Positions 1-64,000 of a stretch of 64,000 nucleotides of DNA are shown piece by piece (within the stretch, counting starts at the first letter, position 1; each line of letters starts with the position of its first letter). The translations under genes were made by a program, and so were the position numbers. The notes below the pieces were generated by a model. That model had not been told where the DNA came from and ran no database searches. It saw nothing but the letters and a program-made list of their open reading frames with translations. This stretch comes from Pristiophorus japonicus (Eukaryota), in assembly GCF_044704955.1 (NCBI RefSeq), contig NC_091989.1, forward strand, positions 85,994,001-86,058,000, read 5' to 3'.

Positions 1-186
1 CTAAGGAGTAGTGACAATTAGAGACCATTAAAATAACCTGTATGTGGAGGTAGAAGACATGGGTATGGTTCTAAATGAATACTTTAAGAAAATACGAAAG
101 AGGAGCAGAAGTAGGCCATATGACACCTCGAGCCTGCTCTTCCATTTAATACGATCTTGGCTGGTCCGATCATGGACTTAGGTCCA

Positions 187-328
187 TCATCACCATCATC
201 ATAGGTGGTCCCTCGAAACGAGGATGACTTCCGTCCGCGCCAAAAAAAGGACGAGTTCACAGATGTTTCAATGAAGGACCCGAACTACATCCTGAAGGGT
301 GGAAGATGCCTGTGCGTGGATTTTTCCA
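187..328 (-). mobile_element. Short RTE-tailed insertion (SINE or 5'-truncated RTE) inside a LINE 3' UTR
   Basis: (GAT)n tail and CCTCG-loop-CGAGG hairpin shared with the RTE at 29547; TCCA duplicated at 183-186 and 329-332. Confidence 0.7.
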
Positions 329-2560
329 TCCACATCTCTGCCCGCTCTCCATAACCTCTTATTCCCTTATCGGTTAAAAACTGTCTATCTCTGTCTTAAA
401 TTTATTTACTATCCAAGGTTCCACAGCTCTCTGAGGCAGTGAATTCCACAGATTTACAACCCTCAGAGAAAATACATTTTTCCTCATCTCAGTTTTAAAG
501 GGGCATCCCCTTATTCTAAGTGTACGCTCTCTAGTTCGAGTCTCCCCCATCAGTGGAAACATCCTCTCTGCATCCACCTTGTCAAGCCGCCTCATAATCT
601 TAGACGTTTCGATAGGATCACCTTCCAATCTTCTGAATTCCAATGAGTATAGGCCCAACCTACTCAACCTTTCATCAAAGATCAACACCCTCATCTTTGG
701 AATCAAACTAGTGAAGCTTCTCTGAACTCCCTCCAAAGCAAGTATATCCTTTTATAAATATGGAAATCAAAACTGCACGCAGAATTCCATGTGTGGCCTC
801 AGCAATATCCTGTGTAACTGTAGAAAGACTTCTCTGCGTTTACACTCCATCCCCTTTGCAATAAAGGCCAAGATTCCATTGGCCTTCCTGATCACTCGAT
901 GTACCTGCATTAGCCTTTTGTGTTTCATGTACAAGTATGCCGAGGTCCTGCTGTACTGCAGCACTTTGCACTCTTTCCCCATTGAAGTAATAACTTGCTC
1001 TTTGATTTTTTTTCTGCCTAAATGCATGACCTCACACTTTCCAACATTATAATCCATCTGCAAAATTTTTGCCCACTCACTAAGCCTGTCTATTGCCTTT
1101 TGCAGATTTTTTGTGTCTTCCTCACACATTACTTTTCCTCCCATCTTTGTATTGTCAGAAAACTTGGCTACGTTACACTCGGTCCCTTCTTCCAAATCGT
1201 TAACATAGTTGGGGTCCCAGCACTGATCCCTGCGGCACACCATTAGTTACTGAATGTCAACCTGAGAATGAACCATTTATACTGAATGTCTGTTTTCTGT
1301 TCGTTAGCCAATCCTCTATCCATGCTAATATATTACCCACAACCCCGTGAACTTTTATCATGTGCAGTAACCTTTTATGTGGCATCTTGTTAAAGGCCTT
1401 CTGGAAGTCTAAATACACCACGTCCACTGGTTCCCCTTTATTCACCATGTTCGTTACATCCTCAAAGAATTCCATCAAATTTGTGAAACATGATTTCCCC
1501 TTCATAAATCCATGCTGACTCTGCCTGACCGAATTATGCTTTTCCAAATGTCCTGCTACTACTCCTTTAATAATGGACTCCAACATTTTCCCAATCACAG
1601 ATGTTAGCCTAACTGGTCTATATTTTCCCGCTTATTGCCTGCCTCCTTTTTTATATAGGGGCGTTACATTTGCAGTTTTCAAATCTGCTAGGACCTCCCC
1701 AGAATCCAGAGATTTTTTTGGTAAATTATAACTAGTGCATTCACTATCCCTGCCACTACTTCTCTTAAGACCCTAGGATGCAAGCCACCGGGTCCAGAGG
1801 ATTTATCTGTCTTTAGTCCCATCATCTTACTGAGTATCACCTCCTTAGTAATTGTGATTGTGTTAAGTTCCTCCCCCCGCCCCCCCCACCCCCCACCCAT
1901 AACCCCTTGATGATCCACTATTGGGATATGTTTCGTGTCCTCTACCGTAAAGACAGATACAAAATATTTGTTCAGTGTTTCTACCATCTCCATGTTCCCC
2001 ATTACTAATTCCCCGGTCTCATCATCTAATGGACCAACATTTACTTTAGCCACTCTTTTCCTTTACTTAGACCTATCTAAACTCTTGCTATCTGTTTTTA
2101 TGTTTTGTGCTCGTTTACTTTCATAGTCTATCTTCTCTTTCTTAATCATTTTTTCGTATTTTGTTACTGGCTTTTAAAAGCTTCCTAATCTTCTGTCCCC
2201 CCACTAGTTTTGACCACTTTGTATGCCCTTGTTTTTAATTGGATACCGTCCTTTATTTCTTTAATGAGCCACGGATTGCTATCTTTTCTCGGACACCCTT
2301 TCCTCCTTACTGGAATATATTTTGCTTCAGAGTTTGGAAATATCTCCTTTCATGTACACCACTGCTCATCATCCGTCCTACACTTTAATCTATTTTCCCA
2401 GTCCACTTTACCCAATTCTGCCACCATACATCATACTCTCCACTATTTAAGCTTAGTACACTGGCTAGAGATCCAACTTTCTCATCCTCCATCTGAATTT
2501 GAAATGCAATCATGCTATGATCACTCAGTCCAAGGGGATGCTTTACTAGGACATTGTTTA

Positions 2561-5500
2561 CATAGAAACATAGAAATTAGTTGCAGGAGTAGGCCATTTG
2601 GTCCTTCGACCCTGCACCATGAATTAATAGATCATGGCTAATCATTCAACTCAGTACCCTTTCCCTGCTTTCTCTCCATACCCCTTGAACCCTTTAGCCA
2701 TAAGGGCCATATCTAATTCCCTCTTGAATATATCCAATGAACTGGCATCAACAACTCTCTGTGGTAGGGAATGCCACAGGTAAATAACTCTCTGAGCGAA
2801 GAGGTTTCTCCTCATCTCAGTCCTAAATGTTTTACCCCTTATCCTTCGAATATGTCCCCTGGTTCTGGACATCCCCATCATCGGGAACGTTCTTCCTGCA
2901 TCTAACCTGTACAGTCCCGTCAGAATTTTATATGTTTCTTTGAAATCCCCTCTCATCCTTCGAAACTCCAGTGAATATAGGTCTAGTCGATCCAGTTTAT
3001 CCTCATATATCAGTCCTGCCATCCCGGGAATCAGTCTGGTGAACCTTCGATGCAATCCCTCAATAGCAAGAACGTCGTTCCTCTGATTAGGAGACCAAAA
3101 CTGAACACAATATTCCAGCTGATGCTGCATTAAGGCCCTGTCCAACAGTAGTAAGACCTCCCTGCTCCTAAACTCAAATCCCCTAGCTATGAAGACAAAC
3201 ATACCATTTGCCTTCTTCACCGCCTGCTGTACCTGCATGCCAACTTTCAATGACTGATGTACCATGACACCCAGGTCTCGTTGTACCTCTCCTTTTCCTA
3301 ATCTGCCGCCATGCAGATAATATTTTGCCTTCCTGTTTTTGCCATCAAAGAGGATAACCTCACATTTATCCACATTATACTGCATCTGCCACGCGTTTGC
3401 CCACTCACCTAACCTGTCCAAATCACTGTGCAGTCTCTTAGCATCCTTTTCACTGCTCACACTGACACCCAGCTTAGTGTAATCTGCAAACTTGGAGATG
3501 TTACATTCAATTCCCTCATCCAAATTATTAATGTATATTGTAAAGAGCTGTGGTCCCAGCACTGAGTCCTGTGGCATCCCACTAGTTACTGCGTGCCATT
3601 CTGAAAAGTACCTGTTTATCCCGAATTTCTGCTTCATATCTGCCAACCAGTTCTCTATCCACGTCAGTAGATTACCCCCAATACCATGTGCTTTAATTTT
3701 GCACACCAATCTCTTGTGTGGGACCTTGTCAAAAGCCTTTTGAAAGTACAAATACATCAAATCCACTGGCTCTCCCTTGTCCACTCTACTAGTTACATCC
3801 TTAAAAAAATTTAGAAGATTTGTCAAGCAGGATTTCCCTTTCATAAATCCATGCTGACTTGGACCGATCCCATCACTGCTTTCCAAATGCGCTGCTATTT
3901 CATCTTTAATAATTGATTCCAACGTTTTCCCCACTAGTGATGACAGGCTAACCATTCTATAGTTAGCCGTTCTCTCCCTCCCTCCTTTTTTAAAAAATGG
4001 TGTTACATTAACTACCCTCCAGATCATAGGAACTGATCCAGAGTGGATAGACTGTTGGAAAATGATCACCAATGCATCCACTATTTCCAGGGCTACTTCC
4101 TTAAGTACTCTGGGATGCAGACTATCAGGACCGGGAATGTATCGGCCTTCAATCCCATCAATGTCCATAACACAATTTCCCACCTAATAAAGATTTCCTT
4201 CAGTTCTTCATTCTCACTAGACCCTTAATCCCCTAGTATTTCCAGAAGGTTATTTGTGTATTCCTTCGTGAAGTCAGAATGAAAGTATTTATTTAACTGG
4301 TCCGCGATTTCTTTGTTCCCCATTATAAATTCACCTGAATCTGACTGCAACGGATCTACGTTTGTCTTCACTAATCTTTTTCTCTTCACATACCAATGGA
4401 AGCTTTTGCAGTCAGTTTTTATGTTCCCAGCAAGCTTCCTCTCATACACTATTTTCCTCCTCCTAATTAAACCCTTTGTCCTCCTCTGCTGTATTACAAA
4501 ATTCTCCCAGTCCTCAGGTTTTCTGCTTTTTCTGCCCAATTTATATGCCTCTTCCTTGGATTTAACGCTATCCTTAATTTCCCTTGTCAGCCACGGTTGA
4601 GCCACCTTCCCTGTTTTATTTTTTACTCCAGACCGAGATGTACAATTGTTGAAGTTCATCCATGTGATCTTTAAATGTTTGCCATTGCCTATCCACTGTC
4701 TACCCTTTAATTATCACTCGCCAGTCTATTCTAGTCAATTCATGTCTCATACCATCGATGTTACATTTTAAGTTCAGGATCCTAGTATCTGAATTAACTG
4801 TGTCACTCTCCATCTTAATAAAGAATTCTACCATATTATGGACTCTCTTCCCCAAGGGGCCTCGAACAACAAGATTGTTCATTAGTCCTTTCTCATTACA
4901 CATCACCCAGTCTAGGATGGCCAGCCCTCTAGTTGGTTCCTCAACATATTGGTCTAAAAAAAGCATCCCTAATACACTCCAGGAAATCCTCCTCCACCGC
5001 ATTGTTTGGTTAGCCCAATCAATACGGAGATTAAAGTCGCCCATACCTTTATTGCACACATCCCTAATTTCTTGTTTTATGCTATCCCCAACCTCACTAC
5101 TACTGTTTGGTGGTCTGTACACAGCTCCCTTTAGAGTTTTCTGCCCTTTGGCATTCCGTAGCTCCATGCATACCGATTCCACATCATCCAAGCTAATGTC
5201 CTTCCTTACTATTGCCTTAATTTCCTCTTTAACCAGCAACTCCACCCCACCTCCTTTTCCTTTCTGTCTATCCTTCCTAAATATTGAATATCCCTGGATG
5301 TTGAGTTCCTAGCCTTGGTCATCCTGGAGCCATGTCTCCGTGATGCCAATTACATCATATCCGTTAACTGTTATCTGCGCAGTTAATTCGTCCCCATAAT
5401 TCCGAATTCTCCTCGCATTGATGCACAATGCCTTCAGGGCTGTCTTTTTAACACACTTTTCCCCTTTAGAATATTGCTGTAATGTGGCCCTTTTTCCTCT

Positions 5501-5932
5501 TTGCCTTGGGTTTCTCTGCCCTCGACTTTTACTTTTCTTCTTTCTATCTTTTGCATCTAACCCCATTCTACTTCCCTCTGTCTCCCTGCATTGGTTCCCA
5601 TCCCCCTGCCATATTAGTTTAAATCATCCCCAACAGCACTAGCAAACACTCCCCCTAGGACATTGGTTCCGGTCCTGCCCAGAATAAGACTGTCCAGTTT
5701 GACCTGGTCCCACCTCCCCCAGAACTGGTTCCAATGTCCCAGGAATTTTAATCCCTCCTTCCTGCACCACTCCTTAAGCCAAGTATTCATCTGAGCTGAG
5801 CTATCCTGCGATTCCTACCCTGACTAGCACGTAGCACTGGTAGCAAACTTGAGATTACTAATTTTGAGGTCCTACTTTTTAATTTAGCTCCTAGCTCCCT
5901 AAATTCGTCTTGTAGCACCTCATCCCGTTTTT
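2561..5932 (-). mobile_element. CR1/HER1 LINE, 5'-truncated in ORF1, nested in the previous LINE
   Basis: 510-aa RT ORF 2651-4183 (QHGFMKGKSCLTNLL, FQKAFDKVPH, FADYTKLG), endonuclease fragments at 4700-5566, (TTTCTATG)n tail at 2561-2576. Confidence 0.93.
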
Positions 5933-8173
5933 ACTAATGCTGTCTCATTACACAGGACTAGGTCTAAGATTGCCTGCTGCCTGATTGGTTCCGTTACATA
6001 CTGCTCGAGAAACCCATCCCTTATGCACACCATGAACTCCTCCTCAAGGCTGCACTGACCATTTTGATGTGCCCAGTCAATATGGAGGGTAAAATCACCC
6101 ATGATTATTGCTGTTCCCTTTTTACAAGCCTCCAATATTTTCTTGTTTATGCTCCAACCAACAGAGTTGCTAATGTTAGCAGACGTATAGACTACGCCCA
6201 CCGGTGACTTCTTCCACTTATTATTCATTATCTCCACCCAAACTTTTTCAACATCCTGATCATTTGAGTCAATATCGTTTCTCAATATTGCTGCGATTCC
6301 ATCAATAGAGCTACACCACCTCCTTTTCCTTTCAGCCTGTCCTTCCGGATTGTGTATTTATTTTCCCCTGAGTATTTAATTCCCCGTCCTGGTCACCTTG
6401 CAACCACGTCTCTGTAATGGCTATCAGATCATATCCAGTTATCTCTATTTGTGCCGTCAACTCATGCATGTTGTTACAATTGCTACGTGCCTTTAGACAA
6501 AAAGCCTTTCAATTTATTGTTTCACCCTTTTTTCCTGCTTGATTCCTCTCTCCTTCAAATTCACATTCTTTATTTTGCTTTTTAATTTCAGCTTTACTCC
6601 CCTCCCTACTGAATTTACTTTCAGGTTCCCATCCCCCTGCCAAGCTAGTTTAAACCCTCCCCAACAGCACTTACAAACCCCTCATGTGAGGATATTGGTC
6701 CTTCCTCTGTTGATGTGCAACCCGTCCCACCTCCCGCAGAAGCTAACTCAATGCCTCAGGAAACTAAAACCCTCCCGTCTGCACCATCTCTCCAGTCACG
6801 TATTCATCTGCTCTATCCTCTTTTTTATGTACTCATTAGTTCGTGGCACTGGGAGTAATCCAGAGATTACTATCTTGGAGGTACTGCTTTTTAATATCTC
6901 TCCTAGCTCTCTAAACTCTACCTGCAGGACCTCATCCCTCTTTCTACCTATGTCATTGGTCCCGATATGTACCACAACCTCTGGATGTTCACCCTCTCTC
7001 CCCCAGAATGCCCTGCAGCCATTCAGTGTCATCCTTGACCTTGCACCAGGGAGGCAAAATATCATCCTGGAGCCACGTCTGCCGCCGCAGAAACGCCTGT
7101 CTGCACCCCTGGCTATTGAATCCATAGCACTATAGCTCTTCCATTCTTCTTCCTCCACCACCCCCCTCCCCCCACGTGCAGCTGAGCCACCCGTGGTGCC
7201 GTGGATTTGGCTCTGGATTTCTGTCTATTTTACCAAAAGAGAGGGAAGATGAAGGCCTTACAATCAGGGAGAATGAGTGTGAAATATTGGATGAAATAAA
7301 CGTAATGAGAGGAAGTATTAAGGGATTTAGCATCTTTGAAGGTAGATAAATCCACAGACCCGGTTGAAATGTATCCCGGACTGATAAGAGAAGCAATAGA
7401 GCAAGTAGCAGAGGGCATGACCATTATATTGCAATCCTCTCTGTCTAGCGGTGTGTTACCAGAGGTCTAGTTGAGTGCTACATTTGTACCATTGTTTAAA
7501 AAGGAAGGAAAGGATAGACCGAGTAATTACAGGCCAAACATCCTAACCTCGGTGGTGGGAAAATTATTGGAAACCTTCTGAGTGTTAGGATAAATCTTCA
7601 TTTCGAAATACATGGACTAAGAAAGAGAAATCCACATGGATTTGTTAAGGGAAGGTCGTGTCTTACTAAATTGATTGAATTTTTGTGGAGATAAGAAAGA
7701 GGGTCGATGATTGTAGTGCGTTTCATGTAGTGTATGTGGGTTTGAGCAAAGCTTTTGATAAAGTCCCACATGGCAGACTGGTTGTAAAAGTAAAAGCCCA
7801 TGGGATTCAAGGCAAAGCAGAAAGTTGGATCCAAAAACTGGTTTAGAGGCAGGAAGCAAAAGGTCATGGTCGATGGATGTTTTTGTGAATGGAAGACTAT
7901 TTCTAGTGGGGTTCCGCAGGGCTCAGTACTAGGTGGCTTGCTTTTTGTGGTATGTATCAATGAGGTAGACTTGAATGTGGGGGTATAATTAGGAAATTTG
8001 CTAATGATACAAAAATAGACTGTGTGGTTGATAATGAAGAAGGAAGGTGTAGACTGCAGGAAATATCAATGAACTGGTCAGGTGGGCAGAACAATGGCAC
8101 ATGGAATTCAATTCTGAGAAGTGTGAGATAATGCATTTTGGGAGGGCTAAACGGGCAAGGGAATATACGTTAA

Positions 8174-9253
8174 ACATAGAAACATAGAAACATAGAAAAT
8201 AGGTGCAGGAGCAGGCCATTCAGCCCTTCTAGCCTGCACCGCCATTCAATGAGTTCATGGCTGAACATGAAACTTCAGTACCCCCTTCCTGCTTTCTCGC
8301 CATAACCCTTGATCCCCCGAGTAGTAAGGACTTCATCTAACTCCCTTTTGAATATATTTAGTGAATTGGCCTCAACTACTTTCTGTGGTGGAGAATTCCA
8401 CAGGTTCACCACTCTCTGGGTGAAGAAGTTTCTCCTCATCTCGGTCCTAAATGGCTTACCCCTTATCCTCAGACTGTGTCCCCTGGTTCTGGACTTCCCC
8501 AACATTGGGAACATTCTTCCTGCATCTAACCTGTCTAAACCCGTCAAAATTTTAAACGTTTCTATGAGGTCCCCTCTCATTCTTCTGAACTCCAGTGAAT
8601 ACAAGCCCAGTTGATCCAGTCTTTCTTGATAGGTCAGTCCCGCCATCCCGGGAATCAGTCTGGTGAATCTTCGCTGCACTCCCTCAATAGCAAGAATGTC
8701 CTTCCTCAAGTTAGGAGACCAAAACTGTACACAATACTCCAGGTGTGGCCTCACCAAGGCCCTGTACAACTGTAGCAACACCTCCCTGCCCCTGTATTCA
8801 AATCCCCTCGCTATGAAGGCTAACATGCCATTTGCTTTCTTAACCGCCTGCTGTACCTGCATGCCAACCTTCAATGACTGATGTACCATGACACCCAGGT
8901 CTCGTTGCACCTTCCCTTTTCCTAATCTGTCACCATTCAGATAATAGTCTGTCTCTCTGTTTTTACCACCAAAGTGGATAACCTCACATTTATCCACATT
9001 ATACTTCATCTGCCATGCATTTGCCCACTCACCTAACCTATCCAAGTCACTCTGCAGCCTAATAGCATCCTCCTCGCAGCTCACACTGCCACCCAACTTA
9101 GTGTCATCCGGCAATTTGGAGATACTGCATTTAATCCCCTCGTCTAAATCATTAATGTACAATGTAAACAGCTGGGGCCCCAGCACAGAACCTTGCGGCA
9201 CCCCACTAGTCACTGCCTGCCATTCTGAAAAGTACCCGTTTACTCCTACTCTT
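8174..9253 (-). mobile_element. Young 5'-truncated CR1/HER1 LINE
   Basis: Uninterrupted 312-aa RT C-terminal ORF (8275-9213), three CATAGAAA tail units; interrupts the host LINE. Confidence 0.93.
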
Positions 9254-10450
9254 TAGATAGGACACTGATAACTGCATTGGAGTGCATGATCACAGATTCC
9301 TGAAGGTAGCAGGACAAGTAGATAAACTTGTAAGAAGGCATTCGGGTTGCTTGCCTTTATTAACGGGGGCATTGAATTTATGAGCAGTGAGCTTAAGCTT
9401 AAACTGTATAAAACACTAGGATACAGCTAGAGCAAAGTGTGCAGTTCTGGTCACCATATTACGGGAAAGATGTGATTGCACTGGAGAGGGTACACAGGAG
9501 ATTTACGAGGATGTTGCCTGGACTGGAGAATTTTGGCAATCAGAAAAGATTGGATAGGCTGGAGTTGTTTTCTTTGGAACAGAGGAGGCTGAGGGAGATT
9601 TAATTGAGGTGTACAAAATTATGAAGAGCCAAGGTAGAGTGCATAAAAATGAACTATTTCCCTTAGCAGATGGATTAGTAACAAGAGGCCATAGATTTAA
9701 CGTAATTGTTAGAGGTTTAGAGTGGATTTGAGGAGATATATTAACACCCAGAGGGTGATGTGTGACTGGAACTCACTGCCTGAAAGGGTTGTAGAGGCAG
9801 AAAGCCTCATAGCATTTAAAGATTATAAGGATGTGCACTTGAATGGTCGTAACCTACAAGGCTACGGACCGAGAGCTGCAAAGTGGGATTAGGCTGGATA
9901 GCTGTTTATCACTGGCACGATGCGCCCAATAGCCTCCTTTTGTGCTGTAAATTTCTATTATTCTATGGCCTCCTTCTGAGCCATAAGTTTCGAAGCTTCT
10001 GTCACTTCATGGCCTCTCTCAAAACCCTGGATTCGGCATTGCTCCGACTCTTTTATAACCTTGTCTCCATTCACCCCGTTATTGGTTACGATGCCTTCAG
10101 CTTTCAACTTCTACAACCACTGGAATAACACTCATTAAAGAGGTTCCATACTATTTTGGTGGATAGTGCTTACTTGAACGATCTCTCACCAGCTGAACTG
10201 GCTACTTAGAGTATGTTTAACTTTCAATGTTCATTTGCTGATTGGGAACGACTGAATACATTGCATTTGAACAGGACTTTGGAAACCCATTGAGAGACTT
10301 TCTATGACCTTTTGTCAAGACTTCGCCAATATTCTATCAACAATTTGAAGCAGATATTCTCTCTGGACTTTACCTAAAAAGAGGGATTGCTGTGCTACTC
10401 TACCTTATTGGACACCTTACTTGAGTCATGTGGAGAAAGTGAATGTGGAG

Positions 10451-11575
10451 ATGGCCGTCGCCATCTTGATAGGGGTCCCCTTGCTCTGCATGCTGATTAG
10501 GAGGAGATGAGGCCAGGCAGAGCAGTACGAGATGCTGCAGAAGAGAGGGACAGGAGGGCGCAGAAGGTTCTCAGTAGGAGGCCCTATCCCCACAGAGTAT
10601 TCAAAGAGCAGTACTCCTAAATTCACATGTGTCAAGACCAGTGCCTGAGCAGGCTACACTTTAACAAGGAGGATATTACTGAGATCGGTGGCTTGATGGC
10701 AGGAAGACTCATGCATCGCAGTAAGCCAGAACTGCTTTGCCTGTAGCAGTGAATATCACAGCAGCACTTAACTTTTATGCTACTGAAACCTTCAGGACTG
10801 CCACAGCTGATAAGTTACATTTCACAATCCACTGTGCACTTCTTTATATGCGCTCTGAGGAATGAGTATATAACATTTCGTATTGCCTGAGAAGACCAGA
10901 GACAGAGAGCTCCACGATTCGACAGGATTGTGGTACTCCCCATGCAATTGACTGTATACATGTGACCATGTGAGACCATCGTTTAAATTCTGAGATGTTC
11001 AGGAACAGAAAGGGATTCCATTCACTCAGTATACAGCTCGTAAGCGACCACCGGCAGTAGATCATGCAGTTAAGTGCTTGCTATCCATGGAGCTGCCGTG
11101 ATGCATTTACAATGAGACGGTCATCTGTCCTGCAGAAATTTGAGCCGCAACGCTACTTTCATGAGTAGCTACTAAGTGACATATCCTCTAATGCCGTGGC
11201 AAATGACTTCACAGAGAAACCCCAGACACCAGCTGAGCACTCATAGAATGAAAGCCACTCTGCCACCAGGAATATTGTGGAGCATACCATTGGAGTCCTC
11301 AAGCAAAAGGTTATTGCATTTACCGGTCAGGAGGTGCCGTGCAGTGCTCGGCCGAGAAGGTGTATTTACTCGTGGTGATTTGTTGCATGCTCCACAATCT
11401 GGCGATCATGAGACCAGCTGTCAGCACCTGCAATAATGTCAGAGGGTCAAACTGAGGAACCACAAGAGGAGGAGAAGGAAAAGAGGAGGGCGCCAGGGCG
11501 AGCACCAGACGGTTCGAAGTAGAGAGACCTTGGCTGGGAGAGACACACGCCACTATCTAATTGAACAGCGCTTTT
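10451..11575 (+). mobile_element. Degenerate PIF/Harbinger transposase (HARBI1-like DDE)
   Basis: Frameshifted motifs TALPVAVNITAALNFYAT, AIDCIHV, FRNRKGFHSLSIQLVSDH, YPLMPW, NESHSATRNIVEHTIGVLK, VVICCMLHNLAI. Confidence 0.88.
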
Positions 11576-11670
11576 GGGGGACATACTCCACCATGAGACT
11601 CCGGGGCACTGTTGCCACATGATGTTACTTCCACGACTTCGGATCCACTAGTCAGTCCATCATCTGCACT

Positions 11671-14030
11671 CTATATTTTCAACCCCTTCCCAATGAAACT
11701 CACCATAAAATCATTCTCGGATTCCACCACTACTCTATTACCATAATCACTGTTCTTATACATCCAAAACAAAATATGTAAAATGACAGACCCAACATCA
11801 TTTAGAAATATACTATTCTTCCTAGTGCTTAGCCTCAGGGGCAATCTATAGGTGCGCTTGCGTAATTGAGTGCTTCTACAAAGTGAAACCTTAGTGACAG
11901 TACCAGGTGAGGTGGATCGCTTTTGAGAATCTGAATAGCGTATTTCAGATGTCCACCTGTAATACCCTGGAAAGGTTGTGAGTGATGATGGCCGCGCCTC
12001 AGACTGCACCATCTCAGCATGAGCTTCAGCACTCTGGACCGCCTGGCTGAAAGGCAACAGCAAGAGCAATGGTCGAGTGGTGGGGGAGGGAATAGCAATG
12101 CTGGCATCCGGAGTGAGGCCAGTAGGTTCCTGCTTCAGGATTCCCACGCGATTGCCTCGGGGTCTCTGTTCAGCCCGCCCAGTAATCCGGTGGACGACAG
12201 ATCTGTGATCATCGGAAACACTTTGCAAGCCCCTTTCAACTGAAGCACCGAGAGCCACCATTACAGCGTCCTGAGATTCCATTGCAGCAGTTTGCCGTTC
12301 CATGGAAGCTGCAATCACTGCACAGGCCACTGTAAGTCACCAGCCTCTCCACGCTGTAGGGGATGGGTTCCACTCTCTGCTTCAAGCCACAGAGCCTGTG
12401 GAGGTGGAGGCGGACTCCTGCACTCCCTAGATATGACCCTTAGGCTCTCCGGCAGGCTCACCATTGCACCAAGCATTTGCATTGTCGCACCCATCAACCT
12501 TTTTCTGAAATTTGACCCAGCGAGGCCCTCATGTGACTCCTTACAACAGGACTAGTATGCGACCTGGAAAAACACTCCCACTGACCGCCCCCCCAATCCC
12601 GTGGAAATATGGCACCTGTGGTGACCCTCCATCCTGCGTTGCCGCCGCCTGCTAGTGGCTGGGGCATCCCATTGTGACGGTCCATCTCCTAAGCTAGCCT
12701 CTAAGTTTCACGTGGTGCCGGTTTCTGGCCTGGTGTCTGCGACAGTGGTTGCCATTTGGACAGTGCATTAATCCTCGCTCTCCCATTCCTCTTCCTCCAG
12801 TGAGGGCAGAGATGAGGTGGCTGTTCCTCTTCCTTAATCTGCTCTGGAGGCGAGGTGCATCTTGTTCCTGGACACATGAAATGATAAAGTTAAAAGGGCT
12901 ATGGTGCCATGCGTGTGGCCGCTATATGAGGATTGATGTGATGATAACATATGGAGCACGGTAGTGAGCTTAGTTTCGGGGAAGTCGAGATCAAAAATAA
13001 TTATGCATCTTCAAAGAAGCTGAAGTATCCACATACCTGTAAGCGAGATGCTCCCTGCTCTTCCTCTGGCAATGGTATATACCACTCTCCTCTCGATCAC
13101 TGCCAGCATTCCATCCTGTACGGAATTGACATCATCACGTCATTCTTCGCCTTCCCCATCAGGGCTAGCTGCCACCTTTTATATATGCAGACTGTAGATA
13201 TACTCTCTGTGTAGTCACTGTATAGTTGCATAAGATGGAGACTTGTTACCCTATGTACTATCAATTTTACACTGTGTATATACTATGCTGGCACACTAGA
13301 GGGTGCAACTGGTGGAGACCGGGGTATCCTGCCCCTGTGGCAGAGCCTGTGCACCAGAGCGCACTGCGTGGGAGACCTGAGGGTCACTTGCATAGGTGTG
13401 CAGGGCCCAGTATAAAAGGCTACCCACCATGCTTGTGCCTCACTCTGGAGTTACGAATATAGGACCAAGATCTTTACAGTTTGAGTACAACACATTGCCT
13501 CATGCAGTCATTCATAAGTGCATTACAGACATAATATGTGTTATGTGCTACTTTCTCCAGGAAGAGAAAGAATACTGATAGTGAATGGGTGTATTGGCAT
13601 GGTTACTTGTGTGTGCGTGTAACACCTCACTTGGCTGAAGAGGTCTGAGATGTGAATAGTGCCTGTGAAAGATGCAATAGTACGGGTGCATGAATGTTAG
13701 ATGGTAGGAGAGGTGCACTTTGTTTGCGATGCTGGTGGTGGTGGTGCAGTTCTGAAGAAATGTCTTTGTGAAATGGAATCTTACTTTGACCACTTTTATC
13801 AAGTCATTACATTTCTGTGGCGCTGGAGCCATGTCCTGGGGCCAGGGCCCCTGTCTCTGATGTCTGGTCAGTCGCATCCCAAGTGCACTGCATCAGCTGC
13901 CTGTGTGGCCTCTTTCTGCCCTGTGAATAGAGAACATTGCCCTCCTCCTCTGTACCTCCTCCACCAGGACCTCCAGTGCTACATCAGAGAGCCTGTGCAT
14001 CTTCCCTCTTGTTCCTTGTGACATCTATCC
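11671..14030 (-). mobile_element. Harbinger second gene (Myb/SANT-like DNA-binding protein), degenerate, convergent with the transposase
   Basis: LSDVALEVLVEEVQRRR...KCNDLIKVVK|GTAAGA at ~13780-14010; next exon EKVAHN at ~13540-13558; coiled-coil-like AASMERQTAAMESQ in ORF 11671-12330. Confidence 0.72.
13177..13536 (+). mobile_element. Solo LTR inserted in the Harbinger Myb-gene exon
   Basis: Ends in GACATAATA like the Gypsy LTR at 61288-61501; shares its C(T/C)AGAGGG box, TATA (TATAAAAGG), CACTCT(G/A)GAG and poly(A)-like layout; no internal domain. Confidence 0.65.
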
Positions 14031-15199
14031 ATACCTAGTCTTCAGTGGAAGTGGGTGAGTACAGGCTTTATGTACACCTCCAGGCAAAATGCATCTAATC
14101 AGTGCTTGAGCGGAAAAACTGCAGTTCTCGGTTCCAGCACTTAAGGCACGTTCAAATCATGATAATCATTAATTAATCCTAATAGTGCATGCTAAATCAG
14201 GACTTTTTTTCTGATTAGCGTAGCATGTATTTAACATCTGTTTTTGCTCTATGATCAAAATTATCCTATTCAGCTGACGCAATGAGGAATGGGTCTTAAA
14301 TTAAGCACTATCCACCAAAATGGCGGGTGTCCTCCCTACTGAGCGCTTGCAGGTAAGTTAATTATCAATCAGCACCTTAACGATTTTCCAAGTGACCATT
14401 CCTTGTGGTGGGTTCAACTCTTTTACCTAGATGCGTCTTGTGGCAAATGCGGGCTAAGCCAGCGTTGCAGCTTAAGACCCAATCTGGGACATCACTTTAC
14501 CTCTTTTGCGCCTAACGTAGTCAGCCAATATTGCTCTGGTATTCTTTTCCCTCCATTCATTTAAATGGAAGTAAAGTATTACAAGTACTATTCATAGAAT
14601 GTGATCTATGATCCCTCCGTCCTGGCTACTATAATTCTATTTAATGCGATGGGATATCAATTGGAATGCCCTCTCATATTATGGTGATTCTGAACGAGCG
14701 CCATGAAGTCCACTTGAGGAGCTCACTTAATGCTCCACAATTTTGAGTGTTACCATATTGGTGCCACCATCCACCACCATCCACAGCTCCATCCACCACC
14801 ATAGGCATCGGCGTTAGAGGCCTACAGCAATTTAAGACATCATTTAAATATATATGCAGTGTCTTGGGGCCTGAATTATGGCCCGTTCCTGATTTTTCTG
14901 TCGGAAGCACCTCAAACATAATTTCCGTATGAGACTGCAGTGTGAGGTTGTGAAACAGTCAGGAAGCAGCTTTTAGAAGCTATATTTAAATATATCTTTA
15001 TCTGCATTACGTTGAAGCTCTGATTAATCGGCTTAGGCTGCATGAGTGTTGTTAGGCCAAATTTGCGGCTGTTTTGAATATTATTGCATTGGTAAATTAT
15101 TAGAAGGAGAGAGTTGATGGAGGAGTGTGTACAATTATTTCACTGTTTTTCTTGTAAACAGTTGCTGAACAATGTGAATGTTGCTGGGCTTTCCATTGA

Positions 15200-15745
15200 G
15201 GCTCACCAATGAGCATGAGGGGCAGCAAAATGGATGGCAGCAAAGGCCTACACAAGCTGCAAGAAGATTCGAAGGAGTCAAGGGCGCAGAAGGCCCTACA
15301 ATATGTGGATCTTCGAGAAAGGTTCAGCATAACTGGTTCTTACACAGAAACAGGGCGGATGATGGTGCCGTTTCAACAGGGAGCTTACTTGTGATGTCTG
15401 TTGCAGTAGGAATTGGAGCCCAATACCAGGGTAAGCACTGCATTGCCCCTGAGAGTCAAAGTAATTGTGGGTCCATATTGTTATGCACTTGCAAATTACT
15501 TCTGGTGACATTAGCAGCATCATTCATTTTGTTGAGCACATGGCCGTCCAGTAAGTCTCTAATACATAGTTCGCGAGGCACCAGCATTTCATCGCCCATG
15601 CAGGTTGACAAGTAGGAAGAAAGAGCTATGGAATATAGCCGCATTACTGGATTCCCACATGAGCATGGGATAATAGACTACTCGCACACAGCCCTGCATA
15701 ACCTCCATCACAAAGCAGCTCTGTATATCGACAAGGAGTTCGGTG
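15200..15745 (+). mobile_element. Second, truncated Harbinger transposase remnant
   Basis: LEPNTRVSTALPLRVKVIVG..Y and ITGFPHEHGIIDYSHTAL..AALYIDKEFG correspond to the Harbinger TALP and GFP..G.IDCTH motifs. Confidence 0.7.
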
Positions 15746-17149
15746 AGGCCCGTGCCAGGTCTCAGCCATGCTCAGTCACATTGACAATACTACCACATGA
15801 AATGATTCATGTGACTCAGAAGAGTGCGAACATACAGTGCATCACTACTGATTTGAACTTTTTAATCCAGGTACTTACACATGCTCCATACAGAAACCGA
15901 CTTTTTAAAATAATATTAATGAAACAATCAAGCTAGAGTTAGCACAATGATATCAGATAGATTTAAATTATAGTAAAGAGGAATTTTGAATTCCCAAATT
16001 AATGGATGGGTTCCCAAGGTGGAGGTTGAGAATCACTACCCATTCAGTTCTGACCGTCAGTGTCGCTCACATCAGTGCATGAATGGCTGCTGTACGTTGG
16101 TGCTCTGCTGCAGTACTCTCGGCGACCAGTGATGGATATACGGAGGCGCATGAGCTATTCACCTTGAGCAGACAGAATCCTAGAATGATAAGGAAGTAAG
16201 GAAATACGTTAGGGGGAAGTAGAGAAAATATATGGAATGCTGAAGATATAAATGGTCACAGATCATATGCGGGTTAACAAATGACCGAAGCGAGTTACAA
16301 GAGTCTGATCTGATGGCGGAGTTCGATGATATCTCAAACATGGACTGCTATACTTAAACATGTTGTTAAATGTTGTAAACCCCAGAAGCCTGCAGTCCTT
16401 GTGATTCAGAACGAAGGCAGGGCCACTTTGCTTTGCACATTTGAGAGACCATTCGCACATTTTCTGTTGCTAACCCATGGTGTGAACTGTTTGTGTTTTA
16501 TCTCTAAATTTTCGTACTTATAGATCCAGTTGTCACATAGTTTAATGCTTCCTTCCAATAAAACTGGTTCGAACCAGACACATACACATTCTGCTCTTTG
16601 TCCACCAGTAGCAATTGAGTCTCACACATACACAACCACCAATAATCATTTTACCCACAGGACAAAAGACACATGATTAAAGCAGACTTTTCATAACTTG
16701 GCAGGAAACCTCCAAAACGGATGAGACACATCAAGGGTAATTATATTAAAGAGAATGTTTGGATGCCCACTCCCTGGAGCATTTGGGAAGAGTGTGGCAG
16801 CACTGTGTCCTTTCATCTTTGGGTTCGGAATTGAGATTCAGCCCCGCCTGTGGACGCAAGACCCTTCCGCTGCTAGCTGTAAAGACGTTAATCAACATGA
16901 ATTTCCGCAATCACAGTCAGTAACCAGTGGTGTGAGTCACTGCTTAATTAAGGTGCGGTGATTTCCCACAGTGTGGCTGAGGCGGGCAAAGGACTGGAGC
17001 AATGACTGGAGGAAATTTCGTGAAAGGAGGGCGGGAGCTCTCATTGGAGAAAGTTTTCAGTCAAACATGAGATGAAAATTAACTTGAATGGGTTGTAAGA
17101 GATCAAAATGGAACCAGAGCGGATTCCAGAAAGGAACTGAGTTTTATTT

Positions 17150-18115
17150 CATTTATGGGACTTGGGCGTCGCTGGCAAGGCGAGCATTTATTGTTCGTCA
17201 CTAATTTCCATTGAGAAGGTGGTGGTGAGCCGCCTTCTTAAACCGCTGCAAGCCAAGAGGTGAAGCTACTCCCACAGTGCTGTTAGTGAGGGAGTTCCAG
17301 GGATTTGAACTAGCGACTATGAAGCAATATTCAATTTCCAAATCAAGATGGTGTGTGACTTGAAGAGTAACTTGCAGGTGATGGTCTTCCCATGCGCCTG
17401 CTGCCCTTGTCCTTATAGGTGTTAAATGTCACCAGTTTGGGAGGTGCTGCCAAAGAAGCTTTGGTGAGTTGCTGCAGTACATCTTGTAGATGGTGCACAC
17501 TGCAGCCACGGTGCGCCGGTGGTGGAGGGAAAATGTTTACGGTGGCTAATGGGGTGCTAATCAAGCAGGCTGCCATTCCTGTATGGTGTCGAGCTTGTTG
17601 TGTATTTTTGGAGCTGCACAGATCCGGAAAAGTAGAGACTATTCCATCGCCGATTATTCCTGACTCGTGCTTTGTAGACAGTGGAAAGTCTTTGGGGAGT
17701 TAGGAGGTGAGTCACTCGCCATAGAATGTCCAGCCTCTGACCTTCTCTTTAAGCTACAGTGTGTATGTGGCTGTTCCAGTTTCTGTTCAATGGTGGCCCA
17801 CAAGATGTTCATAGTGGGGGATTCGACACTGAATGTCAAGACCAGGTAGTTGGAACATCTGCTATTGGAGATGATCACTGGCTCGCACTTGTGCGGTGCG
17901 AATGTGCCTTGCCGCTTATCAGCCAAACCAGGATGATGACCAGGTCTTGCTGCATGTAAGCATGGACTGCTTCATTTCCTGAGGAGTGGTGAATGGAACT
18001 GAACATTGTACAGTCATCAGCGAACATCTCCACTCTGACATTATGACGGAGACAATGTTATTGATGAAGCAACTGAAGAGTGTCATGGGATACAGATGAG
18101 GAGCTTCACGGATCA
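17150..18115 (-). mobile_element. 3' portion of a second CR1/L2-group non-LTR family
   Basis: Reverse strand reads VEMFADDCTMF..QQDL..FAPHKC; 3' end AATAAATGCTCGCCTTGCCAGCGACGCCC; same family as 41750-42300. Confidence 0.75.
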
Positions 18116-19929
18116 AACTGTTAAATGTAAAGCGGGGAGCCGGCTGAGAAGCTTCAAAACATCTGCTCTGTTGATGGAAGGGTATGCAGAAGTATCATTC
18201 TAAATCTCCTGAGTGACGGGGCCCGACTGCCCATTAATGATTGGGGCTGGTAACTGGAGTGCTTAGATTAGATTCCCGACTAAAGGCCGGCCCGACTCCG
18301 CAGTCTGAGTGGATTCCCTCTTCAGTGCTTGTCACCACCGCCCACACCGATGGTGCAGCATCACATAGAAGCTCGCCTGTAAATTAATAATTGTACTCCT
18401 TCCCTTGATTGGCCACAGAAGCTTTGCTCCGGGAGATGGGAGTGATTTATATCTTCCTTGTCTGCATAATCAGTTCCCATTTGGTAACTATGGTAATGTT
18501 TACTACAATCCAGGATTGTGCCCGGTGTAAGAGCCCTTCAACAAGGATTCTGAGAGTGTTCTCTGTGGACCATTTCCCAGTGTTGATGTTGTGACTGGGG
18601 CAGGACCCGGGTAGTCTCCCAAGGAGACTGGAGTGCACACTATCATGGTTCTTCCTGTTCCTCACAGTAACTGAGCGGTGACTCCATTACTGTCCCTATT
18701 CTCAGTAACATTCTGCTCTGATCACAGCCTCACGTTCTTCCCTTATTGTTTATGAATTAGAAGCATTAATTTGATGGCTATCCATTATATTCGTGGATTA
18801 GGTAATAGGAAATTAACCTTAAAAATATCTAAAAGAAGACAAATCTGAAATTCATTATGTTTATTTAATTCGTTTTACAACGTCAGCGAACAATGGCGTG
18901 TTGACTGTTTAAAGGCCAGACAATGTCAGAAACAGAATAGAAAGTTTCCTCTTCAAATCCTGCCCTTTCCTAATTCTTTCTTGGGGTGGGGAAGAGGAGC
19001 GCGGTTGCCCCCAAGTTTGATATTCAATGTGGAACCCAGTCAGTTGATGGGCTGCCTCACCCTCCATCACAGACATGGATGGAGTAGGATCATATATCCC
19101 TGGTAATAATCCATTCCCATGCACTATGAATGTAGAACAAAAATTACTCGACTTCTACTATCTAGCAATTGAAAGTTTATCAATGACATTGAGTTAAGTT
19201 CGAACAGGAGAATTGTTAGTGATGCGAGGCTGCCAAAATACATTTGGTGACGGTTTCGGCTGGCTTCTGGGAGCATGAAGAATTAACAATAAGCAATTGG
19301 TCACAATGAAAAATCTGTATAACATCAGACCGAATGCTTGCCCCATCAAGCACACGGACAATGTGTTGGATAATGATAAAATATCTGAACAGTGCGTTTT
19401 GTACAAAGGAAACTCAAAATGCATTGGTTCCTGGTTCCACATAATTGTAATTAATCTTCTGGCAAGGCGCACAGTGCCAGTGTACTAATTTTTGCATCAA
19501 ACAGGGTTTATAAGAGATCAGGCTCCAATGATGTGTGTGCTCGTGTAATGTAATAAACTTCCATGCACGTGATCACATGAAATGGGTCTGAACTTCACAA
19601 CAACTACAAATGCAAGAACCAGCAGCCCAGCAGCCTGATGCACCTAAAGCTGGCGAAGGAGATGGTTGAGTAATTGTCCAGAAATATAGGAGTTGATCTG
19701 TAGTTCGGGGGAGGCGGAGAGGGAGGTGGGGGGAGCCATAATAGCAGAAATATCCAGGGTTGAAATCATAGCGTGAATTTCCTCGTTATTTCCTCCGCTG
19801 CTATTCCGTAACTTCGGCAATCGTCTATTTAAGCGTGCACACTTTTGGTCAAAGTTACAACAGCAGGCCTGTAAAAGCTCAGAATTAATTTACTGCTCTG
19901 GTCTGCTGAATGAACGTATTGTAGCCGAG

Positions 19930-20262
19930 AGCGGGGAATGGCAGGGGCAGGGCAGGGGCAGGGCGGGGAGGGCAGTGGGCAGGAGCAAGGGAGGGGAAGG
20001 GCAGCAGGCAGGGCAGCAAGCAGGGCAGTGGGCAGGTGCAAGGAAGGGGCAGGGCAGCAGGCAGGGCAGCAAGCAGGGGCAGGGCAGCGGGTAGAGGGAC
20101 GGGCAGGGCAGAGGCAGTGTAGGGACAGGGGCAAGGCAGCGGGCAGGGCAGAGGCAGAGCAGTGGGCAGAGACAGGGGCAGGGGCAGGGCAGCGGTGAAA
20201 GACAGGGGTAGGAGCAGGGGCAAGGCAGCGAGCAGGGCAGAGGCAGGGCAGTGAGCAGGGGC
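19930..20262 (+). repeat. G-rich (GGGCA/GGGGCA)n degenerate minisatellite
   Basis: Dozens of GGCAG/GGGGCA units; accounts for the Pro/Cys/Ala/Leu and Gly/Ala/Gln pseudo-ORFs. Confidence 0.9.
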
Positions 20263-20514
20263 CGTGGTAAGGCCAAGAGCAGGTGTTCTCCATTTGGACG
20301 TGATGATCTTGAGTTCGGGGAAATAGCGACCAGTCAGTGTTAATGCTTCTGACATGTGCCTAAGGCCAGATGTTGAAATGCTTTGATATACAAAGGGTTC
20401 TGTACCTCTGGGATCTCATTGCTTGAGATCATCCATAAAGACTAGCCATTTACTTAGATATCAGAACATTGCCATCAACTAGAAAGCAGCAAGCACTAGT
20501 AAAGCAGGAGAAAC

Positions 20515-20656
20515 ATACACACACACCACACACACACAGTCACACACACAGCACACACCTCACACACATAGCACATCACACACACGCACACACACATGCA
20601 CCCCGCACCACCACCCACCGCCACCGCCCCCCCCCCCCCCCACACACGCACATACA
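20515..20656. repeat. Interrupted (CA)n microsatellite with poly-C run
   Basis: Direct reading of the sequence. Confidence 0.9.
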
Positions 20657-21015
20657 TGTCTATTCGGTATTAGTTAATCTGTTCATATATAGAAAGAAAA
20701 TAAACACACGTTACAATACAAGTTAGCTCTCCGGCAGCATCATAATCATCGCATGAGCATTTCAAACACAATTAGATGTCTGTGCCGTGAGTCAGTTCAC
20801 AATTTGGGTGATTAGATTCAGAGATGGAAACTATTGATTCTGGATTCGCATTGTGCTAGAAAGTTATACACAATGGGTGTGAGTGTGCAACAGTGAGGGA
20901 GAGATATGTACGCGGACATGACAGTGAGCGCGTGCTGAGAATGGGTGTGTAACACAGAGCGAGTGATGTGTGACAGTGATAGAAGGATGGGAGTGGGTGT
21001 ATAACAGTGAGTATA

Positions 21016-23615
21016 TAAAGGGCAAAAAACGTTAGTGGGAGTTATGTACAGACCTCCAAACAGTAGTAGTGATGTTGGGGAGGGCATCAAACAGGAAATT
21101 AGGGGTGCATGCAATAAAGGTGCAGTAGTTATCATGGGTGACTTTAATATGCATATAAATTGGGCTAACCAAACTGGAAGCAACTGGAGGAGGATTTTCT
21201 GGAGTGCATAAGGGATGGTTTTCTAGACCAATGTGTCGAGGAACCAACTAGGGGGGAGGCCATCTTAGACCAGGTGTTCTGTAATGAAAGAGGATTAATT
21301 AGCAATCTCGTTGTGCGAGGCCCCTTGGGGAAGAGTGACCATAATATGGTGGAATTCTACATTAGGATGGAGAATGAAACAGTTTACTCAGAGACCATGG
21401 TCCAGAACTTAAAGAAGGGTAACTTTGAAGGTATGAGGCGTGAATTGACTAGGATAGATTGGCGAATGATACTTAAGGGGTTGACAGTGGATGGGCAATG
21501 GCAGATATTTAGAGACTGCATGGATAAACTACAACAATTGTACATCCCTGTCTGGCAGAAAAATAAAAAAGGGAAGGTGGCTCACGCGTGGCTATCAAGG
21601 GAAATCAGGGATAGTATTAAAGCCAAGGAAGCGGCATACAAATTGGCCAGAAATAGCAGCAAACTCTTAGACTGGGAGAAATTTAGAACTCAGCAGAGGA
21701 GGACAAAGGGTTTGATTAGGGCATGGAAAATGGAGTACGAGAAGAAGCTTGCAGGGAACATTAAGACAGATTGCAAAAGTTTCTATAGATATGTAAAGAG
21801 AAAAAGGTTAGTAAAGACAAACGTAGGTCCCCTGCAGTCAGAATCAGGGGAAGTCATAACGGGGAACAAAGAAATGGCGGACCAATTGAACAAGTACTTT
21901 GGTTCGGTATTCACTAAGGAGGACACAAACAACCTTCCGGATATAAAAGGGGTCAGCGGGTCTAGTAAGGAGGAGGAACTGAGGGAAATCCTTATTAGTT
22001 GGGAAATTGTGTTGGGAAAATTGATGGGATTGAAGGCCGATAATCCCAAGGGCCTGATGAACTGCACCCCAGAGTACTTAAGGAGGTGGCCTTGTAAATA
22101 GCGGATGCATTGACAGTCATTTTCCAACAGTCCATAGATTCTGGATCAGTTCCTATGGAGTGGAGGGTAGCCAATGTAACCCCACTTTTTAAAAAAGGAG
22201 GAAGAGAGAAAACTGGGAATTATAGGCCGGTCAGCCTGACATTGGTAGTGGATAAAATGATGGAATCAATTATTAAGCAGCGCAGTTGGAAATAGGTGAC
22301 ATGATAGGTCCATTTCAGCATGGATTTGTGAAAGGGAAATCATGCTTGACAAATCTTCTGGAATCTTTTCAGGATGTTTCCGGTAGAGTGGACAAGGGAG
22401 AACCAGTTGATGTGGTGTATGCACTTTCAGAAGGCTTTCGACAAGGTCTCACACAAGAGATTAATGTGCAAATTTAAAGCACATGGGATTGTGGGTAGTG
22501 TGCTGATGTGGATTGAGAACTGGTTGGCAGACAGGAAGCAAAGAGTAGGAGTAAATGGGTACTTTTCAGAATGGCAGGCAGTGACTAGTAGGGTACCGTA
22601 AGGTTCAGTGCTGGGGCCCCAGCTGTTTACATTGTACATTAATGATTTAGACGAGGGGATTACATGTAGTATCTCCAAATTTGCGGATGACACTATGTTG
22701 GGTGGCAGTGTGAGCTGCGAGGAGGATGCTATGAGGCTGCAGAGCGACTTGGATAGGTTAGGTGAGTGGGCAAATGCATGGCAGATGAAGTATAATGTGG
22801 ATAAATGTGAGGTTATCCACTTTGGTGGTAAAACAGAGAGACAGACTATTATCTGAATGGTGACAGATTAGGAAAAGGGTAGGTGCAACGAGACCTGGGT
22901 GTCATGGTACATCAGTCATTGAAGGTTGGCATACAGATACAACAGGTGGTTAAGAAAGCAACTGGCATGTTGGCCTTCATAGCGAGGGGACTTGAGTACA
23001 GGGGCAGGGAGGTGTTACTAGAGTTGTACAGGGCCTTGGTGAGGCCACACCTGGAGTATTGTGTACAGTTTTGGTCTCCTAACTTGAGGAAGGACATTCT
23101 TGCTATTGAGGGAGTGCAGCGAAGGTTCACCAGACTGATTCGAGGGCTGGCGGGACTGACATATCAAGAAAGACTGGATCAACTGAGCTTGTATTCACTG
23201 GAGTTCAGAAGAATGAGAGGAGATCTCACAGAAACGTTCAAAATTCTGATGGGTTTAGACCGATTAGATGCAGGAAGAATGTTCCCAATGTTGGGGAAGT
23301 CCAGAACCAGGGGTCACAGTCTAAGGATAAGGGGTAAGCCATTTAGGACCGAGATAAGGAGAAACTTCTTCACCCAGAGAGTGGTGAACCTGTGGAATTC
23401 TCTACCACAGAAAGTTGTTGAGGCCAATTCACTAAATATATTCAAAAAGGAGTTAGATGTAGTCCTTACTACTAGGGGGATCAAGAGGTATGGCGAGAAA
23501 GAATGAATGGGGTACGGAAGTTGCATGTTCAGCCATGAACGCATTGAATGGCAGTGCAGGCTCGAAGGGCCGAATGGCCTACTCCTGCACCTATTTTCTA
23601 TGATTCTATGTTTCT
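21016..23615 (+). mobile_element. 5'-truncated CR1/HER1 LINE inserted in a GTGTAACAGTGAG-type degenerate minisatellite
   Basis: Endonuclease and RT fragments (ORFs 21274-23506), TTCTATG tail; closely similar to 8174-9253; similar low-complexity repeat on both flanks (20870-21015, 23620-23710). Confidence 0.92.
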
Positions 23616-24102
23616 ATTGGATGAAAGCCGAATGTGATTGTGTAACAATGAGTGAGATATGGGTATGGGTATAGATAAGTGAATCCTGGGTGTGTGTAGC
23701 AGCGAGTGGCATTTTCATATTCTGTAATATGATTTAATCTTCCTACCGTGAGTCCTATGATAGGTTAGAAATTGGAGAATGAACGAAAAGTGACTAGACT
23801 CCAGGGAAACACACCGTTCTAGCATATAATATCACAAAAGACGGATTCTATCTGAGGTGGCACGTCGGTTCCTTTTGTTTGGTTTGTTCTACTCATATTT
23901 TGTGCAGTGACTATCTGAACTAAGTATTAAAGGCGTCTGATTTCAAATATTCCACAATGAGGGTGGATCCTACCATAATCACAATTAACCTCGACCGGAA
24001 ACGGCACAGCCTGATGGTATGGAATAGGTCAGCAGAGGTTGATGGGAAGCAACAGAAAGAGAATGTAAAAGAGTTTATTGAGAAGCAGCCGACAGGGGGA
24101 TA

Positions 24103-26599
24103 TGGGTGACTTTAATCTACATATTGATTGGGCTAACCAAACTGGTAGCAATACGATGGATGAGGACTTCCTGGAGTGTATTAGGGATGGTTTTCTAGAC
24201 CAATATGTCGAGGAACCACCTAGGGAGCTGGCCATCCTTGACTGGGTTGTGTATGATGAGAAAGAATTAATTAGCAATCTTGTTGTGCAAGATCCCGTGG
24301 GGAAGAGTGACCATAATATGGTAGAATTGTTTATTAGGATGGAGGGTGACACAATTAATTCAGAAACTAGGGTCCTGAAATTCAGGAAAGGTAACTTCGA
24401 TGGTTTGATGCTTGAATTGACTAGAATAGATTGACAAATGATACTTAAATCATTGACGGTGGATAGGCAATGGCAAACATTTAAAGATCACATGGATGAA
24501 CTTCAACAATTGTACATCCCTGTCTGGAATAAAAATAAAACGGGGAAGGTGGCTCAACCGTGGCTAACAAGGGAAATTAAGGATAGTGTTAAATCCAAGG
24601 AAGAAGCATATAAATTGGCCAGAAATGCAGCAAACCTGAGGACTGGGACGAATTTAGAATTCAGCAGAGGAGGACAAAGGGTTTACTTAAGAGAGGGAAA
24701 ATAGAGTACAAGAAGAAGCTTGCTGGGAGCATAAAAACTGACTGCAAAAGCATCTATAGATATGTGAAGAGAAAAAGATTAGTGAAGACAAATGTAGATC
24801 TCTTGCAGTCGGATTCAGGTGAATTTATAATGGGGAACAAATAAATGGCAGACCAATTGAACAAATACTTTGGTTCTGTCTTCACGAAGGAAGACACAAC
24901 TAACCTTCCTGAAGTATTAGGTGATCGAGTGTCTAGTGAGAAGGAGGAACTGAAGGATATTCTTATTAGGTGGGAAATTGTGTTAAGGAAATTGATGGGA
25001 TTGAAGACCGATAAATCCCCGGGGGCTGCTAGTCTGCATCCCAGAGTACTTAAGGAAGTGGCCCTAGAAATAGTGGATACATTGGTGATCAGTTTCCAAC
25101 ATTCTATCGACTCTGGATCAGTTCCGATAGAGTGGAGGCTAGTTAATGTAACACCACTTTTTAAAAAGGTAGGGGGAGAGAAAGCGCATAATTATAGGCC
25201 AGTTAGCTTGACATCAGTAGTGGGAAAAATGTTGGAACCCAATTATTAAGGATGCAATAGCAGCGAATTTGGAAAGCAGTGACAGGATCGGACCAAGTCA
25301 GCATGGATTTATGAAGTGGAAATCAAGCTTGACAAATCTTTTGGAATTTTTTGAGGATGTAACTAGTAGAGTGGACAAGGGAGAACCAGTGGTCGTGGTG
25401 TATTTGGACTTTCAAAAGGCTTTTGACAAGGTCACACACAAGAGACTGGTATGCAAAATAAAAGCACATGGTATTGGGGGTAATATACTGATGTGGATAG
25501 AGAACTGGTTGGCAAACCAGCGAGTCAAGATAAACGGGTCCTTTTCAAAATGGCAGGCAGTGACTAGTGGCGTGCCACAGGGCTCAATGCTGGGACGCAG
25601 GCTCTTTACAATATACATTAATGATTTTGATGAAGAAATTGAGTGTAATATGTCCACGTTTGCAGAAGACACTAAACTGGGTGGCGCAGTGAGCTGTGAG
25701 GGGGATGCTAAGAGACTGCAGGGTGACTTGGACAGGTTAGGTGAGTGGGCAAATTGATGGCAGATGCAGTATAATGTGGATAAAAGTGAGCTTATCCACT
25801 TTGGGAGCAAAAACGTGAAGACAGAATATTATCTGAATGGAGGCAGATTACTAAAAGGGGAGGTGCAACGAGACCTCGGTGTCATGGTTCATCAGTCATT
25901 GAAAGTCGGCATACAGGTATAGCAGGCAGTGAAGAAGGCAAATGGTATGTTGGCTTTCATAGCTAGGGGATTTGAGTATAGGAGCAGGGAGGTCTTACTG
26001 CAGTTGTACAGCGCATTGGTGAGGCCTCACCTGGAATATTGTGTTCAGTTTTGGTCTCCTAATCTTAAGAAGGACCTTCTTGCTATTGAGAGAGTTCTTG
26101 CAGCGAAGATTCACCAGACTGATTCCCGGGATGGCTGAACTGACATATGAGGAGAGACTGGGTCAACTGGGCCTTTATACTCTGGAGTTTAGAAGGATGA
26201 GAGGGGTTCTCATAAAAACATATAAGATTCTGACGGGACGGGCAGGTTAGATGCGGGTAGATTGTTCCCAGTGTTGGGGAAGTCCAGAACCAGAGGCACT
26301 GTCTTAGGATAAGGGATAGGTCATTTAGGACTGAGATGAGGAGAAACGTCTTCTCTCAAAGAGTTGGTAACATGTGGAATTCCCTGCCACAGAGAGTTGT
26401 TGTTGCCAGTTCATTGGATATATTCAAGAGGGAGTTAGGTATGGCCTTTTTGGCTCAGCGGATCAAGGGGTATGGAGAGAAAGCAGGAAAGGGGTACTGA
26501 GGAAATGATCAGCCATTATTTATTGAATGGTAGTGCAGGCTCGAACGATCGAATGGCCTACTCCTGCACCTATTTTCTATGTTTCTATGTTTCTATGAA
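24103..26599 (+). mobile_element. 5'-truncated CR1/HER1 LINE
   Basis: ORF fragments 24078-26250, (TTTCTATG)3 tail; probable TSD GACAGGGGGATA (24091-24102) / GACAGTTGGATA (26600-26611). Confidence 0.92.
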
Positions 26600-27139
26600 G
26601 ACAGTTGGATACAAGGGTTGAGCCTCTGAGGATTTCTTTCGGCGGAGGTGCATGTACTTCAGTGATATTGGTCACAGACATATACCAAACATTGATGTAC
26701 AAGCTGGTTTGCGGCTGTTGTAAAGATACGGTTTGTCTGACAGCGGGGTCAACAACTAGTCTTTGCCACATCACTCCATAAAATTACTTACAGTCTACCT
26801 GCTGTACATTCGGTCTGTATTGTTGCAATTTATTAAGGATTAACGATGTTACTGTATTCTGTCTGTTGGGAGTGATCTTTTTTGTAGTCGGGGCAGTAAC
26901 GGAGACTTAAAAAGCCGGTGTACCGCACACCAGCTATCAGATTATTTTCTTCAAGCATCTTGGGGCCATGCTTCCTCAGAAAACTGGCTTCTTTTTAATA
27001 TTGTTGCTGCATTTTCCAACATTTTGGAATCTGTGTTTTATATATTCACAGATATCTTCCGATATGCACATTACTTCCGATGCAAGCATATGTCCTACTA
27101 AGCTCGACAGAAAACAAATACGTAGTGAATCAACCACAT

Positions 27140-27285
27140 AAAGGCAGAGTGACTGGTCCTTCATCTTGTTGCTGCCTGTGGGACCTTGTGCGCAAATTGG
27201 AGGCGCGTTTTCCCATATAATAGGGACTGCAAAAAAGTGAGTCATTGGTTGAAAAGCTCTGTGTGACGTCGTATCAAGTTCATTC
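27140..27285 (+). mobile_element. Deu-domain SINE remnant (SacSINE1/AmnSINE1-like)
   Basis: GCTGCCTGTGGGACCTTGTGCGCAAATTGG..CGCGTTTTCC..TCATTGGTTG..AAAGC resembles the Deu-domain/3' consensus as I recall it; no alignment was run. Confidence 0.6.
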
Positions 27286-28443
27286 TTATTACATCCAGTA
27301 AATGTTCTAAGACTGAAATTGAGGGTTGTTGAATTTAATTGTTAAATGCCTTATGTATCGTCCGCTTCCTTTGTCCACTGCTTCATTGCAGTTACTGCTT
27401 CATTTATATTAATTTAGTTTACATAAAATCAGGTCTGCAGGCACACAATTTGTGATATAAGCTCCCGGTGAATAACACTCTCTCCTGACAATTTGTAATT
27501 AAAGACATCCCTTTTTATCTCATGTTAAAGTCGATTTTTCCTACCTGACTCTTTCTAACTAGTCAAAGGCATGACACTTGTAATGGTCCTGAGATTGTCT
27601 GCGTTATCTTTTATTAGTTGCTGAAAATCCTCTTGGATTCACTCGGCCCCATTCCTTCCTGCAAGGTCGGTGAACTTTACGACATGGCTGTGCAGCCTCG
27701 CATTTCAATTTGTTTTAAGTCTATATCTTGCCGTCTGGGAAGCAAGGTAGCATTTGGGAACTCGGAGTCGCAGTTGAATGGGTGGATTTTAAACGCGTCA
27801 CCCGGTTTGAAATTGGCCATTGGCGACTGGTGGATGGTAAAGGAACGGAAATGAAAGGAGTTCATTGAGAATCTCCTCACATGCTCGCAACCTCCGAATC
27901 CTTGGCTTTAGTGCTCTAGTTACGACGTGAATAGACTATATCCGGTGCTGGGTATGTATTCTGTGTGGTAGATGGCCTGTGCTTTTGAAAAATGATTTGT
28001 GGGCTTTTATTTGGTGCAGGTTGGAGTAGATGTTATACATATGTAATATTCCCGCTTTCTTCATTACCTCAAATGAGAGATTGCCCACCCCAGTGAGTTG
28101 GGTACAAAACATTCCGATGGCAATCGTGCACCTTCTGATAATCTACTGAATCTTCTCCGTTATTCTGTCAGTAAACGGTCCTTCATCTCCACGTTACTAT
28201 TGGAATGTTTGTCGGATATCATGTTGTCCACTCCAATAAAGGATCTGTTAGCCAATTTATTTTAAACGTGTTCATAGTTCCAATATATATGGTACAAAAC
28301 AATGTGATATGAAGTTAGTACGCCTTTGTCTGATCATACCAATAATAGTAATATCTGGGATTTGCTTACAAAGCAACACATTATAAAATATTAGCATAAA
28401 TTGATCGTTCAGTGACGTTGCACATAAGCGTGGGGCGGGGGGG

Positions 28444-28592
28444 GGGATAATTTTGACTTTCGTTTCGACAGTGTAAAACGAGTTGTATCGATTCAGCCGC
28501 CCATTATCCATTTCTCCTGATTTGCTTTTCCAATGTAAAGGTGTATAACGATATGGCCCTTTTACACCATTGCTGAAAGTTAAAATTATCCC
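28444..28592. mobile_element. MITE with GGG-starting terminal inverted repeats
   Basis: GGGATAATTTTGACTTTC / GAAAGTTAAAATTATCCC (17 of 18 complementary), with inner GTGTAAAA / TTTTACAC. Confidence 0.75.
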
Positions 28593-28676
28593 GAATGAGT
28601 GACAATCAAGTATTGTCTTCGGACCTAATTCAATCAGGAACCATATATATAATTCTGTCACGACTTGAAAATCAAG

Positions 28677-28837
28677 GTGGTAATTCTGACGTTGTGCGAT
28701 AGTGTAAAACGGGTGGTGATTAATAGGCAGATCATTTTAGATTGATCTCAATGGAAATAAAATCGGGAGTGATGTACAATTTGCTGCCGATTCGCTTTCA
28801 CGCGTTTTGGACTGTGGCACAAAGTTGATATTACCCC
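28677..28837. mobile_element. Second copy of the same MITE family, inverted relative to the first
   Basis: GGTAATTCTGACGTTGTGCGATAGTGTAAAACG ... CGTTTTGGACTGTGGCACAAAGTTGATATTACCCC; its internal reverse complement resembles 28480-28535. Confidence 0.65.
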
Positions 28838-29546
28838 ATCGATTTTGTCCCGTTTTAAATAACGTTTGACACCTTTACTAATCCATTTCCAATGCTGTTA
28901 CACAATGGACATTAAAATCGGCCCGGCACCACAATTACCGTGGCCACTTCGCCACATTATCGTCCAATGGAGGAAGATGCAAATCCATTCCTGACAGTGA
29001 GGACTAAATATAGTCTTCTGGCGAAGGAGGGTGGTTTACATTAGGATTAACGATCCTGGGAAACCTAGAGGAAGGGTTTGATGCGAGAGCGGGAGGAAAG
29101 GTAGAGCCGGGTGTGATGCTGGCGGCGAAGCAGGCTGAGGAAGTTAGGAGATGAGGAAGAGTGGAAAGACTTGAATGGGAAGAGGAGTGTGAAGAAGAGG
29201 TTGAGAAGCAAAGCAAGAGTAGCGGGGAAGCGAGGCGGTGGAAGAGAAGGGAAAGAAATGTAGTAGAAGGGGGAGGAAGAGCAAAGGATGAGAGGCGGAG
29301 GAGGTGGGACGGTAGAACGGTGAGGAGGAGATGTTGACAGAGGATTGGACTGCAGGAGGAGGCGAAGTTAGAGCGGACAGTGACGGTGACCAGGGCCTTG
29401 AGAAGCCCAAGCAGCAGAGAACGAATTTAGGGCCCCGAATATCGGGGGCGCTGCAAGTCAGACACGGATACAAGCAGTGAAAGCACATATAATACAAACA
29501 AGAAAATGCAAATATTATGGGGTCGCACATAAAATATGCGCAGACA

Positions 29547-32040
29547 CATCATCATCATAGGCAGTACCTCGGAATCGAGGAAGACTTGCTTTCACTCTAA
29601 AAGTGAGTTCTTTATAGCTGTACAATCCAACGCGGGAATTACAGTCTCTGTCACAGGTGGGACATACAGTGGTTGAAGGAAAGGGTGGGTGGCGAGTTTG
29701 GTTTTCTGCACGCTCCTTCCGCTGCCTGCATTTGCTTTCTGCATGCTCTCCGCGATGAGAATCGAGGTGCTCAGCACCCTCCCAGATGCTCTTCCTCCAC
29801 TTTGGTCGGCCTTGGGCCAGGGACTCCCAGGTGTTGGTGTGGATGTTACACATAATCAAGGAGGATTTGAGGGTGTCCTTGCAGTATTTCCTCTGCCCAC
29901 CTGGGGATCGCTTGCCGTGTATGACTTCCGAGTAGAGCACTTGCTTTGTGAGGCTTGTGTCAGGCATTCGGACGATGTGGCCCGCTCAATGGTGCTGGTC
30001 GACTATGGTCATTGCTTCGATGCTGGGTTTGTTGACCTGATCGAGAACACTGACGTTTGTGGGTCAACCCTCCAAGTGCATTTGCAGGATTTTGCAGAGA
30101 CAGCTATGGTGGTAAATCTCCAGCACTTTGAGCTGTTAACTGTATAAGGTCCATGTCTCTGAGCAATACAGGACGGCGGGTATCGCTACTGCCCTGGAGA
30201 CCAAAAGCTTGGTGCAAGATTTGAGGTCCTTGTCTTCAAACACTCTCTTCCTCAGGCGACTGAAGGCTGCACTGGCAAACTCGGGCCGGTGTTGGACCTC
30301 GTTACCTGCCCTTGCTGATAGTAGGTTCCAGGGATATGGAAAATGTTCCACGTTGTCCAAGGCCGAGCCATGGATTTTGATAACCGGGGGGGCGGGTGTG
30401 CAGTGCTATGTGGCGGGGTCAGTTTGGTGGAGGATCTTTGTCTTACGGATGTTTTGTGTGAAGCCCATGCTTTTGTATACCTCAGTAAAAGTTTGGACGA
30501 TGGCTTGGAATTCGGCCTCTGGATGTGCGCAGATGCAAGTGTTGTTTGCAGACTGTAGTTCGATGACAGAGGATGGGATGACCATGGATCTAGCCTGTAG
30601 GTGACAAAGTTTAAACAGGTTCCCATTGCTTCTATTGCTTAGTTCCAAACCAGCAGGGAGCTGGTTGATAGCGAAATGGAGCATTGCAGCAAAAAAGATC
30701 GAGAAGAGCTTTGGTGCGATGATGCACTCCTGCTTGAAGGCCATGTACAAGTGTTGGTACTGTTCCCTACATTTCTCTTGTCGTTGTTGTGCGGTGAAGA
30801 TCATGCCCATTGTACCCCTTAATGAATGGAACCGCATCGTGATTCTGGGAGGTGTTCTTCAGTCATAGGGAGAAGACGGTTGAGGAGGGTTCTTGCGATG
30901 ACTTTCCTAGTGGCCGACAGCAGGGTAACTCCTCTGTAGTTACCACAGTCGGCTTTGTCACCTTTTGAGAAGATTGTCATGATTACAGCATCTCTGAGAT
31001 CTCCTGACAACCACTCCATCTTCCAGTTAAGTGAGATGAGGTCATGTATTTGTGTGAATAGTCCTTCTCCACCATACTTTGGTGCCTCAGCGGGGATTTC
31101 ATCTGCTCCTGATGCCTTGTTGCTCTTGAGGTGACGAATACCTTTTTCTACCTCGTGCAAGGCTGGGGTTTTGCTGAGATGGGAGTGGGTGACCTGCTGC
31201 AGGATAGAGTCTCGGACACTCGTGTCGAAGGCAGGGTCTTGGTTTCGGAGATCTTTGAAGTGTTCCTTCAAGCGGGCCCTGACTGCCTCGGTGCCCTTAA
31301 TGAGTGCCTGTCCATTCTTGGCCAGCAGTGAGGTGAGGCCTTGGGTGCTTCGGCCATAGGTGGTCTTGACTGCGCTGAAGAATTGCACACGTCACGGTTG
31401 TCTTCCACCCACCGTCTATTCTTTAGTTCGCCCTGTTTTGTTGGACCTCGGCCGTCAGCTGCCTGTAGAGATGATTTGATGCTCCTGAGTTGGGTTGCTG
31501 CTTTAAGTTCAGAAATGCCTTGCGCTTGTGGCTTATAAGCTCCTGGATTTCCTGGTCATTCTCTTCAAACCAGACTTGGTGTTTCCTGGTTGAGTGACCG
31601 AGATCTCTCCGCAGGCGCTAGTTATGGACGCTTTGAGAGTAGGCCAGGCACTGTGGGCACTATTCGTCTCAGGGTCATCGAGGGTCACCAGGTTGGCAGT
31701 GAGGCGCTGGCTGTATCGGGCTCTCTTAACTGGTTCTTTGAGTGCCACGGTGTTTATTGTTCTGCAGCATTCTTTCTGTTGCCGTCGCTGTTTCTGGGCT
31801 ATGTTGATGCTAATGACAGAGCAGATTAGGTGGTAGCATGTTCAGCAGTTGTCGGCTCCTGTCATGGCACAGGTGATCTATATGTCCTTGCGGTCCCTTG
31901 CTCGGATGAAGACGTAATTGAACAGTGCCAGTGCTTGGAGCCTGGGTGCTGCCATTAAGCCTTGTTGTACTTGTTCCCCTGGAACAAGGTGTTGTTGATG
32001 ACAAGGTCGTCTTCTAGCCATTTTTCAGGAAAAGGGACGA
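29547..32040 (-). mobile_element. RTE-clade LINE, 5'-truncated and frameshifted
   Basis: Endonuclease W.HPGSKHWH; KASGADEIPAE..KGDKADCGNYRGVTLLS; C-terminal zinc finger CPTCDRDCNSRVGLYS; (GAT)n tail; CAGACAC on both flanks. Confidence 0.9.
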
Positions 32041-32100
32041 GACACAGACACAAAAAAACATACATACGTAGAAAACAGAAGAATTTAATTGGCAATTAAT

Positions 32101-34325
32101 ACGAACATAAGAACATAAGAAATAGGAGCAGGTATAGGCCATACGGCCCCCTCGAGCCTGCTCCGCCATGTAATACGATCATGGCTGATCCGATCATGGA
32201 CTCAGGTCCACTTCCCTGCCCGCTCCCCATAACCCCTTATTCCCTGATTGATTAATAGACTGTCTATCTCTGTCGTAAATGTATTTAATGACCCAGCTTC
32301 CACAGCTCTCTGAAGCAGCGAATTCCACAGAGGTACAACTCTTTGAAAGAAGAAATTCCTCTTTATCTCAGTTTTAAATGGGCGGTCCATTATTCTAAGA
32401 TCAAGCACCCTAGTTCTAGTCTTACCTATCAGTGAAAACATCCTCTCTGCATCCACCTTGTCAAGCCCCCTCATAATCTTATATGTTTCGATAGGATCAC
32501 CTCTCATTCTTCTGAATGCCAATGGCCTCACCAATAACCTGTATAACTGTAGCAAGACATCCCTGCTTTTATACTCCATCCCCTTTGCAATTAAGTCCAA
32601 GATCCCATTGGACTTCCTGATCACTTGCTGTACCTGCATACTAAACTTTTATGTTTCATGCACCAGGGCCCACAGGTCCCACTGTTCTGCAGCACTTTGC
32701 ATTTTTTCTCAATTTAAATAATAACTTGCTCTCCGATTTTTTTTTCTGCCAAAGTGCATAACCTCACACTTTGCAGCATTATTCTCCATCTGCCAAATTT
32801 TTGCCCACTCACTTAGTCTGTCTATGCCTTTTCGCAATTTTTTTGTGTCCTCCTCACACATTGCTTTCCCTTTAATCTTTGTATCATCAGCAAACTTGGT
32901 TACGTTACCCTCGGTGCCCTCATCCAATTTGTTAATATAGATTGTAAATAGTTGGGGTCCCAGCACTGATCCCTGCGGCACCCCACTAGTTACTGATTGG
33001 CAACCCGAGAATGCACAATTTATCCTGACTCTCTGTTGCCTGTTAGTTAGCCAATCGTCTATCCATGCCAGTACATTATCCCCAACCCCGTGAACTTTTA
33101 CCTTGTGCAGTAACCTTTCATGTGCCACCTTGTCAACTGCCTTCTGGAAATCCAAATACACCACATCCACTGGTTCCCCTTTATCCACCTTGTTCGTTAC
33201 ATCCTCAAAGGATTCCACAAATTTGTCAAACATGACTTTCCCTTCATAAATCCATGCTGACTCTGCCTGACTGAGGCTTTTCCAAATGTCCTGCTAATGG
33301 ACTCCAACATTTTCCCAACGACAGATATTAGGCTAACTGATCTATAGTTTCCTGATTGTTTTCTGCTTTCTTTTTAGAAACATTTGCAGTTTTACAATCT
33401 GCTAGGACCTCCCCAGAATCCAATGAATTTTGGTAAATTACAACCAATGCATCCACTATTTCTGCCTCTACTTCTCAAGACCTTAAATGCAAGCTGTCAG
33501 GTCCAGAGGATTTATCTGCCTTTCGTCCCATTATCTTATTGAGTACCATTTCCTTAGTAATTGTGATTGTGTTAAGTTCCTCACCCCTATAGGCCCTTGA
33601 CTCTCCACTGTTGGGATATATTTAGTACCCACTACCGTAAAGACTAATACAAAATATTTATTAACAGTTTCTGCCATCTCCATGTTCCTCATCACGAATT
33701 CCCTGGTCTTGTCCTCTAAGGGATTAAGATTTATTTAGCCACCCTTTTCCTTTTGTATATACTTGCAGAAACACTTGCTATCTGTTTTTATGTTTCGGGC
33801 CAGTTTACTTTCATAGTCTATCTTCCCTTTCCTAATTATTTCTTCAGTCATTCTTTTCTGGCATTTCAAAGCTTTCCAATCTTCTGCCCTCTTTATGTGC
33901 CCTTGTTTTTAATTGGATGCCATCCTTTATTTCTTTAGTTAGGCACGGATAGCTATCTTATCTTTTACCCTCTCCTCCTCACTGGAATATATTTATCTGG
34001 GGAGTTATGAAATATCTCCTTAAATGTACAACCGTCCTATACTTTAATCTATTTTCCCAGTCCACTTTAGTCAAGTCTGCCCTCATACCTTCATAGTCTC
34101 CTTTATTTAAGCTTAATACGCTGGTTTGGGATCCAACTTTCTCACCCTCCATCTGGATTTGAAATTCAACCATGCTATGATCACTCATTCCAAGGGGATC
34201 CTTTATTGTAGATTAATTATTAATCCTGTCTCATTACACAGGACTAGATCGAAGATAGCCTGCCCCCTGGTTGGTTCCGTTACATACTAATCAAGGAACC
34301 CATCCCTTATGCACTCTTTGATATC
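32101..34325 (-). mobile_element. CR1/HER1 LINE (TTCTTATG-tail subfamily) with internal deletions
   Basis: RT ORF 32709-33233 (GVPQGSVLGP, FADDTK), AACATAAG tail units; same subfamily as 86-7217. Confidence 0.9.
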
Positions 34326-37300
34326 TTGGAGCAGGTGCAGGACATTCGGAAAAGGGAGGGTGTACAGCCAGTTGTCGTGATGCATATATGTATCAACGAT
34401 ATAGGTAAAAAATGTGATGAGGTCCTACGAGACGAATTTAGGGAGCTAGGAGTTAAATTAAAAAGTAGGTCCTCAAAAGTAGCAGTCTCAGGATTGCTAC
34501 CAGTGCTACGTGCTAGTCAGAGTAGGAATCATAGGATAGCTCAGATGAATATGTGGCTTGAGGAATAGTGCAGAAGGGAGAGATTCAAATTCCTGGGACA
34601 TTGGAACCGGTTCTGTAGAAGGTGGGACCAGCAAAAACCATTCAGTCTGCACCTGGGCAGGACCGGAACCGATGTCCTCGGGGGAGTGTTTGCGAGTGCG
34701 GTTTGGGAGGAGTTAAACTAATAAGGCAGGGGGATGGGAACCTATGCAGGGTGACAGAGGGGAATAAAATGGAGACAGAAGCAAAAGATAGAAAGGAGAA
34801 TAGTAAAAGTGGAGGTTAGAAAAACACAAGGCAAAAAACAAAAAGGGCCACTTTACAATAGAATTGTAAAGGTTAAAAGTGTGTTAAAAAGACAAGCCTG
34901 AAGGCTCTGTGCCTCAATGTGAGGAGCATTCAGAATAAGGTGGACAAATTAACTGCGCAGATAGCAGTTGACGGGGATGATGTGATTGGCATCACAGAAA
35001 CATAGCTCCAGGGTGACCAAGGCTGGGAACTCAACATTCGGGGTATTCAGCATTTAGGAAGGATAGAAGGATAGACATAAAGGAAAAGGAGGCGAGGTGG
35101 TATTGCTGGTTAAAGAGGAAATTAATGCAATCGTAAGGAAGGACATTAGCTTGGATGATGCGGAATCGGTATGGGTGGAGCTACAGAATACCAAAGGGCA
35201 GAAAATGCTAGTGGAAGTTGTGTACAGGCCACCAAATAGTGGTGATGAGGTTGGGGACAGCATCAAACAAGAAATAAGGGACGTGTGCAATAAAGATACA
35301 GCAGTAATCATGGGCGACTTTAATCTACATATTGATAGGGCTAACCTAACTGGTAGCAATGTGGTAGAGGAGGATTTCCAGGAATGTATTACGGATGGTT
35401 TTTGAGACCAATATGTCGCGGAACCAACCAGAGAGCTGGCCATCCTAGACTGGGTGATGTGTAATGAGAAGGGACTAATTAGCAATCTTGTTGTGCGAGG
35501 CCCCTTGGGGAAGAGTGACCATAATATGGTAGAATTCTTTATTAAGATAGAAGTGACAAAGTTAATTCAGAAACTAGGGTCCTGAACATAAGGAAAGATA
35601 ACTTTGATGGTATGATGCGAGAATTGGCTAGATTGGACTGGCAAATGATACTTAAAGGGTTGACAGTGGATAGGCAATGGCAAACCTTTAAAGATCATAT
35701 GGGCGAACATCAACAATTGTACATCCCTGTCTGGAGTAAAAATAAAACGCGAAAGGTGGCTCAACCATGGCTAACAAAGGAAATTAAGAATAGTGTTAAA
35801 TCCAAGGAAGAGGCATACAAATTAGCCAGAAAAAGTAGCAAGGCGGAGGACTGGGAGAAATTTAAAATGCAGCAGAGGAGGGCAAAGGGTTTAATTAAGA
35901 GAGGGAACATAGATTACGAGAGGAAGTTTGCCAGAAACATAAAAAATGACTGCAAAAGCTTCTATCGATTTGTGAAAAGAAACAGATTAGTGAAGACAAA
36001 CGTTGGTCTCTTGTAGTCGGATTCGGGTGAATTTATAATGGGGAACAAAGAAATGGCAGAGGAATTGAACAAGCACTTTGGTTCTGTCTTCACAAAAGAA
36101 GGCACAAGAAACCTTCCCAATGTACTAGGGGTCCGAAGGTCTAGTGAGAAGGAGGAACTGAAGGATATCCTTATTCAGCGGGAAATTGTGTTCGGGAAAT
36201 CCCCAGAGTCTACATCCCAGAGTACTTAAGGAAGTGGCCCTAGAAATAGGAGATGCATTGGTGATAATTTTCCAACAGTCTATTGGCTCTGCATCAGTTC
36301 CTATGGACTGGAAGGTTGCTAATGTAACACCACTTTTTAAAAAAGGAGGGAGAGAGAAAACATGTAATTATAGACCCGTTAGCCTGACATCAGTAGTGGG
36401 GAAAATGTTGAAATCAATCACTAAGCATGAAATAGCAGCACATTTGGAAAGCTGGGATCGGATTTGTCCAAGTCAGCATAGAGTTATGAAGGGGAAATCA
36501 TGCTTGTCAAATCTTCTGGATTTTTTTGAGGATTTAACTAGTAGAGTGGGCAGGGGAAAACCAGTGGATATAGTGTATTTGGAGTTTCAAAATGCTTTCG
36601 ACAGGGTCCCACACAAAAGATTGGTGTGCAAAATCAAAGCACATGGTATTGGGGGTAATGTACTGATGTGGATGGAGAATTGGTTGGCAGACAGGAAGCA
36701 GAGAGTCGGGATTAACGGGTCCTTTTCAGAATGGCAGGCAGTAACTAGTGGAGTGCCGCAGGGCTCTGTGCTGGGACCCCAGTTCTTTACAATATATATT
36801 AATGATTTGCATGATGGAATTGAGTGTAATATCTCCAAGTTTGCAGATGGCACTCAACTGCGTGCCGATGTGAGCTGTGAGGAGGCTGCAGGGTGATTTG
36901 GACAGGTTAGGCGAGTGGGCAAATACATGGCAGATGCAGTATAATGTGGATAAATGTGAGGTTATCCACTTTGGGGGCAAAAACACGAAGGCAGAATATT
37001 ATCTGAATGGCGGCAGATTAGGAAAAGGGGAGGTGCTGCGAGACTTGGGTGGCATGCTTCATCAGTCATTGAAGGTTGGAATGCAGGTACAGCAGGCAGT
37101 GAAGAAGGCAAATGGTATGTTGGCCTTCATAGCAAGGGGATTTGAGTATAGGAGCAGGGAAGTCTTGCTGCAGTTGTACAGGGCCTTGATGGCCCACCTG
37201 GAATATTGTGATCTGTTTTGGTCTCCTAATCAGAGGAAGGACGTTCTTCCTATTGAGGGAGTGCAGCGAAGGTTCACCAGACTGATTCCTGGGATAGCAG

Positions 37301-37765
37301 GACTGACATATGAGGAGAGACTGGATCGGCTGGGCCTGTATTCACTGGAGTTTAGAAGGATGAGAGGGTATCTCATAGAAATATATAAAGTTCTGACGGG
37401 ACTGGACAGGTTAAATGCAGGAAGAATGTTCCCGATGTTGGGGAAGTCCAGAACCAGGGAACATGGACTTAGGATATGGGGTAAGCCATTTAGGACTGAG
37501 ATGAGGAGAAACTTCTTCACTCAGAGATTTGTTAACCTATGGAATTCACTACTGCAGAGAGTTGTTGATGCCACTTCATTGCATATATTCAAGAGGGAGT
37601 TAGATATGCCCCTCGTGGCTTAAGGGATCAAGGGGTATGGAGAGAAAGCAGGAACGGGGTACTAAAGGAATGATCAGCCGTGATCTTATTGAATGGTGGT
37701 GCAGGCTCGAAGGGCCGGATGCCCTACTGCTGTACCTATTTTCTATGTTTCTATGTCTCTATGTT
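34326..37765 (+). mobile_element. CR1/HER1 LINE from ORF1 esterase remnant to 3' tail
   Basis: VVVMHICINDIG..VSGLLPVLR (ORF1), endonuclease 35097-35405, RT 36186-37623, TTTCTATG tail. Confidence 0.92.
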
Positions 37766-37899
37766 TCCTCAATTCCGCCCAATAAAGCTCATGTTGTATA
37801 GCAGGGTAAGTACATGGAACCAGCAGCATTGCGCAGTCACCAGCTACTTTCATATGACTGGAGAAACTTATAACAAGATGTCTCGTTTGCCTCTCCATT

Positions 37900-38320
37900 C
37901 GAAAGCCTCCTGAGAGACTGAGTAGAGAAATGAGGTGCCTCCTGCAACAGATCTTAGTGGGCAGATTGATGCGATGTGATGGTCTGGGACGCATGGCCAA
38001 AGTTGCACTTCGGGTCGTCACTCATCTTCCCCTTTTCGAGCAGGTGGTCGCATTGTCCACTCCCTGTGTGGAGGTGATTGAGTGCTTCCCACTGTCTTTG
38101 AGAGAGATCGAAGCCAGGGACCTCTGTTGTTGAGTTAGTGATGAGGTGTTGTTTCTTTATGCTACAAGCATCCCATGGTTTCATCCATCGGGATAGTGGG
38201 TTGATACCAATTGCAAGAATATTGTCTGCGATTTCCCCGAATGGCCGGAGCAATTTTACGCACTTTCGTGGTTGGGTTTTCATGTCATCATGAATGGGAG
38301 TGTCGATGTTACTCATGATT
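37900..38320 (-). mobile_element. 3' remnant of an RTE-X-like non-LTR element (C-terminal CCHC domain)
   Basis: PGFDLSQRQWEALNHLHTGSGQCDHLLEKG...PKCNFGHASQTI matches the W..LNR.RTG.G.C...P.C.CG..QT..H pattern. Confidence 0.7.
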
Positions 38321-38328
38321 GTATCCAT

Positions 38329-40270
38329 CTCACCAGCTGCAGCAACCAGTCGCGAGAACCATCAGCCACGCAGTAGCAGCAACATCAATCAGTCACCAGA
38401 ACTACACACTTAGCAGCAGCAGCTACTCTCCAGCAGAAACACTCAGTCACCAGCAACCTGACATGATCAACAGTAGCACCACCACCCAGTCACCAGCAAA
38501 AACGTCCAGTAATTAACATAACTAGCATTTCACCAGCAGTCTCACCGTTCTCCAGCAACCACAGCGTCCAGTCACCATCAGCATTAGCCAGTCACCAGCA
38601 GTATCACCAAGTCACCAGCAGCAGACCATACTGTCTGGTTATCCATTTTGGGGGCAAAAACACGAAGGCAGAATATTATCTGAATGGTGGCAGATTAGGA
38701 AAAGGGGAGGTGCAGCGAGACCTGGGTGTCATGATTCATTAGTCATTGAAGGTTGGCATGCAGGTACAGCAGGTGTTGAAGAAGGCAAATGGTATGTTGG
38801 CCTTCATAGCTAGGGGATTTGAGTATAGGAGCAGGGAAGTCTTACTGCAGTTGTACAGGGCCTTGGTGAGGCCCCACCTGGAATATTGTGTTCAGTTTTG
38901 ATCCCCTAATCTGAGGAAGAACGTTCTTGCTATTCAGGGAGTGCAGCGAAGGTTCACCAGACTGATTCCTGGGATGGCAGGACTGACATATGAGGAGAGA
39001 GTGGATCGACTGGGCCTGTATTCACTGGAGTTTAGAAAGATGAGATGGGATCTGATAGAAACATATAAAATTCTAACGGGACTGGACAGGTTAGATGCAA
39101 GAAGAATGTTCCCGATGTTGGGGAAGTCCAGAACCAGGGGACATAGTCTTAGGATAAGGGGTAAGTCATTTAGGACTGAGATGAGGAGGAACTTCTTTAC
39201 TCAGAGATTCCTTAACCTATGGAATTCCCTACCACAGAGAGTTGTTGATGCCAGTTCATTGGATATATTCAAGAGGGAGTTAGATATGGCCCTTACGGCT
39301 AAAGGGATCAAGGGGTATGGAGTGAAAGCAGGAACGGGATACTGAAGGAATTATCAGCCATGATCTTATTGAATGGTGGTGCAGACGCGAAAGGCCTATA
39401 TGTCACAGACAACAGCGCTACTCAATCACCAGCAACAAGACACAATTAGCATCACCGAGTCACCAGCAGAAACTGATTTACAATCTGCAGAATCCTGTCT
39501 CCATATGAAACACAAGGTCACCAACACCGCCACCCAGTCACTCGGAGCATCTTCACCTAGGTCACTGGCATCACACCTTCAACAGCAACATGGCCAGTCA
39601 CGAGAATCAGTACCCAGTCACACCAGCAGCACCCAGTCCCCATAATAAATGCCTAGTCACTCAGTTGCCAGCAGAAACTCTGATCCACCTGCAGCATCAC
39701 ACCGTCACCAATAGTGGCACGCAGTCTCCAGCATAAATACCTTATCACCAGCCCCATCACTCAGTCACCAGCAGCATTAGCCAGTCACAGCAGCATTTCC
39801 CAATCACCAGAAGCACCATCTTCCAGTCACCAGTAGCAGTCACTAGCACAAATAGCCAGTCACCACCAGCTTCACCGTTCACCAGTAGCAACATCGTCCA
39901 GTAAATATCAGTTTTACCCGGTCACCAGCAGTATCATCCAGTTATCAGCAGCAGTAACATTCAGCTCCAACAACAGCATTACATAATATCCAGCAACAAA
40001 ACTCAATCACCAGCAGTGTCACCCAGACATCAGCAGAAACCACTAGCTGCACCCAGCCTCCATCAGATCACCAACACGGTCACCAACAACATCGCCCACT
40101 CACAAGGGCACCATCACCCAGCCACATCCAGCAGCAGCCAGTCACAAGGAACAACACCCATTCACCAACCTAAATGCTTAATCATCAGCAACATCACTCA
40201 GTGATCAGCAGGATGTCACCAGCAGAACGGACCAGTCACAAAGCAGCACTAGCCAGTCACCAGCAGTCAT
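38329..40270 (+). repeat. Degenerate minisatellite (core CAGTCACCAGCAG), split by a LINE
   Basis: Many CAGTCACCAGCA variants spaced roughly 18-22 bp apart in 38329-38625 and 39400-40270. Confidence 0.85.
38637..39398 (+). mobile_element. 5'-truncated CR1/HER1 LINE 3' fragment
   Basis: ORF 38941-39345 is nearly the same as the 3' end of 34326-37765. Confidence 0.9.
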
Positions 40271-40745
40271 CTACTGGACATGAAGTCGAAACCCTCCCAA
40301 CAAAGGGTTATACAATTGTGACTAACCTTTCAGAAACGTGTCAGATACCTGGCCTTAGGCTCCTCTCAATAACTTCTATCAATCTGGTTGGTATCCAGAG
40401 CACCATGTCTGCTGAATGTGTAATGGACTATCTTCAGTTGCTGTGTAGCAGCCTGGATACCAAGTGAGCCTTTTAATAAACAACACGATGTTGTACCGAC
40501 CTTCGGCTCAGGTTCCACTCCAAAGCGCCGGGACTCTGAGGCCAAACGATGGACGGGAAGCGGGTCTTAGCAGCCAGCTACAGACCGCTTTCACCGCACT
40601 TGCACGGACATAACTGTAACAATTGGGCAACTTTCCGATTAGTCAAGAGAAAGATCAAATCTGAAACATCTCAAACATGTCCCATATTCTCTTGAGCAAC
40701 AATGAGAACTAGGTCGCTTTAACTTTTACTGTGCATTCAAAGCTG

Positions 40746-40799
40746 TGACGTAAAAGCGAAACCAATGCATTGAGATTGCAGCTTCAGATATTTTGTGGT
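40746..40799 (+). promoter_or_regulatory. Putative proximal promoter cluster: CRE-like TGACGTAA, IRF/ISRE-like AAAAGCGAAACC, CCAAT, RUNX TGTGGT
   Basis: Motifs at 40746-40753, 40752-40763, 40762-40766 and 40794-40799, in non-repeat sequence 120-170 bp upstream of the ATG. Confidence 0.5.
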
Positions 40800-40916
40800 G
40801 CGCCATATTGCAACACGCCCAACGCTTTATTATCTTCACATCACCCCATCCCAGCACCATTCAGTGTTTCCCGCTGACCTGCAAACAACAGTTCGAGTTT
40901 ATTGCCTTTACTCAGA

Positions 40917-40971
40917 ATGTCTGTGTTTGATGTGCTGTTGCACCTCTCAGCCCTGGGCATTATTTACACAG
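40917..40971 (+). CDS. Exon 1: signal peptide (MSVFDVLLHLSALGIIYT)
   Basis: ATG at 40917, hydrophobic leader, ACA G|GTTTCT phase-1 donor (weak-ish) compatible with the V-exon acceptor 202 nt downstream. Typical Ig-superfamily split leader. Confidence 0.75.
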
Positions 40972-43900
40972 GTTTCTATATTTATACCTGTCTCATAACT
41001 AGGATAGTGCGAATAAAAACTCAATGAGCTGTGTAGAAGTCACTTCTGTGCAATGTTCATTGTATAATTTCCTCATTTTCTTTCGTACTATTTCTGCCGC
41101 ATTATTTCCTCCCTTTTAATCCCCCTGATCAGTATCACTGCCTGTAACCCGTGTTTGTATTTATTTCTGACAGTTACTGGCGTAACCTCTGTCTCGGTGA
41201 TTCAGATCCCCCACCATGTGACGCAGTTGAAAGGTAGAAATGTATCCATGTATTGTTCTTCGACGATGTTCGATCCCAACGAAGTTGTGGATGTTTATTG
41301 GCGGAGAGCCGGTCAGGACGGAACTTTGGATTCGACTGTAGACAACAGGAAAACAATGAAACCTTTCAAGCAAGGATCTGCCGAGTTGCACCTGCAGAAT
41401 GTGATTTTACAGGACTCCGGGGTCTATTATTGCAGCGTGAGAGACGGGAGAGGAAAGCTTTCCAACGGGAATGGGACGGAGCTTATTGTACATGGTGAGT
41501 CTTACTGAGGGGGTAATGGGCCAACGTATGATCATACAGCTGTAGGTCAGAGCGTATTTAATAATCAGCAGGCAGGCATGTTGTCTCAGTTCGGTTCGCA
41601 TTCTCTCCTATTTGCATAGAATCCTGGCTGTTCACACCGAGCCGCACCGATCAGCAAACACCGCAAGTCAGGAGGTCAGAATTCAGTCAATCATTGTTCT
41701 CTTTTCTCGAGACTGCTACTTAAATCTCCTTCATTTGATTAACTTAATTATCGGGATGTTGGCATCGCTGGCAAGACCGGCATTTATTGCCCATCCCTAA
41801 TTGCTCCTTGAGAAGGTGGTGGAGAGCCGCCTTCTTGAAACGCTGCCATCCGTGTGATGAACGTACTCCCACAGTGCTGTTACGAAAGGCGTTCAAGGAT
41901 GTTGATCCAGTGACAATTAAGGAGCAGCGATATATGTTCAATTCAGGATAATGTGTGACTTGCAGGGAAATTAGACGTGCTGGTGCTCCCAGGCGCCTTT
42001 CGCCCTTGTCCTTGCAGATGCTACAAGTCGCGGGTTTGGGAGGAGCTGCCGAAGAATACTTGTCGAGTTGCTGCAGTGCATCCTGCAGATGGTACACACT
42101 GCAGCCACGGCGCACATATGGCGGACTGAGTAGATGTTTAAGAAGGAGGAATATTTTTTTCCTGGATGGTGTCGAGCTGTCAAGAGGGTTTTTTCAGCTG
42201 CACTCAGTCAGGCAAGTGGAGGGTATTCCGTCAGACTCATGGTGGTTCAGCAGCCGAGCTACTCACCACAGAATATCTGGCAGCTGACCTGCTCTAATAG
42301 ACACGGCACGAAGCTAACGTAATACCTATCTTTAAAAAGCGAGATAGACCATGTCCAGGCAACTATAGACCAGTCAACTAAGCATCAGTGGTAGGAAAAA
42401 TAACGGAATAACTATTAAAGGAGAAAGCAGATGAACACGTAGAAGTCAAAATATAATAATAAATATTCAGCATGCATTTCCAAAAAGCTTGTCTTGCTTC
42501 ACAAATCTCATTGAATTTTATGAAGAGGTAACAGAAGAGTAATTTGTAGATGTAATTTATCTAGACTTTCAGAATGCCTTCGATAAGGTACCACATAATA
42601 GACTGATGAACAAGGTCAGAGAATGCAGAGTCAGGGGGCAAGTAGCAGAATGGGTCGCTCGCTGGCTTTAAGACAGAAAGCAGAGAGTGAGGGTAAAGGG
42701 TAACTATTCACAGTGGCAGAAGGTGGGTAGTGGTGTTCCACAAGGATCAATGCTGGGACCACTGTTATTCAAAATGTCTATGAACGATTTGGACTTTGGA
42801 ATCAAAAGCACAATTTCTAAATTTTCAGATGACGCTAAATTGCGAGGGATAGTCAATACTTAGGAGGACTGCAACAAATTACAGGAGGACATTAATAATC
42901 GTGCAGAATGGGCATATAATTGGCAAATGGATTTCAACACAGATAAATGTCAGGTTCTAAATTTTGGTCGGAAGAATAGGGAGGTCACTTATTCATTGGA
43001 GGATGTGAGGATTTCGGAGTACAAATACACAAATCGCTAAAAGCACCGACACAGATTAACAAGGCCATAAAAAGGGAAACCAAGCACGAGAGTTTATTTC
43101 TAGACTAATAGAATTGAAAAGGAGTGAAGTTATGCGAAACTTGTATCGAACCTTGATTAGACCATACAGAGTACTGCGTACAATGCTGGGTTGCCATATT
43201 ATAGAATGGATATCGAGACTCTGGAGAGCGTACAAGGAAGATTTACAAGGATGATACCAGAAATGCGAGGGTATACCTATCAGGAAAGAATGAACAGGCT
43301 GGGTCCCTTTTTACTTGAAAAAGAAGGCTGTTTGGTGAACTAATAGAGGTCTTTAAAATTATGAGAGGTTTTGATAGAGTGTGTCAGAGAGAGATTTTCC
43401 ACTTGTTTGGAGAAGCATAACTCGAGGCCATCAATATGATAGTTACCAACAAATCAAATAGGGAATTCACAAGAAACTTCTTTACCAAGAGGTTGGTGAG
43501 AATGTGGAACTCGCTGCGACAGGGAGTAGTTCAGGCAAATATCGTAAATGCATTTAAGGGGAAGCTATATACGCATATGAGGGAGAAAGGAATAGAGGCT
43601 TATGCTGATAGATTTAGATGAGGAAAGACAGGAGGAGGCTCGAGGAGCATAAACGTCGGTATGGACTGGTCCGGCCGAATTGCCTGTTTCTGTGCCGTAT
43701 ATCCTGTGGAATTCTACGTAATCCTGTGCATGTATGTGGCCATTTATATCACATATTTGTAAAAGGAAGAATAAGCTTCCTTTTATATTTTTAAATATTT
43801 AATGAATAAGCAAAAATGTGCATCAGACCGCGAATAGACTCCTAATTGGAATCACTTCCTTCAATTATACAAGCATTCAGGACCCGCTATCGACTCGGCG

Positions 43901-46900
43901 TTTATCCACATATTCCGGAATGTAATGACTTTACCCGAGTAGCGAGCGAGCCCAACCCGGAATACAACAGTGGATTGTCAGTAACTGTTAGCAAATAGAT
44001 GCAAGTGCTAAACAATGATAGAGATAAAGGACGAGCGGAGCCGGGGAAAACCAAGAGCAAAAATTAATCAACCAGGCAGAGGTGACAGTACACTCACTGT
44101 ACAACATTTTACAACATAAAGTAATAGGTATACTTACTGATAACATATATTATTTATGCTGATCGATTTTAGTTATCGCAATGAAAATCTATTCGATTCC
44201 ATAACAGATTGCATTTGCTCGAATATATTTTCAAAAATAGATTATTTTTACATTAATCGATTGTAGTTACAGTGATGAGACGGTGCTTACATTGATCACT
44301 CTAATTGCACTAATGAGAGTGTATACCTGCAGTTAAACATTTTTTTTACACTTGCTGGGTTTATTTGCACTGATGGAGTTGATTTCCATTGATAGTCGTA
44401 CTTATACAGGCAACAAATTTTAGACCTTGACAGCTGGGAATGGGTTTTTCAAGAATTGGATTAGGAAAATGTCCATAAAAAAAGTAAACTCCATGTCGCA
44501 AATCCGGAATATCTGCTGTTCCAAGTCACTCTGAGACTCCAACAAGATCACGGCGGTGAAGCCGATTATTTCCCATAGATCTCGGCGCCAGAGTGAAAGA
44601 CATGATTCAGACCAAGAATGGAGTCAACGGTTTGGCGCACAAGTTAGTTACACATGGTCATCTATGGAAAATAATTTGACAAGGATATTTATTCATCTTC
44701 TGCAGGTAACGTGCAGGTAACATTCCTTGGGGGGATTGGGGGGCGGTGATTGTGTTTAATGGATCTAACATTGTTTGGAATGCAGACCAAGGTACTGCGA
44801 GAACCGGGATAGGATCACTGTCACATGTTTGGTAAAATTTACGGATAAATTACGTTTTGAACTCGGGGTTAAATATTTATGAAAAGCACATAGTGACTGA
44901 TGAGTTTATAGCTTTCACTGAGCGACAGGATTCGGGTAGGGTGTGGCACAGCTGAGGACATTCGAAAGAAGCACAGTCCCGGAAAATAAAAGACCAGATT
45001 GTAAATGGGGATGTTAATCGTTGTGAGTGGAATAGTCACCAGTTGGATAAGATGGAGATAAATTTAATAGGATCTTTGAATAATTACGCCAGCAAATCGA
45101 GTTTCACAGTGTGACGTCGTCGTCCTGATGGAGATTAGAGTGCTCTCAAAAATAAACTCAAGTTCTAACAGGCAGTGTGAGGTTTGGGATCATAGCCAAA
45201 TGAGGAATTATTAATAAACCGAACAAGATAAAGTTAAATGGAAAGAGAGGAAATGAGCAGTGTATCTGTGGGAGAGTTGGGACGAAGAGGAACTGATACT
45301 ATTGCATGCAATGGGTTCTGATTCATTCCTCAGGGGTCTCCGCTGGGTCCAACGGAAATACAAGTTAATGCACTTCATCAATTGTTCAAAGAGACAGTAG
45401 AGGAGACACGGGATTGTGAAACCAAAGATCGCAATGTACTTATAGCGGACATTTAGTGTACAGAGTTTGCAAGGGGTATATATTGACGGTTGCAAATCCC
45501 AGTACGTATTCCTCTCGGCACGTTTCATAGATCCAGTTGCAATTTCAACCGTTATGTCGGCTGGAATTTCAGGTGCTGAATTCATTAATCGGAGACGCGA
45601 GGGAAGGATTTTTTACGAGAAACTTCTGTCTTGGTGAGGGATCTGCTCCACTGAATGAGGGATTATTTCTATGTCAGGAATAGAGCGGGGCTGGATATTG
45701 TTAAATTTCCAGATCATATCATTTGGCCCATAGATGAGGCTAGCGATATAATGATGTTCAGAATGGAACTGGATTTAAAATTTGCATATTTAAAAGTAAT
45801 TGACTAGGCCACCGTTGAAGCAGTGCGTATAATTTGAGGTACTTTATTGGCGTCAAGGAGACGGTGTAAATGTATTTACTTGGTGATGTCAGTCGTAAAT
45901 GCTGTGGATAAAAAAAGTTATAAGCAGACCCAGTTGAAGGGGTTTGAGCGGCGTTACACGGATGAGAAAGGTGGTTATATTTAGCATTAGTTGTAGAAAA
46001 GGAAATTGGAGGTTAGAACTTTATTTTTACTCAAAGGATCATTCGAGCATAGGATAGATTGGCACCAGGGCTGGTAAATGAAATCAAACACAAAGGTCTG
46101 GAGGGAATTAGATTAACACATGAGGGAAAATATTAAAGAATGTGGGTGAAGTTAACGGGACTGGATTGAGGTCGAGAACTTGAGTGCGGCTTGTAATATC
46201 TCTCTCTGCCTTTAACTTCTGTAATTTAACCGTAAAGTAAAGAGGGAAAGAATTGGACAAGGAACACTGAGGCAGTCCAGGTCAGCGACGCTCAGCCACA
46301 AAGTACATCCCAGTTGGGTCACTCAATGATGATCCATATCGCGCTAGCAAGGCTCCAGTCAGGAGGGAAGCCATAAGAATGTAAGAAATATGAGCAGCAG
46401 TAGGCTACCTGGCCCTGCCAGCCTGCTCCGCCATTTAATAAGATCATGGCTGATCGGATCATGGACTCAGCTCCACTTCCCTGCCCGCTCCCCATAAAGC
46501 TGTATTCCCTTATCGTTCAAAAATCTGTCGACTGAATTTACTTCACCCACAAGGAATGATGCACACGGGTCTCAGTAACCGCAAAATATTGGGAGGATGG
46601 CTATTCTGATATACCTTTGGACAATTTATCGTTTCATTCATGACACCGGAACAGTAACAAAGACTTGAAATTATTCACACGGAGCATGAACCGGGCTCAA
46701 GGCCTGATCCTGGAAATGAACCGATTAAGTGAGCTGTGGAACAGAAAGCTTCCCTCAGGTTGGACCTTGACAGCAAGTCCCAGACTGGAGTGGAACTTCT
46801 CCATGTTGTTGCATGGAGTTACCACTCAGTCTGTGAAACCATGTTACTGCCTCCCTATTAGCAAAGCTGGAACGTATTTAAAACCAAAGGTCTAAACCAC

Positions 46901-49900
46901 AGTGAAACACGAGCAGGAAGATGGCTCGGGACTGGTTCTGTTTAATTGGGACCTAAATTCGGTTCAGTGCAGACATAGAGACTTCCCCTCACTGAGTGTG
47001 GATAAAGACAAGAACAAAAGAAAAAATGACATGTACTGCTTCAGGCTAATGACATATTCCTTATACATATTAATATGTCGATGAAATGACCCCATTAAAG
47101 TAACACTGCAGCCGCTACATATTCTCCTTTCTCGACAGCTATTCTTTCATTTTCCTAATGTAACACAAGAGTAGCGATTTGAACTCTTTGTCTTGTCCTC
47201 CTTTCCAGTGCCGCCAAGCCCTGTGAAGGTGACCCGCCTGCCCTCTCGGCCGCTTACACTCCTATGTACAACAGGTGGGTTTTTCCCGGAGGAGTTTACG
47301 CTCACTTGGTATAAAAATAACATGAAAATGACATCTGGGGTAAACACAACGGAAAGACGGAGCGAGCAGGGATTATATCAGGTTTCAAGCTCCCTCAACC
47401 CTGTGGAGAGCGGGTCAGTGTATCGCTGTGAAGTGTCTCATGTCACTCTCTGGGCTCCAGCCGAAGGCAGCTACACGGTTCGTGATCCGGGTAAGAGGCT
47501 CAGATTCTCAATACTGCCCTGAACTGTATCTGTGTTATATATAGGGAAATGTCACGGGCTTTCTGTCCCCATTAATCGTTAACCAGAACATTCTCAATGG
47601 AGGGATTGTGACTGGAGTTACTGCGTTCATTGCAGTGTCAACAACATTTTGATGATGGGCTGCGCAACATATCACTAAGTAAGATGGAATGGGCTGTGTT
47701 TAGAGGGCAGGTCCTGATTTGAATATGAAATCGGTTGCATTCTCATAGACAGAGGGTTGCTTTTAATGGCAGTGAATCCATGTGTATGCCCACTACTAGT
47801 TGGATGCAATAGGGATTGGTGTAGGACCGTTACTCTTCATGACTTATATCAATGATCTGGGTGAAGGTTTAGGATGTTCACTGATTGTACAAATATCTGT
47901 ACTGGTGCCAGAACCGTTGAGGAGCAAAAAAGGTTACAGTCTCATGTAGATGTGATGGGGGAATGAGCTTGCATCTGGCAGATTATATTAAGGTGGATAT
48001 ACGTAGTGCAATACATGTGGATAGGGCAAGTGCCAAGTATGTGTATAGTGGGCTGGGTTCTGAAATAAACAATGTTGTGCAGGAACGAGACCTCGGTGTT
48101 ATAGTATAAGAATATGTAAAGGTCCGCGACCAACGCGGAGAGGCTATAGACAAACACATGCAGAGCATAGGGATGTATAACAGGAACAAACTATTACAAA
48201 GGTGCCCTTTACATGATCAATCCTCATCGATAACACTGTGCCCAGTTCTGCTCCCTGAAATGGTGAAAGATATAGAGGCATTGTGAAAAGGAACACAGGA
48301 GAGATACTACATTGAGGGTTGATTGAAACACCCTTAATTATCATGCTAGGTTCAAATTTCTGGGTATGTATACTTTTTAAAACGCGTAGATTTCTGGTAG
48401 ACTTAATTGTACAAGGAAGTGGCTAGACTGTGTACAAGTGAATCGAGTATTTGAATTGCATAAATTGGGGCGAAGCAGGGGACAAGAATACATATTATGT
48501 AAGCACAGAACTATTTAGATATCAGGAGACTTTTCTTCTCCCAGAAGATCACTGGCCTTTGGAATAAGCCAAAGGCTTATGCTATCAGTGCGCATTCGTT
48601 GCAAATGTTTAAAAGGAGCTGGGCGAGTACTTGGAGGAGGAGGCTGTCGTGGAATCCTACAGCACAGATGTAGGCCATTGTGCCTGTGCCCGCTCTTTCG
48701 TAGAGCTATCCAATTAGTCGCACTCAACTGCACTTTACCCATAGCCCTGTAAATGTTTTCCCTTCAAGTATATATACAATTCTCTTTTGAATGTTACTTA
48801 TGAATCTGCTTCCATCATGCTTTCAGGCAGCGCATTCCAGATCCCAACAACTCGCTGTGTATTGTTTTCCTCAAATCGCCTCTGCTTCTTTTGCCAACCA
48901 CCATAAATCTGTGTCCTCGGGTTATCGACCCTTGTACCATCGAAAACAGTTTTCCTTATTTGCTCTCTAAAAACTGTTCATGGTTTTGAACACCTCTATC
49001 AAATCTCCTCTGAAAGTTCTCGACTGTGAAAAGAACAACCCCAGCTTCTCCAGTCTCTCTACATAATTGAATTTCCTCGGCCCTGGTCATGCCAGTAAAT
49101 CTCTGCTGCACCTTCACTAAGGCCTTGCCATTCTTCCGAAAGTAAGGTGTCGAGAATGAGATAAAATACTCCAGCTGAGACCTAACAAGTGCGTTGTTAG
49201 GGTTCAGCATAATTTCCTTGCTTTTCAATAATATTCCGCTATTAATAAAGTAAAGAATCATATATCATTTGGTAACAGCCTTCGCAACGTGCTCTGTCAG
49301 CATGACATATTTGTATACGTACACCTCCAAGTCTCTCTATCCTGGTCCCCATTTAAAATTCTATCATTTACTTTATATTACCGCTCCTCATTCTTCCGAC
49401 CAAAATGTATCATTTCATATTTCTCTGTGTTAAATTTCATCCACCACGTGTCTGTCCATTTTACTAATCTGTCTCGGTCCTCTCGGTTAGTAACCTCCTC
49501 ATTCTTTCCTACATTTCCAAGTTTTGTGTTATCTGTAAACTTTGAAATTATGACCTCTATACCCAAGTCCATGTCATTAACATATATTAAACAGAGCAGT
49601 AATCCTAATACCGACCTCTGCAGAACACCATTATAAACATTCCTCCAGTCTGAAAAACAATTGTTCACCACTACACTTGGCTTTCTGTCCCTTTGCAAAT
49701 TGTATATCCATTTTGCGACTGACCCTTTAATCACATGGCATTCAATTTGCTAACAAGTCTATTAATGTGGTACTTTAACAAACATGTTTTCCAAAGTCCA
49801 TCAACCCTCTCCGTTAATTCATCAAATACCTCAATCAATTAGTCAAAACCAATTTGCATTATACAAAACCATGCTGACTTTAATGTATGAGCCCATACTT

Positions 49901-52516
49901 TTCCAGTTAAATTTGTCCAGGATTATTCCCTCTCAAAGTCTTCCAGCACCGACATTAGGCTGACTGGCCTGTCGTTGTAGTGTGTATCCCTCTCCGCCTT
50001 TTTAAACAGGGAAGTAATATTTCCAATCTTCCAATCCTTTGGCACCACCCTGGTATCCAATGTTGTGACAAGGAGCAGACCTGAAACCAAGCAGATCCCT
50101 CGGAATAATATCACTGAGTACAAAATTCAGGTTGTGTCCTGTGTGACGTGTCTATTGGCCAAAATTCTCTACTGGAACTCATTTCTCATCGCCTTCGAGT
50201 AAATTTCCCATTATTTATTTTCCCGAATAGGCCAAGGGTTTATTTTTTTATTCGTTTGGGAGTTTTACGGGGGAAAGATACACGGGGAGAAAGAGATACA
50301 TATATCGTGAATCGCACAAATATATATTCATGTACACGTCATGAAGAAAGCTGCCTAACCATTGGTTCAGATATGACAATCAGAATTAAATGCTGATATT
50401 ATGACACAATGAAAGTCGCAGTGTTTTTTTTCTTTGTGTAATTTGACAAAAAGACCTCAGGATAAAAGAAAAGATGCTGTACCCTTAGTATTTCCGTCAG
50501 AGACAATGGCTGTGATCTGTCGGTGCTGCCTGATATCTGACGCCGTTTAATAATTTAACATCATCTTTACTGTACAATGCTAACATTCCCCTTTCGCTGT
50601 CCCTTTTAGCTAACGGTATCGGTCGTTTCTTCTACTGCTTGGTGGTTGGATGTCCAGCAGGCGTGTTAATATTAATAATTGTAGTGCTGGTAATTCTTGT
50701 CAAGCGAGACAAATTAGGCAGAACTGAAGGTAAGACGTCACACAATCCCTGTTCAGAATTGGGTGCTTTCGTCCAGTTACAGATCAGCACTGCGGCACCG
50801 AGGAGGTTAAAGGATCCAGACTGGGATCTAGCTTTTGACAGCAGTGTCTATTGCACTGAGAGTTTGCCCTGCTGTGGCCCACTGTTGTGGTGCATGTAGG
50901 ACCTGAAACCCAACAGATGCGTCAGAATAATTTCACCATATTTGAACTAAAACTAAACGGTATTTTCCTTCTTTACAACAACTGAAGATGGTGATGTGGA
51001 CGCTGTACAATAAATGTCCCTAATTTAGGGCTATAGAGAGGGGCAGCAACCCTGGGGCAGAGGGTATCAACCAGATGGTGCGAATGTAGCACGGGATGTC
51101 CGGCTGTAAAATCGCCCCATCTCACCCACCAATAGAATCGGATTTGACGGGTTATATTCGAACCATGTGAGTAGTGTGCCCGCTCAGACACGTTTCTACT
51201 GATCGATGAGTCTGGTCAATTTGATAGAATGTTGCGTAACTTTTGGCGGGCACGTTGCGCATCACGATGAAATTGATCACTGATGTAAATGTCTTTCTCC
51301 ACTAGGCACTGAGATTAGTGAGGATATACCAGGCCACTTCGAGGAGCAGGTCAGTGTCATGTTGCTGTGACGACAAATATATTGCTATCGCATATGTACT
51401 GCACATTTACACCGTGGTTATAACGGTATTGCCGGAATATCAGAAGGGCTCCCGGTGACTGTGGGCACACGGTGATCACTGCCGGGTCCAATGTTTCACC
51501 AGTGTCCTCCCCTCCTCTGATGGTATAACTTTTGACCCCACAGTGCAGCGATGCAACCCCCAAGTTCTCGCAGACATCGTTGTTGATATGTGCACTTTGT
51601 CAGTGCGCATTGAGTGGCTATTTAACCACGCGAAGCTTCATAACCGAGCTCGGTCCTTCGGTCCTGCTCTCCTCCAACATCCACACCCATGATCTGTTCA
51701 GCGGGATCTGTGAGTGCAGATCGGGGCTGGTCCCCTGGTTAAAACCCCCCAACCTTTCCCGGGCCCAGAGCCACTGAGGGCAATTATCTTTTCTGAAAGC
51801 TACACACTCAGAACTTGGACGTGTGCTAACCGCGTAGCAGCACACGGGCTAGGCCTTGACTCACTAATCCAACATCAGCTCTGATAACACGAATTATGGA
51901 AGAATCTGTAGGGTAATGACACCGGCTGAGAATTAGATATCTCCGTTCTCCTTGTCTGACCCATTACCACACGGACAATGCCATTTACATCAATGATCGG
52001 CACTGATCATACTTCCCATTCATTAATCAATGTGTCTGTCCTTTAGTCGTACTGTACTGTGCTGTTTGTGATTTGATGTGGAGTTAATATCTCCCCATTA
52101 ACTCTCCTCAGAACATGCGAAGTGGAGATGGGGAGAGTCTGTCTTACGCTGCTCTCAACCTCAGGAAAATCGGGGAACCCAGACATGAGGAAGACCGTGA
52201 TGTCTATGCCCAGGTACAGCCGAGAAACACAGCAACCCATTCCAAAATAGCCTGGTCCGGTACTGGTGTTTGATCTTAGTAATCTGCATTGACAACCTAG
52301 AACAGCTAATGTCCTCCTGATCTTTCATTGTTGCTCCCACAGACCAAGCAAGGAGCAGATGGTAAACTGACTTACGTGTCTCTGGATTTCACGGCTTCTC
52401 AGAAAAAGGGAAGGCGGAAACAGAAGGAAACCAGAGCGGAATATGCCGAGATCAGGATAAATAAGCCAAGCGGAGAATTCGGGATTGTATCATCACCACC
52501 AAGAGCCCAGAGATGA
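40917..52516 (+). CDS. Spliced 7-exon gene: VJ-C1 immunoglobulin-superfamily inhibitory receptor (SIRP-alpha/NKp30-like architecture), 365 aa
   Basis: Exons join at GT-AG sites with phases 1,1,1,1,0,0 into one open frame of 55+321+282+120+44+102+174=1098 nt ending in TGA at 52514-52516. Domain order: leader, V-set, C1-set, TM, four Tyr motifs. Confidence 0.88.
41174..41494 (+). CDS. Exon 2: V-set Ig domain with in-exon J-like G strand
   Basis: Acceptor TTTCTGACAG|; B-strand Cys (NVSMYC), C-strand Trp (VYWRR), LHLQNV..DSGVYYC, then GNGTELIVH; donor CAT G|GTGAGT. Confidence 0.95.
41750..42300 (-). mobile_element. 3' end of CR1/L2-group element (same family as 17150-18115), intron 2
   Basis: Shared TTGAGAAGGTGGTGG.GAGCCGCCTTCTT and GATGGT.CACACTGCAGCCACGG blocks. 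Confidence 0.75.
42310..43720 (+). mobile_element. Degenerate CR1 LINE, intron 2
   Basis: NYRPV, LDFQNAFDKVPH, GVPQGSMLGP, FSDDAK, RNFFTKRLVRMWNSL. Confidence 0.85.
44780..46530. mobile_element. Highly decayed + strand CR1 remnants plus a short - strand CR1 3' fragment (46374-46530)
   Basis: Eroded RT-3' text around 45870-46200; 46374-46530 matches the 3' UTR seen at 32101-32280. Confidence 0.55.
47209..47490 (+). CDS. Exon 3: C1-set Ig constant domain
   Basis: Polypyrimidine acceptor TCCTCCTTTCCAG|; LLCTTGGFFPEEFTLTW, GLYQVSSSL, and YRCEVSH (Ig/MHC signature Y-x-C-x-V-x-H); donor CCG G|GTAAGA. Confidence 0.95.
47820..50070. mobile_element. Two CR1 remnants in intron 3 (+ ~47820-48650; - ~48650-50070)
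   Basis: ORFs 48956-49261, 49378-49734 (GVLQRSVLG, SKFTDNTKLG) and 49923-50123; + strand eroded RT 3' text. Confidence 0.8.
50610..50729 (+). CDS. Exon 4: short stalk and transmembrane helix (ANGIGRFFYCLVVGCPAGVLILIIVVLVILVKRDKLGRTE)
   Basis: Acceptor CCCTTTTAG|; about 25 hydrophobic residues with no charged residue, followed by a KRDK stop-transfer; donor GAA G|GTAAGA. Confidence 0.9.
51306..51349 (+). CDS. Exon 5: cytoplasmic linker (GTEISEDIPGHFEEQ)
   Basis: Acceptor TCTTTCTCCACTAG|; donor CAG|GTCAGT. The 44-nt exon converts phase 1 to phase 0 exactly as exon 6 requires. Confidence 0.75.
52112..52213 (+). CDS. Exon 6: cytoplasmic, ITIM LSYAAL plus DVYAQ
   Basis: Acceptor CTCTCCTCAG|; NMRSGDGESLSYAALNLRKIGEPRHEEDRDVYAQ; donor CAG|GTACAG; 102 nt, phase 0-0. 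Confidence 0.85.
52343..52516 (+). CDS. Exon 7 (terminal coding): ITIM LTYVSL plus AEYAEI
   Basis: Acceptor TTGCTCCCACAG|; TKQGADGKLTYVSLDF...RAEYAEIRINK...RAQR*; AATAAA follows 180 nt later. Confidence 0.88.
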   Translation, partial: TKQGADGKLTYVSLDFTASQKKGRRKQKETRAEYAEIRINKPSGEFGIVSSPPRAQR

Positions 52517-52696
52517 TACAGTTACCCAGGAGCTAGCCATTCTGGTTCTGAAGATCACATCTAGCTGTATTTAACATGGTGTTTATCAACCGCATTTTTC
52601 TTTATTCTAATTGAAGGAAGGGGCATGAGTTTTTAATAACAGCGATACATTGGTTTCTGGGGCCTGCGCCTATTCTTGAAATCTGCAATCACTTTA

Positions 52697-52702
52697 AATA
52701 AA
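52697..52702 (+). terminator. Putative polyadenylation signal of the VJ-C1 receptor gene
   Basis: First AATAAA downstream of the stop codon, just before LINE sequence begins at about 52810. Confidence 0.6.
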
Positions 52703-52809
52703 AGAATGAATGTACTCTTCAATTGGGACCAAAGAAAATATGAGGCCCTTGACTCGTCGATGACGCCATTTAGCGTGGTTCATTTCTGTTACATCGTCTT
52801 AGCAGTATC

Positions 52810-54430
52810 ACATGGCATTTATTAAGCAGGAGGAGGTCATTGGATCCAACAGGTCCATGCCGAGGTTTATGCTCCAAGTGAGTCACCTCCCACTTTATTT
52901 CATCTAACTCCATCACCATAACCTTCGATCCCTTTCGCTCACATGTGTTCATCCAGCTCCCCTTAAATGCACCTATTCTAGTCGCCTCAACTATTCCTTG
53001 TAGTAGCGAGTAGCACAATCTAACCACTCTGTTTGTAAAGCGCTTCTCCCGATTTGGATCCACTATCTTATATGTATGGCCCCTTGTTCTAGTCTTGACC
53101 TCAAGTGGAAGCATCTTCTCTACATATCAAATCCTTTCATAATCGTAAAGAGCTCTATCAGGTCAGTCCTCAGTCTTCTCTTTTAAAGAGAAATGTTCAA
53201 TCTTTCCTGATAGGTATACCTCATATATCTGGTATAATTCTAGTAAATCTTTTTTGCACCTTATCCAGTGTCTCCATATCGTTTTTATAATATAGAAACC
53301 AGAAGTATTTACAATACTCCAAGTGGGGATCTAATCAAGGTTCTATACAGATTCAACATTACTTCTCTGCTTTTTACTTCTATCATTCTAGAAATGTGCC
53401 CCAGTGTTTTGTATGCTTTTCTATGAACCTATGGATCTGTGTTGCCACTTTTAATGATTTGTGCAAATGTGGCCCCGATCACTGAGTTCATGTAGCCAAG
53501 TTAGACTCTTATTTTCCAAGCAGTACGTGGCCTCCTCATTCTTCCCAGAAAAATGTTCCATTTCACACTTAGCTATATTGAAGTTCATTTGCCACATTAC
53601 ACGCACATTCTGCAAGTTTATTAATGTCTTCCCGTAAGTTGTAACAGTCCTCGTCTGTATTAATTACACCACATCCCTCCAAATTTGGTGTCATCCGCAA
53701 ATTTTGCAATCGTACTTCTGATTCCCGAGTGAAAATTGTTTACGTAAATGGTGAGCAACAGTGTTGCCAGCAACAAACCTTATGTAACATAATTTTCCAC
53801 CTTTTGCCAATCTGATTAACTACCTTTCACACCTACTCTTATTTTACAGTTTTGTTGCAAGCTTGCTAGACATTTTGCCACTTGCCCCCGATTCCTGTTC
53901 TGACCTTCGTTATGTGTCTACTACGCCATACCTTATCGAAGGTTTTTTTGTAAATCCAAATGTCTTACTGCATTACCCTTACTACATTTTCTGTTAATTC
54001 GTAAATAATTCAACGCGGTTGATCAAACCTAACCTTCCCGTTGGGAATCCATGGTGACTACACATCATGACATTTTCAGTTTCAGGATATGTTTTTATTG
54101 CATCATTAAGTAAAGGCTCCAATATATTTCTGTTGTTACGTTTATTGGGCTATAGTTCTATGGACTTGCTCGAGCTCCCTTTTAAAATATAGGAATCACA
54201 TTAGCTGTCCTCTAGACCTCCGGCACTGTACACTTTTCTAATGAATTTGTAATGATTTATTTATTATATATATATATATATATCAAGTAGTGCCTCCGCT
54301 ATGTCTTCATTAACTTCTATTAATATGCATGGATGCAATCATGCAATCCATCTGGACCAGGGGTTTTATCCTCTGTAGTGTGATTAGTTTTCCAATGTTC
54401 TACCACCCTCCCCCCCTTCCTATCTTAAAT
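52810..54430 (-). mobile_element. Degenerate CR1 LINE containing a (TA)n run at ~54265-54283
   Basis: ORF 52770-53114 (RTRGHTYKI..RVVRL); AKFADDTKFG on the - strand near 53680-53710. Confidence 0.8.
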
Positions 54431-54469
54431 GCCTTCATATATGTATTGCTCTCTTCGAACTATGTCAGT

Positions 54470-57400
54470 TTCTCTCGAAAAGACAGGCAGAATGGAAAAC
54501 GATGTGATGATTCTAATAATAAAGGATTACATCAGGGCAGCAGTGAGAAAGGAACTTGCATCAGAAAATCAAAAAGTAGAATCAGTGTGGGTGGAGATAA
54601 GAAATAACATGGGGCAGAACACACGGATGGGAGTCGTTTATGTTTCCTAGCAGTAGCTGGACAGAATATTCATCAAGACATAATAGGAACTTGTAACAAA
54701 GGTAATACAATAATCATGGGTGATTTAATGTTCATATGGACTGGGCAAATAAAATTGGCAAAGGTAGTTTGCAGGACGAGTTCATAGAATGCATTCGAGA
54801 GAGTTTCCTCAAACAATACATCATGGAAACAATCAGGGAACATGGTATTTTAAATTTTGTATTGTGTAATGACACAGGGTAAATTAATACTCTCTATAGT
54901 AAAAAAAATCCTCTGGGGAAGAGTGAAATTAACATGATAGAATTTCACGTTTACTTTGAGAGGGACATACTTAAGTCCTAAAGTAGAGATTAAACATAAA
55001 TAAAATCAATCACATAGATATGAGGGGCGAATTGGCCAATGTAGATTGGCAAATTAGATTAAAAGGTGAGACAGTCGATTAGCAGTGGCAAACATTTGAA
55101 TACATATTGCAAAATTCTCAACCAATATACATTGCATTGACAAATATAAACCTCACAGGAAATGTAATCCACCCATGGCAACTAAATAAATTAAGGATAA
55201 TATTAGATTAAACAAAGAGTCTTATAATATTGCGAAGAATAATAGTAAACCTGGGGAGAGGAGACCAGAAACCAGCAATGATTAACCACAATATTGATAA
55301 AAACGGAAAAAATATAATATGAGACTAAACTAACTATAAATGAATATATCGTAAGAACCTCTATCTGTATGTAAAAAGGAAGCGATTTGCAAAAGAGGCT
55401 TAAACAGGTGAAAATAGAAGTGGAAATAAGGAAATTGCAGAGACTTTAAACAAATACTTTGTATCTCTCTTCACAGTAGAAAACACAAAAATTATTCCAA
55501 AAATAGTAGGGAACAAAGCGACTAATAAATATCCGGAACTTATAGTAATTCATATCAATAGAGAAAAAATACTTGAGAAACGAATGGAACTAGAAGCTGA
55601 AAAATCCCCTGGATGTCATGGCCTGCATCCTAGTGCTCTAAAAGAGGGGGCTGCAGAGATAGTGGATGCATTGATTGTGACCTTTCAAATTACCCTAGAT
55701 TCTAGAAGGGTCCTTGTGCATTTGAAGGTAACAAATGTAACCCCACAATTCAAGAAAGGAGGGAGATAGAATAATTTCACTGACATCAGTCATCGGGAGA
55801 ATGCTGAAATTCATTATTAAGGAAGCGGTAAAAGGGCACTTAGAAAATCATAATATGATTAGGCAGAGTCTACATGATTTTATGAAATGGAAAACTTTTT
55901 TGAGAGTGTTTTGAGGATGTGATTAGCTGGATAGATAAAGGAAAGCCAGTAGATGTAGTTTGATTTCCAAAAGGCATTCGACAAGTTGCCCCATGTGCAA
56001 GATAAGGGCTCGTGGGGTCAGGGGTAATATATTAGCATGGATAGAGAATTGTTTACTGGTCAGAAAACAGAGAGTAGGGATAAATGGGTCATTTTATGTA
56101 GTGGGCTGCCTCAAGGGAGCTTGCCAGCAAAGTTAGAGCCCATGGAATAAAAGGGACAGTGAAAGCATAAATGCGAAACTGGCTAAGTGACTGGAAACAG
56201 AGAGCAGTGGTGAACGGTTGTTTTTGAGACTCGGGGAAGGTATAAAATGTTGTTCCCCAGGGTTTGGTACTGGGACCACTGCTTTTATTGATATATATTA
56301 ATGACTTGGACGGGTGCATAGGGCTCAAATTTTCAGATGACACAATACGTAGAAGTACAGTGAACAGTGAGGAGGATATTGATATACTTCAAGAGGACAT
56401 AGACAGGCTGGTGGAATGGGTGGACATTAATGCACAAAAGTGCAAAGTGATGCATTTCGGTAGCAAAAACGAGGAGAAGAAATATAAACTAAAGGATACA
56501 ATTCTAAAGTGGTAGCATGAATAGAGAGACATGGGGGTATATGTGCACAAATCGTTGAAGGTGTCAGGATAGGATTAGAAAGGAGTTAAAAATGTATACA
56601 CACCCTAGGCTTTATAAATATAGGCATAGAGTATAAACGCAAGGAAGTTATGATGAACCTTTATAAAACACTGGTGCAGCCTTAACTGGAGCATTTTGTC
56701 CAATTCTGGGCACCATACTTTATGAAGGAAGGGAAGGTCTTAGAGATGTACAGAAAAGATTTACGAAAATGATTTCAGGGATGAGGGATTTCAGTTACGT
56801 GAATAGACTGGAGAAGCTGGAGTTGTTCTCTTGGAGCAGAGAAGATTGAGAAGAGATTTAATAGAGAAGTTCAAAATCATGAGGGGTCTAGACAGAGTAA
56901 ACAGAGATGAAGTGTTCCCATTGACCAAAGAGTCGAGGACCAGAGGACACAGATTTAAGGTGATTGACAGAAGAGCCAAATGCGGTATGAACAACAACTT
57001 TAGGCAGCGAACCGTTATGATCAGGAATGCATCCCTGAGAGGCTGGTGGAGGCAGATTCAATTGTGGCTTTCAAAAGGGAATTGGATAAATACCTGAAGA
57101 AAAACAATGCAGGGTTATGGGGAAAGGGTGGGAGAAGTGGGACTGGTTGAATTGCTCTTGCCGACAACCTGCATGGGCTCGACGGGGCGAGTGGCCTCCT
57201 TTTGTGCTGCAACTATTCTATGATTCTGTCAGTGCTTGGGCCTCAGCTATATATAATCCACAGTAATGACTTAGGAGAAGAGACCCAGTGTAGAGAATTC
57301 AGGTTTGCTGATGATTCAAAAATAGGTGGTAAAGTAAGAACATAAGAACATAAGAAATAGGAGCAGGAGTCGGTCATTCGGCCCTTTGAGCTAGCTTCGC

Positions 57401-58465
57401 CATTCAATAAGATCATGGCTGAACTGATCATGGACGCAGCCCCACTTCCCTGCCCGCTCCCCATAACTCTTTACTCCCTTATCGCTCAAAAATATGTCGA
57501 TCTCCACCTTAAATATATTCAATACCCAGCCTCCGCAGCTCTCTGGGGCAGAGAATTCCATAGACTTACAACCCAAGTAAGCTGTGAGGAAGACACAAAG
57601 AGGCTGAAAAGGCATATAGAAAGGTTAAGTGACTGCGCAATAAGGTGACAGATGGAGTATAATGTGGGGAAATGTGAGCTGATTCAATTTGGTAGGAAGA
57701 ATTTAAAAACAGATTTTTAATATGTTTATAAAGTATTAAAGTTGGTGTTCCGAAAGATTTAGGAGTCTTCATAGAGGAAACACAGGAAATTAGCATGCTG
57801 GTACAGCAAGCAATTAGGAAGGCAAATGGCATGCTAGCCTTTATTGCAAGGGGATTCGAGTACGAGAGTAAGGAAGTCTTGTGTCAATTGTACTGGGCTT
57901 TGATGAGACCACACCTGGAGTACTGATCACATTTTGGTCTCCTTATCTGAGAATGGATAGAATTGCCTTGGAGGTGGTGCAATGAAGGCTCACTAGTTTG
58001 ATTCCTGGGATTAGAGGGTTGTCCTATGAGGAGAGATTGAGTAGATTAAGTATATACACTCTGTAATTTTGAAAAATGAGAGGTGATTTCATTGAAGTAT
58101 AAAACATTCTTGCAGGGTCGATGCTGAGTGTGTTTGATTCCCCTGATTAGAATGTCCAGCACTAGAGGCCATATTCTCAGGATAAGGGGTCGGCCATTTA
58201 AGATTCAAATTAAGAGTAATTTCTTCACTCAGAGAGTTGTGTATCTTTGGAAATCTCTATCCGAAAGGGCTTTGGATGCTGAATCCTTGAGTATTTTCAT
58301 GGCTGAGATTGATAGAATTTAGAATTCTAGGGGAAGCAAGGGATATGGGGATCAGGCGGGAAAATGGAATTGGGATCGATGATCAGCCATGATATTATTG
58401 AATGGCGGAGCCACTTCAAACAGCTGTATGGCCTACTCGTGCTCCGAATGCATATGTCCTTATGT
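54470..58465 (+). mobile_element. CR1 LINE host split by two nested insertions (56119-57228 on +; 57339-57574 on -)
   Basis: Host reads SGLPQG|SVLGPQ across the first insert; the second insert is flanked by the TSD AAGTAAG (57332-57338 / 57575-57581). Confidence 0.85.
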
Positions 58466-58469
58466 AAAT

Positions 58470-59640
58470 GCCAAGACAAAGTAATTATTTAATATTTCTG
58501 ACATTTTGCTTTTATTACCTGTGAGTTTATCGTGTGTGACGCTATCCCTGTCATGGCATTTATTTTGTTATTTATCTCTCTGTAGAATACTTTGATACTT
58601 ATTTTTTTATTCTTTGAAAACCTAATTTTTTGTTTTCCCGTTACTTTTCTAATTGTTTTTGACTTCTTTCTTCACCTTTCACATTCCCTTTTTTCATGCT
58701 TTCCTTCGTTGTCTATGTATTGGTGTATGCATTTTCTAGAGTTTCAATCTTGCCCTCATTTCTTTATTCATCAATGGTGTGTCATTACTGGCTAGTCTGT
58801 TCTTGCTTTTTAGTGGATGGAATATATTTCTCCTGCACTCGATTGATACCGTTTTAAACGTTTCCCACTGCTGTTCTATTTCTTTATTTCTCAGTACATT
58901 TTGACAGTATATTTTCCACAGTTCCATTCCCATTCCCTTAAAATCAGCTTTTTCCCGATGTATTAATTTGGTCTTTGTCTTACTTAGGCATTCAATCTTT
59001 ACCTTAGACCGTTTTATGTCGTGATTGCTAATGCCTAGATGTCCCCTTACTTCAATAATTTGTTCTGGTTAATTTTCCAGTAATGGATCCAGCAGTGCTT
59101 CCTCTCTTGTTTTTTTTTACATATTAGCTAAGAAAGAAGTCCTACACACATTGCCTAACTCTTTTTGCCAGTTTATTTAGGAGTAGTTAACATCTCCCAT
59201 AATTGTTATTCGCTGTCCTTTACTCATTTCATATACTTGCTCACATATTTCTTCCTCCACCTCCTTTCCACTACTGGGTGCTCTGTAGTGTACCCATATT
59301 AGTGTGGTCTTTATTTCAATGCTTATGGATTATGTTTCTAACCTTCTCTTAGCTATGTTCATTTTTTCTACTGTGATTGTTATATCTAATTAGTACAGCT
59401 CCCCCACCACCTTCTTCCTTTCTTATACCCTGTGATAATGTTATAACCAGCAATATTCAGTTGCAGTTCCGTTCTTATTGAGCTTTCTTTCAGATATTTC
59501 TATTACATTTGGTTCCTCACTACGTATTATTGCCTCCAGTTGCAATTTTATTTTGTATACTGTGTACATTGCTCTATAGGCACTTTAATTTGTCTTCAGT
59601 TGTTGTTCCTTTTCCTTCCTTTTTAACAGTCGTTTATAAC
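58470..59640 (-). mobile_element. Old CR1 endonuclease-region remnant
   Basis: ORF 58736-58933 (EQQWETFK..TPLMNKEMRA); GVHYRAP, IMGDVNY and REEALLDP on the - strand. Confidence 0.7.
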
Positions 59641-61287
59641 TGCTTATGTTAATTTTGAAGGATTGAATTGCGTTTTTTTATTTTTGCCAATGTCACTAAT
59701 AAAGCAGCGTTCCAAGAAAGTTCTGAAAATGTTTTATGTAGATATTTGTTACCAGGTTTCGACCGGGCCCTCGCGATCGTGTATGGTGACTGGGATTCAA
59801 TGATCGCAGCCATTTCTGTTTGGAAACTGCTGCTCCTTCAGTTTCATTCAGTTCAATTCAAACTTTCATATAGAAATTATTTTCACTTCCGATTCCATTC
59901 TTTCTAGATGCATTGACGCTGTAAACAAAAAAAAACTGTTCGGATGCTGAACCCTTACTGCTCTGGGTATTTTAATCAACCGTCTTGTCATTTGTGATAG
60001 GATTGAACCGGGTGTTACAGAATGGGACATAGCTGGCACCGACCCTGTCTCTCTGTGTCTTTGTAATTAATTAACATTTACATGTGATTGAATGACTGCA
60101 GTTATAACAATCATAGTAGATGGAACATTCTTCACATTCCAACATGATCATACTGCTCTGCGATGCAGCTTAACATGGAATATCGTGAATCATATGGTAT
60201 CACTGCTATTTCACGGAAAGCGACAAGCTTATTACAGGTACATTTCACCACATCCCCTACCGTTCCAGGGCAACATCCCACCAACACCACCTGAACCCAT
60301 ACAATATTCGTGCTACGCCGGTGGTGACTTAATGGCCGGCTGCCAAAAACTGTTTGTTCAAGGTCCCAGTGCCACCTCACAGCCAGTTTCAATCCCAAGC
60401 TACCGGAGAATAACCACACGGCCGTGCTGGCCAGGGCTGAGGCCAGCTAGCTCCATGAAGAGAGTTCAGAATATATTACCGAACTGGCTGAAGCATGCGG
60501 GACAGATCACCACCAGACAGAGAATGTATTGGAACTCTGTTTCTGTAGATGAAGTAGATCTTGGCCGATGTACTTCCGCCCTGGAATATATGGATTGACA
60601 TGAATTTGCGTCATCTGTTATCGGTACTAATAAGGATTAGAAATCGGATTGCAGAGACTGGGAGGACTTCCGTTGCAGACGGTGCTGCCAGAGCTTTAGC
60701 ATGAGCACCTGTACCTCAATGTAACCCAGCAACAATGACGTGGCAGAGGGCAACAAGCTGAGGATGCAGAAAGGTTTAGGGATATCGGTATGGTGCAGAA
60801 AGCAGGTAATTCACGAAACGGACCAGCAAGAGGTGCAGTAAATTGAGTAATGATGCCAAGCTGAGGGAAGCAGGGTTGAGATGTGCGTAGCTAAATGCAT
60901 AAAGTATTGTGAATGAAACTGACAAGCCAGCGACACAGAATGCTTTGCTGGGAGTTATATATTACAGATTTAAAAGTCTCTGCTTCGGCTAAAGTAGGAC
61001 TGCGAGCTGGAAATACCTTGTTCTAATAATGCTTAGGTGGGATAGAGTAGGAAAAGAGGGAAGCAGGTGGTGGTATCATTGAAAGATTCAGTTACAGTTG
61101 GAGAACACAGAAGTTATATACTGATGGAGCAAAAGCCAAATCTGATTGGTTACACTGAAGGAACAGAAAGTGCTCTATTTGGATATATTATATACCATCA
61201 GCCAGTACAAATCATATAAAGTAAGCGACATGTAAACAGATAGGAGAAGAGTACATAAGCTGCAGAACCCTAATTCAAGGTGAGTTC

Positions 61288-61501
61288 TATTATGTCTCAA
61301 ATAAAGCAATGTGACTGAGTACTGTGGAATTGAGTTAGTGTGACCTTAGTCTCTTTATTCTGACTCTAGAGTGCTGGCAGAGCATGGGAGGCCTGCTTTA
61401 TATGCAGTGATCCCAAGGGATGCTGGGATCCCTTGCAACTCCAACAGATGCGCCCTCTGGTGGCGGTATAGTGCTGGTTATAAGGTGTTGCGTACATAAC
61501 A
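61288..61501 (-). repeat. 3' LTR of the Gypsy element
   Basis: On the - strand it begins TGTTATG right after a purine tract (GGGATAGAG), contains TATAAAG and AATAAA, and ends GACATAATA. Confidence 0.8.
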
Positions 61502-64000
61502 TTACTCTATCCCAAAGTCAATAGTACACTTATTTACAGGGTGAGACAATCTAGGGCTTTCCGCTCCCTAGTCGATCTTCTCGGTACAAACACAGGTGCC
61601 GGTGAGCTGGTTGGGCCTTTGCTGGGCTGCTGTGCAGTTGGCCTTGCTGGGTTGCTGTGGATGATGAGTTCAGCTTCGTGGTCAGCCGTGATGTCGGTTG
61701 CCACTTGTGTGTGTATTGGAGGGTCGAAGTTGGTGGTGTCCTCTTTAGATTGCTCGTGGCTCTCTGTGAATCGCAGTTTGGTTTGGTCCAAATGCTTTCT
61801 GCAAGTTAGTCCATTTCCAAGTTTGACCTCAAACACCCTACTCCCTTCTTTGGCTATGACAGTGCCAGCAAGCTATTTGGGACCATTTTGAGTACAAATA
61901 CAGGGTCTTTGACTTCAATATCGCGTGACAAATTTGCGCGATCATAGTATATGCTTTGTCGATGCTGCCTGCCCTCGACATGACCATGGGGATCAGGGTG
62001 GGCTAGAGACAGCCTTGTTTTGCGTGCCCTTTTCATGAACAGTTCAGCAGCGGGAACCCCAGTGAGCGAGTGGCATCTTGTGCAGTAGCTGAGCAGGACA
62101 AGGGACAGGTGGGTCTGCAGGGAGCCTTCCGACATGCGTTTCATGCTTTGCTTGATGATTTGGACTGCCCGTTCTGCCTGGACGTTAGATGCAGGCTTGA
62201 CAGGCAGATTTGACGTGCTTGATCCCATTGCGGGTCATGAATTCCTTGAATTCAGCGCTGGTGAAGCATGGCCCATTGTCGCTGACAAGAACATCAGGCA
62301 GGCCGTGCGTGGAAAACATGGCTCGTAGGCTTTCGATGGTGGCAGTGGATGTGCTTACAGATATTATTACACACTCAATCCATTTTGAGTAAGCATCCAC
62401 AACAACAAAAAACATTTTGCTTAGAAACGGGCCAGCAAAGTCAACGTGGATCCTAGACCAAGGTTTGGAGGGCCATGACCACAAACTTAGTGCTGTCTCC
62501 CTGGGTGCATTGCTCAGCTGAGATCAAGTGTTTCATTGGCACACACAAGACTCCAAATCTGAGTCGATGCCGGGCCACCACACATGGGATCTGGCTATAG
62601 CTTTCATCATTACAATGCCTAGGTGGGTACTGTGTAGGTCACGTATGATAATTTCCCTGCCTTTCTTAGGAAAAACCACGTGATTACCCCACAAAAGACA
62701 ATCTGTCTCTATGGACAATTTGTCTTTGCGCTGCTGGAACAGCTTGATCTCTTCATGGCGCACCACTGGGACGCTGGACCAGCTCCCATGGAGCAGACAG
62801 TTTTTTTTACAAGGGACAGTAAAGAATCCTGGCTGGTCCAGGTCCTGATCTGGCGGGCCATAACGGGTGACTTTTTGTTTTCGAATGCATCCATCACCAA
62901 GAGCAAGTCTGCAGGTTGTACCATTTCCACCCTGGTGGTGGGCAATTGTAGCCGACTGAGAGCATCAGTGTAGTTCTCTGTGCCTGGCCTGTGGCGAATT
63001 ACTTAGTTATATGCAGACAGCGTGAGCGCCCATCTTTGGATGTGCGCAGAGGCATTAGTATTAATATATTTGCTCTCTGAGAATAGTGGTATGAGCGGCT
63101 TATGATCAGTTTCTAACTCGAACTTAAGCCCAAACAAATACTGGTGCGTTTTTTTCACCCCGTAAATGCATGCATAGCTTCTTTTTCAATCATGCTGTAG
63201 GCCCTTTCGGCCTTGTACAAACTCCTGGACGCATAAGCGACTAATTGTAATGTTCTCAATTTGTTTGCTTGTTGTAACACACATCCGACCCCGTATGAAG
63301 ACGCATTCAAAGCTAGCACTAAACGTTTTCCTTCTTCATACGGAATAAGCAGTTGTTGGAACATAACAGATTTCTGGCTTTCTCAAAAGCAGTCTCTTGT
63401 GATTTCCCCCATACCCAGTCATCTCCCTTGTGTAGCAACACATGTAGAGGTTCTAGCAAGGTGCTCAACCCGGGTAGGAAAATACCAAAATAATTGAGGA
63501 GCCCCAGAAATGACCGTAGCTCCGTCACATTCTGTGGTCTCGGTGCGGTCTTGATGGCCTCCATCTTGGCATCAGTTGATCTGATGCTGTCTGCCAGGAT
63601 TCTTCTCCCTAATAACTCGAACTATGGCACCAGGAAAACACACTTAGAGCATTTCAACCTGAGTCCCACGCGATCTAGCCAACTTACAACCTCTTCCATG
63701 TTCTGCAAGTGATCGAAGCTGTCCCGACCTGTGATCAATATGTCGTCCTGGAAAACCACGGTGCACAAATCGACTTTAGCAGACTCTCCATGTTACCTTG
63801 AAAAATGGCCGCTGCCGAACGAATACCAAATGGGCATCTATTGTAGATGAACAGAGCTTTGTGAGTGTTGATACAGGTAAGACCTTTCGAAGATTCCGCC
63901 AGCTTCTGCGTCATGTAGGCCAAAGTCAGGTCCAACTTGGTAAATGTCTTCCCTCCTGCCAGCGTCGCAAATAGGTCATCTGCCTTGGGTAGCATGTATT
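61288..64000 (-). mobile_element. Gypsy/Ty3 LTR retrotransposon, 3' half (RT-RNase H-integrase, PPT, 3' LTR); runs off the window
   Basis: FTKLDL..RCPFGIRSAAAIFQ, FQDDILIT, ELRSFLGLLNYF, ASSYGVG..AYASRSL, H..HLG..WWPG..C, RIHVDFAGPF, DNGPCF, AERAVQ; frameshifted. Confidence 0.93.

What the first reader, a model, noticed from the sequence alone, without database searches (positions are those of the whole stretch)
40917..52516. Hidden 7-exon gene for a non-rearranging VJ-C1 receptor with a SIRP-alpha-style four-tyrosine inhibitory tail
Seen: the ORF track shows only scattered pieces, but seven exons splice in frame into a 365-aa protein of leader, V, C1, TM and tail. The V exon already contains its J-like G strand (CSVRDGRGKLSNGNGTELIV), and I saw no heptamer/nonamer RSS next to it. 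Known: C1-set domains are largely confined to Ig, TCR, MHC, B2M, tapasin and SIRP-type molecules, and a germline V(J)+C1 membrane protein is the architecture proposed for the pre-RAG antigen-receptor ancestor. SIRP (KSGAGTELSV) and NKp30 (GTGNGTRLVV) likewise have G-x-G without the preceding F/W. Inference: this is a TCR-chain-shaped ectodomain wired to inhibitory motifs, plausibly a self-recognition/checkpoint receptor of a little-characterised cartilaginous-fish family. Mammalian SIRPs have V-C1-C1; this gene has one C1.
Basis: partly seen in the sequence, partly recalled or inferred. Interest (0 to 1): 0.85.

Follow-up and report, generated by a model that had tools for sequence, protein, structure and literature searches.

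The report
Shark SIRP-like inhibitory V-C1 receptor gene
This is an intact seven-exon gene for a cell-surface immune receptor with one antibody-like variable domain, one constant domain and an inhibitory signalling tail; it belongs to a large family, found so far only in sharks, rays and chimaeras, that databases predict under contradictory names and that no paper I could search describes.

Summary
Seven + strand exons (40917-52516) have canonical GT-AG sites, Ig-type phase-1 introns and a split leader. They give a 1098-nt frame with no internal stop. The exons encode a V-set domain with a germline J-like G strand (no RSS), one C1-set domain, an uncharged TM segment and a tail with two canonical ITIMs plus two further tyrosines.

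All six exon peptides long enough to compare match about 70 predicted proteins in the same order. All named ones come from cartilaginous fishes (15 or more species). The best match is 68-69% identical, so this gene's own product is absent from the collections searched.

RefSeq names the relatives inconsistently: SIRP-alpha-like, tapasin-related-like, NCR3LG1-like, Ig lambda-like. Some relatives keep the ectodomain but have an Arg in the TM and almost no tail, so this is a paired inhibitory/activating family of the SIRP-alpha/beta type.

It is not a strict SIRP member. It has one C1 domain instead of two, and neither domain is specifically closest to SIRP by sequence. No transcript evidence or synteny could be obtained.

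The scan flagged sister genes before: three on this same piece and clusters on other pieces of this genome. I class it as a new variant of a known kind, of moderate interest.

The parts
40917..40971 (+). Exon 1: ATG and the first part of the split leader (18 codons + 1 nt), with donor AG|GT.
   Evidence: The leader matches residues 1-18 of P0155, P0157 and P0165 (61-72% identity).
40972..41173 (+). Leader intron of 202 nt, phase 1, the antigen-receptor-type 'split leader' layout.
   Evidence: The split leader is described as canonical for AgR, UrIg and UrIg2 genes in PMC12227049.
41174..41494 (+). Exon 2: end of the leader plus a compact V-set domain with a germline J-like G strand (SNGNGTELIVH). 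Cys27 and Cys86, and sequons NVS and NGT.
   Evidence: Pfam V-set 4.3e-11. AF2 pLDDT 88.7 with no C'' strand. Nearest folds are VNAR, V-lambda, NKp30 and TCR V. 68-69% identical to P0155 and P0157. Cys and sequon positions.
47209..47490 (+). Exon 3: a single C1-set domain (LLCTTGGFFPEEFTLTWYKN ... YRCEVSH), phase 1 at both ends.
   Evidence: Pfam C1-set 2.3e-14. AF2 pLDDT 91.0. Nearest folds are MHC class II beta2, TM about 0.8. 63-68% identical to P0156, P0165 and P0157.
50610..50729 (+). Exon 4: short stalk, an uncharged transmembrane segment (FFYCLVVGCPAGVLILIIVVLVILV) and a basic stop-transfer (KRDK).
   Evidence: 54-65% identical to the TM region of P0155, P0156 and P0157.
51306..51349 (+). 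Exon 5: a 44-nt mini-exon (TEISEDIPGHFEEQ). It shifts the intron phase from 1 to 0.
   Evidence: 13 of 14 residues are identical to Heterodontus P0151 residues 259-272.
52112..52213 (+). Exon 6: tail module 1, with ITIM LSYAAL and a second tyrosine DVYAQ|T 20 residues later.
   Evidence: The motif RTVYAQTKQG is conserved across the exon 6/7 junction in the family alignment, which confirms that junction.
52343..52516 (+). Exon 7: tail module 2, with ITIM LTYVSL and AEYAEI 23 residues later, then stop TGA at 52514-52516.
   Evidence: 71% identical to the P0157 C-terminus. Modules 1 and 2 align with each other: only 4 of 2000 shuffles reach the score.

Best explanation
The locus is an intact gene for a type I membrane glycoprotein that is not in the protein databases searched. 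Its parts in order are a split leader, a compact antigen-receptor-type V domain with its J-like strand already joined in the germline, one C1-set domain, an uncharged TM segment and a roughly 110-residue tail.

The gene is an inhibitory member of a multigene family of paired V-C1 receptors. That family was found only in cartilaginous fishes.

Proposed mechanism (inferred, not shown): the V domain binds a still unknown ligand through its variable BC, C-D and FG loops. Src-family kinases then phosphorylate the tail. The two modules, each an ITIM plus a second tyrosine 20-23 residues downstream, recruit the tandem SH2 domains of SHP-1/SHP-2, as SIRP-alpha does, and damp activation of the cell that carries the receptor.

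Sister genes with nearly the same ectodomain but an Arg in the TM and a 6-13 residue tail would signal the opposite way, through an acidic-TM adaptor of the FcR-gamma/CD3-zeta/DAP12 type.
For: Shown:
- The gene model is intact, with canonical splice sites and phases.
- The domains are V-set and C1-set by Pfam and by predicted fold.
- There is no RSS.
- Every exon matches full-length homologues in the same order.
- The window falls in an elasmobranch-only clade in both the V tree (SH-aLRT 100) and the C1 tree (SH-aLRT 97).
- An exhaustive HMMER scan of 1.84 billion representatives with the V exon found family-type V + C1 proteins, and every one that was named is chondrichthyan. The next-best C1 scores drop from above 90 bits to 16 bits or less.
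- Several paralogues sit on one chromosome per species.
- Arg-TM short-tail members exist: P0165/P0168 (86% identical to the ITIM form P0157), P0017, P0138 and P0185.
- Variability among relatives is highest in the BC loop, the C-D region with the D strand, and the FG loop, and lowest in strands C, F and G.

From the literature:
- SIRP-alpha ITIMs recruit SHP-1/2 (PMC12975943).
- The SIRP-alpha motifs are ITYADL, TEYASI and LTYADL (PMC5413580).
- The SHP2-binding SIRP-alpha peptide is DITYADLNLPKGKK...TEYASIQTS (PMC5589908). It resembles LSYAALNLRKIG...DVYAQT here.

Lead only: the nearest named clusters by protein-language-model features are SIRP-alpha and SIRP-alpha-like, at 0.96.
Against: - I have no transcript evidence for this locus. 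No RNA run was listed.
- Phosphorylation, SHP binding and ligand are all untested.
- The second tyrosine (DVYAQT) is neither a canonical ITIM nor an ITSM.
- The tail could not be compared with a real SIRP-alpha tail by any tool. The tail-only searches came back blank for technical reasons.
- The restriction to chondrichthyans rests on single-sequence V sensitivity and on word-indexed searches, so distant bony-vertebrate kin such as SIRP or PRARP are not excluded.
Confidence: 0.75

Rival explanations
1. It is the true cartilaginous-fish orthologue of SIRP-alpha, and the family is the orthologue of the SIRP cluster. Either it has lost one C1 domain, or it predates the D2/D3 duplication. On this reading it binds a CD47-like ligand.
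For: - The most frequent RefSeq name among relatives is 'tyrosine-protein phosphatase non-receptor type substrate 1-like'.
- The Atlas features search puts SIRP-alpha nearest, at 0.96.
- In the whole-family profile search, SIRP-alpha D3 scored 42.6 bits, including the VPPT linker. That is higher than the single Ig C domains (20.8-25.0 bits) and the UrIg2 C2/C3 domains (29.2 and 31.7 bits) shown beside it.
- The tail motifs and the paired Arg-TM forms resemble SIRP-alpha and SIRP-beta.
- SIRP splice forms with D1 only exist (PMC12975943), and family isoforms lack the C1 exon in the same way (P0011, P0014, P0005).
Against: - There is one C1 domain, not two, in every family member seen.
- The V-only profile does not retrieve the SIRP V domain at E<=1e-6. 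CD79b, VNAR, PD-L1, NKp30 and TCR-alpha all score 32-37 bits.
- In the C1-only profile search, SIRP-alpha (51 bits summed over two domains) does not exceed single-domain HLA-DQ beta2, IgNAR C1 or B7-H6 at 48-52 bits.
- No bony-vertebrate SIRP appeared in the searches.
Confidence: 0.2
2. It is an unexpressed or recently dead copy: an open but silent paralogue in a repeat-rich region of a fast-turning-over multigene family.
For: - The window is full of LINE and LTR fragments.
- No RNA run could be listed.
- The gene's product is not in the protein collections searched; the best match is 69% identical.
- A decayed Arg-TM exon relic lies 17 kb upstream, so gene decay does occur here.
Against: - All seven exons are open, with canonical splice sites and conserved phases.
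- All invariant family residues that can be checked are present: both Cys pairs, both Trp, the G-x-G strand and both ITIM tyrosines.
- End-branch lengths in both trees (0.36 and 0.27) are at or near the family medians of 0.35 and 0.31.
Confidence: 0.1
3. It is a B7-like or tapasin-related-like ligand or chaperone rather than a signalling receptor, as some automatic names of relatives suggest (CD276 homolog, NCR3LG1-like, tapasin-related-like).
For: - Names of relatives.
- Weak Pfam matches to CD80-like C2-set_2 (2e-5) and butyrophilin C2-set_3 (2e-4).
- B7-H6 and CD276 appear among the PDB sequence hits.
- Atlas structure rows include PD-L1-like, butyrophilin-like and tapasin-related clusters, at TM about 0.5.
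Against: - C1-set scores far higher (53.9 bits) than the B7-type C models.
- The protein starts directly with leader plus V, so the large N-terminal tapasin domain is absent.
- The conserved ITIM tail and the Arg-TM partners are hallmarks of receptors.
- The J-like G strand is of the antigen-receptor/NKp30 type.
Confidence: 0.05

Closest known systems
SIRP-alpha / SIRP-beta (signal-regulatory proteins, PTPNS1/SHPS-1)
   Same: - N-terminal V domain with a germline J-like G-x-G-T-x-L-x-V strand, followed by C1-set domain(s).
- A tail with four tyrosines in two modules, each an ITIM plus a second Tyr.
- Local tail similarity that extends beyond the motif.
- Paired relatives with a basic TM residue and a short tail.
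- V-only splice forms.
   Different: - One C1 domain instead of two.
- Arg rather than Lys in the activating partners' TM.
- The V and C1 sequences are not specifically closest to SIRP.
- The second tyrosine motif is (T/D)VYAQT rather than TEYASI.
- Ligand unknown.
- Found only in cartilaginous fishes so far.
UrIg / UrIg2 (non-rearranging shark VJ-C genes; PMC12227049)
   Same: - A single-exon VJ domain with a split leader.
- Non-rearranging.
- C1-type constant domain.
- UrIg2 is the top non-antibody solved-structure match by summed score.
   Different: - UrIg2 has 9-11 C domains.
- The text of that paper holds no occurrence of ITIM or 'inhibitory'.
- Here there is one C1 plus an ITIM tail, and a large paired multigene family.
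- Similarity to UrIg2 (53.6 bits for V + C1) is far below within-family scores (212-570 bits).
NKp30 (NCR3)
   Same: - A compact non-rearranging VJ domain.
- The G strand carries the same G-N-G-T sequon (from my own knowledge of the NKp30 sequence).
- NKp30 is among the nearest solved folds (ranks 10 and 29) and among the V-profile hits (32.5 bits).
- It uses an Arg in its TM, like the family's activating forms (established knowledge).
   Different: - NKp30 has no C1 domain and no ITIM tail.
- It is a single gene in mammals.
[quoted passage not shown] 2019, cited in PMC10751288)
   Same: Non-rearranging VJ gene cited as evidence for a VJ-C1 precursor. From memory only, the architecture is V-C-TM-tail.
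   Different: Not compared. No bird, reptile or bony-fish protein with a family-type C1 appeared in the searches.
TCR and Ig light chains
   Same: V(J)-C1 ectodomain layout, split leader and phase-1 introns. Light chains align over both domains in one stretch (61-66 bits).
   Different: No RSS and no separate J segment. The signalling tail is built in, so no CD3 or CD79 partner is implied. There is an N-glycan sequon on the J-like strand.

Membership tests
Unnamed chondrichthyan VJ-C1 paired-receptor family (RefSeq models such as XP_067905922, XP_038661939, XP_072135199) | Co-linear leader-V-C1-TM-tail with high identity in every part. | tested here: met
   Against the closest full-length homologue, P0157: V 68%, C1 63%, TM 65%, mini-exon 86% and exon 7 71%. 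The best match over any family member reaches V 69%, C1 68%, TM 65%, mini-exon 93% and exon 7 71%. All parts are in the same order.
Unnamed chondrichthyan VJ-C1 paired-receptor family (RefSeq models such as XP_067905922, XP_038661939, XP_072135199) | Placement inside the family in separate V and C1 trees. | tested here: met
   The window falls in a 17-row elasmobranch clade, SH-aLRT 100 in the V tree and 97 in the C1 tree. These are quick trees with no outgroup of other families.
SIRP family | N-terminal V-set domain with a germline J-like strand. | tested here: met
SIRP family | [quoted passage not shown] | tested here: not met
   There is only one C1 exon between V and TM, and tblastn finds no second C1 in the window. 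Relatives also have one.
SIRP family | ITIM-bearing tail with four tyrosines that recruits SHP-1/2. | tested here: inconclusive
   The motif pattern and spacing are met (PMC5413580, PMC5589908). Sequence homology of the tail could not be scored. Binding is not testable here.
SIRP family | V and C1 sequences closer to SIRP than to other IgSF families. | tested here: inconclusive
   For: the Atlas score of 0.96 and D3 at 42.6 bits. Against: the V profile misses SIRP, and the C1 profile ranks SIRP level with MHC II beta2, IgNAR and B7-H6.
SIRP family | Binds CD47. | not testable with these tools
   No ligand data.
UrIg / UrIg2 | Non-rearranging single-exon VJ with a split leader. | tested here: met
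   definition from PMC12227049.
UrIg / UrIg2 | Multiple C domains (UrIg2 has 9-11). | tested here: not met
   One C1 exon.
Rearranging antigen receptors (TCR/Ig) | RSS-flanked V segment with separate J segments. | tested here: not met
   The J-like strand lies inside the V exon. There is no heptamer at the exon and no heptamer-spacer-nonamer in the window.
Tapasin-related protein (TAPBPL) | Large N-terminal domain preceding IgV and IgC1. | tested here: not met
   The V domain follows the leader directly, both in this gene and in its relatives.
B7 family (CD276, NCR3LG1) | B7-type IgV plus CD80-like IgC, with no ITIM tail. | tested here: not met
   C1-set scores 53.9 bits against C2-set_2 at 24.9 and C2-set_3 at 21.7. 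An ITIM tail is present.
PRARP | Sequence relationship to chicken PRARP-A/B. | not tested
   Neither the paper nor the sequences could be obtained.

The most novel reading that the evidence does not exclude
The family is a surviving, diversified branch of the pre-RAG VJ-C1 receptor lineage. On this reading it is sister to, or ancestral to, both SIRPs and the rearranging antigen-receptor chains. It would show that the primordial V(J)-C1 membrane chain signalled directly through ITIM tails and Arg-TM adaptor pairing before it was coupled to CD3 or CD79.
Probability: 0.12. Interest if true: 0.8.

Novelty: new variant of a known kind. Interest (0 to 1): 0.5.

Why it matters
Non-rearranging VJ-C1 genes are the architecture proposed for the precursor of antibodies and T-cell receptors (PMC10751288, PMC12227049). 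So far only a few have been discussed: UrIg, UrIg2, NKp30, PRARP and SIRP.

This is a large family of such genes, with inhibitory and putative activating pairs, present from chimaeras to sharks and rays. It carries contradictory automatic names and I found no paper about it. It would add a well-populated data point to that question.

It would also give comparative immunologists a candidate SIRP-like checkpoint system in the oldest jawed vertebrates.

This particular gene adds a clean, intact member whose own product is not in the protein collections searched.

Tried and rejected
- **Joined product.** I made no search, fold or Atlas look-up with the joined 365-aa product. Exons were searched one by one by reference, and full-length comparisons used natural homologues returned by the tools. 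The exons were concatenated only inside one script, to count length, frame and stops. Nothing from that was printed or sent on.
- **RNA evidence.** The look-up of sequencing runs listed no run.
- **Tail homology to SIRP-alpha.**
  - The Atlas search on the tail alone scored 0.80 or less, which is chance level.
  - The word-indexed search of a Mobula tail found only 32 candidates, all family members.
  - The PDB search with exon 7 found nothing.
- **Bony-vertebrate relatives.** The profile search reached only weak V-only hits in sturgeon and lungfish (E 6e-13 and 1e-9, covering 10-11% of the query). These proteins have no C1 domain.
- **Other Ig exons in the window.** There are none. The weak V hit at 14490-14555 (E 0.008) lies in no Ig-like ORF, and I treat it as chance.
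- **Fold searches.** They confirmed the domain types but did not discriminate between families: all V hits were about 1e-9 and all C1 hits about 1e-7.
- **Literature.** The PRARP and UrIg (2023) papers are not held. Searches for shark SIRP or VJ-C1 ITIM receptors found no description of this family.
Full report
**Observation**

The exons are 40917-40971, 41174-41494, 47209-47490, 50610-50729, 51306-51349, 52112-52213 and 52343-52516 on the + strand. Every intron starts with GT and ends with AG after a pyrimidine tract.

The first four introns are phase 1, as is usual between Ig-superfamily domain exons. The 44-nt fifth exon resets the phase to 0. The seven pieces add up to 1098 nt, which is 365 codons plus TGA, without an internal stop.

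The exons were joined only inside that script, to count frame and stops. Everything below was done exon by exon by reference, or with natural full-length homologues returned by the tools.

**What the exons encode**

Pfam calls exon 2 a V-set domain (E 4.3e-11) and exon 3 a C1-set domain (E 2.3e-14). That is well above the CD80-like and butyrophilin-type C models.

AlphaFold models built from family alignments are confident: pLDDT 88.7 for V and 91.0 for C1.

The V model has strands A, A', B, C, D, E and F and a bulged G strand. It has no C'' strand. Its nearest solved folds are shark VNARs, lambda V domains, NKp30, TCR V and CD79b, all at about 1e-9. The C1 model superposes on MHC class II beta2 domains at TM about 0.8.

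The V exon ends with ...DSGVYYCSVRDGRGKLSNGNGTELIVH. The F strand, the CDR3-like loop and a J-like G-x-G-T-x-L-x-V strand are therefore contiguous in the germline. Sequence matches to TCR-gamma and TCR-alpha and to light chains cover exactly this F-G part.

No CACAGTG heptamer lies at the exon; the nearest is 376 nt downstream and has no nonamer. No heptamer-spacer-nonamer exists anywhere in the window.

The leader is split by a 202-nt intron. PMC12227049 calls that layout canonical for antigen-receptor, UrIg and UrIg2 genes.

Exon 4 carries an uncharged hydrophobic segment followed by KRDK.

Exons 6 and 7 each carry one canonical ITIM (LSYAAL, LTYVSL) followed 20 or 23 residues later by a second tyrosine (DVYAQ|T, AEYAEI). 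The two modules align with each other better than 1996 of 2000 shuffles.

**Relatives**

An exhaustive HMMER scan of 1.84 billion cluster representatives with the V exon gave single-domain matches of 47-64% identity. Two word-indexed searches seeded with a full-length hit and with a 14-member alignment added more.

A local profile test splits everything fetched into two sharp classes. About 70 proteins have both a family-type V and a family-type C1. In the members not already listed, V scores above 85 bits and C1 above 90 bits. All the rest have C1 at 16 bits or less.

Every family protein whose source was looked up comes from a cartilaginous fish. The species are Heptranchias, Heterodontus, Hemiscyllium, Chiloscyllium, Scyliorhinus (two species), Mustelus, Cetorhinus, Carcharodon, Mobula (two species), Hemitrygon, Hypanus, Narcine, Amblyraja and Callorhinchus. 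Several paralogues lie on one chromosome in each species.

Their automatic names contradict one another. 'Tyrosine-protein phosphatase non-receptor type substrate 1-like' (SIRP-alpha-like) is the most frequent. The others are tapasin-related-like, NCR3LG1-like, CD276 homolog, Ig lambda-like, H-2 class I-like, DQ-beta-like and 'uncharacterized'.

The window's six comparable exon peptides match these proteins in the same order. Local E-values are V 6e-49, C1 2e-41, TM 2e-7, mini-exon 6e-5 (13 of 14 residues identical to Heterodontus), exon 6 1e-6 and exon 7 3e-17.

The family motif RTVYAQTKQG spans the exon 6/7 junction. That independently supports this splice.

The best identity to anything in the collections is 68-69%. 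So this gene's own product is not in them, and 'hidden' is fair.

In separate V and C1 trees the window sits in a well-supported elasmobranch-only clade (SH-aLRT 100 and 97) with ordinary branch lengths. Chimaera genes and further elasmobranch paralogues form other lineages.

**Paired forms**

A survey of TM segments and tails shows that most members carry the ITIM tail. Several keep the ectodomain but have one Arg near the outer end of the TM and only 6-13 cytoplasmic residues. These are P0165/P0168 of Heptranchias (86% identical to the ITIM form P0157), P0017, P0138 and P0185.

This is the inhibitory/activating pairing known from SIRP-alpha/SIRP-beta and other paired receptors (PMC12975943). 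The window gene is of the inhibitory type.

Natural isoforms without the C1 exon also exist (P0011, P0014, P0005). They parallel the D1-only SIRP splice forms mentioned in the same review.

Among relatives, variability is highest in the BC loop, the C-D region with the D strand, and the FG loop. It is lowest in strands C, F and G. That is the pattern expected if those loops contact a ligand.

**Relation to known families**

*SIRP, points in favour*
- The architecture matches.
- The paired Arg-TM forms match.
- The tail resembles SIRP-alpha. The SIRP-alpha motifs are ITYADL, TEYASI and LTYADL (PMC5413580). The SHP2-binding peptide DITYADLNLPKGKK...TEYASIQTS (PMC5589908) resembles LSYAALNLRKIG...DVYAQT beyond the bare motif.
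- The nearest named Atlas clusters are SIRP-alpha, at 0.96. This is a lead only.
- SIRP-alpha D3 scores 42.6 bits in the whole-family profile search, including the VPPT linker.

*SIRP, points against*
- There is one C1 domain instead of the defining two.
- A V-only profile does not retrieve SIRP V at E<=1e-6. CD79b, VNAR, PD-L1, NKp30 and TCR-alpha all score 32-37 bits.
- A C1-only profile ranks SIRP-alpha no higher than HLA-DQ beta2, IgNAR C1 or B7-H6.

I therefore describe the gene as working like a SIRP. I do not file it as a SIRP family member.

*Other families*
- UrIg and UrIg2 share the non-rearranging VJ and the split leader. UrIg2 has nine to eleven C domains, and the paper's text never mentions ITIM or 'inhibitory'.
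- Tapasin-related proteins need a large N-terminal domain that is absent here.
- B7-type C models score far lower than C1-set.
- PRARP could not be compared, because neither the paper nor the sequences are held.

**What could not be done**
- No RNA run was listed for the locus, so the junctions rest on conservation alone.
- The tail could not be scored against a real SIRP-alpha tail.
- Literature searches found no paper on a shark SIRP-like or VJ-C1 ITIM family in the held library. Subscription journals are largely missing from that library.

**Surroundings and earlier notes**

The rest of the window is LINE and LTR retrotransposon debris, with no second Ig gene.

A 36-codon stretch at 24036-23929 on the minus strand resembles the Arg-TM exon of the activating relatives (E 1e-5). 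It has three Arg residues, no usable acceptor site and no V or C1 exon with it. I read it as a relic.

The scan's own notes list similar seven-exon genes 293 kb and 929 kb upstream and 18.3 Mb downstream on this piece, and clusters on other pieces. I did not check them. If they are right, this genome has the same multigene layout as the annotated species.

**Verdict**

The gene is an intact inhibitory member of a chondrichthyan VJ-C1 paired-receptor family that has been predicted but apparently not characterised, and its own product is not in the protein collections searched. I rate it a new variant of a known kind, interest about 0.5.

Noticed in passing
window 23929-24036 (minus strand): A 36-codon stretch (…FHTIRLCRFRSRLIVIMVGSTLIVEYLKSDAFNT*) resembles the Arg-containing TM exon of the short-tailed, putatively activating family members P0165, P0168, P0185 and P0017 (tblastn E 1e-5, 50% identity). 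It has three Arg residues, no in-frame AG acceptor upstream, and no V or C1 exon on that strand in the window. It is probably a decayed exon of a lost activating partner gene.
   Followed up: partly
relatives P0165/P0168, P0017, P0138, P0185 (not in the window): The family contains paired forms: the same V-C1 ectodomain with a TM Arg and a 6-13 residue tail, alongside the ITIM-tailed forms. The Arg sits near the outer end of the TM, as in FcR-gamma/CD3-zeta-coupled receptors (that comparison is from my own knowledge).
   Followed up: partly
window 41174-41494: The V domain is compact. Only 44 residues lie between the conserved Trp and the second Cys, and the model has no C'' strand. Shark VNARs and NKp30 are among its nearest folds. 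The J-like strand carries an N-glycan sequon (NGT) that is conserved in the family and would sit on the face used for V-V pairing in antibodies and TCRs.
   Followed up: partly
window 52112-52213 and 52343-52516: The two tail modules (an ITIM plus a second Tyr) align with each other (local score 36, reached by 4 of 2000 shuffles). Exon 7 also aligns with both modules of the chimaera protein P0060. This suggests an internal duplication that predates the family's radiation.
   Followed up: partly
relatives P0011, P0014, P0005, P0194: RefSeq isoforms of relatives skip the C1 exon, giving V-TM-tail. This is possible because both flanking introns are phase 1. The same skip would keep the frame in the window gene.
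   Followed up: no
window 1-40000 and 53000-64000: Dense retrotransposon debris. There are several LINE reverse-transcriptase and endonuclease ORFs on both strands (for example 2651-4183, 8275-9213, 36186-37623) and an LTR-element integrase core at 62185-62484 (Pfam rve 2.4e-14). There is also a Pro/Ala/Cys-rich low-complexity repeat at 19.8-20.4 kb. No other cellular gene was recognised.
   Followed up: partly
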